DNA of 64,000 nucleotides from an uncultured bacterium (GTDB taxonomy: Bacteria > Armatimonadota > Hebobacteria > CAIYQO01): contig CAZPYA010000001.1 in assembly GCA_964590255.1 (NCBI GenBank), positions 18,660 through 82,659 of the forward strand, written 5' to 3'. The position numbers and the translations under genes were made by a program. Below are positions 1 to 64,000 of this stretch, piece by piece. Every line of letters starts with the position of its first letter. Positions within the stretch are counted from its first letter, which is position 1. The notes under the pieces are model-generated. The model was not told the DNA's origin and did not search any database. It saw nothing but the letters and a program-made list of their open reading frames with translations.

Positions 1-316
1 TGCGCACGCTGTCGTTGAGCGATACTGCGATTCGCGGGTGACGGATGGCCAGCGGCAGCCCGGGGAATCCCGCCCCGGTGCCGATGTCGACGACGCGCTC
101 CCCGGCGGCGGGCGTCCAGACACACTCCACGGTGAGCGAATCGAGGAAATGCTTTTCCAGCACCGCGTCCGGCGTGGTGATGGCGGTGAGATTCACCTGC
201 TGGTTGCGCGCGAGCAGCAACCCGAGCAGGTGCGCAAATTGCGCCTCCTGCTCGGGGGTAATCGTCAATCCCAGTTGTGCGGCGCCCTCGTGGAGCGCGG
301 TGGTGTCAATGTTCAT
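1..316 (-). CDS. rsmG: 16S rRNA m7G527 methyltransferase RsmG (GidB); start codon inside window, 3' end runs past the window start
   Basis: The reverse-strand translation from the ATG (rc of 314-316) reads MNIDTTALHEGAAQLGLTITPEQEAQFAHLLGLLLARNQQVNLTAITTPDAVLEKHFLDSLTV...VDIGTGAGFPGLPLAI. This matches the RsmG N-terminus and its SAM-binding GTGxGxPG motif. It lies in the conserved position downstream of mnmG. Confidence 0.75.
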   Translation of the reverse strand, partial: MNIDTTALHEGAAQLGLTITPEQEAQFAHLLGLLLARNQQVNLTAITTPDAVLEKHFLDSLTVECVWTPAAGERVVDIGTGAGFPGLPLAIRHPRIAVSLNDSVR

Positions 317-341
317 AATGTTTCACGTGAAACAGGCGATG

Positions 342-785
342 CTACCAGCGCGTCAAATCAGACAACAGGTGAAATGCGACATAACCAACGGCAAAACTCA
401 CCAGATTTGCGCCAACGACTTTCACGGCAAGATACGGCACCTTCTTCCGTAGCCATTGCAGGACCATCAAGTATAGCAGCGGTTCGAGCAGCAGCGGGAT
501 CACTTCCGCGGCCGCCCCCCAGCCATTGTTGACAAGCGTGGTGATTGGAAATGTCAGCAGGTTGATGCAGACGAACGCTAGTGCCCCTTGCCAGAAGGCC
601 ACCTCCCGCCCCAGTGCCCAACGGATACACAGATATTCCAACAGCAGCGCAGAGATGGCAACAAGCATGAAAAGATCGTCATATTGCGTCACGCCCCAGG
701 GTGTCGGGTACATGCCGACCGGATTCCCCCATGTTACGGTGGCGGTCAGCAATATTCCTAAAATAAGTATAGTCCGTTTTGGCAT
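342..785 (-). CDS. hypothetical integral membrane protein (about 4 TM), inserted between mnmG and rsmG
   Basis: 147-aa ORF with hydrophobic segments (ILILGILLTATV, LAFVCINLLTF, LLYLMVLQWL). ATG at rc 783-785 with an AGGA-type RBS upstream. Same strand as the flanking mnmG and rsmG. Confidence 0.5.
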   Translation of the reverse strand: MPKRTILILGILLTATVTWGNPVGMYPTPWGVTQYDDLFMLVAISALLLEYLCIRWALGREVAFWQGALAFVCINLLTFPITTLVNNGWGAAAEVIPLLLEPLLYLMVLQWLRKKVPYLAVKVVGANLVSFAVGYVAFHLLSDLTRW

Positions 786-803
786 GACTATGTCCCATCC
801 TCG

Positions 804-2669
804 TCATGATGTTTCACGTGAAACACTTTCTTCCCGCCGTTTCTTCGCCGATAGCCACACCAGCAGCAGTGAAATGTCCGCCGGGGTGACGCCGGGGACG
901 CGGGCGGCCTGGCCGACGGTGCGCGGACGCACGCGGGTGAGGTGTTCCACCGTTTCGCGGGAGAGGCCGCGCACGGCGCGATAGTCGAACTCGACCGGCA
1001 GCGGGTGGGCGTCCAGCCGGCGCTGCTGCGCCACCTGCCGCTGTTGGCGCTGGATGTATCCCTCATACTTGAGCGCCGTCTCCACCTGCGAGGCCACTTC
1101 GTCGGGCACGGCGGCGGCGACGGGGTCGGTGGCGCGCAGCTCCGCGTAGCGCGACTCCGGACGGCGCAGCCAGTCGGCGGTGCTCGCCAGCCCGGCGCCG
1201 TCCACGCCGCTCGCGCCTGGCGGGGTACCGAGCAGCCGGTCGAGTTCGGCGTCGATGGCGGCGCGCTTCGCCTGGAAACGCGCATGCGCGTCCGTGGGCA
1301 GCAGCCCCAGCGCCGCGCCGAGGTCGGCCAGCCGCAGGTCGGCGTTGTCCTGGCGCAGCAGCAGGCGGTGCTCGGCGCGGGAGGTAAGCATGCGGTAGGG
1401 CTCCTCGGTACCGCGGGTCACCAGGTCGTCGACGAGCACGCCGAGGTAGGCCTGCTCGCGGCCAAGGACGACGGGTTCCGCCGCGTGGAGGTGCTGTACC
1501 GCGTTGATGCCCGCCAGCAGCCCCTGTCCCGCCGCCTCCTCATATCCGGAGGTGCCGTTGATCTGTCCGGCGCAAAAGAGGCCGCCGACCGCCTTCGTCT
1601 CCAGGCTCGGCCAGAGCTGGTCGGGCGGTACGAAATCGTACTCCACCGCGTAGCCGGGGCGTACAATGACGGCGCGCTCCAGTCCGGGGATGGAGCGCAC
1701 GAATGCCGCCTGCGCGTCGGCGGGCAGGCTGGTGGAGATGCCCATCGGGTAAACGAGCTCAGACTCCCACCCCTCGCGTTCGAGGAACACCTGGTGGCGC
1801 TCGCGCTCAGCAAAGCGCACCACTTTATCCTCAATGGACGGGCAGTAGCGCGGCCCGCGCCCGTGGATGAGCCCGCCGTAGAGCGCCGACCGGGAGAGAT
1901 TTTCCCGAATGATGGCGTGCGTCTCCGCCGTGGTGGCGGTGATGTGGCAGGGCAATAGCGGGCGTGCGGGCAGACAGCACCCCTGCCAGGCGAACTGGAA
2001 GGCCAGCGGTGGGTCGGCCGATTCCTGCAATTCGCAGCGGTCATACGCGATGGTGGCCGCGTCGAGGCGCGGGGTGGTGCCCGTCTTCAGCCGCCCCAGC
2101 CGCAGCCCGCACGCGGCCAGCGAGGCGGAGAGCCGCCGCGCCGGGGGTTCCCCGTGCCGTCCCGCGTCCTCGGTGACGTCGCCGACGAAGGTGCGGGCAT
2201 TGAGGAAGGTGCCGGTGGCGAGAATCACCGCGCCAGCGGCGAGATGCTGGCCGTCGGCCAGCACGACGCCGGCCACGCGGCCATCCTCCACACGCAACGC
2301 CGCCGTTTCGCCTTCGCGCAGCGTCAGGTTCGGCAGCGCGGCGAGGCGCGCCTGCATCAGCGCCGGATACAGGGTTTTGTCCACCTGCGCGCGAATGGCC
2401 TGCACCGCCGGGCCCTTGCTGGTGTTCAGCAGGCGCACGTGGGTCATCGCCGCGTCGGCGACGGCGGGCATGAGGCCACCCAGCGCGGCGATCTCGCGCA
2501 CCAGATGTGCCTTCGCCGGGCCGCCGATGCTGCAGTTGCAGGGCAGGTGCGCCACGCGCGCCAGGCGGATGGCGAGCAGCAGCGTACGGGCGCCGCGTCG
2601 CGCCGCTGCCGCCGCCGCCTCGCATCCCGCGTGCCCGCCCCCCACTACGATGACGTCAAAATGCTCCAC
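804..2669 (-). CDS. mnmG: tRNA uridine 5-carboxymethylaminomethyl modification enzyme MnmG (GidA)
   Basis: The translation contains VEHFDVIVVGGGHAGCEAAAAAARRGARTLLL (FAD-binding GxGxxG), the core CPSIEDKVVRF and a C-terminal GidA domain. The track ORF extends to 2936, but conserved MnmG sequence begins at the GTG at rc 2667-2669. The 89-aa upstream extension is not supported. Confidence 0.85.
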   Translation of the reverse strand: MEHFDVIVVGGGHAGCEAAAAAARRGARTLLLAIRLARVAHLPCNCSIGGPAKAHLVREIAALGGLMPAVADAAMTHVRLLNTSKGPAVQAIRAQVDKTLYPALMQARLAALPNLTLREGETAALRVEDGRVAGVVLADGQHLAAGAVILATGTFLNARTFVGDVTEDAGRHGEPPARRLSASLAACGLRLGRLKTGTTPRLDAATIAYDRCELQESADPPLAFQFAWQGCCLPARPLLPCHITATTAETHAIIRENLSRSALYGGLIHGRGPRYCPSIEDKVVRFAERERHQVFLEREGWESELVYPMGISTSLPADAQAAFVRSIPGLERAVIVRPGYAVEYDFVPPDQLWPSLETKAVGGLFCAGQINGTSGYEEAAGQGLLAGINAVQHLHAAEPVVLGREQAYLGVLVDDLVTRGTEEPYRMLTSRAEHRLLLRQDNADLRLADLGAALGLLPTDAHARFQAKRAAIDAELDRLLGTPPGASGVDGAGLASTADWLRRPESRYAELRATDPVAAAVPDEVASQVETALKYEGYIQRQQRQVAQQRRLDAHPLPVEFDYRAVRGLSRETVEHLTRVRPRTVGQAARVPGVTPADISLLLVWLSAKKRREESVSRETS

Positions 2670-2960
2670 GGCGCCATTATACACGGTGCGGGCGGAGGCG
2701 TCGAAGGCGGGCTTTCCGCGCCGTCGACGCGACGAGGAAGAGTATGGGCATGGGGAGGCAGATGCTCGAGGCACCCGCTGTATCCACTCCAAGCCCTCCT
2801 GTCCACGATAGGGACAAATCCCCAACCTCCCCGAGGCGAGATGGGAGTTTGTCGCTATTTTGCCGCGTGCCGCACAGGCAGCGCACGGATAATCCTCAGT
2901 GGAAGCCCGCCTCGCGCCCCACGGGCCGAGCGGCATGCATACGCAAAGGAGGATCCGAGT

Positions 2961-3791
2961 ATGCGATACCTGTTGATGATGCTGGCGGCGGTGGCGCTGT
3001 TTACGGCGACGCAGGCCCAGATGGTGGCGGTGGCGGCGTCACCCGAAACGACGACAGTAATGAGTACCATGCCGAATACGATGCCGGCGTGCGCCTTCAG
3101 CGCGGCCGACCTGCCGCAGCCCTGCCCGGTGATTGCCAGCACCCCGCTGAATTCCCGCTCCGTGGTGCTGGTGCTGGGGACGGAGGAACGCTACGCGCTG
3201 TCCAACGCCCCGGTCGGCCGGCTCGGTTGGTACGACTTTTCGCAGAATTTCAACAGCTACTTCGACCCGCGCAACCCGATGACCAGCCATCGGCCGAGTC
3301 GAGTGGTGGTGCGCCACGGCAACCCGTTCATGCCGTACCACCAGGTGACCGCGCGGCTGCGCCCGCAGGAGATCACCGCGACCCAGCGGGTGGTGATGCT
3401 GCCGTCGTCGCTGTCCGAGGCCGACCGCACCACGCTGGTAGGGGTGTCCGACCGCTACCGCATGATGACGCCGGAGCAGGCGCGGGTGATGGGTTACGTG
3501 CCGCAGGGCACCTGCGCGCCGGGCACCGGGCAGCTTTACCTGAATACCGCCATGGTCGATGGCCGCGTCGATCCGCTCAATCCGGAGGGATTCTACTTCG
3601 GCGCCGACGGGCGGGTGCTCGCTGCCGTCTACCTGGTGAGTTCCACTACGCCGGTGATGCTGTATGGGCAGACCACCATGCCCAGCACCATCACCCCGGG
3701 CGCCCAGCAGATGACGGTGTGGGTGTTCGACCCGAACCCGAACGGTTTCTTTGCCGCATTGAACCCGAACACGAAGTGCACGGTGCTGTAG
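2961..3791 (+). CDS. hypothetical secreted protein (signal peptide)
   Basis: ATG at 2961 preceded by AAAGGAGGA (2945-2953). N-terminus MRYLLMMLAAVALFTATQAQ is signal-peptide-like. Only the 3' part of track ORF 2154..3791 is credible, because the 5' part is antisense to mnmG. Confidence 0.6.
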   Translation: MRYLLMMLAAVALFTATQAQMVAVAASPETTTVMSTMPNTMPACAFSAADLPQPCPVIASTPLNSRSVVLVLGTEERYALSNAPVGRLGWYDFSQNFNSYFDPRNPMTSHRPSRVVVRHGNPFMPYHQVTARLRPQEITATQRVVMLPSSLSEADRTTLVGVSDRYRMMTPEQARVMGYVPQGTCAPGTGQLYLNTAMVDGRVDPLNPEGFYFGADGRVLAAVYLVSSTTPVMLYGQTTMPSTITPGAQQMTVWVFDPNPNGFFAALNPNTKCTVL

Positions 3792-4018
3792 CCCGTTCTC
3801 GCCGCGGAGGATGGCCTGTGTGCCCTGAACGTTGAATATCGCTCCGACCAGCATCGACCGATTATCTCGGTTCCCCGGATTGAAATCCGGGGCTGGAGAG
3901 ACAAAGTCGGCCTGCGCCGACTGGCCTGTTCCGGGAATACACCCGAATACTGGCCTAAGCGGTAGATCAATGCACAATCGCATCGGCCGCCCTCCGCGGT
4001 TGCCCCTTCCCGCCGGCT

Positions 4019-5281
4019 GTGCTACACTCTGCCGGCATGTCCGCTTCACGCGCGAATCTCCGCACCGTATTAATCGTCACGCTGCTCTACGGCGTCGTCA
4101 CCGGCGTCTATGAGCTGGCGCTGCCGTCGCTGCTCGACGCGTGGGGCATCAAACTCAGCGCCATGGGCGCGATTTTCGCCCTCTCCGGCCTGGTGATGGT
4201 GCTGGCGCGCATCTACCTGGGCGGGCTGGCGGACCGCTGGGGCCGGAAACTCGTCTACGGCTGGGCGCTGGCGCTGTGCGGCGTCACCACCTGCTGCGCG
4301 CCGTGCTCGCCGCTGCTGGTGTGGCAGGTGGCGCTGAAAGCGCTGCGCGACCTCACCGCGCTCACCCGCGAGACGCTGCACCCGGTGATCCTCTACGAGG
4401 CGGGGCGCGAGGTTTTCCTCGAGCGCATCGGGCGCTTCCGCGGCATCGAATACCTCTTCCAGGCGGGTGGCACCTTTCTCATGGGCGGGGTCTTCTGGCT
4501 GCTCACCCGAGCGGCGATGCCTCCGGCCGCCGCCTACGCCGCCATCATTATCGGCGGCGGCGCCCTGCTCGTTCTCGCCGGCGCCCTCTGGGCGATGGGC
4601 TTTCGCGAGACACCGGTGGCGACGGTGCCGCGGCGCATCACCCTGCGCGAGCTGGTGAGCCTGGATCTGCATCCGAATCTGCGGCTCATCGCCATTTCCG
4701 GGATCCTCTTCGCCTTCGGGCTGCAGCTCAGCCACAGCTTTTACATGATCCTCTTCTTCCCCAAACGCTTTGGCGCCAGCCTCGCGGACGTCACCCTCAT
4801 CATGATCATCCACCGCTTTACGCTGGCGCTGCCGCTGCTGGTGATGAGCGGGTCGAAGCTGAAGATCCTGAAGGCGTGGTACATCGCCGGCATCGTCATG
4901 CAGGGCGTCGTGCTCACCATCTCGGCGGTGCTGCCGTGGCTGTGGGCGTCGGCGGGAGTGTGGCTGCTGCACGACCTCATCGGCGCGGGCATCTGGCTGC
5001 CTATCCAGTCCACGCTCATCCAGCAATATTCCCGCGACGCGTCGCGCGGGCTGGAGGTGGGCAAGGTGCTGGCGTGGGGCGGCATCGGCGGCGCGCTGGG
5101 CCCGCTGGCCGCCGGCTACCTCGCCGAGGCGCAATTCCTGCCGGCGTTCCTCGCTCCCTACGCCGTCATCCTCCCCTTCCTCGCCAGCGGCCTCTTCGTG
5201 CTGCTGTCGGCGGTGCCGCTGTTCGGGTTGAAGCTGGCGGCGGAGCCGGTGGCGGTGGCAGAGAAGGTGGCAGCGGGATAG
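4019..5281 (+). CDS. MFS-type transporter
   Basis: 420 aa with about 12 hydrophobic segments and an MFS-like GGLADRWGRK motif after TM2. The start could instead be the ATG at 4037. Confidence 0.7.
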   Translation: MLHSAGMSASRANLRTVLIVTLLYGVVTGVYELALPSLLDAWGIKLSAMGAIFALSGLVMVLARIYLGGLADRWGRKLVYGWALALCGVTTCCAPCSPLLVWQVALKALRDLTALTRETLHPVILYEAGREVFLERIGRFRGIEYLFQAGGTFLMGGVFWLLTRAAMPPAAAYAAIIIGGGALLVLAGALWAMGFRETPVATVPRRITLRELVSLDLHPNLRLIAISGILFAFGLQLSHSFYMILFFPKRFGASLADVTLIMIIHRFTLALPLLVMSGSKLKILKAWYIAGIVMQGVVLTISAVLPWLWASAGVWLLHDLIGAGIWLPIQSTLIQQYSRDASRGLEVGKVLAWGGIGGALGPLAAGYLAEAQFLPAFLAPYAVILPFLASGLFVLLSAVPLFGLKLAAEPVAVAEKVAAG

Positions 5282-5706
5282 GCGACGGCCAGGCCTTGTG
5301 GGGCAGTTATCCCCGGTACATTTGCGCAAATGGCCCACAAGGCGGGCGGCAGGCAGCTTCCCTGGCCCCGGCCTCGGGCATCGCTGTAAAAATCGGGGGC
5401 AAGGATACTGGCGCGGTTGTCTTACCCTCGCGTACCCTCATCGCGTATATGCTGTGAAAACGGCGGTTAAGATAACCGGAACGATAATGTATGTCTCCCG
5501 TTTTACGGCGGATGATGCGCGCTTGGCGACGGTGACTTCGCGGGCGATCACGGCGTGGAGACTTCCACCCACGAATGCCACGGTCGTTCGCTACGGGTAT
5601 CAGCGGGAGTATAGCAGATTTAGCGGTTTATGCCAAGCGGATGTTTGCCTGTGCCTGGGCCTTGATATTCTTGATTGGCTGCCGCAGACCCCACCCCGGC
5701 CTCAGG

Positions 5707-5741
5707 CCATCCCTCCCCCTGCAGGAGAGGGGGAGGGATGG
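5707..5741. repeat. perfect GC-rich hairpin (14-bp stem, 7-nt loop), a member of the CCCTCCCC...GGGGAGGG repeat family
   Basis: ccatccctccccct gcaggag agggggagggatgg, read directly from the sequence. Confidence 0.8.
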
Positions 5742-5761
5742 TTGTGGGTGGTGCTCCCGGC

Positions 5762-5910
5762 AAATACCATTCAAATATGGGCTCTCGACCGCCACGCGCA
5801 ACCTCTCCCCCAGTCCCCCCCCTACGTGGGGAGGGGAGAGTCATAAGGAAATTCTGCGGCGGGGAGAGGCGGGTTCGCCATACGCAGCAGGCATATTTAA
5901 ACGGTATTGG
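5762..5910 (+). mobile_element. MITE-like element, family 1, copy 1 (about 149 bp, TIRs, flanked by 9-bp direct repeat GCTCCCGGC)
   Basis: TIRs aataccattcaaatatg and catatttaaacggtatt (reverse complements of each other with 2 mismatches). The flanks are gctcccggc|element|gctcccggc. The element is about 85% identical to 18341-18488. Confidence 0.75.
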
Positions 5911-6330
5911 GGCTCCCGGCGCGTACGAAGCAGATTGTCGTTTTTATTTTGACAGCTCTGATTACCTGTGAAAATTAGCTGGTACTCCCGTCGTTTGGCG
6001 CGATGTCTTCGCTTTTCGTGTATGCGGCAATGCACGATTCGCCGTTTTCGCCGATATCGCTATGAGCAACCAGGAACTGGAGTACTACGCCGAAGGGTTT
6101 GGAGCAGCCGACACGCTGCCGGATTTGTTGGCAGGCACGGATGGCCCGTCCGCGGACGTGGTCTATGTGGAAGCCGATGTGCCGCTGCGCGGCTATCCGA
6201 TCGGAAGTGGGCATCGAATCGGCCTGCACAATGGCGGCGGCCGTTTACAAGTTTCTCTCAAGCTTATGCGTAGACCCGCCAAGGGGAGCGCCATTGACCC
6301 CCGGCCCCTTGCGGGCTATACTTCCCCCCG

Positions 6331-7239
6331 ATGCCTGAGAATCTCGCGGCTTTGCTGTTTGCGTGCGCGTCCGGGCTGGCGATTGCGCTGTTGGGGTTGG
6401 CCTACAAGGTGAGCGCGCAGCGCCAGTGCCGTCCGGTGCCGTTCACCACCGCCTTCCTTGTCACGGCGGGGCTGCTGCTGCTGGCGAAATCCTTCACCGA
6501 AACGACGAACTGGGGCGACGCGCGGCTGTGGGCGCTGGCGCTGCCGGTGGGCGCGCTCTTTTATGTGGGCATCCCCACCATCATCGCCGCCAACCGCATG
6601 GGGCCGGCGTCGGTGAACTGGACCTTCGTCAACCTCGGGCTCATCGTGCCCATCCTTGCCGGCCCGGTGTTCTTCCACGAGCGACTGCTGCTGGTCGACG
6701 GCGTCACCCTTGTCCTCTTCGTGGTGATGCTCCTGGCCTTCGCCCGTGACATGGCGACTGGCGACGAGACGAAGGCCGAGCACCTGCTACCCTACAGCCT
6801 GCTGCTCGTCGCGGTGTGGGCGAACAACGGCATCGCCATGTCGCTGCTGAAGGAAAAGGACGTGCTGCTGGGGCAGACGAACTCCGGGGCGTTCGGCGCC
6901 ATCTTCTACCTCTCCGGCGCGGCGCTCATGTTCATCACGTCGCTGATCACCGAGCGCGGGCAGCGGCCGCGGCCGGTTGACTACGCCGTGGGGGCCATCG
7001 CCGGCCTGTGCAGCGGGCTGGCTATCCTCTTCATGCTGCTGGCCGCCAGCCTGCCCACCGCCGTGCTTTTTCCCATCACCCAGGGGCTGGGCCTGCTGGG
7101 CGGGGTGGTGCTGGCGACGGCCATCTACCGGGAGCGGCTGACCCCGCTGAAGCTGCTCGGGCTGGCGCTGGGGCTGGCGGTGCTGCTCACCGCGGGACTC
7201 AGGTCGTCGATCATGGCAGTGTTCGCAGGTGTGCGATGA
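6331..7239 (+). CDS. DMT/EamA-like membrane transporter (about 10 TM)
   Basis: 302 aa, strongly hydrophobic throughout, with a two-fold repeat architecture typical of the drug/metabolite transporter superfamily. Confidence 0.55.
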   Translation: MPENLAALLFACASGLAIALLGLAYKVSAQRQCRPVPFTTAFLVTAGLLLLAKSFTETTNWGDARLWALALPVGALFYVGIPTIIAANRMGPASVNWTFVNLGLIVPILAGPVFFHERLLLVDGVTLVLFVVMLLAFARDMATGDETKAEHLLPYSLLLVAVWANNGIAMSLLKEKDVLLGQTNSGAFGAIFYLSGAALMFITSLITERGQRPRPVDYAVGAIAGLCSGLAILFMLLAASLPTAVLFPITQGLGLLGGVVLATAIYRERLTPLKLLGLALGLAVLLTAGLRSSIMAVFAGVR

Positions 7240-7328
7240 TATTGCATCCAGTAGAATTAATAGCACAGTGTGGAAGCCGACCGTAGTCGCGTCCTGGCAG
7301 TTTTAGAAGTGATTTGGAAGTAAGTTGA

Positions 7329-7416
7329 GCAGCGAGTCTGGAAGCCGGCGCGAGCCGCGCGTCGGGAGAATCACTCCTCCCAAGGCGCGACTCGCGTCGG
7401 CTTCCAGACTCGCTGC
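7329..7416. repeat. large hairpin repeat (family D: GCAGCGAGTCTGGAAGCCG arms) at a convergent gene junction; likely bidirectional terminator
   Basis: The 19-bp perfect inverted repeat gcagcgagtctggaagccg ... cggcttccagactcgctgc flanks an internally palindromic spacer. The motif cttccagact(c/t)gctgct recurs at 14030-14165. Confidence 0.7.
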
Positions 7417-7470
7417 TGTTTTCCACAACTGTATGGATAATCGTGCGGATGGGACATCCGCGCTCCCAGG

Positions 7471-9432
7471 CTATTTCCGTTCGAGCAGGATGGGGAGGCC
7501 GTTGGTTTCCTTCTGGGCGAAGGCGGGTTCGGGGTTGCCCTGGCTGAAGTAGACCCACCAGGTGCTGCCCAGACCCTGGCCGCCGCGGGGGCCGTTGTGG
7601 CCGGCCCAGGGGTCGGCAAGGATGGCGCGGACGCGGGCATTGGCCAGACGCGACCAGGCGGCGTAGGCGGCGGCCTGGCAGGTGACGGAATCGGACATGC
7701 CGGAGAGGATGAGCACCGGGCAGGTGATGCGCGGGGCGAAGTTGGCGGCGTCCATGTAGCGCGCCACGGCGACGCGCGCCTCGATCACCTGTGGGTCCTT
7801 CACGGGCTGTAACTTGTCGTCCAGCGGATCGATGGGCGGCCAGAAGGCGGGCAGGTGGCGCAGCTTCCACTCCAGGCCGAAGAGGCCGGGGCTGCCGCTC
7901 ACCGCCATGCCCACCTTGGGGTTCAGCGCGGCGGTGATGAAGGTGAGACCGCCGCCCTGCGAGCCGCCGGTGACGAAGATGCGCGCGGGGTCGGTCTCCG
8001 GCCGCGCGGCGAGGATATCCACCGCCCGGCTGCACGCGGCGAAGACGGCGCGGTAATACCATGTCTCTTTCTTCTCGATACCGGTCTGGAAGTAGTCCCA
8101 GCCGCGGTTGAAATACGGGTCGGGCTTGTAGGTGAGGGTGGGGTATTCCACCTCCTGGCCGGCGATGGCCAGCGACATGCCGACGACCGGGCCGGCATAC
8201 GGCAGGTACGTGGCGTTGATGCCGCTGGGCGGCAGTTGCAGGTGGGCGGGGTACTTGCCCTCCTTCACCGGCACCGACAGCCAGGCGTTGAACTTGCGCC
8301 CAAAGAGGCCCATGAAGGACAGCTTGTAGAGCTTGTTGGCGGCGTCTTCCTTCACCAGCGTCAACTGCACGTCCGCCGGAATCTTCTCCTGCTCGGCCAG
8401 CGTGTCGTTCCAGAACGTGTCGAAATCAGCGGGGCGCTCAGGCGGCGTCATCTTCGAGATGTCGTAGGCGAAGGGGAAGTTGCGCGTCGCCAGCGTCTCC
8501 TCGCCCTGCTTGGCCACCAGCGTCGCCTGGTAAAAGCCCGGCGCGGGCGCCACGTTGAAGAGCACCTTGCTTTCCGCCAGCGCGGCCAACTTCAACGGTT
8601 GCTGTTGGCGGAAGACTTCCTTTTTCGTGAGGAAATCGGTGACCACCAGTTCGGCCGTGCCGTCAATGGCGACTCCCGGAAAGCGCAGCTTCGCCGCGAA
8701 GCCCATCGCCGCGGGGGCACCGCCGGGGAACAGGTGATTGGCCGTCGGCACGGCGATGACGGACTGCAGCGCGTCGGCAGCGGTCGGTTTGGCATGGACC
8801 ACAATGCGCCGGGTGATAGTATCCTTGGCCCAGGTGCGCGGCATCCACATCTGCAGCACCATCGGATCGGTGTCGGGCTTTTTGGCCGAATTTTTCGCGA
8901 TGTGGTAGAACGCGCCCGCCGGTAGCGTGATATTCGCGCCGCGGGGATTGAAGAGTTGCGGCGCGCCCTCGCGCCAGACGGTCTTCATCGGGATCGCCTC
9001 GCCCGATTGCTGCTCATACATGGTCACGCCCACCTGGTTCACGCATATCGACCAGATCGTCGGGTCCGCGGTGTGCGAAAAGGTCAGCTCAATGGCGTCC
9101 GGCAGGAAGGTGTAGATCAGCGTATGCTTGTCCGCGGTGGCGGTAACAATAGGGCCCTCCGCGCTGACCGTGGTGAATTTATACGCCGTCGCCGTCCATT
9201 CCGCCGCCTCGACGATGGTAAGGTAGCCGCCGCCCACCACCCCTTTGAGGCCGTCACAGAGAAATTCGGTGCCGTCGCTCACCAGCGAGTGCAGATTGCC
9301 GTCCGCCCCCACCTTCGCGGTGTAATTCGCGGTGGCGGCCGTGTAGCCGCCGTCGTCGGCTTTGGTGATCGTCACCTGAGAGAGCGCTGCCATGGCGGCT
9401 AGAGTGAGCAGCAGCAGGACAGAGATGCGCAT
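7471..9432 (-). CDS. secreted acetyl xylan esterase / cephalosporin-C deacetylase-like (CE7 family) esterase with N-terminal extra domain
   Basis: Signal peptide MRISVLLLLTLAAMAALSQ from the ATG at rc 9430-9432, with a GGAGG RBS. The C-terminal half carries the GGSQGG nucleophile-elbow motif and AXE1-like sequence. The 45-aa track ORF N-terminal extension is rejected. Confidence 0.7.
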   Translation of the reverse strand: MRISVLLLLTLAAMAALSQVTITKADDGGYTAATANYTAKVGADGNLHSLVSDGTEFLCDGLKGVVGGGYLTIVEAAEWTATAYKFTTVSAEGPIVTATADKHTLIYTFLPDAIELTFSHTADPTIWSICVNQVGVTMYEQQSGEAIPMKTVWREGAPQLFNPRGANITLPAGAFYHIAKNSAKKPDTDPMVLQMWMPRTWAKDTITRRIVVHAKPTAADALQSVIAVPTANHLFPGGAPAAMGFAAKLRFPGVAIDGTAELVVTDFLTKKEVFRQQQPLKLAALAESKVLFNVAPAPGFYQATLVAKQGEETLATRNFPFAYDISKMTPPERPADFDTFWNDTLAEQEKIPADVQLTLVKEDAANKLYKLSFMGLFGRKFNAWLSVPVKEGKYPAHLQLPPSGINATYLPYAGPVVGMSLAIAGQEVEYPTLTYKPDPYFNRGWDYFQTGIEKKETWYYRAVFAACSRAVDILAARPETDPARIFVTGGSQGGGLTFITAALNPKVGMAVSGSPGLFGLEWKLRHLPAFWPPIDPLDDKLQPVKDPQVIEARVAVARYMDAANFAPRITCPVLILSGMSDSVTCQAAAYAAWSRLANARVRAILADPWAGHNGPRGGQGLGSTWWVYFSQGNPEPAFAQKETNGLPILLERK

Positions 9433-9611
9433 GGGAAAGCCTCCGCAAGGATGGGTGTGCCTACAGTATACCGCAAAGTGGGGAAAAGATGCTGGGAGTA
9501 TGGTTATCCGCAACATGATGCGGAAAAATGACTGACGAATTGCATCAAGCTGAACCAACAATTCCATCCTACCCTGACCGGCACCATCTGATCAAGCGAG
9601 AATTTGTGATG

Positions 9612-11003
9612 TTAATGGGCGGTTGATAACGTCGGAGTACCGGGAGCGACACTCCATGCCTGTGATGTAACAGTCATAAAAGAGCCCGCCGGTTTTGTAT
9701 AGATGACTGTCTGTGACGAACCATCGGATTTCATGATTATGATGGAGGAACCACGCACACAAAGCAACTTGGTGTCATCCGGACTCCAGCAGACCTTGGT
9801 TATTCCCTGGCCGTTTGCCACTTGCGCCAGTCCTGTTCCATCAGCATTGATGAAGAATAAACCGGCATATGTGCCGACTTTTCCGACAACAGCGAGTCGC
9901 GTGCCGTCCTTACTCCAGGTGGGATACCACAGGTAATCGGTAGGGGTGAGATTCGTCAAGGGGATATCGGCTCCTGACGACAAATCAATACGATGCAAGT
10001 TAATTGTCAGGTATGCCTGATCCTCTTCATGTCGTCCATAAATCAGATATCGACCATCCGGACTGAAAGTCGGATAATCTTCACGCTTCCAATGGCTCGT
10101 ACGCTGAATACGATTCGACCCATCTGCATTGGCCGTATATACCTCCCCGGTATCGTTGTCATTTGAGTAAAATGCGATTTGCTTATCGTCCAGGCTCCAG
10201 TTCGTATTGCATATCCAGTAAGGTTGGATCACTTTCCACAGTTCTCGTTTATTCGTGCCGTCGCTGCTCATCATCATGAGGCGATATCGATAGACCAGAT
10301 CGCCATAATCCCCTTCGGAATAGAGGACACTTTTACCGTCATGACTAAGTGATGCATATTCCGTGTAGCCTGTATTGCTGAATGGCAAGAGCGTTTTCCG
10401 TGATGAGCCGTCGGCATTCAATAGTTGAATGGATGTGGCATTGCTGCTGTCACGCAGAGAGATGACAATCATGCCGTTAAGGCTGATTTCATCGCTTATC
10501 CCACCATGTCCATCCGCGGCAATGATGACCACATGCTTGTTATGCCGGAAGTCCAGGTCGTCGATCCCAACGATGGCGTAATTGCCGACTGTCTTCATAC
10601 GCAGCAGATCACCGGTTTCAATCGTTGACGCCGGATCCTTGATATCGCCACGGGCCATATCAAACAATTTGGCGTTGAATCCGTATTCCGGCGCGGTGTT
10701 GGTGCCCGTGCCGGTGAGGGACGGGCAATCGTAAATCTGTTTCTCGTTGTAGGCCACCAGCGCCTTCGACCAGGCCTGAGTGGCGGGGTCTGGGAAGAAC
10801 TTGTCGTCGTAGTCATCGGTATACATCTGCATCGCGATGGCAATCTGGCGCTGGTTGGCGAGGCAGGTGGCCTGGCGCGCCTTCTCGCGCGCTTTGGCGA
10901 AGATCGGGACGAGGATGGCCGCGAGCACCGCCAAGATGGCGATGACCACCAGTAGCTCGATGAGCGTGAACGCATATCGATGCGTGCGTAGCCGTGCGGG
11001 CAT
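9612..11003 (-). CDS. prepilin-type N-terminal cleavage/methylation (DUF1559-like) protein fused to a TolB-like (PD40) beta-propeller
   Basis: N-terminus MPARLRTHRYAFTLIELLVVIAILAVLAAILVPIFAKAREKARQATCLANQRQIAIAMQMYTDDYDDKFFP is the classic type IV pilin-like / DUF1559 signature. The C-terminal about 300 aa has repeated propeller-like blades (YSEGDYG, SPDGRYLIY, WSKDGTRLAV, WSPDDTKLL). The gene is about 50% GC, below the window background. Confidence 0.75.
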   Translation of the reverse strand: MPARLRTHRYAFTLIELLVVIAILAVLAAILVPIFAKAREKARQATCLANQRQIAIAMQMYTDDYDDKFFPDPATQAWSKALVAYNEKQIYDCPSLTGTGTNTAPEYGFNAKLFDMARGDIKDPASTIETGDLLRMKTVGNYAIVGIDDLDFRHNKHVVIIAADGHGGISDEISLNGMIVISLRDSSNATSIQLLNADGSSRKTLLPFSNTGYTEYASLSHDGKSVLYSEGDYGDLVYRYRLMMMSSDGTNKRELWKVIQPYWICNTNWSLDDKQIAFYSNDNDTGEVYTANADGSNRIQRTSHWKREDYPTFSPDGRYLIYGRHEEDQAYLTINLHRIDLSSGADIPLTNLTPTDYLWYPTWSKDGTRLAVVGKVGTYAGLFFINADGTGLAQVANGQGITKVCWSPDDTKLLCVRGSSIIIMKSDGSSQTVIYTKPAGSFMTVTSQAWSVAPGTPTLSTAH

Positions 11004-11193
11004 CTGGAATCCTCCCGCTGCTGTTGACAGGACTGGTATCGAAATAAAGATAACTATACCAATTATACACCCTCTCTATCGATTAGCAAGCTGAATGTAT
11101 AAAAAAGTTCTATCTATTGGACTCTCGGCCTGGTTAGCGTGGAATATCTCTACGCATGTGCGAGCAGAACAGGGATAATGGACTCTCTGCCGA

Positions 11194-13989
11194 ATGAAGA
11201 CAACGGGTTTGACGATGGGAGTATGCTACGTGAGCACTTGGGCCACATCCGGCACGTATACGCTGTTCTTTACCGATATTGAGGGGAGCACTCGGCGATG
11301 GGGCGAAAATCCGGCAGCGATGCGCGTATTGCTGGAGCAGCATGACCGCATCCTGCGGGAGACGATCGCCACACATCACGGGCATGTCTTTAAAACGATC
11401 GGCGATGCGTTCTGTGCGGCCTTCGTCTCCGCGCAAGATGCCTTGCTGGCTGCCGTCGATGCCCAACTCGCTTTTACCGGTCTTACGGTATCCGCGGAGA
11501 TACCGATTCGCGTGCGCATCGCATTGCACACCGGTGAAGTGGAAGCGCGTGACGACGATTTCTTTGGCCCGCCGGTCAATCGTGTCGCCCGTCTGCTGGC
11601 TATTACGCATGGTGGGCAAATCCTCGTGACGCAGGCCACCTATGCGCTGGTGCGTGATCACGCCCCGGCACAGGTGACATTCTACGATCTTGGGTTGCAT
11701 CGCCTGCGTGATATCGCACGTCCGGAACAGATTCATCAAGTCAATCCACCGGGATTATCCGGTTCATTTCCCCCGCTGCGCACCGACACCTTTACGCCCG
11801 GTAATATCCAATCGCAAGTTACCACATTTGTTGGACGCGAGCACGAATTGCGCGAAATTACCGATTTACTCGGCCAAACCCGCCTTCTTACGCTCATCGG
11901 CATCGGGGGTACCGGGAAAACGCGCCTGGCCGTGCAACTGGCTGAGCTCCTTGCTAGCGATTATGCTGATGGCGCCTGGTTTATTGATCTCGCGCCGATT
12001 ACCGAAGGCGCGCTGGTCGCCCAAACGCTGGCAATCACGCTGGGGATCAGTCTGGAAGGGCATCGGCAAGCTCTGCCGGAAATCGTGGCGTTCATCCGCA
12101 GCAAGCGCTTGCTGCTCGTGCTGGATAATTGCGAGCATCTGGTGGATGCCTGCGCCGAGCTCACCAGCACGCTGCTGAACGCGGGGGCGGGCGTAACTAT
12201 TCTCGCGACCAGCCGCGAGACGCTCCGCGTGCCCGGCGAGACGATTTATCGTCTTCTACCGTTGACCTGTCCGATACCCGATGACGCCACGCCATCACCA
12301 GATGCGCTGATGCAGTATGAAGCCGTACGGCTATTTCTCGACCGCGCGATTGCCGTACAACCGGGCTTCATCATTACCGCAAACAATGCTGCCATCGTCA
12401 GTCAACTCTGTATCAACCTTGACGGATTGCCGTTGGCGATTGAATTGGCGACCGCGAGACTGCGGGTAATGACGGTTGAGCAGATCGTCGCACGGTTGGG
12501 TGATCGCTTCCGACTACTGGCTGGCGGTGCTCGCTCTGTGCTGCCACGGCAGCAGACACTACGCGCGCTGATCGACTGGAGTTATGATCTACTGGACGTG
12601 TCCGAACAGGCATTGCTGCGACGGTTAACGGTTTTCGCCGGCGGGTGGACGCTGGAAGCCGCCGAGGATGTATGCGCGGATGATATAGTCGAAAGTTGGG
12701 AGATTCTCGACTTGCTCACCGGCCTGGTCGATAAATCGCTGGTGTTGTCTGACCCCACCGACGCGGGGATGCGCTTCCGCATGCTGGAAGTGGTGCGCCA
12801 ATATTGCAACGAGAAATTGCGCGACGCCGGTGAAACGGACACCTTCCAGACACGGCACGCCGGTCATTTCCTGGCGCAAGTGGCACGCGAGAAACGTGAG
12901 ATTGCTGGTGCGGCCTCTTCGGATATTTGGGCGCACTGGGCGGCATACAACGTCGCGGAGATGGATAATTTCCGCACCGCGCTACGCCACGACTCCGTCG
13001 GGCTGGACGGTTTTCCGCTGGCGCTGACATTCTTCCGCCGTCTCCCGCAGGAATGCCATTCCTGGCTTGATGTGTTGCTGACTCGCAATATTGATGCACA
13101 AACGATGGAGCGCGCGGAAGCACTGCTCTGGGCGGCGCACGTGTGTCGGACCCATGCGGAAGCACGGCCGTATGTCGAGGAAAGCCTGGTTATCTTTCGG
13201 CAGTTACGGCACACGGCCAGCATCTGCGAGTGTCTGCGTACGCTGTCACGCCACGCCGTCGCACGCGGCGATCTGGTGGAAGCGGAACGATTGAGCGCGG
13301 AATGCCGACGCGAGGCGGGGGATGGTGCGGATTACGATGCTGCGGTACATGCCTGTATCGCCGCAGCGGTGATCGAATTGGCACTCGGCCATGTCGACGC
13401 AGCGCGACCATGTTTGGAGCAGGCGCTCGCGATCCGGCGCAAAATGCAACTGCCCCAGGAAGTGGCCTTTATTCTATTCCATCTCGGCACGGCTGAATAC
13501 TTGACCGGGCATTTTGACCGCGCGCGCGAACTCGCCATGGAAAGCAATCAGTTGTTCCAGGAAACCGGCAATCCATCCTACACACCGCCATTGCGTCTGC
13601 TTGGCGATATCGCACGGGCGCAGGGCTGTTATCATGAAGCGCTAACATATTACCGGGCCAGCATTCTCGACCACTGGCGGCAAGTGGATTCACACACGTC
13701 CATACTACTGTTAGAACGATTCGGTTATACTGATGCCGCGATGGGTTCTCTCGACCGCGCGGTGCGCTGGCTGGCCGCGGCCGACCATCTGCGCCAACGG
13801 GATGGGTATCCACGCATGCCGGTCGAAGTGCGCGAGTGGGAACGAGAGATCACTGTTCTACGTAAGACACTTCACGACACGATTTTCCAGGCCGCCTGGG
13901 ATGCTTGCCACACGGACTACCATACCGATCTCCTAGGAACGGTCTTAACAGAGACGCAAACAGCTGGCACGGAAATGGACTGCGCCTGA
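11194..13989 (+). CDS. class III adenylate/guanylate cyclase domain fused to an NB-ARC/AAA+ (STAND) NTPase and TPR repeats
   Basis: N-terminus LFFTDIEGSTRRW...FKTIGDAFCAAF...ALHTGEVEA is the nucleotidyl-cyclase catalytic domain. It is followed by a Walker A motif (GIGGTGKTRLA) and helical TPR-like repeats at the C-terminus. About 57% GC. The start may be the internal ATG at 11215. Confidence 0.75.
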   Translation: MKTTGLTMGVCYVSTWATSGTYTLFFTDIEGSTRRWGENPAAMRVLLEQHDRILRETIATHHGHVFKTIGDAFCAAFVSAQDALLAAVDAQLAFTGLTVSAEIPIRVRIALHTGEVEARDDDFFGPPVNRVARLLAITHGGQILVTQATYALVRDHAPAQVTFYDLGLHRLRDIARPEQIHQVNPPGLSGSFPPLRTDTFTPGNIQSQVTTFVGREHELREITDLLGQTRLLTLIGIGGTGKTRLAVQLAELLASDYADGAWFIDLAPITEGALVAQTLAITLGISLEGHRQALPEIVAFIRSKRLLLVLDNCEHLVDACAELTSTLLNAGAGVTILATSRETLRVPGETIYRLLPLTCPIPDDATPSPDALMQYEAVRLFLDRAIAVQPGFIITANNAAIVSQLCINLDGLPLAIELATARLRVMTVEQIVARLGDRFRLLAGGARSVLPRQQTLRALIDWSYDLLDVSEQALLRRLTVFAGGWTLEAAEDVCADDIVESWEILDLLTGLVDKSLVLSDPTDAGMRFRMLEVVRQYCNEKLRDAGETDTFQTRHAGHFLAQVAREKREIAGAASSDIWAHWAAYNVAEMDNFRTALRHDSVGLDGFPLALTFFRRLPQECHSWLDVLLTRNIDAQTMERAEALLWAAHVCRTHAEARPYVEESLVIFRQLRHTASICECLRTLSRHAVARGDLVEAERLSAECRREAGDGADYDAAVHACIAAAVIELALGHVDAARPCLEQALAIRRKMQLPQEVAFILFHLGTAEYLTGHFDRARELAMESNQLFQETGNPSYTPPLRLLGDIARAQGCYHEALTYYRASILDHWRQVDSHTSILLLERFGYTDAAMGSLDRAVRWLAAADHLRQRDGYPRMPVEVREWEREITVLRKTLHDTIFQAAWDACHTDYHTDLLGTVLTETQTAGTEMDCA

Positions 13990-14009
13990 CAGACAGTGAG
14001 AGCCGCACC

Positions 14010-14165
14010 CGGCGTGCATCTCACTACCGTGGGCGCGGCTCTCGCCATGCTTCCAGACTTGCTGCTCTACTTACTCCCCGGTGCTATCTACTTTGTCTTG
14101 GGCGCGGCTCGCGCGGCTCCGATTACATGCGGGGTTTTCAACTTCCAGACTCGCTGCTGTCTGAA
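14010..14165. repeat. family D repeat (two tandem degenerate copies) at a convergent gene junction
   Basis: gggcgcggctc(t)cgc...cttccagact(t/c)gctgct occurs twice here and shares the cttccagactcgctgct core with 7398-7420. Confidence 0.6.
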
Positions 14166-14169
14166 TAGC

Positions 14170-14925
14170 CTATTTTCCCATGGCTTTGAGGCCTTGCAGG
14201 CATTTGTCCACGGCGTCCAGCGGGGCGTAGGCGTCGCTTTCATACTCGACGACGTACCAGTCGGTGGCGCCGAGGGTTTCGCAGGCGTGGAAGATGCCGG
14301 CCCAATCGGACGCGTCCTCGCCGATGGGGGCTTTAAAGGGGTCGGCGGCGCCGGGGGTGTAGGGTTTTAGGTGCACGCTGCCGGCGCGTCCGGGATATTT
14401 GTGCAGCAGGGCCACCGGGTCGGCGCCGCCGTGCATGGCATTGCCGGTGTCAAGCTGGGTGATGACGCGGCGGTCGGTGTGGCTGAAGAAGGTGTCCCAC
14501 GGCTCCTCGCCGTCCAGCGGCTGGAATTCGGTGGTGTGGTTGTGGTAGCCGGTCAGCAGGTCGTGCGCGCCCAGCGTGTCGGCGAGGGCGTTGAAGAAGC
14601 CGGCCATCGCCGCCCAGTTCGCGCGGGTGTCCATCTTGTGTGGGAAGCCGGGGATGATGACGCGGCGGTTGCCCACCGCTTTGTTCAGCGTGATGGTCGC
14701 CGCCAGCGTGTCGTCCTGCACCATGTTGAACCCGGTGTGCCAGCCGCAGCAGACCAGCCCGACCTCGTCGAGCATCGCGCGCAGCAGCGCCCCGCCCACC
14801 GGCGGCGCTCCGGCGAACTCGACGCCTTCATAGCCCATCGCCGCCACCGCTTTCAGTGTGCCGAGGGGATCGCGGGCGAAATCTTGCCGCACGGAATACA
14901 TCTCTAATCCGATGGGGATGCGCAT
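14170..14925 (-). CDS. sugar phosphate isomerase/epimerase (xylose-isomerase-like TIM barrel)
   Basis: ATG at rc 14923-14925 with a GGAGGT RBS. The 251-aa protein reads MRIPIGLEMYSVRQD...GYEGVEF...GYHNHTTEF...VHLKPY, typical of AP-endonuclease-2 / TIM-barrel sugar isomerases. The arginine-rich 84-aa track ORF N-extension is rejected. Confidence 0.7.
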   Translation of the reverse strand: MRIPIGLEMYSVRQDFARDPLGTLKAVAAMGYEGVEFAGAPPVGGALLRAMLDEVGLVCCGWHTGFNMVQDDTLAATITLNKAVGNRRVIIPGFPHKMDTRANWAAMAGFFNALADTLGAHDLLTGYHNHTTEFQPLDGEEPWDTFFSHTDRRVITQLDTGNAMHGGADPVALLHKYPGRAGSVHLKPYTPGAADPFKAPIGEDASDWAGIFHACETLGATDWYVVEYESDAYAPLDAVDKCLQGLKAMGK

Positions 14926-14999
14926 GGGGAATACCTCCACGAAAATGCTGGGGCTATTGTAGCCGGTGCGGGGGCGCGAGGCAAGCGCCGGCACATGGG

Positions 15000-15995
15000 T
15001 TAGATGCCGCGGGCGAGGCGGATGGCGTCCCATTGCAGCGCGTCGGCGATGCCGTCCTGGGTGGAGCGTTGAGCCTGCCAGCCAATGAGGCGGCGGGCGG
15101 TGTCGGCGCTGGCGTAGGCGCCGGCGACGTCGCCGGGACGCGCGGGGGATTCGACGGTGGGCAGCGCCGTGCCCCACACCTGCGCGAAGGCGGCCACCAG
15201 TTCCTTCACCGTCACGCCGGTGCCGGTGCCCAGGTTGATGGCCCGGTAACGCTCGCCATCGGCGAAGGCGTCGTCAAACTGCTCCATGGCCCGCACGTGC
15301 GCCTGCGCCAGGTCCCACACGTGGATGTAATCGCGGATGCCGGAGCCGTCGCGGGTGGGCCAGTCGACGCCGGTAATGTGGAACTGCGGCTCGCGCCCCT
15401 GCGCCACCGCGACCAGCTTGCCCAGCACGTGCGACGGGTTGGCGATGTAGGCGCCCGAGCGCATTTTGGGGTCGGCGCCGATGGGGTTGAAGTAGCGCAG
15501 CGCGATGCCCCGCAGGTCGTAAGCGGCGCAGAAATCTTGCAGGATCATCTCCATCATGTATTTCGTGCGGGCATACGGGCTGCGCGGGCGTAGCGGGGCG
15601 TCCTCGGTGACCATGAAACTCGGCACGTCGTCGTAGATGGAGGCGGAGGAGCTGAAGACCACCCGCCGGCAGCCCAGCCGGCGCAGCGACCCGAAGAGGC
15701 GCAGCGATTTCGCCACGTTTTCGGTGTAGTACTGCTCGGGGTTCGCCACCGAGTCGGGCACCACGATGAGCGCGGCGCAGTGGATAGTGCAGATGATCTC
15801 CGGGTGGTCGGCGAAGACGCGGCCAAGCAGCGCGTCGCCGGCGATGTCGCCGTGGTAAAACGCCCGCCCCTCGGTGAACTGCACCCGCCCGTTCACCAGC
15901 GAGTCGAGGACCACCGGCACGTGGCCGCTGTCTTCCAGCGCGGAACAGATGGTGCTGCCGATATAGCCGGCGCCGCCGGTGACGAGGATTTTCAT
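15000..15995 (-). CDS. galE: UDP-glucose 4-epimerase
   Basis: MKILVTGGAGYIGS Rossmann motif, SSSASIYD and catalytic YARTK. 331 aa from the ATG at rc 15993-15995. Confidence 0.85.
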   Translation of the reverse strand: MKILVTGGAGYIGSTICSALEDSGHVPVVLDSLVNGRVQFTEGRAFYHGDIAGDALLGRVFADHPEIICTIHCAALIVVPDSVANPEQYYTENVAKSLRLFGSLRRLGCRRVVFSSSASIYDDVPSFMVTEDAPLRPRSPYARTKYMMEMILQDFCAAYDLRGIALRYFNPIGADPKMRSGAYIANPSHVLGKLVAVAQGREPQFHITGVDWPTRDGSGIRDYIHVWDLAQAHVRAMEQFDDAFADGERYRAINLGTGTGVTVKELVAAFAQVWGTALPTVESPARPGDVAGAYASADTARRLIGWQAQRSTQDGIADALQWDAIRLARGI

Positions 15996-16118
15996 GGTGA
16001 TTCTCCCTGCGGGTATGCCCAACGCCCGGCCGTAAACGGCCGGGCTACCAAACGACGCCCCCTGGAAGGGGGTTTGATGCCGTGAATGCCGCGATTACCT
16101 TCTGGCCACGTCCCTATT

Positions 16119-16583
16119 TTACTCGTCCCGGCCGGCTTTGGCGAGGATGTCGCGGTCGGCCCGGCCATATTGGTAGCCGACGATGGCGCCGGCGAGAAGG
16201 CCGACGAGCTGCAGAAGCATGATGCGGTCGGAAAGGCCGTCAAAGGCGGCATACACGATCCACAATGGGCTGAAAAACTCGATGGCGATGAGCGCCCAGG
16301 CGATGACAAAGCCGGTGAAAAGCTGCCCGAGCCAGGTGCCCTTCCACCCGCGCAGTTCGAGGATTATCGGAAACAGCACGGCAGCCGGCGCCGCGACGAC
16401 CGCCATTTGCACGATCCCGCCGCACGCCAGATCCCAGCACCAGCCGATCTCCGGGTCGCCAAATGAGAAGCGGGCATTCGTCAACCAGTCGAGGAGCGCA
16501 TACAGCAGCACGGGCAGCAGCGCCGACACCAGAAAGATGAGCATTCCGCGTTTGAGCGGGTTCAACACGGGCATGCGCGTCAT
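16119..16583 (-). CDS. small hypothetical membrane protein
   Basis: Hydrophobic 154-aa ORF starting MTRMPVLNPLKRGMLIFLVSALL. Its start overlaps the stop of the upstream membrane ORF (ATGA at 16580-16583), suggesting translational coupling. Confidence 0.45.
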   Translation of the reverse strand: MTRMPVLNPLKRGMLIFLVSALLPVLLYALLDWLTNARFSFGDPEIGWCWDLACGGIVQMAVVAAPAAVLFPIILELRGWKGTWLGQLFTGFVIAWALIAIEFFSPLWIVYAAFDGLSDRIMLLQLVGLLAGAIVGYQYGRADRDILAKAGRDE

Positions 16584-17035
16584 TCGCCGCCTCCTTCCTC
16601 CGGCTTCTCCGGGTCCCACCGCCGCATCCCGTAGCGCGCCAGCACGCCGGTGAAAAGGCCAAGGGCTTGCGAGGGGAGGAAGTGATATTGGGTAAATTCC
16701 ATTGTTTCGCCGTTTGTTACCGGCCATACTGCACCTTCAAAGAACAATAAAAAACAGCTAAAAACGGACCCGACGAATAGGAAGACTACGAAGGGGAGGC
16801 GCGGGATGGGTTCGTGGGCGGCCATGACCGCGGAGAAGACGATGGCAGCCGGCAGCGCGAAGAGAATAAAGCCGACCAGGATTACAATGGGATGATCATG
16901 CATATACACCGGTGCCTGGTGTATTATCGCTTCCACGATACCGAGCAGCAGATACCACACCCATGGCGTGACCACCGTCACGAGGGTGAGGACGAGGAAG
17001 CGCCGCAGGTAGGCGGTGCGTTCCGTTTGCGGCAT
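16580..17035 (-). CDS. small hypothetical membrane protein
   Basis: 151 aa, about 4 TM segments, same strand as and overlapping the next ORF. Confidence 0.5.
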   Translation of the reverse strand: MPQTERTAYLRRFLVLTLVTVVTPWVWYLLLGIVEAIIHQAPVYMHDHPIVILVGFILFALPAAIVFSAVMAAHEPIPRLPFVVFLFVGSVFSCFLLFFEGAVWPVTNGETMEFTQYHFLPSQALGLFTGVLARYGMRRWDPEKPEEGGGE

Positions 17036-17071
17036 GCGTGGTGTCCTCCGTGTTGCGTTGCTATGGGGCGC

Positions 17072-17282
17072 GGCGCGCTCCCGCGCGCCCCCTCACCCCC
17101 GGCCCCTCTCCCCGAGGAGAGGGGAGGGATGGTATGTTGTTGCGCTCCCATGGGTTTTGCGGATTACAAATCCGCGCTCCCCAAGACGGGCGGATTACAA
17201 ATCCGCGCTCCCCAAGACGGGCGGATTGCAAATCCGCGCTCCCCAAGACGGGCGGATTACAAATCCGCGCTCCAAGGATTAA
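17072..17282 (+). repeat. composite REP/BIME-like element: GC-rich hairpin (cccctctcc-ccga-ggagagggg at 17103-17124) followed by four tandem 31-bp units each containing the hairpin GCGGATT-aca-AATCCGC
   Basis: Unit cgggcggattacaaatccgcgctccccaaga repeated 3.7 times at 17148-17282 with no unique spacers. The same head sequence gcgctcccgcgcgcc(c)ctcacccc recurs at 49786. Single hairpin units recur at 26051, 30678 and 49936. Confidence 0.8.
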
Positions 17283-18214
17283 TAATCCCGCATTTCTTTC
17301 CAGATGTCCAATATCAGTAGGTAGCGTTCCAGCGGAAGGCCTTTGAAGGGGACGTTGCTGGTGCAGTAGAGGTAACCGCCGCCGGGTTTGGCGTGGGTGA
17401 GGCAGTAGCGGGCGCTGGCGATGACTTCCTCGTCGGTGCCGGTTTGCATGAGGGCGCAGTTGACGTTGCCGCAGAGGGCCACGTGGTCGCCGATGCGGCG
17501 TTTCACCTCGGCGATGTCGACGCCGGCCATGGGGTCGATGGAGTGCAGGGCGTGGGGGGCGCTGGCGGCAAGCTGGTCGAGGATGGGCATGATGTTGCCG
17601 TCGGTGTGCTTGATGCTGTAGGCGCCCAGCGCGCGCTGGCCGGCATGCAATTGCGTGAGGTAGGGGGTGACGAACTCGGCGAACATGGCCGGCGAGAGAA
17701 ACGGCCCGTGGTTGAAGCAGTAGTCGGCGCAGTTGATGAAGACGTCGACGCCGGCATCGACGAGTATTGTGCAATGCTCCAGCGTGCTCGCCAGGTTGCG
17801 GCGCTGCTCGGCGTGTACCGCGTCCGGCTCTTCCGCCAGCCGGATGGACACCTCTACCATCTGCTCGCCGTTGGGGATGCCCATGGTGCTGTCGCCGTGG
17901 GCGCAGATCATGCGGTCGTCGCCGAAGCGCTCGCGCAGCAGTTGCGTCTGCCGTACCTGGTATTCCTGCTTCCACAGCCCCTGCAGCGGCACGATGTCGT
18001 ATTCCAGCCGCTCGGCCACCTGCAGAAACAGGTCGGCGTTCTCCTGCAGCAGCCGCTCGCGCGCGTCCGCCGATGGCGCGGCGTCCAGCACGCCCTGCGT
18101 CAGGTAGTCTTTCCCGCACAACTCCCGCGTGAGCTGGAATTCCAGCTCGAAGGTGGGCACGCGGTCGGGGATGCGGCATTCCAGGGCGGCGATGGCGCGT
18201 TGTTTGGGGGTCAT
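17279..18214 (-). CDS. uroporphyrinogen decarboxylase (URO-D) family protein (MtaA/CmuA-like methyltransferase fold), paralog 1
   Basis: 311 aa from the ATG at rc 18212-18214, with a GGAGGT RBS. URO-D family-like motifs were seen by eye. A second paralog lies at 26156-27253. Confidence 0.65.
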   Translation of the reverse strand: MTPKQRAIAALECRIPDRVPTFELEFQLTRELCGKDYLTQGVLDAAPSADARERLLQENADLFLQVAERLEYDIVPLQGLWKQEYQVRQTQLLRERFGDDRMICAHGDSTMGIPNGEQMVEVSIRLAEEPDAVHAEQRRNLASTLEHCTILVDAGVDVFINCADYCFNHGPFLSPAMFAEFVTPYLTQLHAGQRALGAYSIKHTDGNIMPILDQLAASAPHALHSIDPMAGVDIAEVKRRIGDHVALCGNVNCALMQTGTDEEVIASARYCLTHAKPGGGYLYCTSNVPFKGLPLERYLLILDIWKEMRDY

Positions 18215-18340
18215 GGGCACCTCCGGTGCGTTACAGGATGCAGGGTACAGGTTATTTTTCAGAACGATAGTCTCATTCGATGCAGCGAATGAGATTTCCT
18301 CGTTATTGTGGTAGATGGATGGCCTGGAGGGCGAGACTCT

Positions 18341-18488
18341 CAATACCGTTCAAATACGGGCTCTCGACCGCCACGCGCAACCTCTCCCCCAGACCCCTCC
18401 CCTACGTGGGGAGGGGGGAGTGATGAGGAAAAAAGGCGGCATAGGAGGCTGGTTCGCCACACGCAGCAGGCTTATTTGAATGGTATTG
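18341..18488 (+). mobile_element. MITE-like element, family 1, copy 2, flanked by 11-bp direct repeat GGCGAGACTCT
   Basis: TIRs caataccgttcaaatacg / cttatttgaatggtattg. The flanks are ggcgagactct|element|ggcgagactct. The internal sequence is colinear with 5762-5910. Confidence 0.8.
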
Positions 18489-18647
18489 GGCGAGACTCTG
18501 TCGAGCCTTACAGCGCCGTTGCCGGATTGCGAAATCGGCCCCCCTTGCCTTCCGCTGCGCTGCATGCTCAGGGGGAGGGCGATACCATGGCGTTCACCCT
18601 CGCCTCGGGGAGAGGGCTGGGGACATACGCGCTGCATTTATGCCTAA

Positions 18648-18715
18648 TCGGCCCCCATCCCCCAGCCCCTTCCCCCGCTCCACTGCGCTGCGCAAGGGAA
18701 GGGGAGCACGGTGCC
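18648..18715 (+). repeat. family E GC-rich repeat (TCGGCCCCC...CCGCTCCACTGCGCTGCGCAAGGGAAGGGG)
   Basis: Near-identical copies at 47697-47762 and a diverged copy at 58345-58410. A partial copy lies at 18545-18590. Confidence 0.7.
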
Positions 18716-18758
18716 ATGACGCGGCACACTCGACCACAATGTAGACGCTCAATATGCA

Positions 18759-18881
18759 CTACAGAGACGGACATTGAGACGTCATTCCGGGACGCGGTCA
18801 TTGACGATGCCACACGCAGGATGGTGATCGTCATGTGCCGTGATCGGTATGCGCAATCAATGACCGCGTCTGTAATGTAGC
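18759..18881 (+). mobile_element. MITE-like element, family 2, copy A (about 120 bp, TIR CTACAGAGACGG...CCGCGTCTGTAG)
   Basis: About 85% identical, in inverted orientation, to 39670-39784. Contains internal repeats of gcggtcattga. Confidence 0.7.
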
Positions 18882-18939
18882 GCGTATGGGGGTCGGGGAG
18901 GGGGGCGTCTAGGCAATCCACGGCGTCTAACCGCCATTT

Positions 18940-18973
18940 CCCCCAATCGATATGCTATCGATATGCTATAATA
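18940..18973 (+). promoter_or_regulatory. candidate extended -10 promoter (TGcTATAAT) overlapping two tandem 11-bp direct repeats (ATCGATATGCT x2)
   Basis: atcgatatgctatcgatatgctataat. Perfect TATAAT at 18967-18972 with TG at -15/-14, about 210 nt upstream of the SPFH gene. Confidence 0.35.
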
Positions 18974-19183
18974 CCAACTGAGGAGTGACAAGCAGCCGGA
19001 CGGGTTTCCGCTCCCGGTTCTGCACGTTGGTATTCCTCTTTGTAAAGGCCGTCAAAAGCCATTCCAACCGCCCATCTCAAGGCGCCGGCGGCAACGCGCC
19101 CGACGTTCGGCCCTGCAGGTCTCGCGCCTCCGCCGTGCGCCGGTGGCGTCCTTGAGGTGGGCACCCAAACCGATTCGAGGTGC

Positions 19184-19954
19184 ATGATGCCGTACCTGAT
19201 TGCCGCTGTTGTCGTCGCCATCGCGTTGTTCGTGCTGGCGAATGCCTATCGTCTGGTGATGGTGATGGAATACCAGCGCGGGCTGCTGTATCGCAATGGG
19301 CGTTTCGTGCGCGTGTTGGAGCCGGGACTCTATCGTCTGTTGCGCTGGAACACCACCGTTACGATTGTCGATACACGCCAGACCCAGCTCAGCCTGAGCG
19401 GCCAGGATATCCTCTGCGCCGACGGCGTGTCGGTGCGCATCACCCCGGCGCTGGTGTATCAGATCACCGATCCCGTCGCGGCCTATCACACCACAGCCAG
19501 TTACGACCAGGCCATGTATTTGACCGTGCAAACCATCCTGCGCGACCTGATTTCGCCGCTTACCATCGACGAGGTGATCGTCCAGCGGGCCGACATCGGG
19601 CAGCGCCTCACTGCACAGGCGCGCGAGCGCGTCGCCGCGTATGGCGTGACATTGCTCTCCGCGGAGATCAAAGACATCATCCTCTCCGCCGACATTCGCG
19701 AGGCCCTCAGCAAAGTCGTGCGCGCCCGCAAGGAGGGCCTGGCGGCGCTGGAGCGTGCCCGCGGTGAAACGGCCGCCCTGCGCAACCTGGCCAATGCCGC
19801 GCGCATGCTCGAGCACAATCCCCTGCTCCTCCAACTACGCACCCTGCAGGTCATGGAGCAATCCATAGGCAATACGTATGTCATCGGCGTGCCCCCGACC
19901 ACGCTGCAAGCCGCCACCGGCACGCCCATGCCGCCCAACGCCGAAACCGAATAA
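19184..19954 (+). CDS. SPFH/band 7 (stomatin/prohibitin/HflC-like) membrane protein
   Basis: N-terminal TM (MMPYLIAAVVVAIALFVLA) followed by a band-7 domain (YQRGLLYRNGRFVRVLEPGLY...VSVRITPALVYQITDP) and a C-terminal coiled-coil. Confidence 0.75.
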   Translation: MMPYLIAAVVVAIALFVLANAYRLVMVMEYQRGLLYRNGRFVRVLEPGLYRLLRWNTTVTIVDTRQTQLSLSGQDILCADGVSVRITPALVYQITDPVAAYHTTASYDQAMYLTVQTILRDLISPLTIDEVIVQRADIGQRLTAQARERVAAYGVTLLSAEIKDIILSADIREALSKVVRARKEGLAALERARGETAALRNLANAARMLEHNPLLLQLRTLQVMEQSIGNTYVIGVPPTTLQAATGTPMPPNAETE

Positions 19955-20138
19955 ACACCCCTGTTATGTTGACAGCGTGTCCGCCGCGCCTCGCGGTGCG
20001 ACGGACACGCTGTTGCTCGTAGCAGTATGCGCCGCCGCAATTGCCGCGGCGACGCGGGTTCAGTATACTGGTACCGGCATGTCCAACGACTTACACGAAT
20101 CGGTACCATTATCAGCGTGGCGGGTTCCCGGCCGCGTC

Positions 20139-21944
20139 ATGCACACGCCGGCCGCCCCCCTGCCCATGACGCGCGCGGAGATGGACGCGCGGGGGTGGGA
20201 GGCGTGTGACATCGTGCTGGTGACGGGTGACGCATATGTCGACCATCCGTCGTTTGGCGTGCCGCTGCTCGGGCGGTTGCTCGAATGGCTGGGGTATCGC
20301 GTCGGGATCGTCGCGCAGCCACAGGGCGTGGAGGATTTCACCGCGCTGGGGCGGCCCGTGCTCTGCTGGGGCATCTCCGCGGGGAATATCGACAGCCAGT
20401 TGATGCGGCAGACGATCATGCGGCGGCCGCGCACGGACGACGCCTACACCCCCGGCGGCCAGGCGGGATTGCGCCCGGCGAACGCGAGCATCGTCTATAC
20501 CACGCAGGCGCGGCAGGCGTATAAAGGCGTGCCCGTCATCCTCGGCGGGGTGGAAGCCTCGCTGCGGCGATTCGCCTATTACGACTACTGGTCGGACCGG
20601 GTGAAGCGCTCGTTGCTCTTCGACGCCAAAGCCGATCTCATCGTCTTCGGCATGGGCGAGCGCGTGCTGGCGGAAATCGCCGCGCGACTGCGCGACGGCG
20701 GCGACCTTTCCGGCATTCGCGGCACGGCGGAGGCGCGCAAGTCGCTGGATGGGCTGGAGGTGACCACGCTGCCCGCCTTCGAGGACGTGGCGGCGCCGAC
20801 TCCGGACGGGCGGCGCGCCTTCACGGAGATGGCGCGATTGATCCACCTGCACACCGACCCCGCCGACGCGCACGGGCTGGCGCAGCGGCATGGCGACCGC
20901 TGGCTGGTGGCGCATCCCCCGGCGCCGGCGCTCAGTACGGAGGAGATGGACCGCGTCTACGCCCTGCCCTTCACGCGCCGCCCGCACCCGCGGTATGGCG
21001 GCGCGCGCATCCCGGCGTACGACATGATTAAGGACTCGATCACCACCCACCGCGGGTGTTATGCCGGCTGCAGCTTCTGCGCCATCGGCGCGCACCAGGG
21101 GACATCGATCAGTTCGCGCAGCGCGGAGGGCATCCTCGCGGAGATCGACGCACTGACGCGCACGCCGGACTTCCACGGCACCATCAGCGACCTGGGCGGG
21201 CCGACCGCGAACATGTATCGCACGGGTTGCAAGCTCGGGCGGTCGCGCTGCGCGCACCGGAGCTGCCTCTTCCCCGCCGTGTGCAACAACCTCGATACCG
21301 ACCACGGGCCGGTGCTGCGGCTGATGCGCGCCGCCCGACGGGTGCCGGGGGTGAAGCACGTCTTCATTACCAGCGGCATCCGCTGCGACCTGGCGACCAG
21401 CGCCGGCGGGCGGGGGTATATCCAGGAATTGGCCGAGTACCACGTCTGCGGACGGTTGAAAATTGCCCCCGAGCATATCGCGCCCCGGGTGCTGGAGACG
21501 ATGCGCAAGGCGGACGCCGACTCCTACCGCGCCTTCGTCGGGGCATTTCACGCCTGCTCGCGCCACGCGGGCAAGCCGCAGCAGGTGGTGGAGTATTTCA
21601 TGAGCGGCCACCCGGGATGCACGCTGCAGGACATGGTGCACCTGGCCGAATACCTGCACGCGCACGGAATTACCCCGGAGCAGGTGCAGGACTTCTACCC
21701 GGTGCCGCTGACGCTGGCCGCCGCGATGTTTTACACCGGCGTGCACCCGCTGACCGGCGAGCAGGTCTCCGTCGCGCGCACGGATGCCGAGAAAGCGCTG
21801 CAGCGCGCCCTGCTGCTCTGCCACAACCCGGCCTTCCACCAGAAAGCCCGCGAAGCGCTCATCGCCGCCAACCGTGACGACCTGATCGGCTACGGTAAAC
21901 AGTGCCTGGTCCCGCCCAAAACGCCGCCCCGCCGAAAGGCATGA
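20139..21944 (+). CDS. ygiQ: YgiQ family radical SAM protein (UPF0313)
   Basis: PLPMTRAEMDARGWEACDIVLVTGDAYVDHPSFGVPLLGRLLE matches the YgiQ N-terminus, and CYAGCSFC is the radical-SAM cysteine cluster. The ORF could start further upstream, at 20079 or 19878. Confidence 0.75.
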   Translation: MHTPAAPLPMTRAEMDARGWEACDIVLVTGDAYVDHPSFGVPLLGRLLEWLGYRVGIVAQPQGVEDFTALGRPVLCWGISAGNIDSQLMRQTIMRRPRTDDAYTPGGQAGLRPANASIVYTTQARQAYKGVPVILGGVEASLRRFAYYDYWSDRVKRSLLFDAKADLIVFGMGERVLAEIAARLRDGGDLSGIRGTAEARKSLDGLEVTTLPAFEDVAAPTPDGRRAFTEMARLIHLHTDPADAHGLAQRHGDRWLVAHPPAPALSTEEMDRVYALPFTRRPHPRYGGARIPAYDMIKDSITTHRGCYAGCSFCAIGAHQGTSISSRSAEGILAEIDALTRTPDFHGTISDLGGPTANMYRTGCKLGRSRCAHRSCLFPAVCNNLDTDHGPVLRLMRAARRVPGVKHVFITSGIRCDLATSAGGRGYIQELAEYHVCGRLKIAPEHIAPRVLETMRKADADSYRAFVGAFHACSRHAGKPQQVVEYFMSGHPGCTLQDMVHLAEYLHAHGITPEQVQDFYPVPLTLAAAMFYTGVHPLTGEQVSVARTDAEKALQRALLLCHNPAFHQKAREALIAANRDDLIGYGKQCLVPPKTPPRRKA

Positions 21945-22159
21945 ACCTTTGCCAGTATGCACGCATCGCATGCGCCATTGTCCGAAGGATAATAATGCTA
22001 CAGCCCAGGGTAACCACCCGTGGATTCAGTATGCATCGCTGATATTGAGCCCCAACGGGATGACTGCACAGTCTGTCGCCCCGTTGGGGCTCTTTGGTAT
22101 GGTAGAGACTTGTCCCACGGGTTGCACCCGTGGCTATGTTCACGCACCCCTTGGGGGTG

Positions 22160-23332
22160 TCATGCCATCTCCTCGAGGAACCGCATGCACATGAATAGCC
22201 CGCGCGGGACGTGGAAGCAGCCTTTCCACTTGCCGCCTTTCAGCGGCAGCAGCACTTCGCCACGGCGGTTCAGGTAGCCATACCACTCGCCGTATTCGGC
22301 ATCGGGGAAGTGGCTCCAGGTGTAGGCGTGCACGCGGTCGTACCACGCCTTCAGGCTGGCGCGGCCGGTCAGCTTGTAGCCGAGGATGAGGCCGACCAGC
22401 GTCTCCACATGCACCCACCACAGCTTCTGGTCCCATTCGAGCTGTTGCGGCGGTTTGCCTAACGCGTCCATGAAGTAGAAGATGCCCCCGTACTGCTCGT
22501 CCCAGCCGAAGGCGAGCTGGTCTTCCATCGCGTCGACGGCCCGCTCCACCATCGCGCGGTCGCCCAGTTGGTCGGCGGCGTGCATGACGAACCACATCGC
22601 CTCGATGCCGTGACCGGGGTTGATAAGGCGGCCGTCGAAGGTGTCGGGGTGGCTGCCGTCCGGGGCAACGTTCTCGAAGATGAGCTTGCGCTCGCGGTCG
22701 ACGAAGACGTCCATCACTTCGCGCAGCTTCTCGCGGATGGTCGCCTCCACCGGGTAGTCGGGCAGCGAGGCGCCCAGTTCCATCGCCAGGTTCACGGTGA
22801 TCATCGGCAGCACCATCGAGCGCATTGGCCGCGTGCCGGGCACGATCTTGCTGTATTTCCCCTTCGGGTTATCCCAGCGGGCGAGGATGCGCTCGAAGGT
22901 TTTCACCGCCACCTGCGCCGCCCACGCCTCGCCGCTGGCCCGGCCGAACTCCGCGAAGGCCATGGCGGCGAAACAGTCGGAGAAGACGCTGTACGGCTGA
23001 ACCAGCGGCGTTCCGGCGCGGTCCAGCGCGAAGTACCAGTCGCCCCGATCGTCGCGTCCATGTTCCGCCAGAAAGCGCGCCCCCAGCGACGCCATCTCCA
23101 GCCACGCCGGCCGCGCCTCCAGCGCGTTATACAACTTGGAGAACATCCACACCTGCCGCGCCTGCAGCCAGATGAATTTGTCCGTGTCGAAGACGCTCCC
23201 GTCGCGGTCGAGGCAGGTGAAAAACCCGCAGCATTCTCGATCCGGCGAATGCGTCTCCCAGAAGGGAATCACGTCGTTCAGCAGCGCGCTGGCATACTGG
23301 TCGCGCAGGGGTTTGGGGTTGTTGAGTAACAT
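22160..23332 (-). CDS. N-acylglucosamine 2-epimerase (AGE) family protein (cellobiose/mannose epimerase-isomerase-like)
   Basis: 390 aa of (alpha/alpha)6-barrel AGE-family-like sequence (FWETHSPD..., [24 protein letters not shown]). ATG at rc 23330-23332 with a GAGG RBS. The GTG at 23344 overlaps the upstream stop (GTGA). Confidence 0.75.
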
Positions 23333-23340
23333 CGGATACC

Positions 23341-24783
23341 TCACACACTCGTCACGGTATTATACGGCCGCAGTGCCCGCGCCAGCAGCTCACTATCGCT
23401 CCGGTGCGGGTTCCACAACATCTCGGCGAAGAGGGCCACGCCGGGCTGAATTTTCGCCTCAAACATGCCGTCTTCCACCAGGCCGGTGGCCAGCACGTGC
23501 GGGTTGATGGCGGTTACCTCGCGGTAGAAGCGCGCGGCCAGCGGGTAGTGCCGCAGCCAGGCGGCGTTCACCGCGTTCCACTCGCCCTGGCGGGCGGCCA
23601 GCCGCTCGCGGAGGTAGGCGGGTTCGCGTTCGCCGATGAGGCAGGGACCGTGCTTGGCGAATTCATCGTCCCAGCGCAGGCACGTCCACCCCTTCGGCAC
23701 CAGCGCGAAGGGCGTGCCGGGGCGGAAGGCCGCAAGCTGTTTGGCATATTCCAGCGTTTCCTCGTACCCCTCGACGTTCGGCGAGTAGCTGAACGGCAGC
23801 GCGCCGGCATCCTCCCAGGTGATGATCATGCGCGGGTCCAGCGCGGCGAGGTCGGTGTAGTGCGCGCGGATGGAGGTGGCGTGCAGCCCGAACTGGACCG
23901 ACAGCGCCGGGTTTTCCGCGTAGAGCGCCTCCGCCACGTCGTTCACCAGCTCCGCCGCCCACGCCGCTACGCTGCGCCCGGCCATCTCCTGGGTGGCGTG
24001 CTCGGTCAGCGTTTGAAAATAGATGCCGTCGATGGGCAGGCCGGCATATTCCGTGTGGTACACGCCCAGCGCCAGCTTTTTGATGAAGGCGCGGTCCTCC
24101 GCCTTCGTCAAGTCCAGGTTGTCGTAGCCCCATCCCCAGTTGTAGCCGGCGATGAGCTGAATGCCGCGCGCGTGGGCGGCGTCGGCGATCTCCCCCAGGT
24201 TCAGCGGCGCCTCGCTGTTCCACAGCGTCAGCATGTTCATCTTCAGCCGCGCCATGTGGTCGAGATAGCGGGTGTAGTCGTAGAGCACGTAGCCCCACGT
24301 CCACAGCCCGCGGTCGCGCACCGCCGGCGCTTCCGCCTGGCAGCGGTCGGCCATCCCGGTCAGCACCCCACGGCGCTTCAGCGGCTTGTCCAGCGGCACG
24401 CTCTCGTCATCGAAGGATGCCAGGTACTCCTGCACTCCATACAGCACCCCCGCCGCGTCCGCCCCGGCGATCACCACCAGCCGATGCTCCGCATCCCACG
24501 GCGCCGGCCCGATCCACAACGTATACCCCTGCGCCCCCGGCGGCGCGGGAATCACCCCGCCATTGATGAGCCGCGCGATGTGCGGGTTCGTCGCCGCCGT
24601 GCCGACCAGCAGCACGTGCTCCAGCTTCGCCGGCTCGGCCTCCGCCCCCGCTACCAGCGGCAGCACGTACGGCACGTAAAATTGCACGCCGCGGTAGAGC
24701 GCCGTCACCGCGTACCGCTCTACGCCGCCATAATCGCCGTAGAGGATCGTCCATCGCTGTTCGCCGGGGGTTAAGTCGACCAT
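23341..24783 (-). CDS. putative glycoside hydrolase-like TIM-barrel protein (GH20/DUF4838-like); family uncertain
   Basis: 480 aa from the ATG at rc 24781-24783. The 153-aa track ORF N-extension runs through the REP cluster and is rejected. Motifs [11 protein letters not shown] and [12 protein letters not shown]. Co-directional with AGE and DUF4434. Confidence 0.5.
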
Positions 24784-24805
24784 ATTGACAACCTTTCCGA
24801 ACCAC

Positions 24806-24990
24806 GGACCCCTCCCCGAAACGGGAGAGGGGGGTATCAGCCGAAGGAAAACTGTGTAAGTATACCTCCGGTGCTGTCGCGCGCACCTAACCCCCGCCCC
24901 CTTCCCTATGAGAGAAGGGGAGCTATATCCGTCACCGGTCCCCTCTCGCCCGGTTCGGGGAGAGGGGACGGGGGTGAGGGGGCGAACGAA
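24806..24990. repeat. cluster of GC-rich hairpin repeats (cggacccctccccgaaacgggagagggggg; gtcccctctcgcccggttcggggagaggggac; ...cgaacgaaagtcgccg) between two cistrons
   Basis: Shares the cggacccctcccc head and the ccgaacgaaagt(t/c)gccg tail with 61463-61615. Confidence 0.7.
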
Positions 24991-24998
24991 AGTCGCCG

Positions 24999-25976
24999 CT
25001 ACCGCAATTCCAGCCCCTCCCGGTACCCCTGGTACGCCCAATACAGCCGCTCCGTCTCCGGCACGCCCAGCTCCGGGCACACCTGCTGCGAGGTCATGAT
25101 GCCGGGCATGGTGTAGGCGACGATGCGGTCGACGTGCGGGGCGGCGGTGCGCATCTGCGTGCGGATGCGGTCGAATGGGCCGGGCAGCAGCGGTTGGAAG
25201 TGGATATCGTTCTCGAAGCGGAACAGCTCGGTGTTCGCCCACAGTTTCACGTCCGTCTGGTCGTGTGCCCAGCGGAAGATTTCGAAGACGCGGTCATTCT
25301 GCGCCGGGTCCTGCGGGCGGGATTTCGTGGTGAAGCCGATGCCGTCCTGGTAGGCGATGATGTCCATGCCACACTCGGCGATGCCGCGCACCAGGTTGTC
25401 GTTCTTCGACAGTTCGCCGCGCCAGTACGGCGAGGTGATGCGCGGCAGGCCGGGGGTCAATTCCGCCCAGAATTTGCCCAGTTTCGCGTTGTAGTGTACC
25501 TGCTCCATGCTCCACTCACCGTTGGCCAGGTACAACTCGGCGGCGGTGTACCATCCCGCGAAGGACGGCTCGTTGCCGTAGCGCTCCAGCATCTCTTCCG
25601 AGACGCGCTTGTACCAGTCCAGCGACTCGTCGGACGTGGGGCCATACCCCTCGCCGAAGGTCATCGGCAGATAGCCAATGCCGGGGAAGAGCTGAATACC
25701 CTCCACGCTGCACGCGCGGAAGATGGCGCCCACCGGGTCGGCGCAGCCGGTGGGGAACTGGTCCTTCATCACCTTCGACGGATACAGCGCGATGCCGTCC
25801 TTCGCCACGTTCTGCAGCATGAGGATTTCGATGCCCAGGTCGCGCTTCAGGTGGCGCACCAGCGTCATCCACTCGTCGTCGGTATAGGCAATCGTCTTCC
25901 GATTCCAGTAGACGCCGTCGCGCGGGCACACGTGCATCACGTCGATCCAGGTGCCGGTGATGAGGGGAACAGCCAT
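24999..25976 (-). CDS. DUF4434-like glycoside-hydrolase-fold protein
   Basis: 325 aa, MAVPLITGTWIDVMHV..., resembling DUF4434 TIM-barrel proteins. Family assignment is from memory. Confidence 0.55.
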   Translation of the reverse strand: MAVPLITGTWIDVMHVCPRDGVYWNRKTIAYTDDEWMTLVRHLKRDLGIEILMLQNVAKDGIALYPSKVMKDQFPTGCADPVGAIFRACSVEGIQLFPGIGYLPMTFGEGYGPTSDESLDWYKRVSEEMLERYGNEPSFAGWYTAAELYLANGEWSMEQVHYNAKLGKFWAELTPGLPRITSPYWRGELSKNDNLVRGIAECGMDIIAYQDGIGFTTKSRPQDPAQNDRVFEIFRWAHDQTDVKLWANTELFRFENDIHFQPLLPGPFDRIRTQMRTAAPHVDRIVAYTMPGIMTSQQVCPELGVPETERLYWAYQGYREGLELR

Positions 25977-26155
25977 CGGTTACACTCCTTGAATGAGGTA
26001 AGGCATGTATTTCGCGGAGCACCAGCGAAGTCCTGCCCCCAGGGAGCGCGGATTTGTAATCCGCACGAATCTAGACGAGCCCAATAGGTCGATACGCTTT
26101 TCATGCCACGAGTAACAGGATTTCACCCACCCAGCCCCGAATATTCACTTAATAC

Positions 26156-27253
26156 ATGCTAACAAGGATTGACACCATGACCGAACGTGATCGCTTTTAC
26201 GCCACCATGCGCTACCAGCCGGTGGATCGCCGCCCGCTGCATCTGGTGGGCCCGTGGCCGGATACATTGACGCGCTGGCGGCGCGAGGGGCTGCCGGCGG
26301 GGGTGGATCCGCACGCCTACCTGGGCGTGGAGTCGATGTCGACGATCAATCTCAGTCCGAACACCGCGCTCTTTCCGTGTTACGAAGAGCGAACGCTGGA
26401 GGAAGACGACACCATCCGCATCTTCATCGACAGCTACGGCCGCACGGTGCGCGATTTCAAGGACCACACCTCCATGCCGGAGTGGCTGGACTTCCCGGTG
26501 AAGACGCCGGAGGACCTGCGCCGCGTGCTGGACGAGCACTACCAGGTGGACGATATTGACGCCCGCTTCCCGGCGAACTGGGCGGAGAAAGCGGCGGCGG
26601 CCAACGCGTCGGATAAGCTCATTGTGATGGACGGCGGCTGCTACTACTGGACGCTGCGCTCCCTCGCCGGGGTGGAATACGCCAGCTACCTCTTCTACGA
26701 CGCCCCCGAGCTGGTAGACGAACTCTTCGAACGCTATTGCACGGTGGTGCTGGAAGGCCTGCGCCGCGCGGCGGCGGTGGGCCGGGTGGACTGCATGGGC
26801 TTCGGCGAGGACATCGCCTACAAAACCGGCCCGCTGGTCTCGCCCGCCATGTTCCGCGAGTTCATCCTCCCCCGCGACCGCCGGGCGATGGAACTGGCGC
26901 ACAGCCTGGGCGTCGAACTGACCTGGTACGACAGCGACGGCGACGTGCGCCTCTTCATCCCCGACTACCTGGAAGCCGGCATCACCTGCCTGGCCCCCTG
27001 CGAGGTGGCGGCAAACATGATCCCCACCGAGCTGCGCAAGGAATACGGCCGCGACCTGCGCATGATCGGCGGGCTGGACAAGCGCGAGATCGCCCGCGGC
27101 CGCGCCGCCATCGACGCCGAAATCGCCCGCAACCGCCCGCTCATCGAAGAAGGCGGCTTCATCCCCGCCATCGACCACTCTGTCTCGTCCGACATCTCCT
27201 GGGACGACTACCAATACTTCATCGAGGCGATTCAGCAGGCGATTGTGGTGTAG
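26156..27253 (+). CDS. uroporphyrinogen decarboxylase (URO-D) family protein, paralog 2
   Basis: 365 aa, same family as 17279-18214. The likely start is the ATG at 26177 (MTERDRFYATM). Confidence 0.65.
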   Translation: MLTRIDTMTERDRFYATMRYQPVDRRPLHLVGPWPDTLTRWRREGLPAGVDPHAYLGVESMSTINLSPNTALFPCYEERTLEEDDTIRIFIDSYGRTVRDFKDHTSMPEWLDFPVKTPEDLRRVLDEHYQVDDIDARFPANWAEKAAAANASDKLIVMDGGCYYWTLRSLAGVEYASYLFYDAPELVDELFERYCTVVLEGLRRAAAVGRVDCMGFGEDIAYKTGPLVSPAMFREFILPRDRRAMELAHSLGVELTWYDSDGDVRLFIPDYLEAGITCLAPCEVAANMIPTELRKEYGRDLRMIGGLDKREIARGRAAIDAEIARNRPLIEEGGFIPAIDHSVSSDISWDDYQYFIEAIQQAIVV

Positions 27254-28127
27254 ACTGGTCGTCAACGATACCGGCGATGCCCATCAGCGCCAGATACTCG
27301 ATGGCGATCAGTACGGGCGAGAGGATGATATTCAGGCTCATCGTCATGCCAGCGGTGGTGCGCGGCAACATGCTGACATCAAGCAACACGAGTTGCCATG
27401 CCTGCCGGGTGATGGCGACGAGAGCCGCCGCGCGCACCCACCCGCGCAGCCATGGGAGCCGCCAGCCGGCATAGACGCCGGCGAACAGCGCGCAGACCGT
27501 CGCGACGATGGCCAGTGTGAGCCCTATGGCGTGCGCCGGTGGGTAGTGCCCCTGCGCGATAACCTGCCACCAGATGCGGCCATCCGTGGGCAGCAGCAGG
27601 AGACGCAGGCCTTCACGCCACCAGACCGCGGCGGCCAGCAGAACGGCGCCGGACGACAGGCACGTCATCCTCCCGCTCAGGTAGCGGCGGCAGGCCCACG
27701 CCATGCCAATTTCCGCAAGCGCCGACAACGTCGCCAGGCCGGAAAGCGTGCCTTTATAATACAAGGCCAGCGGCGAAGCCAGCGTCGCGGGCAACTCCGG
27801 CAGAATCGCCAGCAGCCAACCAACTGCCTGCAGCAGGATAATGACCAGTAACACGGGACGCAGCACACGGGATGCCGCGAAGCGACCAGACAGCACCATG
27901 CCTCCGGTCACCAGCAACCAGACTGCCACCGCGGCGCCGGCGACCGCGCGACCGACCGCCAGTCCGGGCGCCCAGGCGCCAAGTCCCGAAGGCGCAGACA
28001 GGGTGAACACACCGGCTATGTTAATCAACACAGCGGCGCTGCCCAGCGCCCAACGCAGGCCCCAGGCCAGCGCCAGCAGTCCGAACAACCGGGATTCTAC
28101 CTGGCGAGACGATGATGCGGCATCCAT
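27219..28127 (-). CDS. hypothetical polytopic membrane protein
   Basis: 302 aa, about 8 hydrophobic segments. The 3' end overlaps the convergent URO-D gene by about 35 bp, so the exact stop and start are uncertain. Confidence 0.45.
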   Translation of the reverse strand: MDAASSSRQVESRLFGLLALAWGLRWALGSAAVLINIAGVFTLSAPSGLGAWAPGLAVGRAVAGAAVAVWLLVTGGMVLSGRFAASRVLRPVLLVIILLQAVGWLLAILPELPATLASPLALYYKGTLSGLATLSALAEIGMAWACRRYLSGRMTCLSSGAVLLAAAVWWREGLRLLLLPTDGRIWWQVIAQGHYPPAHAIGLTLAIVATVCALFAGVYAGWRLPWLRGWVRAAALVAITRQAWQLVLLDVSMLPRTTAGMTMSLNIILSPVLIAIEYLALMGIAGIVDDQSTPQSPAESPR

Positions 28128-28189
28128 GATCGGTTACCATTTCACCGGGGGCGTCCGTCGTGACGCCCCCGGCCATGACGGCATCTCTT

Positions 28190-28353
28190 AGAAACTGTTT
28201 TCAAAGTGCTCGCAGTCGTCTCACGGGTCTGGTTCGCGCCTGGCGGCGTTGGATTCGCTGGCATGTATCACTCGATACACTCTCGCGAATCCGCCTGGCC
28301 AGCCACGAACCAGCCTCCATGATCCGACTACGATCACTTTGAAGACAGTTTCT
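28190..28353. repeat. 164-bp nested-hairpin structured element (outer arms AGAAACTGT(T/C)TTCAAAGTG, inner hairpins ggattcgc...gcgaatcc and tgtatc-gagt-gataca)
   Basis: The outer 19-bp inverted repeat is at 28190-28208 and 28335-28353, and the imperfect arms extend about 50 bp. The right arm abuts the lipoprotein stop codon. No second copy was seen in the window. Confidence 0.65.
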
Positions 28354-29087
28354 TACAGGCCGACGGTATTCGAGGTCATCTCGTAGGAGAGGTTTGTCGT
28401 GCCCAGCACATCCGTGTAACTGGTAGTCATTTTCACGAACGCGCCACATTGCGAGTTAATCCAGACGGTAAACGTCGAGGCAAATCCGCCAAATGATTTA
28501 TTACCGGTCACCTTGAAGCACTGGTAGGTTTTCCCGCCCACCGTCACCTCTTCCACGCCGGCTTTCGTCGTCGCGATAGTGAAATCGCCGTAACCGCCAT
28601 CAATCGTCGCGTTGGCGTTCCACCCCGGCAACGTGGCGAACTGGTCCGCGTCCGGGCCGTTCATCACGCCACCGCCGGTGGTGACAGCGCCCATCGGGGC
28701 GCCGTCAGCGGGACTGATGCCGTAAATGTTGATGGTGCCGTTGGCCGTCTGCTTGAATGCGATGGTGTAGACATTCGTTTCTGAGTGCCCCGGACGCACC
28801 ACCGGCACCGTCAGCGTCAGCTTTCGCGCATCCGTCACGCCGCCAATTGCCGTCGCGGTATTGTCAAACGCCAGCGTGGCGGTCGCCGGTGTGATCGCGG
28901 TGCTGCCCGCCCCACTAACGAATGTGCCCGTCAACGCATATTGCCACTGGTCGCCGGCAACGTATGCGCGCGCGTTGCCCAGCGGCAACGCATTCCCGGC
29001 AGGTGCCGGGGTCGAGCCCCCATTACAGCCGGCAAGCATGACCCCCAGCAGCGCCGTCAGGAGTATTGTGCCCATGAATACACGCAT
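28353..29087 (-). CDS. hypothetical lipoprotein
   Basis: N-terminus MRVFMGTILLTALLGVMLAGCNGG (lipobox LAGC); Thr/Gly-rich beta-type sequence. Confidence 0.55.
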   Translation of the reverse strand: MRVFMGTILLTALLGVMLAGCNGGSTPAPAGNALPLGNARAYVAGDQWQYALTGTFVSGAGSTAITPATATLAFDNTATAIGGVTDARKLTLTVPVVRPGHSETNVYTIAFKQTANGTINIYGISPADGAPMGAVTTGGGVMNGPDADQFATLPGWNANATIDGGYGDFTIATTKAGVEEVTVGGKTYQCFKVTGNKSFGGFASTFTVWINSQCGAFVKMTTSYTDVLGTTNLSYEMTSNTVGL

Positions 29088-29281
29088 GTCAAGAATCTCC
29101 TTTCAGGTGAAAGATCGGTTTATGTGCCGGTATCGGCACAATACAAGTACAATATTCGCCAGATGAATCATAGTTCCTTTATTGCCTTCCTATTTTATCG
29201 ATAACTATCCAGGCGGCTCACTCGACACTTTCTGGTCAGCTTGCTACTATAGCGATATTGCAGCCACTGAGGTTCACAGCC

Positions 29282-30670
29282 ATGAAGATCATGCCCATCG
29301 GCGCCGCCGCCGAAGTCACCGGCTCCTGTTTCCTGGTCGAGACCCGCGCGGGCACCTTTGTGGTGGACTGCGGCATGTTCCAGGGGCACGACGACCAGGA
29401 GGCGCGCAACGCGCAGTTCCCCTTCTCGCCGCGCGACGTGGACGCCGCCTTCCTCACCCACGCCCACCTGGACCACTGCGGCCGTATGCCGCGGCTGCAC
29501 GCCGACGGCTTCCGCGGCGAGGTCTTCGCCACCGCCGCCACTTGCGACCTGGCGCAATTCATCCTGCTGGACAGCGCCAAGCTGCAGGAAGAGGATTTCG
29601 AGCGCCGCCTGCGCAAGGCCCGCCGCGCCGGCTATTACCCCGAGCCGCCGCTGTACCGCCAGCAGGACGTGCTGCACCTGCTGCGCGCCTTCCGCGCCCA
29701 GCCGTATCGCGAACCGTTGTCGCTAGGCAACGGCGTGTCGGTCACCTTCCGCCAGTCCGGGCACATTCTCGGCTCCGCCTTCCTCGAATTCCGCGAGGGC
29801 GACGCCATCGCCGTCTTCTCCGGCGACCTGGGCGGTCCCGCGCGCAACGTGGTGCCCGACCCCGACCCCGCGCCGCCGTGCGATGTCATCTTCTGCGAAT
29901 CCACCTACGGCGACCGCCTGCACCGCACCGAGGCCGAGTCAATCACCGAGCTGCAAGAAGCCATCAGTTGGGCGGCGAAGCAGGGCGGCAACGTCATTAT
30001 TCCCTCCTTCGCGCTGGAGCGCACCCAGGACGTGCTCTTCGTACTGCACAACCTGCGCAAGAACGGCGAAGTGCCGCGCAACCCCGTCTACCTGGACAGC
30101 CCGCTAGCGGTGAGCCTCACCCGCGCCTACCAGCAGCACATGGGCGACCTGGACGACGCCACCCGCGCCTTCTTCGCCGCCCACGACGATCCCTTTGCCT
30201 TCCCCGGCCTGCGCGCCTGCACCTCCACCGAGGACTCGAAAGCCATCAACGGGCAGAACGGCGTCATTATTATCGCCGGCAGCGGCATGTGCAACGGCGG
30301 CCGCGTGATACACCACCTGAAGCAGAACCTGTGGCGCGACGACAGCGCGGTGGTCTTCGTCGGCTACCAGGCCAACGGCACGCTGGGCCGCCGCCTCGTC
30401 GATGGATCGAAAACCGTGGAAATCGATCACGAGCCCATCGCCGTGAACGCGAGAACCTTCACCATCAACGGCTTCAGCGCCCACGCCGACCAGTCCGCGC
30501 TGCAGGGCTGGCTGGCGACGTCAGGAAACGCCCACATCGTCCTCAACCACGGCGAAACCGGCGCCTCCGCCACCCTCGCCGGCCTCCTCCGCGACGCCGG
30601 CCGCAGCGTGGACGTGGCCAAGCCGATGCACGTCATCGACACCGACCGCCTGCCGGTGGTAGCGGGGTAA
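29282..30670 (+). CDS. MBL-fold metallo-hydrolase of the beta-CASP family (RNase J / CPSF-like RNA-metabolising)
   Basis: THAHLDHCG (HxHxDH), then GDLG, and a C-terminal RMMBL-like region ending with the HADQ beta-CASP motif. ATG at 29282 (MKIMPIG). Confidence 0.8.
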   Translation: MKIMPIGAAAEVTGSCFLVETRAGTFVVDCGMFQGHDDQEARNAQFPFSPRDVDAAFLTHAHLDHCGRMPRLHADGFRGEVFATAATCDLAQFILLDSAKLQEEDFERRLRKARRAGYYPEPPLYRQQDVLHLLRAFRAQPYREPLSLGNGVSVTFRQSGHILGSAFLEFREGDAIAVFSGDLGGPARNVVPDPDPAPPCDVIFCESTYGDRLHRTEAESITELQEAISWAAKQGGNVIIPSFALERTQDVLFVLHNLRKNGEVPRNPVYLDSPLAVSLTRAYQQHMGDLDDATRAFFAAHDDPFAFPGLRACTSTEDSKAINGQNGVIIIAGSGMCNGGRVIHHLKQNLWRDDSAVVFVGYQANGTLGRRLVDGSKTVEIDHEPIAVNARTFTINGFSAHADQSALQGWLATSGNAHIVLNHGETGASATLAGLLRDAGRSVDVAKPMHVIDTDRLPVVAG

Positions 30671-30713
30671 CTGGGAGCGCGGATTTCCAATCCGCAAACA
30701 TGGGAGCGCCGGC

Positions 30714-31712
30714 ATGTCCCTCGCCGGCCTCATACGGAGGCAGCCAATGGAAGGCGATCTGCACGGACTGGCATTGCTGCTGGTGATCATCACCGCCGCG
30801 GTGCTCTGCTACCGGTATGGCAGAGCACCACAATTGGTGCTGCCGACATTTGTCATCTGGTTGGTGGGCGGTTTCTTCGCCATGCTGGTGCTGCATCACC
30901 TGGTCTTCTTACTGGTGCACGTCGTCTGGAACGATCTGTCGTCCGCTGCCCAAATCGCCATTACCTTTGCCACGCATCAGGCGGTGATTTTGCTGGTATG
31001 CCTCGCGCTGGTCTGGCGGGCGCTCACCCTTACGCGAGCACAGAAGCTGCTGCTTATTGGTAGCATCCTGCTACTTGGAGGATTGTCTCTGCTGCATATG
31101 CAGCGTGCAACCCAACGACAGTGGAATTATTGCTGCATTCCTACTTCGATGGCATGGATACGTGAAAGTGCACGGCCATATTTACTGACCCCCCATTATT
31201 ATTGGCATAGTGTGATAACCGGCATTGGGGAGAAAGGAACACCGCTATCCAATAGACAGACAGTATTAATGGCTATTGCCATCATGCAAAGTATTCAGCC
31301 GAAAGGGATGATAACGATTGTGCCGCCACCGATACCAGAGGAAATCGGTGAAAACTTCCGGGAGGGTATGACCAGTGGCACACTCAAAGCATGGGTCGAT
31401 GAGCGTTATAATCAAGGCGTGGGGTCGTTCGTTATGGTCATCGGCGTGATGCTCACCGTTCTGTTGCTGATTCGGTATGCACGGTGGGATGACATTTCAT
31501 ATCCCCTGCGCAAACGCTTCGTCTTTGGCTTGTGTGTAGGCGCGGTGCTGTGTTCCTTTGGGACGAATATCGAAGTGATTCCTTTAACAGTGATGGCTGT
31601 TTGCCTGACTATCCTCGGTTGGTGGCTGCCCAATCGCGCGCAACTACAGGTGACCATGATTCTGCTGTTCTTGCTGCCAACAATAGCATTGAGCTGGCTC
31701 TCGACACTATAA
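30714..31712 (+). CDS. hypothetical polytopic membrane protein (compositionally atypical, about 52% GC)
   Basis: 332 aa, at least 8 hydrophobic segments. GC is visibly lower than that of the neighbouring genes. Confidence 0.5.
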   Translation: MSLAGLIRRQPMEGDLHGLALLLVIITAAVLCYRYGRAPQLVLPTFVIWLVGGFFAMLVLHHLVFLLVHVVWNDLSSAAQIAITFATHQAVILLVCLALVWRALTLTRAQKLLLIGSILLLGGLSLLHMQRATQRQWNYCCIPTSMAWIRESARPYLLTPHYYWHSVITGIGEKGTPLSNRQTVLMAIAIMQSIQPKGMITIVPPPIPEEIGENFREGMTSGTLKAWVDERYNQGVGSFVMVIGVMLTVLLLIRYARWDDISYPLRKRFVFGLCVGAVLCSFGTNIEVIPLTVMAVCLTILGWWLPNRAQLQVTMILLFLLPTIALSWLSTL

Positions 31713-31721
31713 GGATCAATC

Positions 31722-32171
31722 ATGCCCCACGAATTCGACGCCCAACTCCACCGCCTGGACGGCAAAATCATGTGGACGGTCTTCTACGTGCCGTTTTCCG
31801 TGCCCGAACTCTACGGCACGAACAACCGGCTGAATGTGGCCGTCACCATCGACGGCCATGCCTTCGCCGGCACGCTGCTGCCCAGCAAGCAGGGGCACTA
31901 CCTGCCCTTCAACGCGGCGATGAAAGCTGCCACACGCAAGCAACTCGGCGACACCGTGCACGTGGTGCTGGAGCCGGACACCGCCCCGCGCGTGGTGGAG
32001 GTGCCGGCGTGCCTGCAGGCCGCCCTCGCCGCCGACGATGCCGCCCGCGCGACATTCGAGTCGCAACCCGACTACATGCGCCGCGAATCCATCACCCATA
32101 TCATGCAGGCGAAAGCGGACGCCACCCGCGACCGCCGCATCCAGGCGCTGCTGGAACGATTACGAAAATAA
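31722..32171 (+). CDS. DUF1905 / YdeI-OmpD-associated family protein
   Basis: MWTVFYVPFSVPELYGTNNRLNVAVTIDGHAFAGTLLP (DUF1905 barrel) followed by a C-terminal YdeI-like helix (ESITHIMQAKADATRDRRIQALLERL). Confidence 0.6.
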   Translation: MPHEFDAQLHRLDGKIMWTVFYVPFSVPELYGTNNRLNVAVTIDGHAFAGTLLPSKQGHYLPFNAAMKAATRKQLGDTVHVVLEPDTAPRVVEVPACLQAALAADDAARATFESQPDYMRRESITHIMQAKADATRDRRIQALLERLRK

Positions 32172-32267
32172 CCTTCCGACTGACCGCCTCCTCTCCCACT
32201 GACAGATAATCCCACCAACCACCGGTGGAAAATCAGGCGACATTGGGTATAAGCCGTCAGGAAGAAG

Positions 32268-32804
32268 GTGCTGCCCATGTCGGCGACCTGGTTTGATGAC
32301 ATCCTCACGCTGCTGCAGGTGAAGCGCGCGCTGGCGCGGCAGAACGGGCGCGGCTATCCGCTGACACTGCCGGAGCGGCCGGCGAGCGACCGCGCGCTGC
32401 TGGCGGCGGAGGCGGCGCTGGGGCGGCGGCTGGACGGGCAGTACCGGGCCTTCCTGGAGATCGGCGACGGGTGGCGCGGCCTGTATGCGCACGTGACGCT
32501 GTTCGGCACGCGCGAATTGCTGGGCGGCCCGCTGATGTGCGCCGCGCGCCGGCAACAGGCCGCGCGGGGCCTCGATCCGGCGTGGCTCCCCATTGCCTTC
32601 GGCGACATCGACCTTTTCCTACAGACCCCCGCCGGCGCGGTGATCTGGCATGCCCGCGAGGAAATCGAGCGCTATTCCGACTTCGCCGGCTTCCTCGCCG
32701 CCATGACCGACGCCAACCGCGACCTCATTACCCTGACGACCTTCGACCGGCGCTATGAGGACGCATTACTCGGAGAACCGATGGCGGCGTTCTACGCGGA
32801 TTGA
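32268..32804 (+). CDS. SMI1/KNR4 (SUKH-1) family protein, immunity-protein-like
   Basis: LLAAEAALGRRLDGQYRAFLEIGDGW matches the SUKH-1 core motif; size about 175 aa. Confidence 0.55.
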   Translation: MLPMSATWFDDILTLLQVKRALARQNGRGYPLTLPERPASDRALLAAEAALGRRLDGQYRAFLEIGDGWRGLYAHVTLFGTRELLGGPLMCAARRQQAARGLDPAWLPIAFGDIDLFLQTPAGAVIWHAREEIERYSDFAGFLAAMTDANRDLITLTTFDRRYEDALLGEPMAAFYAD

Positions 32805-33274
32805 TCGTCGCCGGGCGGGGTTGTTTTCCGCACTTTCCGCGTCCACCCCATCGCCGGGCAGCGCCCATTGACGCACTTCGGGCACACCGCGAGGAAAATC
32901 TCCGCCGCGCCCAGGCCGCCGATGGCGAAGAAGGCGACCAGCCACGCCGGCTGGTGTACCAGCCACGGCAGCGGGTAGAGGAAAACGATGCCGGAAGCAA
33001 TGAGCATGCCCGCGTAGTCGCCGGCCGTGTAAGGGCCGGGGGCGCGCTTCGGCAGGAAATCCGCCACCTTCCCCACCAGCACGTGGCTGCAATGGTGCGG
33101 CCGGCACAGGCACTTGGCGCAGTAGGTATAGGCGATGACCAGCGTGGCGAAGATGTTCAGCAGCACGTAGCCACCCGCCCACCAAAGCGACGCCCGCGCC
33201 ACCGCCACCAGCGCCAGTACCACCGCGATGGAAAAGAGTATCATGCTGAGCAGACCATGAGTGCGATACGACAT
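32792..33274 (-). CDS. hypothetical Cys-rich membrane protein
   Basis: 160 aa, 4 TM segments plus cysteine clusters CAKCLCRPHHCSH and CPKCVNGRC. Confidence 0.45.
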   Translation of the reverse strand: MSYRTHGLLSMILFSIAVVLALVAVARASLWWAGGYVLLNIFATLVIAYTYCAKCLCRPHHCSHVLVGKVADFLPKRAPGPYTAGDYAGMLIASGIVFLYPLPWLVHQPAWLVAFFAIGGLGAAEIFLAVCPKCVNGRCPAMGWTRKVRKTTPPGDDQSA

Positions 33275-33594
33275 AATTATAGTATAGCATACGCATGGAC
33301 GGCTCCGCGCGGGGCACCGGGAACGGCGGCCGTCGTAATTTTTTCGCTATTCCGGAAGGGGGTTCGCTCCGATGGCAACTTTTTCGCACATGTTGTTTGC
33401 AGGGGCGGGAAGGATATTGTCCGTCGGGAACCGAATCACTGGAGATGGAAGTTTCTGCGGGGCGCGCGGCACGGCGTGTGTTGGTTCCGCTGCCCGTGGG
33501 GAACACCTGTCCAGCGACCGGGTGTGACAAGGGTCGTTTTGGGCAATAGTTGCTAGAGGTTAGGCTGGAAAGTCGCCTCGAGGGGTGATCGAAA

Positions 33595-35409
33595 TTGACT
33601 GATCATATGCATGCGAGCCACAGTCAGGAAGTGGACAAGCTGATCGAGCGCGGCCGGGCCGGCGGCGGGGTGCTCACCTACGAGGAGATCAACGATCTCC
33701 TCGCGGGCGAGGATCTGGATGCCGATTCGATCGACGAGATTCTGGAGACGGTGGCGGGCGAGGGCATCCAGGTGGTGGAGAAGGTGCCCGAGGTCGCTGA
33801 GCCGGCGCAGCCGCCCGCGCCTACCGCCAGTACGCTGGAGCTTCCCGACGAAGAGTTGACCTCGACGGAGGGCATCCCGCCGGACGATTCGGTGCGCATG
33901 TACTTGCGCGAGATCGGCCGCGTGCCGCTGCTCACCCCGAAGGAAGAGATCGAATACGCCAAGCAGCTTGAGAAGTACAACCTGATGCGCAAGCTGCAGA
34001 ACGTGTGGAATTACTGCACCGTCGTCCTCGGCTTCACCCCGGGCGTCGACCTCATCGAAACCGCGGTGGAGCGCTCGGGCGACCGCGCGCTGCGCGAAAC
34101 GATGGAGGTGATGGACGACGCCATCAAGCGCCTGCCGCTGGAGCGCGACCCGCTGCGCATGTCGGTGGCGGAGATGCTGGAATATTACAGCAACTTCCTC
34201 ACTCTGCGCGTCAATGACGCCGCCAATCGCCGTACCGCGCTGGGGAAAGACAATATGACCCCGGAGCAACTCGCCCGCGCGAAGAAGGAATACGAGACGC
34301 GCGAGACGCTGTATCAGGGCCTGCTCGACAACCTCACCGAAGACAGCATGCGCGACCAACTGTTCCTGCGCAAGGTATGGGAGGAGTTTCGTTCGGAGAG
34401 CCGCGGCGAGGAAGAAGAGCTGCCCGAGGAAGAAGCCGAACAGCTCCGCTCGCGCTACGCGGTGCGCGACATCCTCGAGAAAACCGAAGAAGAAATCATC
34501 TTCGCGCTGCGCGTGGGCACCATCTACCAGGAAAAGCGCGCCTCGGGCATGCGCCCGGTACCGGCCGCGGTGGTGCGCGACGAAGGCGGCTTCCGCGAGG
34601 ACGAAGCCACCGTGGGGACGACCATCGCGTGGCTGCAGCGCGTCATCACCCGCGGCGAGGCGGCGAAGAAAAAACTCACCGAGGCGAACTTGCGCCTGGT
34701 GGTGAGCATCGCGAAGAAATACAGCGGGCGCGGCATGTCCTTCCTCGACCTCATTCAGGAAGGCAACATCGGCCTCATCCGCGCGGTGGAGAAGTTCGAC
34801 TATCGCAAGAAGTTTAAATTCTCCACCTACGCCACCTGGTGGATTCGTCAAGCGATCACCCGCGCCATCGCCGACCAGGGCCGCACCATCCGCATCCCGG
34901 TGCATATGATCGAGACGATCAACAAGCTGATCAAGATTCAGCGGCAGCTCGTGCAGGACCTGGGACGTGAACCGAGCCTGGAAGAGATTGCCGAAGAGAT
35001 GGAAGGTCCCTTCGCCACCGGCGAGGAGAAGGCGAAAGCCGTGCACCGCATGGGCGAGATCTTCAAGATCGCCCCGGAGCCGCTGTCGCTGGAAACACCG
35101 ATCGGCGAGGAAGACAACAGCCACCTGGGCGACTTCATCGAGGACCAGGACGCCGTGTCGCCCGCCGACGCCGCCACCATCCTCGTGCTGCGCGAACAAC
35201 TCGAAGCGGTGCTGAACACCCTCACCCCGCGCGAGCGCGACGTGCTGAAGCTGCGCTTCGGCCTCGATGACGGCTACGCCCGCACCCTCGAGGAAGTCGG
35301 CCACATCTTCGAAGTGACCCGCGAACGCATCCGCCAGATCGAAGCGAAAGCGCTGAAGAAACTGCGCGCCAACAAAAAACGCCAGCTCCTCCGCGACTTC
35401 CTCGATTAG
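33595..35409 (+). CDS. rpoD: RNA polymerase primary sigma factor (sigma-70)
   Basis: Region 1.1 acidic, region 1.2 [12 protein letters not shown], region 2 [44 protein letters not shown], and region 4 [18 protein letters not shown]...TLEEVG. TTG start at 33595 (RBS GAGGGGTGA); alternative ATG at 33607. Confidence 0.9.
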
Positions 35410-35492
35410 GGGATAGGTGCTACAGGACAGGGAAGGGCGGGCCGCATGGCCCGCCCTTCCTTATTCTCCATTCTCAGTCCCCAATTCCCTAA

Positions 35493-36608
35493 CTACAGCT
35501 TTACCTCGAACGTAAACGTCCGGCTCTCGTTCTCCTGGATCGCCAGCGTCTTCGGGGTGATGTCCTTCGGCAGGTTGAAGACCAGGCGCACGCGGACTTC
35601 GTTGCCGCTTTTGATTTCCTGCGCAAACGGCCGGTTGCCGGTGGCCAGCAGCATGTTCTGGTAGCTGATCTCGTCGCCGTCAGTGGAGGTGAGCACGGGG
35701 AGGAGGCTATCCCAGCGCGTGAAGGTGTCCCGTGGGTTGCGGTTCTTCATGACCACCGTCGCGATGAACAGTTGCCCTTCTTCCTCCGGCTCGATGTCGC
35801 CCAACTTCTCCTTCGTCGTGCTGAACTGCTCTACGGTGACATCATAGTTTCCATACGGGTAGGCGGTGTTCAGCTTGCCCGTGACCGTCTCCAGCGCGGT
35901 GGCGCCGGTTTTGTCGGCCGGGTCGGCGAATGGCTCGGCCAAGCGGGTCACTTTGTCGCGCAGGTCGTAGCGCAGCACGCCGCCGTCACCGTCTACCGGC
36001 GGCATCACCATCAGCTTTGGCACCACGCCTTTCGCCGGCACGATGATGACGGCATACAGCTTCGTCGTCTGCGCCGGCTTCATGCTCATGGCGAAGGAGT
36101 TCTTATTCTCTTCATCGCCCCAGCCGACGCACTCGCGGTTGACGTTCATCGCGTCGACCGCCGTCAGCTTCAGCGAATCCCAGCGCACGAACTGCTCGGT
36201 TTTCGCCGGGTTTTGCACGGTAAAGTGCGCGACCAGCAGCTTCTCGTTCGCTTTCGGCGCATACAGCGTGTCGCCAATGCGCACCGGGGTGACGGTGTAT
36301 TCCGCGCTCTTCAGGCTGAAATACAACGGCGTGCTTTTCACCAGCGTGTAGACGGCGCCGAGCTGCCCGTTTTCGCCCGGCAGTTGCGCCGTGCCGCCAG
36401 TGACGGCGCCGGTGGCGGGCGCGCTCGGCTTGATGGTCACCTTGCCGCCCAACAGCTTCATCAGCGCGGCGATATCCACATACGATTTCCCGTTCTGCTC
36501 GATAGTGGGAATGGATACCGTTTTCCCGGCGACGGTGACGGTGGCCGTTCCGGCGAATGCCGCCAGCGCCAGGCACGCCAGCAGCAGCAGAGTCAATACT
36601 CGCATCAT
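35493..36608 (-). CDS. hypothetical secreted protein with two tandem DUF4352-like beta-sandwich repeats
   Basis: Signal peptide MMRVLTLLLLACLALAAFAG from rc 36606-36608 (RBS GGAGAAGGGA). Internal duplication (FVRWDSLKLTAVD / FTRWDSLLPVLTSTD). Confidence 0.5.
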   Translation of the reverse strand: MMRVLTLLLLACLALAAFAGTATVTVAGKTVSIPTIEQNGKSYVDIAALMKLLGGKVTIKPSAPATGAVTGGTAQLPGENGQLGAVYTLVKSTPLYFSLKSAEYTVTPVRIGDTLYAPKANEKLLVAHFTVQNPAKTEQFVRWDSLKLTAVDAMNVNRECVGWGDEENKNSFAMSMKPAQTTKLYAVIIVPAKGVVPKLMVMPPVDGDGGVLRYDLRDKVTRLAEPFADPADKTGATALETVTGKLNTAYPYGNYDVTVEQFSTTKEKLGDIEPEEEGQLFIATVVMKNRNPRDTFTRWDSLLPVLTSTDGDEISYQNMLLATGNRPFAQEIKSGNEVRVRLVFNLPKDITPKTLAIQENESRTFTFEVKL

Positions 36609-36735
36609 GATCCCTTCTCCTATTCCGACAAAATAACTCGTAATCAACTATTCGTTGACCCCGTTCGGTCTCCTGCCGCTGCCCAACAAATCTCACCAGG
36701 CAGGTGTTCCCCGCCGTGCAGCGAACCATTGCCTT

Positions 36736-37506
36736 ATGACCTGCACCGAAACCGAAATGACCCTCGCGCTGCCCTTCGGCGAACGGCGCATGCTGCTGCG
36801 CGAACCTGCGCGTCCCGCGCCGGCCCCGTGCCTGCTTATCAACCTCGCCGCCGACCGCGCCACCGCCATGCGCGACGCGCCGTATGGTATCATCCCGGAT
36901 ATCCTCGCCGCGGCGGGGCACCGGGTGGCCACCTTCGATCTGCCGTACCATGGCGAATTGGCCACGGATGCGCGTAAAGAGTTGCGCGGCATGGCGGCGG
37001 CGATGGCCGCGGGCGAGGATCCCTTCCTGGAGGTGCGCGCCGTGGCGCGGGCGCTGGTCGACCGCTGCATCGCCGATGGGCTGGCGGAGCCGGGGCGCAT
37101 CGTCGTCGCCGGCACCTCGCGCGGGGGGCTCTCCGCGCTGCACGTGATGGCGGAGGATGAGCGGGTGCGCGCCGCCGCGGCGATAGTGCCGGTCACCGAT
37201 CTGGCGGTGCTCGCCGAGTTCCGCGCGCTGGCGGGGACGCCCATCCTCGCGGGGGCCAACGCCGCGGCGCTCGTCCCCGCGCTGGCCAACCGTCCTGTCT
37301 ATCTCACCATCGGCGAGACGGACGTGCGTGTCTCCGCCGACGCCTGCCGCGCTTTCTACGGCACGCTGCAAGCCGCCGCACGCGACGTGCTGCCGGTGCT
37401 GCGCGTGCTGCCCGGCGCCACCCACACCGGCACCTTCCCCTACCCGCCCATGTACTGGCGCGGCGCGGCGTTTCTGCTGGAGCAATGCGCGGAAGCCACC
37501 CGATGA
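36736..37506 (+). CDS. alpha/beta hydrolase (dienelactone-hydrolase-like esterase)
   Basis: GTSRGG nucleophile elbow, conserved Asp/His downstream (IGETDVRV; PGATHTG). The start could be 36757. Confidence 0.55.
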   Translation: MTCTETEMTLALPFGERRMLLREPARPAPAPCLLINLAADRATAMRDAPYGIIPDILAAAGHRVATFDLPYHGELATDARKELRGMAAAMAAGEDPFLEVRAVARALVDRCIADGLAEPGRIVVAGTSRGGLSALHVMAEDERVRAAAAIVPVTDLAVLAEFRALAGTPILAGANAAALVPALANRPVYLTIGETDVRVSADACRAFYGTLQAAARDVLPVLRVLPGATHTGTFPYPPMYWRGAAFLLEQCAEATR

Positions 37507-37600
37507 CACCGCAGTGGCACCCCATTATTGGTGGCTTGGCGATTTGGGGATGCTATTCGGTGCCGGATACCGGATACAGTCGGGCAAGTGAGCGTCTACC

Positions 37601-39646
37601 TCACGGAAATGGGTTCCCCCACGCCGTCTGCGGCAGCGCCAGCTTCGGGTCGATATACGGCTCGGTCGGCTGCGCTGAATCCAATCCCCGCAGCCGCACA
37701 TAGGCCGTCGCTGCCAACTGCCGCATCCGCTCGCGCTCCAGGTCATTGTTTGTCATCATGGCCATCGCCTCCGCTTCCAGCGTGAAGCCCTCTTCGTACT
37801 TACGCGCGTAGGCAAGCGTCTGCGCGTAGGCCGCGCGGGCGCGGGCGAGCAACTTCGGTTCGCGTTCGGCCAACACCCCGGTGGCGTACCATGCCTGGGT
37901 GTAGAACGGCTCGGGCACCGAAATCGGCCGGACAACATCCAGCGGGGTGCCGATGGTGTCGAGGATCGCCCGCAGGTGCTCCTGTGTCGCCGTCGCGTTG
38001 CGCAGGCCCCAGAAGGCGAGGGCCAGCCGGTAATGCACGTCGAGCTGGCGCGGTTGCCACGTCAGCGCGGCCCGGTAGGCGTTGATTGCCTCAGTCGGCT
38101 GCTTCGCATCGAGGAGAAAATCGCCCCACGCCACCCAGTTGGCGCTGTTCGTCGGCTCCAGCGTCCGCGCGCGGGTCAGGTAGTCGCGCCGTTCCGCGGG
38201 CGGCAGTTGCCGCGCCCCCGCCCGGCGCAGGTAGGCGGCGTTGGTCGGCGCCAGCGCGACCGCCGCGTGGTAACCCGCTATCGCCTGCTGGTACAGCGTC
38301 CGCTGCTCCGCTTCGCCGGCGGCGCTGAAAATCGCCCGGTAGGTGGCATCGGCGTCCAGCATCATCTGCTCGGCGCGGGCGCCCGTCACCAGCGCCAGCC
38401 CGACGACCACCATCGCTCCGGCCGGCAGCGCGCGCGCCCAGAAGGATGCCGGTCTCGTCGGTTCGGACGCCTGCGTGAGGCTCCACAGCGCCGCCGCCGG
38501 CAGCAGCAGCGCCAGTTGTATGCCCGGATACAGCCAGTCGGAGTCCACCAGCCCGTGTAGCCCCAGCGCCACGCCCCCCGCCAGCAGCGCCGCCGCCAGC
38601 GCCCGCGGCACCCGCGCTGCGTCGTCCGCCGGCCCGCGCAGCACGCGGATGCCCAGTGCCGCCAGCCCGAGGAACAACCACAGCAGCGCGCCCAGCCCTA
38701 ACAGGCCGGTTTCCGCCGCCGCCTGCAGGTAGATGTGGTGCCCGTGTATCGTGTAGCCCGCCGTCTGGTATTGCCCCATCACCGAGGCATACGTGCCCGG
38801 CCCGGCGCCCAGCAGCGGGTGATCCTTCGCGATGGCCAGCGTGGCCTGCCAGGTATACAGGCGGAAGCGCTGCGAGTGCGCCTGCGCGTCGCGCACCGCG
38901 GGATTCAGCAGCCGCTGCCCGAACGGCAGCGCCAGCGCCAGCCCGACGAAGAGCGCCAGCCCGACGCCCAACCGCAGCAGGTATTTCGCGTTGAGTTTGC
39001 CTTCGGCCCACAACCACGCCGGGCCGATGACGAGCACGGCGACGATGGCGGCCAGCAGCGCCCCGCGCGACTGGGTGAACACCAGCACCAGCGCCCCCTG
39101 CGCCACGGCAATGGCCCCCACCAGCCGCCAGCCCGGCCGCGGCGCGTGGATGGCCAGCACCAGCAGTGGCGGCAGCGCCAGCAGCAGGAAGGCGGCGTAA
39201 AAATTCGCGTTGTCCCAGGTGCTCTGGATGCGCCAGGTCAACTGTCCCTTCGCCAGCAGCCAGGTCAGCCAGTAATACATGCCGTAGAGCTGCCCGGCGA
39301 TGACGGACAGGCCGAAGCATCCCAGCCCCATCCACAACTGCTCGCGGGTGAATGGCACCTGCACCGCCAGCACCACCAGCGCCAGCACCACGGCCAACTG
39401 CCAGCACTCCAGCACGCTGGCCGGGCGATACACGGAGGTGAGGGTCGCCAGCAGCGTCACCGCGCCCAGCGCCAGCAGCGGCCACCGCAGCGGCATCCGC
39501 CGCCACCCGGGCTGTGCCGCGGCCCACGCCAGCCACCCCCCGGCCGCCAACACGGCGAACACCGCCAGCGGCATCACGCCGCCCATGCCGCCCAACAGCG
39601 GCACCAGCACAACGGCAAGCAACAAGCACAAACGGGCGATGAACAT
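37601..39646 (-). CDS. O-antigen ligase/polymerase (Wzy_C) family membrane protein with C-terminal TPR repeats
   Basis: About 10 TM segments with the Wzy_C-like loop (TQSRGALLAAIVAVLVIG). The C-terminal 250 aa are TPR-like (AINAYRAALTWQP...). Confidence 0.65.
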   Translation of the reverse strand: MFIARLCLLLAVVLVPLLGGMGGVMPLAVFAVLAAGGWLAWAAAQPGWRRMPLRWPLLALGAVTLLATLTSVYRPASVLECWQLAVVLALVVLAVQVPFTREQLWMGLGCFGLSVIAGQLYGMYYWLTWLLAKGQLTWRIQSTWDNANFYAAFLLLALPPLLVLAIHAPRPGWRLVGAIAVAQGALVLVFTQSRGALLAAIVAVLVIGPAWLWAEGKLNAKYLLRLGVGLALFVGLALALPFGQRLLNPAVRDAQAHSQRFRLYTWQATLAIAKDHPLLGAGPGTYASVMGQYQTAGYTIHGHHIYLQAAAETGLLGLGALLWLFLGLAALGIRVLRGPADDAARVPRALAAALLAGGVALGLHGLVDSDWLYPGIQLALLLPAAALWSLTQASEPTRPASFWARALPAGAMVVVGLALVTGARAEQMMLDADATYRAIFSAAGEAEQRTLYQQAIAGYHAAVALAPTNAAYLRRAGARQLPPAERRDYLTRARTLEPTNSANWVAWGDFLLDAKQPTEAINAYRAALTWQPRQLDVHYRLALAFWGLRNATATQEHLRAILDTIGTPLDVVRPISVPEPFYTQAWYATGVLAEREPKLLARARAAYAQTLAYARKYEEGFTLEAEAMAMMTNNDLERERMRQLAATAYVRLRGLDSAQPTEPYIDPKLALPQTAWGNPFP

Positions 39647-39669
39647 AATGGCAACGGCGCCCTTTCAGC

Positions 39670-39784
39670 ACAGACGCGGTCATTGATTACGCATGTCGAT
39701 GGCGGCACATGACGATGACCATCCTGCGTGTGGCATCGTCAATGACCGCGTCCCGGGATGACGTCTCGATGACCGCCTCTGTAG
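39670..39784 (-). mobile_element. MITE-like element, family 2, copy B (inverted relative to 18759-18881)
   Basis: The reverse complement aligns to 18759-18881 at about 85% identity. Confidence 0.7.
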
Positions 39785-40179
39785 AAATCGCGGGTACCGG
39801 CATTATACCACGCCCACCACCCCCGGCAATCCCGCACCGCTTAGGTGATCATCACCGGCTGGTCGTCTGCATCGCTTCCCGGTAGTCCGTCCCCCCGCGG
39901 CGCGGGTATTCGCATCTCTACACCGGATTGCGGTTTCACTTGACTGACGACAACATGTGTCCACCGCCTGCCGTCCACGGCATCGCATATTGATGCCACG
40001 CGCCGCGGAAAGCGTGGGTTACCGGGGTAGCCATCATTGTCTGTCACCCAACCCCTCTCTCCCCACCCGAGTTTGTGCGATTCTTCCGACAGCGCGCTAA
40101 ATTCGTCAGCGGGCAAGCCCTTCGCGTGCGGCAAGGCGGCGTATCGTGTAGGCAACCTTAGCTTGTGGAGGCAACGATC

Positions 40180-41865
40180 ATGAGGAGTGTGCTTGCGCGA
40201 ATATCCTGGCTGGCGGTGTTGGCGGCCTTCGGGCTGATTATCATCGGCTGCAATGGCGGAAGCGACGGACAGGGCCTGGTGGCCAGCAGCTACGTCATTA
40301 CCATCACCCCGAACCCGGTGAACGCGGTGCCCGGGCAGACAGTGCAGATGACGGCGGTGGTGACGCAGGTGTCGGACGGCGCGGTGGTGCCGGACGCCGT
40401 AGTCACCTGGGGCGTCACCGGCGACGTGGGGGCGATCTCGGAGACGGGGCTCTTCACCGCCGGACAAACCACCCCGGCCAGCGGCGCCATCACCGCGGCG
40501 GCCTTTGACGCCACCGCCGGCGTGCCGGTGACAGTGAATGCCAATGGGCAAACGCTGGCCAGCATCACCGTGACGGCGCCCGGCGCCGACCTGAGCGCCG
40601 TGCCCGCTGCCACCACTGTGCAGTTTGTGGCGACCGGCACCGACACCACCGGCCAGCCGATGGCTATCGCGCCCATCTGGGACGTGCAGAACGGCATCGG
40701 CCAGATCAACGCGCAGGGCCAGTTCCTCGCCGGCACCGCCGGCACCGGCGCGGTGAGCGCCAGCGTAGGCGCTATCTCGGGCAGCGCCGCGGTGACGGTG
40801 GTCCCCGGCGCGCCGGTGGAGCTCACCCTCGCGGTGGCGGGCAACGCCGACGTGGATAACCTGATTATCGGGCAGCAGGTACACTTCACCGCCTTCCTGG
40901 TGGACGGCGCGGGCAACCGCGGGGTGAAGCGCTCGGTCACCGAGGCGGCGTGGAGCGTCACCGGCGGCGTGGGCAGCATCGACCAGGACGGCGCCTTCAT
41001 CGCCAAAGCCCTCGGGCATGGCACGGTGGTGGCACAGAAAGACGGCCGCACCGCGTCGGTGGCGGTGACGGTGGTTCGCGCCTTCGCCGGCGTCATCGGC
41101 TTCACCAAGCAGAATCTGTATGGCAACCTGGCGGCGCTGACCGGCGACGGCAGCCAGATCGACCTGACCACCGGCAACAACCACTTCGGGGAAGCCGCCT
41201 GGTCGGCGGACGGCAGCAAGCTGATCTTCGCGGCGCGCGACGTGGCCGGCGCCAGCGGCATCTTCGGCGTGAATGCCGACGGCACCAGCAAGCATCTGGT
41301 TTTCGGCGCGGTGGCCAACGACCCGGTCTGGTCGCCGGACGGCACGGAAATCTGCTACGCCACCGACACCGGCGTGGTAGCCGGTGAGTTGGTCGTGATC
41401 AGTGCGAGCGGACAGTTCCTGCGCAAGCTGGTCATCGGCATGCTGGGCACGCCGAAGAATCCGGCCTGGTCGCCCGATGGGCAGAAGATCGCCTTCATCG
41501 TCAACAGCGGCTTCTCGCCGACGGACGGCGTCTATATCATGAACGCGGACGGCACCGGCGCGATCACCCGCATCTACACCGGCCATCCGTCCGACATCGC
41601 CTGGAAGCCCGGCACCTGCATCCTGGCGGTGGCGGAGAACGCCCGCGTTTACCTGGTGCCGGCCGACGGCAGCGACACCACCCTGCTGCTGACCGAGCCG
41701 AAGGCCATCGCCGGCTTCGCCTGGGCGCCTAACGGCAGTGGACTGGTCTGCAGCGAGTCGAACGGCGCGTATAATCAGCTCTACCTGCGCGTCATCGGCA
41801 CCGACGTCCGCGTGCCGCTGACGAGCCTGAGCACCGCCTCCGCGCTCGATCCAACCTGGAAATAA
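40180..41865 (+). CDS. lipoprotein with Big_2-type Ig-like repeats and C-terminal TolB-like (PD40) beta-propeller
   Basis: MRSVLARISWLAVLAAFGLIIIGCNGG lipobox. Repeated VT(A/V)TV Ig-like segments, then WSADGSKLIF / WSPDGTEICY / WSPDGQKIAF propeller blades. Confidence 0.65.
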   Translation: MRSVLARISWLAVLAAFGLIIIGCNGGSDGQGLVASSYVITITPNPVNAVPGQTVQMTAVVTQVSDGAVVPDAVVTWGVTGDVGAISETGLFTAGQTTPASGAITAAAFDATAGVPVTVNANGQTLASITVTAPGADLSAVPAATTVQFVATGTDTTGQPMAIAPIWDVQNGIGQINAQGQFLAGTAGTGAVSASVGAISGSAAVTVVPGAPVELTLAVAGNADVDNLIIGQQVHFTAFLVDGAGNRGVKRSVTEAAWSVTGGVGSIDQDGAFIAKALGHGTVVAQKDGRTASVAVTVVRAFAGVIGFTKQNLYGNLAALTGDGSQIDLTTGNNHFGEAAWSADGSKLIFAARDVAGASGIFGVNADGTSKHLVFGAVANDPVWSPDGTEICYATDTGVVAGELVVISASGQFLRKLVIGMLGTPKNPAWSPDGQKIAFIVNSGFSPTDGVYIMNADGTGAITRIYTGHPSDIAWKPGTCILAVAENARVYLVPADGSDTTLLLTEPKAIAGFAWAPNGSGLVCSESNGAYNQLYLRVIGTDVRVPLTSLSTASALDPTWK

Positions 41866-41880
41866 GCGCATCCGGCAGGA

Positions 41881-41918
41881 CGCCCCCGCCCGCAGTGCGC
41901 GGACGGGGGCGTTTTCGT
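41881..41918 (+). terminator. rho-independent terminator
   Basis: cgcccccgcccgc-agt-gcgcggacgggggcg followed by ttttcgtgt, 16 bp after the lipoprotein stop. Confidence 0.7.
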
Positions 41919-41952
41919 GTCTGGAGGGAGAACCCCAGATTGCCGACACACC

Positions 41953-42004
41953 CCCTCACCCCCTGGCCCCCTCTCCTCGGGGAGAGGGGGCCAGGGGGTG
42001 AGGG
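41953..42004. repeat. perfect 24-bp-arm palindrome (ccctcaccccctggccccctctcc tcgg ggagagggggccagggggtgaggg), GC-rich hairpin family
   Basis: Read directly from the sequence; the two arms are exact reverse complements. Confidence 0.85.
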
Positions 42005-42027
42005 CTGCGTGTCGGAGTCCGATGAGG

Positions 42028-42075
42028 TTTCCCACATACCTGTGCACGGATTCACGGTCACAGGTATGTGGGAAA
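42028..42075. repeat. perfect 17-bp stem / 14-nt loop hairpin (tttcccacatacctgtg ... cacaggtatgtgggaaa)
   Basis: Exact inverted repeat 225 bp upstream of the 42303 gene. Confidence 0.8.
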
Positions 42076-42302
42076 TCGGGCATAACTCCTACGCTCGCGG
42101 CTCGACGGAGTCTCGCCCTCCATACTGGTTATGCCTGTTAACGAGCAGGTGGCCCGCTCTTCCCCCGGCACCGGAAATATGGTAGAGTCAACAGCACCAT
42201 GGCGCGGATGCTGCCGCTTGCTTTGCCCGGCGGGCGAGGTTGGGCATCCGTTTCAGTCGATCAGATTCACGGTAAGATTTCAGACGAACGGAGAGTCGTC
42301 GC

Positions 42303-44417
42303 ATGTCATCACCAACCACATCCACCCGGCCGCTGCGCACGGTCTGTCTCGGCCTTATTGTCCTCGGCCTGCTGGCGGCCGGCTACGTGCTGTGGCAGCG
42401 CGTGAGAGCGGAAGCCTCCTCGCGCGCGGTCGAGATCGTGGTGGATTACAACGAAGTCATTGCGCTGGCCGGCGCCGAAGGCGTGCTGCCGAATAACGTA
42501 TTTATCAAGCTGAAAACGGCCGGCGCGACCGCGGTGGCGCTGCCCGAGGAGACGCTGGAGACGCTGGAGGCGCAAGGCGCGGTGAACCTCATCGCGCATC
42601 CGGCCGGCATCGGCACGTATCCCGGCGGGTGGGCGCCCACCGACCCGGTGTTTACGGTGGAGACGAGCAGTTCGCTCGACATGAGCGGCGCGAACACCTT
42701 TGCCTTCGTCTCCGACGGGCTGCAGCGGGTATACCCGGCGGCCAACCTCTCTATGCAGCCGCCCTACCGCATCCTTGTGCGCGGCGACCGCGAAACGGTG
42801 CAGGACATCGGGCTCGGCCTCGATGAATCGAAGGCGCGGCTCATCCGCGCGGTGGGTCTGCGCGTCGTTCCGCGGCTGCACGGCAGCCCGGTGCTAACGT
42901 CGAAAAGCCTCAACGCTTCGCTGGCCACCCTCGCGCGCCTGCTCGGTCGCGCGCCGACTAATGATCCGTGGATCGTCGGCGCGAAGCCTGCGCCGACCGC
43001 GCAAACCGACACTCAGCTTGGCATCGTCATCTTCGACGGCGACACTATCCCCGGGTATCGCGCGCTCATTCCGACCCTCGCCGAGGGGCTGACGACACAC
43101 CACCTCGTCTACGGCGCGGTGGAGTTCAGCAAGCAGAAAGGCGACGCCGCGCTGGGCAAGGCGCTGAACGGCCGGCTGGTGCGCGTGCACAGCATCTCCA
43201 GAGAGGAACTGGCGACGATGACGCCGGGCGAGGCGGTGCAGCGCTTCGGGCTGGCGGCGAAAGACCGCAATATCCGCGTGCTCTACGTGCATGTGCCGCC
43301 GGTGGTGGCCGGCCTGGTCGCGACGACGGACGCGAAGGGGCAGGCAGTGGTTACCGAGAGCCGCCGCGACGACTTCGCCCGCTTCATCGCCGCCGTGAAA
43401 TTCGAGCTGACGAAGAACCGCTTCACCGTCTCCGACGCCAAGCAGGCGCACCCGTTCACCGCGCCGGCCGTGCCGGCGTGGGCGCTGGGCTTCATCTTCC
43501 TCGGTGGCGGCGCGGCGTTCTTTCTGCTGGTGCTGGCGGTGCTGCCGGCGGCGCTGCCGTCCGCGTGGATCACGGTCGGGTTCGTATTCCTCGGCATCGG
43601 CGCGGCGAAGGCGTTCGTGCTGGCGTCCCAGTTTCCAGACCTCGGCCGCATGGGCTTCGGTCTCTTTACGGCCATCTGCTTCCCGCTGCTGGCGCTGGTG
43701 TGGACATATCGGCAACTGAGCCCGTTGTCGCAGGGGCGCATGTCGCTCTTCGCGGCGGTGCGCGTGCTGCTCGTTGCCACCGGCATCACCGTGCTGGGCG
43801 GCCTGCTGATCGCGGCGATGCTCACCGACGCGCGCTACCTGGTGAAAATGACCGCGTTCGTGGGGGTGAAGGCCGCGCTGGCGGCGCCGCTGCTGCTCTT
43901 CGGCCTGCTGGTCATCACCGACGGCGTCGCGAAACCCGACGAAACCGTGGCGACCTGGTGGGCGCGCGTCACGGCCGGCGTACGCGGCTTCCTCAACCAG
44001 CCGCTGTACCTGTGGGGCATCCTGCTGGCCTTCGCCGCGCTGGTAGTCGTGGCGCTCATGCTGGCGCGCTCGGGCAATGAAGGCGGCGTCGGCGTCAGCG
44101 ACCTCGAGCTGCGCTTCCGCTCGGTGCTCGAACAATGGCTCATCGCCCGCCCGCGCACGAAGGAATTCCTGCTCGGCCACCCGCTCTTCCTGCTCGGGCT
44201 GGTTGCCGCCATGCGCCACCAGCGCGTCCTCGCGCTGGTACTGCTCGTCGGCGGCGCCATCGGCCAGGTGGACGTGCTCAACACCTTCTGCCACGCCCAC
44301 ACCCCGGTCACCCTCTCGCTGCTGCGCGTCATCAACGGTCTCTGGCTCGGCGTCATCATCGGCGTCATCGCGGCGGTGATCGTCTTCCGGCGCAAGCCGG
44401 AAGTGGTGAAGGCGTAA
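42303..44417 (+). CDS. large membrane protein (N-terminal TM, about 380-aa extracytoplasmic domain, C-terminal about 8-TM bundle); DUF5693-like
   Basis: 704 aa. The topology was inferred from hydrophobic segments. The family assignment is tentative and from memory. Confidence 0.5.
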   Translation: MSSPTTSTRPLRTVCLGLIVLGLLAAGYVLWQRVRAEASSRAVEIVVDYNEVIALAGAEGVLPNNVFIKLKTAGATAVALPEETLETLEAQGAVNLIAHPAGIGTYPGGWAPTDPVFTVETSSSLDMSGANTFAFVSDGLQRVYPAANLSMQPPYRILVRGDRETVQDIGLGLDESKARLIRAVGLRVVPRLHGSPVLTSKSLNASLATLARLLGRAPTNDPWIVGAKPAPTAQTDTQLGIVIFDGDTIPGYRALIPTLAEGLTTHHLVYGAVEFSKQKGDAALGKALNGRLVRVHSISREELATMTPGEAVQRFGLAAKDRNIRVLYVHVPPVVAGLVATTDAKGQAVVTESRRDDFARFIAAVKFELTKNRFTVSDAKQAHPFTAPAVPAWALGFIFLGGGAAFFLLVLAVLPAALPSAWITVGFVFLGIGAAKAFVLASQFPDLGRMGFGLFTAICFPLLALVWTYRQLSPLSQGRMSLFAAVRVLLVATGITVLGGLLIAAMLTDARYLVKMTAFVGVKAALAAPLLLFGLLVITDGVAKPDETVATWWARVTAGVRGFLNQPLYLWGILLAFAALVVVALMLARSGNEGGVGVSDLELRFRSVLEQWLIARPRTKEFLLGHPLFLLGLVAAMRHQRVLALVLLVGGAIGQVDVLNTFCHAHTPVTLSLLRVINGLWLGVIIGVIAAVIVFRRKPEVVKA

Positions 44418-44540
44418 AATTCGGTAGCGCCGGGCGGAGAGGGCAATTGCCGAATGCCGATGTCTGGGCTTTGCTCATCGATGCCGCCTGGTGCACGCAG
44501 CTACGCGGCGCGTTTCTCCTGATGCCCGCGACGGTCGCGC

Positions 44541-44583
44541 GGACCCCTCCCCCGGCCCCTCCCCTAGCAGGAGAGGGGGGTGA
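44541..44583. repeat. GC-rich hairpin family copy (cggacccctcccccggcccctcccctagcaggagagggggg)
   Basis: Shares the cggacccctcccc head with 24806 and 61463. Confidence 0.6.
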
Positions 44584-44852
44584 TCTCGTGTGAGCGACTG
44601 CAGTGGTGGGTGAAGCGGCAATCATTCGTCAACAGCATAATGGCCGGGCTACCGAGCGACGCCCCCTGGAAGGGGGCTTACGGCGGTGAATTCCTGACCA
44701 TGCATGTGATCATTGGGGGAATGCTGCCATTACTTCCCTCCCGTGTCGCTATTTTCCCCGAAGATCGACTGGCAGCTCATCCGCTTGCGGGGATCCGCCA
44801 CACCGCACAAGGAGATTCCCCGCGCCATGCCGAATAGGAGGGATACGGGAGG

Positions 44853-46169
44853 ATGCCGATGCGTCCTAGTGGTGTGACCGTCTGCTGGATGGCGGTGGGA
44901 GGATTGTGCCTGCTGGCGGCGCCGGTGATGCCGGGGCTGTTCTGGATCGGCATCGGGCTCAATGGCCTGCTGGCGTTGCTACTGGTGACGGACCTCTTCC
45001 TGCTGCGGCAGGCGGCGCAGCTCACCGCGCGGCGCGAGCATGAGGACATCCTCTCGCTGGGCGCGCAGAACCGCGTGACGCTGGTCGTCGAGAATCCCAC
45101 CCCCTTCCCCTTCCGGCTGGCGCTGCGCGACGCGGCGCCCGACCAGAGCGAGTGCGACACCGCGCAGGCCGCCGGCGCGCTGCCCGCCTACGGGCAATTC
45201 TCCGCCAGTTATCACCTCACCCCGCTGCAGCGCGGCGCCTATCCCTTCGGGCCGCTGACGCTGCGGGTGAAGACGCCGATGGGGCTGTGGGTGGCCCAAT
45301 ACGCGCACGCGCCGGACGACACCATGCGCGTCTACCCGAACATCCAGCAGACGAAGCAGCAGCACCTGCTGACGCGCCAGCAGCGCGCGCGGCAGATGGG
45401 CCTGCGTTCGATGCGCCTGCGCGGGCAGGGGATGGAGTTCGAATCGCTGCGCGACTACCTGCCCGATGACGAGCTGCGCCGGGTGGACTGGAAAGCCAGC
45501 GCCCGCCGCGGCAGCCTGGTGACCCGCGAGTATGACGTGGAGCGCAGCCAGCAAATCATGATCGTCCTCGACATGGGCCGCGCCATGGCCAGCCACCTGG
45601 ACTACATGACAAAGCTGGACCACGCCATCAACGCCGCCGTGCTGCTCACCTACGTGGCCGGGCAGTCGCAGGACCGCGTGGGCATCATGGCCTTCGCCGA
45701 CGACATCCTCACCTTCATGCCCCCGGGCAAAGGCGCCGGGCAATTGCCGGTAGTGCTTGACCAGCTTTACCCGCTGCAGCCGCGCCAGGTGGAGTCCGAC
45801 TACCGCGGCGCTTTCACCTATCTGGCGCACCACGTGCGCAAGCGCTCGCTCATCCTCATCTTCACCGACCTCATCGACCCCGATTCCTCCAAACGGCTCA
45901 TCGACAGCCTGGCGCTGCTGCACCCGCAGCACCTGGTGCTGTGCATCGCGCTCAGCGACTACGAGCTGCGCGGCATCGTCCACGGCGTGCCGGCGAATCA
46001 GACCGGCATGTTCCAGCAAGCGGTGGCCATCTCGGTGATGGAAGATCGCCAGCTCGCCCTCGCCACCCTCCACCGCCGCGGCATCCTCACCGTCGACGCC
46101 GCCCCCAGCGACCTCGCCGTGGCCGTCGTGAATCGTTACCTGGCGGTGAAGCGGGAGGGGCGGGTGTAA
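44853..46169 (+). CDS. DUF58 domain protein (vWA-like, normally MoxR-associated)
   Basis: N-terminal 2 TM, then RxxRxxGxGxEFxxxRxYxxGDDxRxIDWKASAR (LRGQGMEFESLRDYLPDDELRRVDWKASARRG), the hallmark DUF58 motif. Confidence 0.75.
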   Translation: MPMRPSGVTVCWMAVGGLCLLAAPVMPGLFWIGIGLNGLLALLLVTDLFLLRQAAQLTARREHEDILSLGAQNRVTLVVENPTPFPFRLALRDAAPDQSECDTAQAAGALPAYGQFSASYHLTPLQRGAYPFGPLTLRVKTPMGLWVAQYAHAPDDTMRVYPNIQQTKQQHLLTRQQRARQMGLRSMRLRGQGMEFESLRDYLPDDELRRVDWKASARRGSLVTREYDVERSQQIMIVLDMGRAMASHLDYMTKLDHAINAAVLLTYVAGQSQDRVGIMAFADDILTFMPPGKGAGQLPVVLDQLYPLQPRQVESDYRGAFTYLAHHVRKRSLILIFTDLIDPDSSKRLIDSLALLHPQHLVLCIALSDYELRGIVHGVPANQTGMFQQAVAISVMEDRQLALATLHRRGILTVDAAPSDLAVAVVNRYLAVKREGRV

Positions 46170-46233
46170 GGGGGGCAACCCCGCAAGGTATCTCACCCAC
46201 CTCCGCCGAACTACTTCCCCAGAGGTTTCCACC

Positions 46234-47637
46234 ATGCCTAGACCGAACATCATCTTCATACTCATGGATGACATGGGGTGGCGCGATTTGTGCTGCACGG
46301 GCAGCGATTTTTACGAGACGCCGCACATCGACCGGCTGGCGGACGAGGGGATGCGCTTCACCGACGCGTATGCGGCGTGTCCGGTCTGCTCGCCGTCGCG
46401 GGCGAGCATTCTTACCGGGAAATACCCGGCGCGGGTGGGCATCACCGATTGGATCGACTGGGGCAACTGGATTCACCCGTCGCGGGGGCGGGTCATCGAC
46501 GTGCCGTATTTGCGCGAGCTGCCCACAGCGGAATTCACCCTCGCGGCGGCGCTGCGCGACGGCGGCTACCAGACCTGGCACGTGGGCAAGTGGCACCTGG
46601 GCGGGCCGGAGCACTCGCCGCTGGCCTTCGGCTTCGACGTGAACGTGGGTGGCAGCGACAAGGGCTGCCCGGAACACGGGTATTTCGCGCCGTGGAAGCT
46701 GCCGAACCTGCCCGAGAGTCCGGACGGCACCTACCTGACCGACCGCATTACCGACGAGGCCATCGCGCTCATTCGCGCCAGCGACGGCCGCCCCTTCTTC
46801 CTCAACTGGTGCCACTACGCGGTGCATACGCCCATCCAGGCGCCCGCCGACCTCGTCGCAAAGTATGCAGCGAAGGCGCGGGCGCTGGGCATCGATCAGG
46901 ACGCCGCCATCGAGGCGGGCGAGTTCTTCCCCTGCGAGCACAAGCGTACCCAGCGCGTGCAGCGGCGGAAGATTCAATCCGATCCTGTCTATGCGGCGAT
47001 GATCGAGAACCTGGACACGAACGTCGGTCGCCTGCTGGCCGCGCTGGCCGAGACCGGGCAGTTGGAGAACACCCTCATCATCTTCACCTCGGACAACGGC
47101 GGGCTGGCCACCTCGGAAGGCTCGCCCACCAGCAACCTGCCGCTGGCCGAGGGCAAGGGATGGATGTATGAGGGCGGCACGCGCGAGCCGCTGCTGGTGC
47201 GCTGGCCTGGCGTGGTCGCTCCCGGCAGCGCCTGCGCCACCCCCGTCACCAGCCCGGATTTCTACCCCACGCTGCTCGATGCCGCCGGCCTGCCGCGCCG
47301 GCCGGAGCAGCACGTGGACGGCGTCGGCGTGCTGCCGCTGCTGCGCGGCGAGGCGATGGCACGCGGCCCCATCTTCTGGCACTACCCGCACTACGGCAAC
47401 CAGGGCGGCACCCCCGGCTCCTCCGTGCGCGACGGCGACTGGAAGCTCATCGAGTTCTTCGAAGACGGCCGCCTGGAACTCTATCACCTCGGCGACGACC
47501 CCGCCGAAACCCGCAACCACGCCGCCGACAACCCCGCCGTTACCCAGCGCCTCCACGCCGAACTCGTCGCCTGGCGCGCCTCCATCGAAGCCCTTATCCC
47601 CCAGCGGAACCCGGAATGGGTGGAGACAACGAGCTGA
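46234..47637 (+). CDS. arylsulfatase-family sulfatase (formylglycine-dependent)
   Basis: CPVCSPSRASILTGKYP (C-x-P-x-R FGly motif), IIFILMDDMGW N-terminus, and GKWHLGG. Confidence 0.85.
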   Translation: MPRPNIIFILMDDMGWRDLCCTGSDFYETPHIDRLADEGMRFTDAYAACPVCSPSRASILTGKYPARVGITDWIDWGNWIHPSRGRVIDVPYLRELPTAEFTLAAALRDGGYQTWHVGKWHLGGPEHSPLAFGFDVNVGGSDKGCPEHGYFAPWKLPNLPESPDGTYLTDRITDEAIALIRASDGRPFFLNWCHYAVHTPIQAPADLVAKYAAKARALGIDQDAAIEAGEFFPCEHKRTQRVQRRKIQSDPVYAAMIENLDTNVGRLLAALAETGQLENTLIIFTSDNGGLATSEGSPTSNLPLAEGKGWMYEGGTREPLLVRWPGVVAPGSACATPVTSPDFYPTLLDAAGLPRRPEQHVDGVGVLPLLRGEAMARGPIFWHYPHYGNQGGTPGSSVRDGDWKLIEFFEDGRLELYHLGDDPAETRNHAADNPAVTQRLHAELVAWRASIEALIPQRNPEWVETTS

Positions 47638-47696
47638 AACGGTGACTACCCCCCCCCGGGGCTACTCCAAATGCGTCATGATATGGCAAGCGCTTT

Positions 47697-47762
47697 CCTG
47701 CTCATCGGCCCCCACCCCCTCCCCCGCTCCGCTGCGCTGCGCAAGGGAGGGGGGAGCCGGTT
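47697..47762 (+). repeat. family E GC-rich repeat copy
   Basis: tcggcccccaccccctcccccgctccgctgcgctgcgcaagggagggggg, near-identical to 18650-18712. Confidence 0.7.
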
Positions 47763-48044
47763 CCCAGCGCGCTGCCCTGGGCTATGGAATTCGGCGATTT
47801 CGCCGCTACGCAGCAAGCGGCGCCGCTACTGAGAACGGCCACGATCGGTTGCTTCCTCATTAACTCACCCATTGTCCCTATCCCGGCACATCGCCGTCCA
47901 GGGAAAACGCACGCCTGCGCCTCGTTCGGCGAGTTTTTCAGACAGGGGTGTCGCGTAACCGACCATGCACGCGGGCGGTTCCTCGTATCCTGTGGGTAAG
48001 CGCCGGGCCGCGGTCGTGGTCGGCGCACCTGTAAGGAGGAGGGG

Positions 48045-49748
48045 ATGATGCTCATGCGAGGATGGGGAATATTGGGCCTGCTGCTGCTGTGCTGCGGCAT
48101 GGGTCTGGCGGCGGGGAACCTGGTGGTGACGGGGCAAACGGTGCTGACGCCGGCCAACGTGCCGGCCTGCGGCTACCGGTCCATCGCCGTGGCGCCGGGT
48201 GGGACGTTGACGATCCTGACGCCGGCGGGCACCACGCTGACGATCAATGTGCAGGAGTTCGTCGACATCGCCGGCACCGTGCGCGTGCTGAGCGTGGGCT
48301 GTCTGGCGCCGGTGAAACTGACGGCGAACGGCGGCGCGGTGATCTTCAACCTGCCGACAGGCGCCTTCACGGTGCAACCATCGGGGGCCGTCATCGCGTC
48401 GGTGCTGGATGGCGCCGGCATGCCGAAGGGTAACGGCGGCGCGGTGACGGTGAAGGCCGACAGCATCGGCGTGGGCGGGCTCATCAGTGCCAACGGCAAC
48501 CCGGTGCTGAGCTGCGCGCGCGGCGGACTCATTGAGCTGAACGCGAAGGACGTAGTGACGGTGCTGAATCCGGACGTAAGCGTCACCGGTACGCTGGCGA
48601 CGCTGTCCGCCTACGGCTACACCGGCGGCGTGGTGCGCCTGCTCACCTGCACCGGAGCGGTGACGCTGGCGGACACCTCGCTGGTGGACGTGCGCGGCAT
48701 GGTCGGGCTGGCCTTCACCGCCGCGTGCCCGTATAGCAATGCCTCGCTCATCGATATCGCCGCGGGCGACGGCGGGGTGACACTGGGCGGGTTCCGCGTC
48801 TACGGGGTCGAGAAGATCGCCACAGGCATCGGCCACCTGTATGCCGCCGCGCGCGGGCCGATCACGCTGAACGCGATTCCGGCGGCGCTGCTGGATGAGC
48901 AGTACCTGGCGGAGTATGCCGCGCACGCCGATACCACACTGGCGCTGCCGCGCGACCATTTCGCCGCAATTCTCTATACCGCCACCCACCTGGGCGACGT
49001 GCTCGTCCGCGCGAATTTCAATGGCCCGCTGGAGATCAACGCATCCAACGCGGCGATTATCGAGGATGCCACGCTGGCGTCATGCCTCACCGCGAAGGTG
49101 GGCGGTTATCTGATGCTGCTGGATGGCCGCGTGGTGAAGAGCGCCGCGATCCAGGTGTCGCGGCTGTATAACGACGGCTTCACGCTGCCGACCGGCGCCA
49201 GCGTCAGCGAAACCGGCAAGCCGGTGAGCTTTGCCAATGATACTTTCCAGCCGAACGAAGTCTACACCACGCCGTGTGGGCTGAAGCTGACCGGCGGCAG
49301 CATCGGCGCGGGGGCCTACATCGGCTGCGAAGGCCCGCTGAAGATGACCGGCACCGACGTGGGCGCCGACGCCATCCTGGAAGCCGGCCGGCCGTGGGCA
49401 TACGACTTCGCGCGCAACCTGCCGTGCGAGACGACGGTATTCGACCTGACCGGCGGCAAGATGGGCGACAACGTGACGATCACTGTCAGCCGCCCGCCGG
49501 ATTATCCCACCAGTAAAGCGCTGGCGGCGTCCATCACCGGCACGAAGTTCGGCACGTCGCTGGAACTGCGCCTGCCCGGCAGCCTGAAAGCCACCGGCCT
49601 CACCGCCGGCGACACGTGCGACCTGTGGATCAATGGCGACCTGAAATTGACCGGCGGCACCTTCGGCAGCGGCTGCATCCATTACACCGGCACCATGAAG
49701 TGCACCGGCACGAAGGATGGGCAGATTACCTATACGAACAGTTTCTAG
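48045..49748 (+). CDS. hypothetical secreted Gly/Thr-rich protein, probable parallel beta-helix adhesin-like
   Basis: Signal peptide MMLMRGWGILGLLLLCCGMGLAAG, then a repetitive G/T/V-rich sequence with periodic xGxVT motifs. Confidence 0.5.
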   Translation: MMLMRGWGILGLLLLCCGMGLAAGNLVVTGQTVLTPANVPACGYRSIAVAPGGTLTILTPAGTTLTINVQEFVDIAGTVRVLSVGCLAPVKLTANGGAVIFNLPTGAFTVQPSGAVIASVLDGAGMPKGNGGAVTVKADSIGVGGLISANGNPVLSCARGGLIELNAKDVVTVLNPDVSVTGTLATLSAYGYTGGVVRLLTCTGAVTLADTSLVDVRGMVGLAFTAACPYSNASLIDIAAGDGGVTLGGFRVYGVEKIATGIGHLYAAARGPITLNAIPAALLDEQYLAEYAAHADTTLALPRDHFAAILYTATHLGDVLVRANFNGPLEINASNAAIIEDATLASCLTAKVGGYLMLLDGRVVKSAAIQVSRLYNDGFTLPTGASVSETGKPVSFANDTFQPNEVYTTPCGLKLTGGSIGAGAYIGCEGPLKMTGTDVGADAILEAGRPWAYDFARNLPCETTVFDLTGGKMGDNVTITVSRPPDYPTSKALAASITGTKFGTSLELRLPGSLKATGLTAGDTCDLWINGDLKLTGGTFGSGCIHYTGTMKCTGTKDGQITYTNSF

Positions 49749-49785
49749 TACGTGAATACCATACACCTGTCATCTGTTGCGCGCT

Positions 49786-49960
49786 CCCGCGCGCGCCCTC
49801 ACCCCTGCCCCTCTCCCAATACTGGGAGAGGGGGATGACAGATGCATGGCGGCGTTGTATTTGTGACAGCGACGCCCCGTTCCCGGCCTGTGGGCGGGGA
49901 ACGGGGCGCGTTGCCATGCGGCTGGGACAGCCGCGCTCCCAGAGACGGGCGGATTGCAAA
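49786..49960 (+). repeat. composite REP/BIME-like element with three hairpins (cccctctccc-aatact-gggagagggg; cgccccgttccc-ggcctgtgggc-gggaacggggcg; gcggatt-gca-aatccgc) at a convergent junction
   Basis: The head gcgctcccgcgcgccctcacccc is shared with 17076-17098, and the tail hairpin with the 17148-17282 array. Confidence 0.75.
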
Positions 49961-49969
49961 TCCGCGCTC

Positions 49970-50770
49970 CTATTTTGGCAGTTTGGCCTGCAAGTCCACG
50001 AGGCGTTTGCGCTGGGCGTCGTCCTGCGGCGGGTTCGCCAGCGTCAGGTAGGCTTGCAGCGCGGCCACGGCGTCTGACCATTTTTCCAGCTTCTCCAGCG
50101 CCATGGAGCGGTAGAGGGCGGCAGTGGCGTCCTTCGGGTCCTTCTCCAGCGCTTTGGCGTAGGCGGCGTCGGCGTCGGCGTATTTCTTCGCCAGGAAGCA
50201 GGCGTTGCCCAACTCGCCGTACAGCGCGCCTTGATTCGGCGATTGCGCGATGACCGCTTTCAGCACCGGGATGGCCTTTTCCGGCTTGCCGGTATTGATA
50301 AAGGCGCGGCCGAGTAACTGCTGATACTTCACCGACTTGCCGAACTGCGCCTTGCGCATCGGGTCATCCAGCAGCAGCAGCGCCTGGTCGGCGCGCTTCA
50401 CCTGCAGGTATGTTTGCGCCAGTCCGACCACCGGTTCTTCCACGCGGGGGTCCAGCCGGATGGTCAGCGCATAGAAGTGGCTGGCATCGACATATTTGCC
50501 GGTGGTGTAAAAAAGGTCGGCGATGCGGTCGAGGACCACCGTGTTGTCCGGCGCCTGCAGCCACGCCATCAGGTATTTGGACAGCGCCTTGGAGTAGTCC
50601 TTTTTCGCCATCAGCGCGTCGCCTTCGGCTTTGAATTCATCCGCCGTGGGCGTTTTTTCCTCCGGCTTCGCCGCCGCCGCCGGGGGTTTCTCCGCCGGCG
50701 CGGCTTCCTGCGCCCATGCCGGCATCACCATCCCCAGCGCGATCATCCCCACCAGTAACCAGCGCACCAT
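49970..50770 (-). CDS. secreted TPR-repeat protein
   Basis: Signal peptide MVRWLLVGMIALGMVMPAWA (start rc 50768-50770), Ala/Pro/Lys-rich linker, then 5-6 TPR units. Confidence 0.6.
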   Translation of the reverse strand: MVRWLLVGMIALGMVMPAWAQEAAPAEKPPAAAAKPEEKTPTADEFKAEGDALMAKKDYSKALSKYLMAWLQAPDNTVVLDRIADLFYTTGKYVDASHFYALTIRLDPRVEEPVVGLAQTYLQVKRADQALLLLDDPMRKAQFGKSVKYQQLLGRAFINTGKPEKAIPVLKAVIAQSPNQGALYGELGNACFLAKKYADADAAYAKALEKDPKDATAALYRSMALEKLEKWSDAVAALQAYLTLANPPQDDAQRKRLVDLQAKLPK

Positions 50771-50890
50771 TCGCCTGCCCCCTCTTCGTGGAATCCCTTT
50801 CACGATAACGCGGCCGGCGATAAGGCGGTGTCAGAAAAATCGGGCATGGGGTAGCGTTGTCGGATGGGGGATGCAAAACATCCCCTCCCG

Positions 50891-53800
50891 CTACTTCACC
50901 TCCATCCGCGCCCCCGCGGCCGGCAGCGCCGTGGTCACCTGTCCCCGGTCGTCCACCGTGCCGGCGGCCTTGCCGTTGATGGTCAGCGCGCGGCCGGCCC
51001 AGCCTTTCGGCAGGGTCAGTGTCGCGTCGCCTTTGCCCATGGCGGTGCCGGTGAGGGTTTGACCGGTCACGCGGAGGGCGATGGGCGCCGTCGACTGTAC
51101 GGTGATGCCCCGGGCGGCGATGCGGCCGGGGGCGCAGAGCACGAGGGCGGTGTAGTCGGGATGCAGCTTGGCCAGGCCGACGGTGCCGTCGAAGGCCACG
51201 CCGCCGGCCGTCGTTTTGAACGGCTGGCGGCTGCAGAAGAGCTGGTCGGCGCGCGCGCCGATGGTGACGGTAATCGCTTTGCCGTCTTTACTGCTGGTGT
51301 AGGTCGGCTGCACCTCGTAGCGCCCGCGCGGGTAGAGCACGACGGCGAAGCCGCCGTTGCCCGGGGTGTTTTTCAGGTGCGCGGCAATCTGGTACTCGCG
51401 GCCGTCCTTGAAATCGGCGCGGGCCGGCCCGCGCTGGGTGTGCCACCATTCGCGCGACTGGATTGCCGGCTTCTTCGGCCAGGCGACATACATGTCGAGA
51501 TCCAGGCTATACTGCCCTTTCCAGCGCACCAGGTCGCCGGCGATCTGCTGGGAATCCGCCAGGCACCAGAAATTCGCCTGCGGGGTTAACTCGGCCTGCC
51601 CGTCCAGGTCGTCGGCGATGAGGAAGTAGTTCGGCCCCTGCAGGTCCGCGTCTTTAATAAACAGGTAGCGGCGCTGCCACTCGTGCGGGCGCGCCAGCCG
51701 CAACCGGCGGAACTCGCTGAAGGACGCCCACGCCTGCGGGTTATCGGATTCCTCGCGGTCGAACCACGGCCAGAGCATGAATTCCATCAGCGGGATGGAC
51801 GCCTGCGCGTAGTCCGCCTCCGGGCTGAAGGCCTGCGCGCGCATCTCGCCGCCCAGCTCCTTGTAGCCGTCGGCGGCCTTCGTCCGGGTGTCCGCGTCAC
51901 GGTCGAACAGCGTGTGCGGCTCATACTGGTGATCGATCCACCCCAGCTTGTTCACCGTATAGAAGCACCCCGTGTCGCGCCCCGGGCATGGCGTCTTGTG
52001 CGTGTGCTCCGCCACGTTCCAGGTGAGGGTGTTGTGCCAGATGCTCTGCCAGCAATTGGGTGAATACATCGAGCTGAAGTCCATCATCAGCGGCACGCCC
52101 TTGGCGTAGAGCAGGAAGGCTCCGACGTCGCGGTCGTAGTGGTCATACCCCTGGTTGCCCACATGGATGGCCATGTAGGTCTCATCCTCGCGCGGGAAGC
52201 CGTTGCGCAAAATCGTCATGCTGCCCGGGTAGACAATGCTGTTACACTCGGGCTGGCGCTCGTCAAAATCCTCGTGCATGTAGTAGATGCCGTCCATGAA
52301 CCCACCCAGCTCGATGCCGGCGCGCTTCCACATCCAGTAGGCTTCGCCGCCCAGCTTGCGGTCGGTCAGGTTCATCAACAGCGCGTATTTGCCGATGTTG
52401 CTGTCCGGTTCCAGCATCGTATGGCCGATGGTGGGCAGCAGGCGCAGGTATTGCGCGCGCGGCTCCGGCGGGGTCATGCGGTCGATCATCAGCCGGGTGA
52501 AGTTCGCCAGCCGCGGATATTTTTTCTGGATGGGCGGGATAGCGCCGGCGTAGTAGAGCGGCAGCGCCATATTCATCAGCGGGTCGGCCTGGGTGCCGGT
52601 GTAGTGTGGACCGCTGATGCTGGAGCCGTCCTCCGCCCACACATTCTGCACCAGCACGTCTACCACTTCCACCGCCAGCGCCAGCCACGGTTGGGCATCG
52701 GGGTTGTCGGAGAGCGTGCAGGCCGTCGCCGCCTGGGCGCCGCGCATGTTCACCGGCATGTTTGCCGAGCCCCAGCCCACGCCGTTGCGACGCGGCGGCA
52801 GGAAGCTCGGGTCGTATAGCATGTGCGCGCAGAAGGCAAAATGCGCTTTCAGCGTCGCCTTGTCCGCCTCGCTGATCTCCGGCATGCCCATGATCAGGTC
52901 GAACTGCGCGGAATATTCCTGCATCCACCAGGGGAACTGGTTGATGTTCAGCCCCACGTTGTGCGCGTTGTAGCCCCAGTCGAAGACGCCGCTGATGAAG
53001 GTATTCAGGTTGCGCATCAAGTCGGCGTAGCTGTCCTGCGCGTGCTTTGCGTTGCTGCTCAGGATGTAGCGGTTGATCGGTTTGTACTGCAGCGCTTTTG
53101 CGCGGTTGAGCAGCGTCTGGCTGGAGCGGATGCGGTGCAACACCGCCGGCAGACCGCCTTCCTTGATGAAGAGCGAGGGGTACGTCTTCTTCGCCGGCCA
53201 TTCCAGCGCCCAGTCTTTCACCACGTCCAGCGGACGGTTGCCGTATTTCGCGCGCAGCCGCAGCGCCTGCGAGCTGCCCTTCTGGAAACCATGCTTCACC
53301 ACCTTGCCATCCTGCACGTCGTCCTGCGGCGCGGCCTCGGGCATGCGCAGGGTGACGAGGCCCCACGACCGCCGCCCCAGGTGCAGCGGCGCCTTGAGGA
53401 TGAGGTCGGGCTGCGCCGTGCTGTAGACGCGCAGTTCGGCGGTGCTGGTGTGCTGGTTGATGGCGGTGCTGGTGCGCGGCAGCATGTCCGGATGCACCCA
53501 GTCCACCGGGCGCAGGGGAATCACCCCCAGCGCGTCGCTCAGCGGGTCTTCCGCCCGCCACAGCAGGTAGCTCAGGCCCAGGTCGGGCTGGTTGCCGTGG
53601 TAGGAATTGATGTCGATCTCGAACTGCGTTGCCTTGTATGTCAGCGAGTAATCGGTCTCCACGTCGAGCTGCATGATGCCGGAGCCGGTGCGCTTTTCCG
53701 GCTGCGAGGCGTTGTGGCCGAACCAGCGCGCTTTCGTCGGGCGCAGACCGTCATACAGCGAGAAGCAGAAGTTGCTCTCGGCGTCGTGCGGGCGCCACGC

Positions 53801-54562
53801 CCACCAGTCCCAACTGATTTCGTCGGCGCGATCCTTTGGCGTCCAGAAACGATAGACTTTCGGGTCGCCCAGCGCGAACGTCTCGTCCACCTGGATCAAC
53901 TCCTGGCGGGCGGCGACGCGCACGGCGCCCTCGTAAATATCCTGCCCCGCGCCGCGGTAGCCGTCGAAAGCATAACGGAAGCCCACCGTCACGAAGACCG
54001 GCCCCTGTTCCAGCACCCACGCCTTCGCCGAACGGCATGTGTGCGGCGTCTCGAACCAGCCGCGCCCGCCCCACGCGCCGCTGCGCTGGCGGATGGCGGT
54101 GAGGAAGGACGGCGTCTGCGCGGCGGCGACCGGCGGGTCGAAGGTCTTCTCCATAAGATTGAAGCGCGCGCCGGTGCGGTCAGTGGTCACCTCCAGCACA
54201 TCGCCGGCGCGAGTCACCCGCAGGTCGCTTGCACCGGTCGGTTTGCCGGGCTGCAGGGTAAGTTGCTGCACGCTATTCGGTGTCAGCGTCGTCACCAGCC
54301 ACAGCGTCGCCGCCCGCAGCGAGCCGTCCGGCCAGGTCGTCACGCCGGCAAGCTGCCCCGGCGCCTCCGTCCCGTCGATGAACAGCCGCGCCGTGCCGCC
54401 CGGAAACGCCCCCTGGGCGAAGGTCAGGTCGTAATGCAGCAGCTCATCCGCCCATGCCTTGCCCACGTATTCCTTCAGGCGAATAGTGTCGCCGGCGGCG
54501 TAAGGCAGGGCGAAGGCTATGCCGGCGCAGAGCAACAGCAGGATGCAGAACAGATTGCGCAT
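50891..54562 (-). CDS. large secreted heparinase II/III-like polysaccharide lyase family protein (about 1223 aa) with extra N- and C-terminal domains
   Basis: Signal peptide MRNLFCILLLLCAGIAFA from the ATG at rc 54560-54562. The central region HVGNQGYDHYDRDVGAFLLYAKGVPLMMDFSSMYSPNCWQSIWHNTLTWN resembles the Hepar_II_III catalytic signature (H.H.D..SF.L...G..L..D.G.Y ... HNT). The 54-aa track ORF N-extension is rejected. Confidence 0.6.
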   Translation of the reverse strand: MRNLFCILLLLCAGIAFALPYAAGDTIRLKEYVGKAWADELLHYDLTFAQGAFPGGTARLFIDGTEAPGQLAGVTTWPDGSLRAATLWLVTTLTPNSVQQLTLQPGKPTGASDLRVTRAGDVLEVTTDRTGARFNLMEKTFDPPVAAAQTPSFLTAIRQRSGAWGGRGWFETPHTCRSAKAWVLEQGPVFVTVGFRYAFDGYRGAGQDIYEGAVRVAARQELIQVDETFALGDPKVYRFWTPKDRADEISWDWWAWRPHDAESNFCFSLYDGLRPTKARWFGHNASQPEKRTGSGIMQLDVETDYSLTYKATQFEIDINSYHGNQPDLGLSYLLWRAEDPLSDALGVIPLRPVDWVHPDMLPRTSTAINQHTSTAELRVYSTAQPDLILKAPLHLGRRSWGLVTLRMPEAAPQDDVQDGKVVKHGFQKGSSQALRLRAKYGNRPLDVVKDWALEWPAKKTYPSLFIKEGGLPAVLHRIRSSQTLLNRAKALQYKPINRYILSSNAKHAQDSYADLMRNLNTFISGVFDWGYNAHNVGLNINQFPWWMQEYSAQFDLIMGMPEISEADKATLKAHFAFCAHMLYDPSFLPPRRNGVGWGSANMPVNMRGAQAATACTLSDNPDAQPWLALAVEVVDVLVQNVWAEDGSSISGPHYTGTQADPLMNMALPLYYAGAIPPIQKKYPRLANFTRLMIDRMTPPEPRAQYLRLLPTIGHTMLEPDSNIGKYALLMNLTDRKLGGEAYWMWKRAGIELGGFMDGIYYMHEDFDERQPECNSIVYPGSMTILRNGFPREDETYMAIHVGNQGYDHYDRDVGAFLLYAKGVPLMMDFSSMYSPNCWQSIWHNTLTWNVAEHTHKTPCPGRDTGCFYTVNKLGWIDHQYEPHTLFDRDADTRTKAADGYKELGGEMRAQAFSPEADYAQASIPLMEFMLWPWFDREESDNPQAWASFSEFRRLRLARPHEWQRRYLFIKDADLQGPNYFLIADDLDGQAELTPQANFWCLADSQQIAGDLVRWKGQYSLDLDMYVAWPKKPAIQSREWWHTQRGPARADFKDGREYQIAAHLKNTPGNGGFAVVLYPRGRYEVQPTYTSSKDGKAITVTIGARADQLFCSRQPFKTTAGGVAFDGTVGLAKLHPDYTALVLCAPGRIAARGITVQSTAPIALRVTGQTLTGTAMGKGDATLTLPKGWAGRALTINGKAAGTVDDRGQVTTALPAAGARMEVK

Positions 54563-54703
54563 GAATGTCTCCTGTCGAGGGTCGATGCGATATTGGACAC
54601 CGGATGGCTGAAGTCGATGCCCCTGCCGTTCCTTTTCGGCCGTCACGGCGGGAATCCTTTCGTGGGACAAATCCCCGTCGCCGGTGTCAAAAGCCGGTAA
54701 GAG

Positions 54704-57700
54704 GTGACACCCATGCGCATCCACCTGGTGCTAGGCTTGCTGCTGTTGTTCGGCGCGGCGCTGTGCGCGGCACAGGAGCCGGGGACGATGGTCTTCACCG
54801 CCGGCCGCCTGGCCGAGCTGCTGCCGCTGAAGCAAGGCGAGTTGGTGGAGGACGACGCGGCGGATGCCGGGCGAGTGTTTCAGGTGAAAACCCCGCTGAA
54901 CCTCGAGCAGTACGGCGATTTCGGCGTGTTGAAGCCGGGGCTGTTCCGCTTCACCGTGCGGGCGAAGCTCACCGAACCGGCGCCCCACGGCGTTACGCTC
55001 ACCATGGCCTGCTGGAACCCGCACGGCAGCGCTACCTCCTTCCGCAACGAGGCGACCATCACCGGCGACGATTTCCCCGCCGTCGGCGAATACGTCAACA
55101 TCAGCCGCGACTTCCGCATCGGCGTGAAGGGCATCCAATACGGCATCTTCCTGCGTGGCGGTTGGCCGGGGCTGCGCATCGAAAGCTTCGCCATCGCCGC
55201 CGTCAGCCCCGCCCCGGTAGAAATCGCCCGCGTGTGGCCGGAAAAGCTGCTCTACCGGCTGGATGAAACAGGCAAGGTGCTGGTCTACCTGCGCAACAAC
55301 ACCGAGACGCCGCAGACCGTGCGGCTGGTGATGGCAGTGGAGAGCGGGCTGACGCAGTCCGTCGGCCTGTATAACGCCGACGTCACCGTGGGCGTGCCCA
55401 CCGCCGAGCAACGCCTGCGGCAGACCGACGTGCAGACGGTGGCGGTGCCGCTGCCGCCCCAGCCGGAATACGGCCACCGGGTGACGGCGCGCCTGTACCC
55501 CGCCGGCGACAAGCCGCAGCCACCGCTGGGGCCGGAGGTGGCCGACTACTTCTACACCAGCAACCGCCCGGTGCAGCTCGGACAGTATGGCGGGGTGAAT
55601 ATCAACGAGCCGTATGCCGCGACGAATCTGGATATCGTACAGATGCATCGCCGCTTCTACTTCCCGGTGCTGGAGTTTATGTTCTGGGCGCCGTGCGAGC
55701 TGTCCCTGCTCACCCCGCCGCCGGGCACGGACCGCTGGTGGAGCGGCCAGACGCTGAAGCAGCTTGCCACCGCGCAGATGAAGGCCTACATCGCCGCCGC
55801 CCATGCCAACGGGATGCAGTGCGTCAGCTACGCCGACTACAACATCATCTACAGCTACCGCATCGTCGACACCTTCCGCCGGCTACCGGATAGCGTGGGC
55901 TGGGACGTGAACAGCAGCCTGCTGGCCTACGAGGTGAAAAATATCGACGCCCAGCGGCGCGAGAACGACGCCGAGCGCAAGACCATGGAGGCGCGCGGCA
56001 TCTACGGGCCCATCGCCAGCCACCCGAAGCTGCTGAAGCTGCACGGCGACCAGCTTGAAGCCGCCATCAAGGCGCTAGACTGGGATGGCTACCGCTGGGA
56101 CGACCCGGTGGACTACGACCGCCCGAGGACCGATATCTTCGGCCGCCAGGCGCCATATACCGGCTACACGAACGCCGGGATGATCGAATATCTGCGCGGG
56201 CGGGTGCGGGGGAGGAAACCGGGAGCATTCTTCGGGCACAACATGGATTGGAATCAGGAAGAAAAGCCCGACCCGGCGAAGAACGTGCCGCCCTACTACA
56301 CCGAATACCTGCGCGACGGCAGCTTCGCGCTGCAGGAAGCGGAGACGAATTTTGCCGTGCGCAACCGCTGGCCGTGGACGCGCTGGGCCGAGCTGACGGA
56401 GCGCGCCGGGCGCAACGCCTATCGCTACGGCGGCGAGCAATACGTCATCATCGACCGCAACAACAGCGCGTTGGAGATGAATTACCTCATCGGGTTGCTC
56501 ACCGCCGGTGGCTGCCACATCGCCTACGGCGTGCCAGAAAGCTGCATCCCCTACATGCGGCTCATCTGCCGCTACAGCGACCTGTTCTACGGCGACAACC
56601 GCCACTTCCCCGATCCCGACGCCACGCTGAAGGTAGACGACGGCGGCAAACTATGGTGGAAGCGCTACGTGCGCTATCGCGCCACCGCGCCGGGGCGGCG
56701 CACCTATTATGTGCACCTGTTCAACCCGCCCACGGCGGAGCGGATGAACGAGCCAAACCCGCAGCCCCCCGCGCCCGCGGCGAACGTGCGCCTCACCTGG
56801 ACGCTGCCGGCGGGGTGGAAGGCAACAGCGGCCTATGCCATCACCGCCGACGCCCCGGGCGCGGTGGAGGCGGTGGTGAATCCCACGCCCACCTGCACCT
56901 ACACGGCCTTCACGCTGGGTCGCGCGCTGGAGCGCCGGCCGCTGGCGCTGGCGGGAACCGCGGTGACGGTACCGAGCGTGAAGCAGTGGAGCATCGTGGC
57001 GGTGGAGTGCACCGGCCCGGCGGACGCCCCCGAGCCGAACGAACGGCTGGCGCTGCCGCCCGCGCCGCCGCTGCCGGACTTGACCGCCCCCGTGGTCGCG
57101 CAGAAGGCGCCGGTGAAGCCGCTGGGCACCTTCCAGGATCGCCGGTATACCGCCGCGCGCTTCGCGGGCAACAAGGCGCTGGCAACGCTGGTCGACGACC
57201 CGGCGGCGAGCGCCGGCACGGCCGCGCGCGTCATCGCCCGAGGCAACATCGAGTTTTATGAGTTCCCCGAGGGCACCATGCCGGCGGGACTGTACCGCTT
57301 CGCCCTGCGCCTGCGCGTGGACAAACCGCTGCCGGAGGGGGCGAAGCTGCTCGTCTCCGCGTGGAGCCCCAACGGCTCGCCGAAGGCCTTCCGCGTGAGC
57401 GCGCCGTTGGACGTGGCCGGCCTCACCCCCGAGCAGGGGTACAAGGAGTTCGCCTGCGAGCTGGAACTGGGCGACGCCCGCGTGCAGACCGGCGTGCAGA
57501 TCGCGAATTTTACCGAGGGGATGGTGGTGGATACCTTCACCATCGCCCAGACGCAGCTTTACCCGGACAGCAAGCGGATGACATGGGAGCCGGGGAACAC
57601 CTGGCCGGAGACCAAACCGGATCCGGCGCGCCCGGAAAACGCCGCCGGCCGGCGGGCGTGGTATGGGCGCGGCCTCTTTTACGAGCACTATCACCTGGAT

Positions 57701-58318
57701 GAGGCGCTGGGGATGATGCTCGGCGCCACCATGACGCACGCCGACCATGTGGTATGGCGCGACCGCCGCGGCTGGGACACGGCCCCCTTCCCGAAGACGC
57801 CGGAAGAGCTGATGGGCTACGATCTGGTCGTCATTGCCAACGTCGACCTGAAAACCTTCTCCCTGCTGCAGCGCGACTGGCTGCGCGGCTACGTGCGCGA
57901 CGGCGGCAAGCTGCTGCTGCTCGGTGGCCCCTACGGCTTCGGCCGCGGCTTCTGGCAGGATTCCGATATCCTCGCCGAACTCATCCCGGCGACGCTGGAA
58001 CCCTACGACCTGCGCGTGGTGGGCGAGAAAACGCCCGTTCCGCTTGTACCCGTCACCGCCTGGGCAAAGGCGGCGACGAGTTGGAAATCAAAGCCCGTCA
58101 CCGCCTGGATGCACGCGGTGAAGCCGAAGCCCGGCGCCACCGTGCACGTCACCGCCGCCGGCCTCCCCGCGCTCATCACTGCGCCTTACGGCAAGGGCGC
58201 CGTGGCCCTTGTCACCGTCGCCCCCCTCGGCGACCCACCGGCGGGCAGCACCCCCTTCTGGAAGAGCGCGGATTGGACGGCGCTGATGGCGGGGTTGGGG
58301 CAGGTGCTGATGAAGTAG
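54704..58318 (+). CDS. large secreted multidomain protein (about 1200 aa) with central glycoside-hydrolase-like region and C-terminal class-I glutamine-amidotransferase-like (ThuA/DUF1355-like) domain
   Basis: Signal peptide MRIHLVLGLLLLFGAALCAAQEP. The C-terminal GYDLVVIANVDLKTFSLLQRDWLRGYVRDGGKLLLLGGPYGFGRG resembles GATase1-like domains. Divergent from the heparinase-like gene with a 141-bp shared intergenic region. Confidence 0.5.
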   Translation: MTPMRIHLVLGLLLLFGAALCAAQEPGTMVFTAGRLAELLPLKQGELVEDDAADAGRVFQVKTPLNLEQYGDFGVLKPGLFRFTVRAKLTEPAPHGVTLTMACWNPHGSATSFRNEATITGDDFPAVGEYVNISRDFRIGVKGIQYGIFLRGGWPGLRIESFAIAAVSPAPVEIARVWPEKLLYRLDETGKVLVYLRNNTETPQTVRLVMAVESGLTQSVGLYNADVTVGVPTAEQRLRQTDVQTVAVPLPPQPEYGHRVTARLYPAGDKPQPPLGPEVADYFYTSNRPVQLGQYGGVNINEPYAATNLDIVQMHRRFYFPVLEFMFWAPCELSLLTPPPGTDRWWSGQTLKQLATAQMKAYIAAAHANGMQCVSYADYNIIYSYRIVDTFRRLPDSVGWDVNSSLLAYEVKNIDAQRRENDAERKTMEARGIYGPIASHPKLLKLHGDQLEAAIKALDWDGYRWDDPVDYDRPRTDIFGRQAPYTGYTNAGMIEYLRGRVRGRKPGAFFGHNMDWNQEEKPDPAKNVPPYYTEYLRDGSFALQEAETNFAVRNRWPWTRWAELTERAGRNAYRYGGEQYVIIDRNNSALEMNYLIGLLTAGGCHIAYGVPESCIPYMRLICRYSDLFYGDNRHFPDPDATLKVDDGGKLWWKRYVRYRATAPGRRTYYVHLFNPPTAERMNEPNPQPPAPAANVRLTWTLPAGWKATAAYAITADAPGAVEAVVNPTPTCTYTAFTLGRALERRPLALAGTAVTVPSVKQWSIVAVECTGPADAPEPNERLALPPAPPLPDLTAPVVAQKAPVKPLGTFQDRRYTAARFAGNKALATLVDDPAASAGTAARVIARGNIEFYEFPEGTMPAGLYRFALRLRVDKPLPEGAKLLVSAWSPNGSPKAFRVSAPLDVAGLTPEQGYKEFACELELGDARVQTGVQIANFTEGMVVDTFTIAQTQLYPDSKRMTWEPGNTWPETKPDPARPENAAGRRAWYGRGLFYEHYHLDEALGMMLGATMTHADHVVWRDRRGWDTAPFPKTPEELMGYDLVVIANVDLKTFSLLQRDWLRGYVRDGGKLLLLGGPYGFGRGFWQDSDILAELIPATLEPYDLRVVGEKTPVPLVPVTAWAKAATSWKSKPVTAWMHAVKPKPGATVHVTAAGLPALITAPYGKGAVALVTVAPLGDPPAGSTPFWKSADWTALMAGLGQVLMK

Positions 58319-58344
58319 GCGAATTGGCGGGCGAGACAGGTGCT

Positions 58345-58440
58345 GTTGTCGGCCCCCCTCCCCGGCCCTCCCCCCGTTCTCTCCGCTGCGCTCCGCGAAC
58401 AGGGGGAGGGAGCGAACTATACATACCCCCTCCCCCTATA
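58345..58440. repeat. diverged family E / GC-rich repeat copy at the left edge of the AT-rich island
   Basis: tcggcccccctccccggccctccccccgttctctccgctgcgctccgcgaacagggggagggagcg ... ccccctccccctatac ... gggggggaggg. Confidence 0.55.
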
Positions 58441-58596
58441 CACACAGGGCACGGGGGGGAGGGTCGATTATGTAATCGTTCACTCTTCCTATACCCGAAC
58501 GCCACTTAACCCTGGCTGTGTGGCTCTACAAATAGGATTGTTCAAACGATGGTGGCCCGCATATTGTTGAATAATTCAAATAACCGTATCACTTAT

Positions 58597-59361
58597 TTAG
58601 ACTATACTAATCGAAATATTTGTAGTATATTGATCCATTGTAGCTACAGCTTCTCCTCCAGTAAATACCCACGCACGGAGTAACATATATGCATCGATAT
58701 ACAGTTTACCTTTTCCAATTCCACTATCATTATAAAAGAAACCTTGTATCTCGCGCGAATATGGATGAAGTGCAACTCCGGTTAAAAATATAGCATGATC
58801 AGCAATATACTCACTGCTTTCCCATCGATCAAAGGAAGATAGATTCATAATTAAGTTATGCCAATCAATCCCAGATCTTCCTTGATTTGCGTGGTAAGAT
58901 GATGAAATATCATCAATAATTTCATTGTTTGTTGATAATATAATGCCGTGACCATCAATAATCATATTTGATAGCCATGCTAATTCCATGTGAGTGTAGG
59001 GGTGAGATTTCATTCCAAAATGATTTAATATCGATACCCACTGCTTAGATGTAGAACCGCCTTCATCATCACAGTAATTCATATCACGAGCATATTCAAC
59101 GATTTCATCTTCAGTGACATATTTCCCAAAACTATTGAGAAGTTGCTCACATGCGACTAAACCACAAGTTCCTTCCATGTCATAGCAGTTATCTCCTTGC
59201 ATGTGACACAATGGCGCAAATGCATGCGGGTATCCATAAACGATTACCTGTCGACTATCATCTAAATAGTGAAGATATGGGGTGGAAAAATCTGATAGTC
59301 GATTATATTGGCATAAACACTTTTCACTTATTTGGACGAGTGACTCCAGTTCGAGTTGCAT
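58597..59361 (-). CDS. papain-fold cysteine-peptidase-like protein (C39-like; Cys-His-Asn/Asp arrangement), AT-rich foreign gene
   Basis: 254 aa from the ATG at rc 59359-59361 with an AAGGAGA RBS. Candidate catalytic residues: Cys in GTCGLVACEQLLNSFG, His in ADHAIFLTGV, then FYNDSG. This resembles the C39/C39-like peptidase signature (GHxvVLtG...nDP). GC by eye about 35-40%. Confidence 0.5.
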   Translation of the reverse strand: MQLELESLVQISEKCLCQYNRLSDFSTPYLHYLDDSRQVIVYGYPHAFAPLCHMQGDNCYDMEGTCGLVACEQLLNSFGKYVTEDEIVEYARDMNYCDDEGGSTSKQWVSILNHFGMKSHPYTHMELAWLSNMIIDGHGIILSTNNEIIDDISSSYHANQGRSGIDWHNLIMNLSSFDRWESSEYIADHAIFLTGVALHPYSREIQGFFYNDSGIGKGKLYIDAYMLLRAWVFTGGEAVATMDQYTTNISISIV

Positions 59362-59407
59362 AATATCTCCTTTTACGCGCAAGGCGCGATAAACCAAGTT
59401 TGTCTAA

Positions 59408-59962
59408 TTAGCGTTTCGTAACTATTCCGTTGTATGATATTTTCCATGTATTTACAGATCGATTCGGTACAGTCGGTTCTTTCCAATATCTATTGATAAT
59501 AGCTGAATCATCAATCTCGGATGTATAAAAGAAATAATCGCATGCGTCATATAATGAAATGCCAACCGATTTCTTTACACCAATGCCTATAACAGTTCGC
59601 TGTGACGATCTTAAACACTTAGCTGCATACGTAAAATCGCTATCTCCTGAGAATATAGCTACCATTTTTACATCATTGCAGACATCAATAATATACTGAC
59701 AATACATAGCCATCATCATATCGGCTGCATTTTTACCCCGATAATTATTTTCAATAGGTTTTTTCTGGATTGCTAGTTCTGCAAACTCACTCATGAATTG
59801 TACGCAAGATGGTTTATTCCAATGCCCATATGCTATTGCATCAATAGAATATCCACGTTTAGCAACAGCAGAAAAGAATGGTTTAAATGAAAAATCATCT
59901 TTTGAATTGAGAAATAAATTTTCTGCATCAATGAGAATTACCGCTTTTTTATTCGTGTTCAT
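59408..59962 (-). CDS. NYN (LabA/DUF88-like) nuclease-domain protein, AT-rich foreign gene
   Basis: 184 aa from the ATG at rc 59960-59962 (RBS GGAGAAAG). KAVILIDAENL (first catalytic Asp), GKNAADMMMAM and IFSGDSDF match the conserved NYN/LabA acidic motifs. 46 bp upstream of, and co-directional with, the peptidase-like gene. Confidence 0.7.
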   Translation of the reverse strand: MNTNKKAVILIDAENLFLNSKDDFSFKPFFSAVAKRGYSIDAIAYGHWNKPSCVQFMSEFAELAIQKKPIENNYRGKNAADMMMAMYCQYIIDVCNDVKMVAIFSGDSDFTYAAKCLRSSQRTVIGIGVKKSVGISLYDACDYFFYTSEIDDSAIINRYWKEPTVPNRSVNTWKISYNGIVTKR

Positions 59963-59964
59963 TT

Positions 59965-60022
59965 AGGCTTTCTCCAAAAAAATAAAATAAAAAAATACCT
60001 CGCAGAAAAAATCTTGCGAGAT
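59965..60022. terminator. bidirectional intrinsic terminator-like hairpin (ctcgcag-aaaaaatc-ttgcgag) flanked by A-run (left) and T-run (right), sitting in the 5' leader of the NYN gene
   Basis: On the minus strand the hairpin is followed by UAUUUUUUUAUUUUAUUUUUUU, then the RBS and start codon. On the plus strand it is followed by auauuuuuuauuucc. Confidence 0.6.
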
Positions 60023-60406
60023 ATTTTTTATTTCCCTGCAACATTAAATAATTTTCAATGCAGCGGGATACTAGATGTTGTTCTCCCCCGAAGGAAGATT
60101 AGCCTGGTAAGGCCGGCGAGAGCATATTGGATACGCCGCCGCAACCCCATGACCAAATCATATCCTATGCCTCTCCCCTTGTCAATAGGTATTTGGGCCA
60201 ATATACAATCTTTTTCTACCTGGACTTATTGTCCGCAGGCTCTGTTAATCATGACACATGAAATGGATATATCGGTGCTGTCTGGCGTATGAATCAGGTA
60301 CCATGCTTACCCAGCCTGACATCAACCCGTCTGGAGTCTGGTATCAAAGCATCGGCCCCCGGTTTCCCAGGGGCCGTGGGGTCAGGTGGAGCTGAATCAG
60401 CAGAGG

Positions 60407-61228
60407 TTACTTCTGGTCGCGCACGTCCAGTTTCACGTCCGCGCGATTGAACTCCACGTGGGTATCGCTGGTGAAGGCGGCCTGTTTGTTCACCACGGGC
60501 ACGGTCTTTGTCATCGGGCCGGCGACTTTTGTGTTGTCTCGGTACAGGTTGACGGTGAGCATCACTTTGCCGTCCGCCGGCGGCACGGCGCGGCGGCCGT
60601 TCCAGCGCAGGGTGAGCATGGAGCCATCCAGCCGGTAGAGGCGGGTGCGGCGTACTTTTCCCACGTTCAGGCGGTAGGAGTTGGGCAGCGTCCAGCTTGC
60701 CGGACGGCCGGCGTGCACGCTGAACTGCACGTCAAAACCGGTGATGCGCAGCCGGCAGGGCAGCGCGCGGGTCAGCGCCTGCGCGTCGTCCTCCAGGTTC
60801 AGCGCGGTGTCGGGACTCAGCCGGATGGCGTGGGTGCCGGCGGGCAGCGCCGCCGACTGCAGGCTGGTCACCTGCGAAGCATTTTTCACCAGGATCATGC
60901 TGCCGGCGGCGGCGCCGGTGTTGCCCAGGTCCACGTCCAGCTTCGGCGCGGCGCCATCCGTGGTGATGGTGTTGCCTTCCGACGTTTCCATGGTCGGGCC
61001 GGGCAGCGTGGCGACCGCCTCTGTCGAGTCGGCGGGCTTCACGACGGCGTCGGCCAGCGTGGCGTCAGTCACGTCTGCCGGATCTTCCAGCGTCGTGGTG
61101 AAGGCGACCGGCTCTACCACTTCACTGATCGCTGTGCTGTCGGATGCGCAGCCATAGAGCATGAAGCCAACGAGCACAATGGCGAGCAGACCCCCGAACG
61201 TGCGGCAGACGGATGCGAGATCGAACAT
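60407..61228 (-). CDS. hypothetical lipoprotein
   Basis: MFDLASVCRTFGGLLAIVLVGFMLYGCASD lipobox, ATG at rc 61226-61228 with an AAGGGGGAA RBS. Native-like GC. Confidence 0.5.
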   Translation of the reverse strand: MFDLASVCRTFGGLLAIVLVGFMLYGCASDSTAISEVVEPVAFTTTLEDPADVTDATLADAVVKPADSTEAVATLPGPTMETSEGNTITTDGAAPKLDVDLGNTGAAAGSMILVKNASQVTSLQSAALPAGTHAIRLSPDTALNLEDDAQALTRALPCRLRITGFDVQFSVHAGRPASWTLPNSYRLNVGKVRRTRLYRLDGSMLTLRWNGRRAVPPADGKVMLTVNLYRDNTKVAGPMTKTVPVVNKQAAFTSDTHVEFNRADVKLDVRDQK

Positions 61229-61461
61229 GTGGTTCCCCCTTGAGTTGAATTCAGGCGTAATACGAGTGCAATAACTGGACACGTCAGCTGCAGCCGAAAG
61301 GGGGAGGGATCGGCTCTCGCCACACCGGGAGAAGATGCGGTCACATGGTTATTCCACGGATCGGGGGTTTATGAGAGATAACATGAGAAAATATATAATT
61401 GATGTTAACTATACGAGGGGTTGGTATGGTATGGGACGCGAAAGTGGGACATTGTGCCTAA

Positions 61462-64000
<2,539 letters not shown>

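Follow-up and report, generated by a model that had tools for sequence, protein, structure and literature searches.

Tox-PL-C39 is a described class of polymorphic-toxin domains (PMC3482391), and the C39 toxins Cpe1 (PDB 9l5u; PMC12136450) and StbD-CT/CdiA-CT from Citrobacter rodentium (PDB 8ssm; bioRxiv 10.64898/2026.05.07.723447) cleave GyrB and ParE (PMC12136450; bioRxiv 10.64898/2026.05.07.723447). The other described systems closest to the present locus are the bacteriocin-processing C39 domains of ABC transporters (ComA, PCAT1, LahT/6mpz; PF03412), the NYN/LabA-like proteins (NYN plus OST-HTH proteins of Planctomycetota and myxobacteria; VPA0982) and the type III toxin-antitoxin (TA) systems of the ToxIN kind. 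The locus compared with them here is an AT-rich islet within a 64-kb window (the whole stretch of DNA that was analysed), encoding an NYN protein (gene 1) and a C39-like peptidase (gene 2). Its features are the following:

58,345-58,463, no strand assigned: GC-rich, REP-like hairpin elements of the host that border the islet on its left and do not belong to it (inverted repeat I22)
about 58,464-60,060, no strand assigned: AT-rich islet with support for a foreign origin (GC, GC3, junctions seen in assembly L001)
58,597-59,361, minus strand: gene 2, a 254-aa divergent Peptidase_C39_2-like papain-fold cysteine peptidase (relatives, alignment A1, AF2 model)
59,362-59,407, minus strand: intergenic spacer of 46 bp, in which AAGGAG lies 6 nt ahead of the second ATG (read from the sequence)
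59,408-59,962, minus strand: gene 1, a 184-aa stand-alone NYN (PIN-like) ribonuclease-domain protein (Pfam NYN)
59,990-60,029, no strand assigned: bidirectional terminator-like hairpin, CTCGCA...TGCGAG between A/T runs (terminator scan, inverted repeat I14, fold)
60,030-60,156, minus strand: structured 5' leader with four predicted hairpins, bounded by the promoter-like site on one side and by the terminator hairpin on the other
60,157-60,185, minus strand: promoter-like match TTGACA-17-TATGAT (11 of 12 positions)

Composition, limits and surroundings of the islet

The GC content of the islet was 35.8% (58,466-60,050), compared with 64.8% and 65.1% in the two flanks, making it the GC minimum of the whole 64-kb window. 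The three 500-nt windows over 58,501-60,000 (GC 0.362, 0.382 and 0.332) lay 5.6 to 6.6 SD below the other 500-nt windows (mean 0.648, sd 0.048), and the original prediction had rightly singled out this block as the strongest compositional anomaly; the limits that it had placed at 58,525-60,050 were corrected to about 58,464 and about 60,060. Composition was intermediate at 60,051-60,406 (50.8% GC). GC3 was 0.26-0.28 in both islet genes and 0.76-0.93 in the neighbouring genes. Composition of this kind supports a foreign origin of the islet and, being unameliorated, points to a recent arrival.

A compositional break as extreme as this one might also be expected from an assembly chimera or from contaminant read-through. 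However, the junctions with the GC-rich DNA were reproduced in an independent Logan assembly (L001, from SRR12261226), which was 99.97% identical over 58,358-61,295 (2,938 nt spanning both islet edges, with a single base difference), and a JGI contig showed the same gene order with the junctions present. The junctions are therefore not an assembly artefact, and a chimera is effectively refuted, the probability left to it being negligible.

For the ten genes that flank the islet at 40-64 kb, the Pfam search returned PD40, DUF5693, DUF58/VWA, sulfatase, TPR and GH2; the islet neighbours are glycan-metabolism or unknown genes, and the surroundings are not a defence island. The islet, which holds two ORFs only, contained no integrase or transposase; no tRNA target was found, and there were no convincing direct or inverted repeats flanking the islet. 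The GC-rich repeats previously noted on its left side are present at 58,345-58,463, but they are copies of a REP-like hairpin element, CCCTCCCCC/GGGGGAGGG, that occurs genome-wide. Since CCCTCCCCC occurs 12 times in the window, where 0.97 occurrences are expected, these repeats are not specific to the islet, and island-specific flanking repeats were rejected. Situated between a convergent 1204-aa gene (54,704-58,318) and gene 2, the REP-like elements may act as a terminator between the two. A 273-aa gene (60,407-61,228) lies on the other side of the islet. Of the horizontal mobility proposed for the block, then, the foreign origin was upheld by composition, while neither a mobility gene nor flanking direct repeats were found.

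Operon layout and leader signals

The islet contained exactly two long ORFs, both on the minus strand, with SD-like GGAG/AAGGAG sequences ahead of both ATGs, and a terminator scan of the 46-bp spacer detected none between the two genes. Based on their common composition and orientation, the terminator-free spacer and a Shine-Dalgarno sequence for each gene, the NYN and peptidase genes were co-acquired and are almost certainly co-transcribed as a bicistronic operon. The ORFs, SD-like sites and GC3 values agree with the earlier description of two co-directional genes separated by 46 bp, with ribosome-binding sites and distinct codon usage. That description had also placed a strong intrinsic terminator at the right flank. 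The hairpin with its T-run is indeed found there (59,990-60,029) and reads as a terminator on either strand, yet a distance of 28 nt separates it from the NYN start codon and, given the minus-strand orientation of the two genes, it precedes the operon instead of marking its 3' end.

A promoter could be accommodated nowhere but upstream of the terminator hairpin. The TTGACA-17-TATGAT match is not statistically significant, as a match of such quality is expected by chance in approximately 6.7% of simulated regions, and the site is therefore only suggestive. The RNA fold of 59,950-60,155 (minus strand) reached -65.9 kcal/mol (z = -4.0 with respect to shuffles). Across the whole window no Rfam family reached the gathering threshold, and matches in the leader were at chance level only; a riboswitch or known sRNA was dropped on the lack of an Rfam family match. 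Apart from the GC-rich repeats of the host, tandem repeat search (TRF) yielded only a run of an A-rich 8-mer, with no tandem RNA repeats in the leader.

The two proteins, their relatives and their pairing

Gene 1 matched Pfam PF01936 well above the cut-off (75.2 bits vs. 24.2; E 9.9e-21); the match extends over residues 7-146 and takes in 142 of 145 positions of the profile. All invariant residues are kept (D12, E14, N15, G76-KNAAD81, G106-DSDF110), including D12, E14, N15, D81, D107 and D109, which are invariant in alignment A3, and the motifs IDAEN, GKNAAD and SGDSDF are all present, confirming the NYN call and the acidic motifs of the original prediction. The protein has no hydrophobic N-terminus and lacks the C-terminal OST-HTH/LOTUS RNA-binding module found in its nearest relatives, the closest of which are at most 35% identical; a weak PDB match to 2qip (VPA0982; E 3e-4) was also obtained. 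Short stand-alone NYN genes are present on Klebsiella phage-plasmids and Vibrio plasmids as well, and a scan of viral contigs with the NYN protein gave no match.

Gene 2 scored below the Pfam gathering score for C39_2 (PF13529; 17.7 vs. 24 bits) and below the cut-off for C39 (PF03412; 17.6 vs. 22 bits), with E values of about 4e-3 for these sub-threshold matches. A word-indexed homologue search returned only the gene 2 protein itself, and an exhaustive phmmer search returned 294 clusters at E<=1e-3 (best identity 42%). Alignment A1 comprised 36 sequences (35 relatives and the gene 2 protein), 31 of which matched PF13529 at E<=0.01 (best 1e-9), supporting indirectly, via these relatives, the membership of gene 2 in Peptidase_C39_2. 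Invariant or near-invariant residues in A1 were Q55, G56, N58, C66, H189, N211 and D212: H189 and D212 were invariant across the 36 sequences, C66 and N211 were conserved in at least 90% of them, and these four residues are all present in gene 2, as are the motifs GTCGLVAC, DHAIFLTGV and FYNDSG. The putative catalytic residues are thus Cys66, His189 and Asn211-Asp212. An insert of approximately 24 aa or more before His189, of low confidence, is unique to gene 2. In the AF2 model (pLDDT 85.1, pTM 0.81), the peptidase domain follows a low-confidence helix of only about 28 residues, and a structure search with this model indicated a papain-like fold closest to C39-like structures, with the C39 toxins Cpe1 (9l5u) and StbD-CT (8ssm) among its neighbours. 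The C39-like papain-fold assignment made beforehand is consequently sustained by the fold, the catalytic residues and the PF13529 matches of 31 of the 36 aligned sequences, gene 2 itself being sub-threshold. No match was found in viral contigs scanned with the peptidase alignment, nor to gene 2 in phage records, and plasmid records held one partial gene 2 match only, on a Burkholderia replicon.

The structural resemblance to the toxins in 8ssm and 9l5u, the existence of Tox-PL-C39 as a polymorphic-toxin class (PMC3482391) and the finding that some peptidase relatives are embedded in RTX proteins or fused to PAAR would all suit an orphan interbacterial toxin cassette, with the C39-like peptidase as a toxin module awaiting its delivery scaffold and the NYN protein as a second toxin or as the immunity protein. 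Such a cassette is nevertheless highly improbable, given that gene 2 has no trafficking domain, that full-length toxin, T6SS, CDI and T1SS genes are absent among the flanking genes, that no immunity-type ORF occurs downstream of gene 2 in the approximately 130 nt from its stop codon (58,597) to the host repeats, and that the catalytic residues of the NYN protein are retained, as would not be typical of an immunity protein.

Related loci were searched with a 9-sequence peptidase alignment. The peptidase relatives either are fused to the RTX or PAAR scaffolds mentioned above or adjoin a conserved partner of approximately 175 aa, paired with them in 66 loci (both hmmsearch rounds counted), usually within clusters of sigma-factor and dynamin-like GTPase genes, the latter weakly matching the PADLOC LeoA/LeoBC models. 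The closest relatives (P0033, P0034 and P0036) are accompanied by the partner, a protein of about 530 aa, a sigma factor and dynamins. Profiles of the ~175-aa partner and the ~530-aa protein found nothing at E<=1 when searched with hmmsearch against all window ORFs, and the sigma-70-family gene upstream and dynamin-like GTPase genes downstream that mark such clusters were absent among the ten flanking genes (40-64 kb, Pfam). The NYN protein as a divergent version of the ~175-aa partner was rejected (hhalign probability 0.1%). No description of a dynamin/C39/sigma cluster was found in the searchable literature, and the more reusable by-product of the analysis is this uncharacterised C39_2 subfamily, tightly linked to a ~175-aa partner and often accompanied, across several phyla, by a sigma factor and paired dynamin-like GTPases.

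With its usual partner absent, gene 2 may be unregulated, harmless or decaying. The islet as a whole could then be what is left, in a neutral or decaying state, of a mobile element that was once larger, its two genes being unrelated leftover cargo with no current role in the host; the loss of mobility genes and repeats, the partnerless peptidase with its unique low-confidence insert, and an extremely unameliorated composition, implying recent arrival, would all fit. We hold this reading to be rather improbable, since both ORFs are full length and keep every invariant residue, both genes have good ribosome-binding sites, and the two assemblies differ by 1 base in 2,938.

The original prediction had gone beyond the domain assignments to propose a novel defence or toxin cassette, and had named lack of conservation of the pair as a unit as grounds for abandoning it. 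The NYN HMM, which in the same locus scan does recover the window copy and L001, found an NYN ORF within 5-6 kb in 0 of approximately 128 loci encoding peptidase relatives, and the nearest NYN relatives have unrelated neighbours with no adjoining peptidase gene. Among 5.8 billion protein clusters the NYN-peptidase pair occurs just once. In PADLOC-DB v2.0.0, 0 families matched either protein at E<=1, and no NYN-plus-peptidase defence system was found in the literature, in keeping with the earlier remark that no characterised system has this domain pairing. With the pair absent elsewhere, no PADLOC match and a neighbourhood that is not a defence island, the cassette proposal is left without comparative support. 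As the pair was found nowhere else in the data searched, the islet is better described as a one-off accessory operon than as a demonstrated new defence system; a conflict-type role is plausible by analogy only, and a functional coupling of the NYN protein and the peptidase is hypothetical.

Direct coupling would make the pair a new two-component defence or TA-like system, in which the peptidase cleaves the NYN RNase, activating or inactivating it, or the RNase neutralises the peptidase. The tight bicistronic arrangement and common composition, two intact predicted catalytic centres, a terminator-gated leader suited to a toxic product and the occurrence of both families in conflict contexts are consistent with it, as is the fact that the searches turned up no described system in which these two domains are combined. 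Even so we consider it unlikely in view of the single occurrence, the 0 of ~128 peptidase-relative loci with an NYN neighbour, the NYN relatives without a peptidase neighbour, an NYN protein unrelated to the family partner (hhalign probability 0.1%) and a locus outside any defence island. A somewhat longer shot still is that this is the first sighting of an undescribed, obligately coupled conflict module, for example a protease-gated RNase in abortive infection or addiction, silenced by the leader terminator.

Proposed reading and comparison with known systems

The reading that we favour, at about even confidence, is that of a recently acquired, low-GC, bicistronic pair of conflict-type hydrolases of approximately 1.6 kb, occurring as a one-off. 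A low-GC segment of this length would have been inserted into an intergenic region of a genome of about 65% GC, bringing an operon for two intact, presumably cytoplasmic hydrolases of families that recur in biological-conflict contexts. Transcription would have to pass the leader terminator, which would keep basal expression low. Gene 1 would be a metal-dependent NYN endoribonuclease, probably loose in substrate choice because the RNA-binding OST-HTH module has been lost. Gene 2 would be a C39_2-type peptidase with a Cys-His-Asn/Asp centre, probably cutting after small residues (e.g. Gly-Gly), as other C39 enzymes do, and a stray member of a family normally found beside the ~175-aa partner. 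Least securely, each enzyme might act on its own substrate, RNA or protein, and on induction the cassette might behave as an accessory module for growth arrest, against invaders or of the addiction type; the two genes might be coupled by co-expression alone, their pairing being a one-off product of recombination.

The islet offers a clean case of horizontal transfer in the very recent past: an operon of 36% GC lies in a genome of 65% GC and retains no machinery for mobility. It is also a case of shuffling, by which two conflict-type enzyme domains have come into surroundings new to them. Should the enzymes act together, a protease-plus-NYN-RNase architecture would join the small modules of immunity or addiction, but one occurrence lends no evolutionary support to joint action.

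Among the known systems, type III TA systems of the ToxIN kind have the same order of elements as the islet (promoter-like site, structured non-coding leader, intrinsic terminator, endoribonuclease gene). The islet leader differs in having no tandem RNA repeats, however, and the RNase is an NYN protein instead of one with the ToxN/AbiQ fold; a ToxIN-like type III TA system was rejected on the lack of tandem repeats. There was no PADLOC or Rfam match either. Unlike the C39 domains of ABC transporters, gene 2 is stand-alone, sub-threshold for the family and larger in its domain, which has a helix at the N-terminus and an extension formed by a beta-hairpin, and no ABC transporter is found among the islet neighbours. 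The C39 toxins (Cpe1, StbD-CT, Tox-PL-C39) are only 11-15% identical to gene 2, which lacks a delivery domain (PAAR, RHS, CdiA, RTX) and has no adjacent immunity gene of the kind located downstream in polymorphic toxins; its relatives are, as in those toxins, fused to scaffolds (RTX and PAAR). With the NYN/LabA-like proteins gene 1 shares the full NYN domain and its motifs, whereas it is at most 35% identical to them, has no OST-HTH module and, unlike any of the NYN relatives examined, lies beside a peptidase gene in AT-rich foreign DNA. Members of the C39_2 subfamily (e.g. the 'C39 family peptidase' of Microbispora, P0181) lie in clusters with the ~175-aa partner, a sigma factor and dynamins, to which the ~530-aa protein is added in the closest relatives. 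All four are missing at the gene 2 locus, and gene 2 differs from these peptidases by the insert before the catalytic His and by its sub-threshold Pfam score, yet it has with them a domain identity of 30-42% and in common the motifs QGDN...GTCG, NHA..TGV and NDSG and the predicted fold.

Composition, junctions and surroundings of the islet

The islet had the lowest GC content anywhere in the 64 kb: the three 500-nt windows spanning 58,501-60,000 showed 36.2%, 38.2% and 33.2% GC (window mean ~65%), 5.6-6.6 sd under the remaining 500-nt windows (mean 64.8%, sd 4.8%). Measured in 40-nt steps, the fall in GC started at ~58,464 and stopped at ~60,060, followed by 350 nt of intermediate composition (50.8% GC). 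Exactly two long ORFs were found within it:

59962..59408, minus strand: gene 1, NYN protein, 184 aa
59361..58597, minus strand: gene 2, C39-like peptidase, 254 aa counted from the ATG

The genes are separated by 46 bp, and ribosome-binding sequences precede both ATG codons (GGAG for the NYN gene, AAGGAG for the peptidase gene); an alternative TTG start 36 nt upstream would extend gene 2 to 266 aa, but lacks such a site. GC at third codon positions was 0.26 and 0.28, in comparison with 0.76-0.93 in the surrounding genes. The strong compositional anomaly, the two closely spaced co-directional genes with their ribosome-binding sites and the divergent codon usage described in the original prediction were thus all confirmed, and every motif it quoted was found in the two proteins. 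The islet is of foreign origin, and its two genes are intact and arranged like an operon.

An independent Logan assembly (run SRR12261226) was 99.97% identical across 58,358-61,295, and a JGI contig had the same gene order; since both reproduce the junctions with GC-rich DNA, these are real, and the compositional break is hardly credible as an assembly artefact. No mobility signature accompanied the islet (no tRNA, no integrase or transposase ORF, no convincing flanking repeats), and no known RNA families were found. That the islet is what a decayed mobile element left behind, without a role of its own, is considered quite unlikely, both genes being intact.

The surroundings are not a defence island: flanking genes encode PD40, DUF5693, DUF58/VWA, sulfatase, TPR and GH2 beta-galactosidase proteins, together with two proteins of >1200 aa and one of 273 aa without domains. 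The genes of 1277 and 1204 aa (50891-58318) are divergent and, apart from a weak GATase1-like C-terminus, almost without Pfam matches. Because their 5' ends as called share 21 nt, the start of at least one of them has probably been placed wrongly.

The GC-rich repeats at 58,345-58,463, previously assigned to the left flank of the island, do exist, but are copies of an intergenic hairpin element represented 12 times in the window (0.97 expected) and hence do not belong to the islet:

5711-5737, 18571, 44545, 47717, 58366-58463 and 61300-61591: GC-rich hairpin element, CCCTCCCCC ... GGGGGAGGG

They look like REP-like elements of the host genome. Other low-GC features were observed in the window. 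A milder stretch at 9500-14000 (46-60% GC) encodes two proteins, one of 463 aa whose N-terminal helix is of the prepilin type (FTLIELLVVIAILAVLAAIL) and one of 931 aa resembling, by eye, a cyclase/STAND-type ATPase with a TPR-like tail, and a gene for a 332-aa multi-pass membrane protein (30714-31712) coincides with a dip to 51% GC.

The two encoded proteins

The gene 1 product matched Pfam NYN over residues 7-146 (E 9.9e-21; 75 bits, cut-off 24), which establishes the predicted NYN nuclease domain. Alignment with its best relatives showed all invariant positions to be kept (D12, E14, N15, G76-K-N-A-A-D81 and G106-D-S-D-F110), and therefore the active centre expected of a PIN-like, metal-dependent RNase is intact and the protein probably has RNase activity. 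These relatives, from Planctomycetota and myxobacteria, share only 34-35% identity with it; they are 280-320 aa long, with a long C-terminal region after the NYN domain and in many cases OST-HTH (PF12872), whereas the window protein ends just past the domain. Klebsiella phage-plasmids and Vibrio plasmids also carry short NYN genes with 29-32% identity to it; the Klebsiella matches come from ~66 plasmid or phage-plasmid records and the Vibrio matches from 29 plasmids, for example:

L133: Vibrio plasmid NZ_CP046807.1
L134: Klebsiella plasmid NZ_CP144133.1
CP101896.1 and CP101890.1: Klebsiella phages

On its own, the gene 2 product gave sub-threshold matches to Peptidase_C39 and C39_2 (E about 4e-3), and a word-indexed search of 5.8 billion clusters returned no relatives. 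An exhaustive phmmer search of 1.84 billion representatives yielded 294 clusters at E<=1e-3, 83 of them at E<=1e-10, the top match having 42% identity over the N-terminal half. In a 36-sequence alignment, of which 31 members matched Pfam Peptidase_C39_2, the window peptidase retained every conserved position, namely Q55-G56-x-N58, C66 (GTCGLVxC), H189-A190 (NHA..TGV) and N211-D212 (NDSG), with a private insertion preceding H189. The AlphaFold2 model built on this alignment (mean pLDDT 85, pTM 0.81) was of low confidence only at its two ends (~28 residues at the start, a few at the finish) and in the insertion, and Foldseek agreed on a C39-like fold, adding the Cpe1-type toxin 9l5u. As family, fold and active-site evidence agree, the earlier reading of a C39-like papain fold with Cys...His...Asn/Asp was correct: gene 2 encodes a C39_2-type papain fold in which the triad is conserved. 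Q55 would be the oxyanion-hole residue, and peptidase activity is likely. Both genes belong to known families, as new and divergent members.

The region upstream of the NYN gene

Within 59990-60185 (minus strand), three features precede the NYN gene:

60,185-60,157, minus strand: promoter-like TTGACA-17-TATGAT, an 11/12 match and the best in the region
between promoter-like site and hairpin, minus strand: leader of ~130 nt, folding better than shuffles (z = -4.0)
59,999-60,020: intrinsic-terminator hairpin with A/T runs on both sides and a long U-run on the coding strand

About 7% of simulated regions contained, by chance, a promoter match as good as this one, and no Rfam family matched 59990-60185 (minus strand). 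The strong flanking terminator of the original prediction is thus present as a hairpin, yet it lies upstream of the operon and not after it, because both genes are on the minus strand. It sits 28 nt upstream of the NYN start codon, with the ribosome-binding site immediately after it; this leaves no room for a promoter in between, and therefore transcription of the operon would have to read through the hairpin, both genes presumably being co-transcribed. This layout would fit tight control over a harmful product and, just as well, a hairpin that does no more than insulate the islet from the upstream gene.

Gene neighbourhoods of the relatives and C39-type toxins

Loci of peptidase relatives (40 genomic, 80 metagenomic and eight further for individual relatives) were gathered with flanks of up to 5-6 kb on either side. 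An HMM of NYN relatives recovered the window gene (E 4e-70) and its copy in the Logan assembly, and detected no NYN ORF near the peptidase in any other of these loci. The closest NYN relatives neighbour MlaE/FHA and TIG/LTD genes, and the NYN genes on plasmids are solitary, without a peptidase gene in their vicinity. As neighbourhood searches from both sides found no second pair, the adjacency is unique to the window locus, a singleton that has no backing from other genomes and whose surroundings are ordinary; neither PADLOC nor the searchable literature describes the combination. The original prediction of a novel cassette had itself named non-conservation of the pair in other genomes as grounds against it, and this is what was found. 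A truly coupled new two-component system, to which the operon-like arrangement would be suited, is accordingly unlikely, and a protease-gated NYN RNase module is doubtful.

All-against-all clustering of ORFs, together with Pfam, revealed a recurrent order around the peptidase relatives: a sigma-70/ECF-like factor, the C39-like peptidase, a ~175-aa partner, a ~500-550-aa protein and two dynamin-like GTPases with weak matches to the PADLOC LeoA/LeoBC models. Neither the partner (conserved HPLR..EIPVEH, APDRWW and PDFF.WLE) nor the ~500-550-aa protein had a Pfam match. The cluster was found in Actinomycetota, Chloroflexota, Planctomycetota, Acidobacteriota and cyanobacteria and, among the four closest relatives examined, around three (P0033, P0034, P0036); it is not described in the searchable literature and, lying outside the window, may be the more interesting lead:

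L010:4931-12578, L019:4599-12583, L042, L129 and L131: sigma-dynamin cluster, outside the window

The partner was present in 66 loci overall, and in 57 of the 102 with room for it. It was also kept beside the top match P0032 (42% identity; L043:3090-9572) in an otherwise different neighbourhood (HerA/DUF87-like ATPase, VWA, PP2C, Ser/Thr kinase), and the peptidase plus partner therefore looks like a mobile core. No homologues of the partner or of the ~530-aa protein occur anywhere in the window; the NYN protein, considered as a version of the partner, was unrelated (hhalign probability 0.1%). With its usual companions absent and NYN unrelated to the partner, the window peptidase is a stray member of its family.

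The peptidase domain also occurs inside RTX-repeat proteins of 1100-2300 aa and in PAAR fusions of ~270-300 aa, the latter followed by a small unannotated ORF:

P0035, P0121, P0126, P0141, P0148, P0151, P0155; P0189-P0191: RTX- or PAAR-borne relatives

These contexts are delivery scaffolds typical of secreted or T6SS toxins, in line with Tox-PL-C39 as a class of polymorphic toxins (PMC3482391). That the islet itself is an orphan polymorphic-toxin cassette, as such carriage of its relatives might suggest, is improbable. While its biological role is a matter of speculation, the reading favoured, with moderate confidence, is that of a one-off accessory operon of recent acquisition, in which two conflict-type hydrolases would each act on substrates of their own and be linked by co-expression only.

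Two characterised C39-type toxins, Cpe1 and StbD-CT, which immunity proteins restrain, cut GyrB and ParE at Gly-Gly motifs (PMC12136450; bioRxiv 10.64898/2026.05.07.723447), showing that a peptidase of this kind can act as a toxin in the cytoplasm; the window peptidase has the fold alone in common with them, at 11-15% identity.
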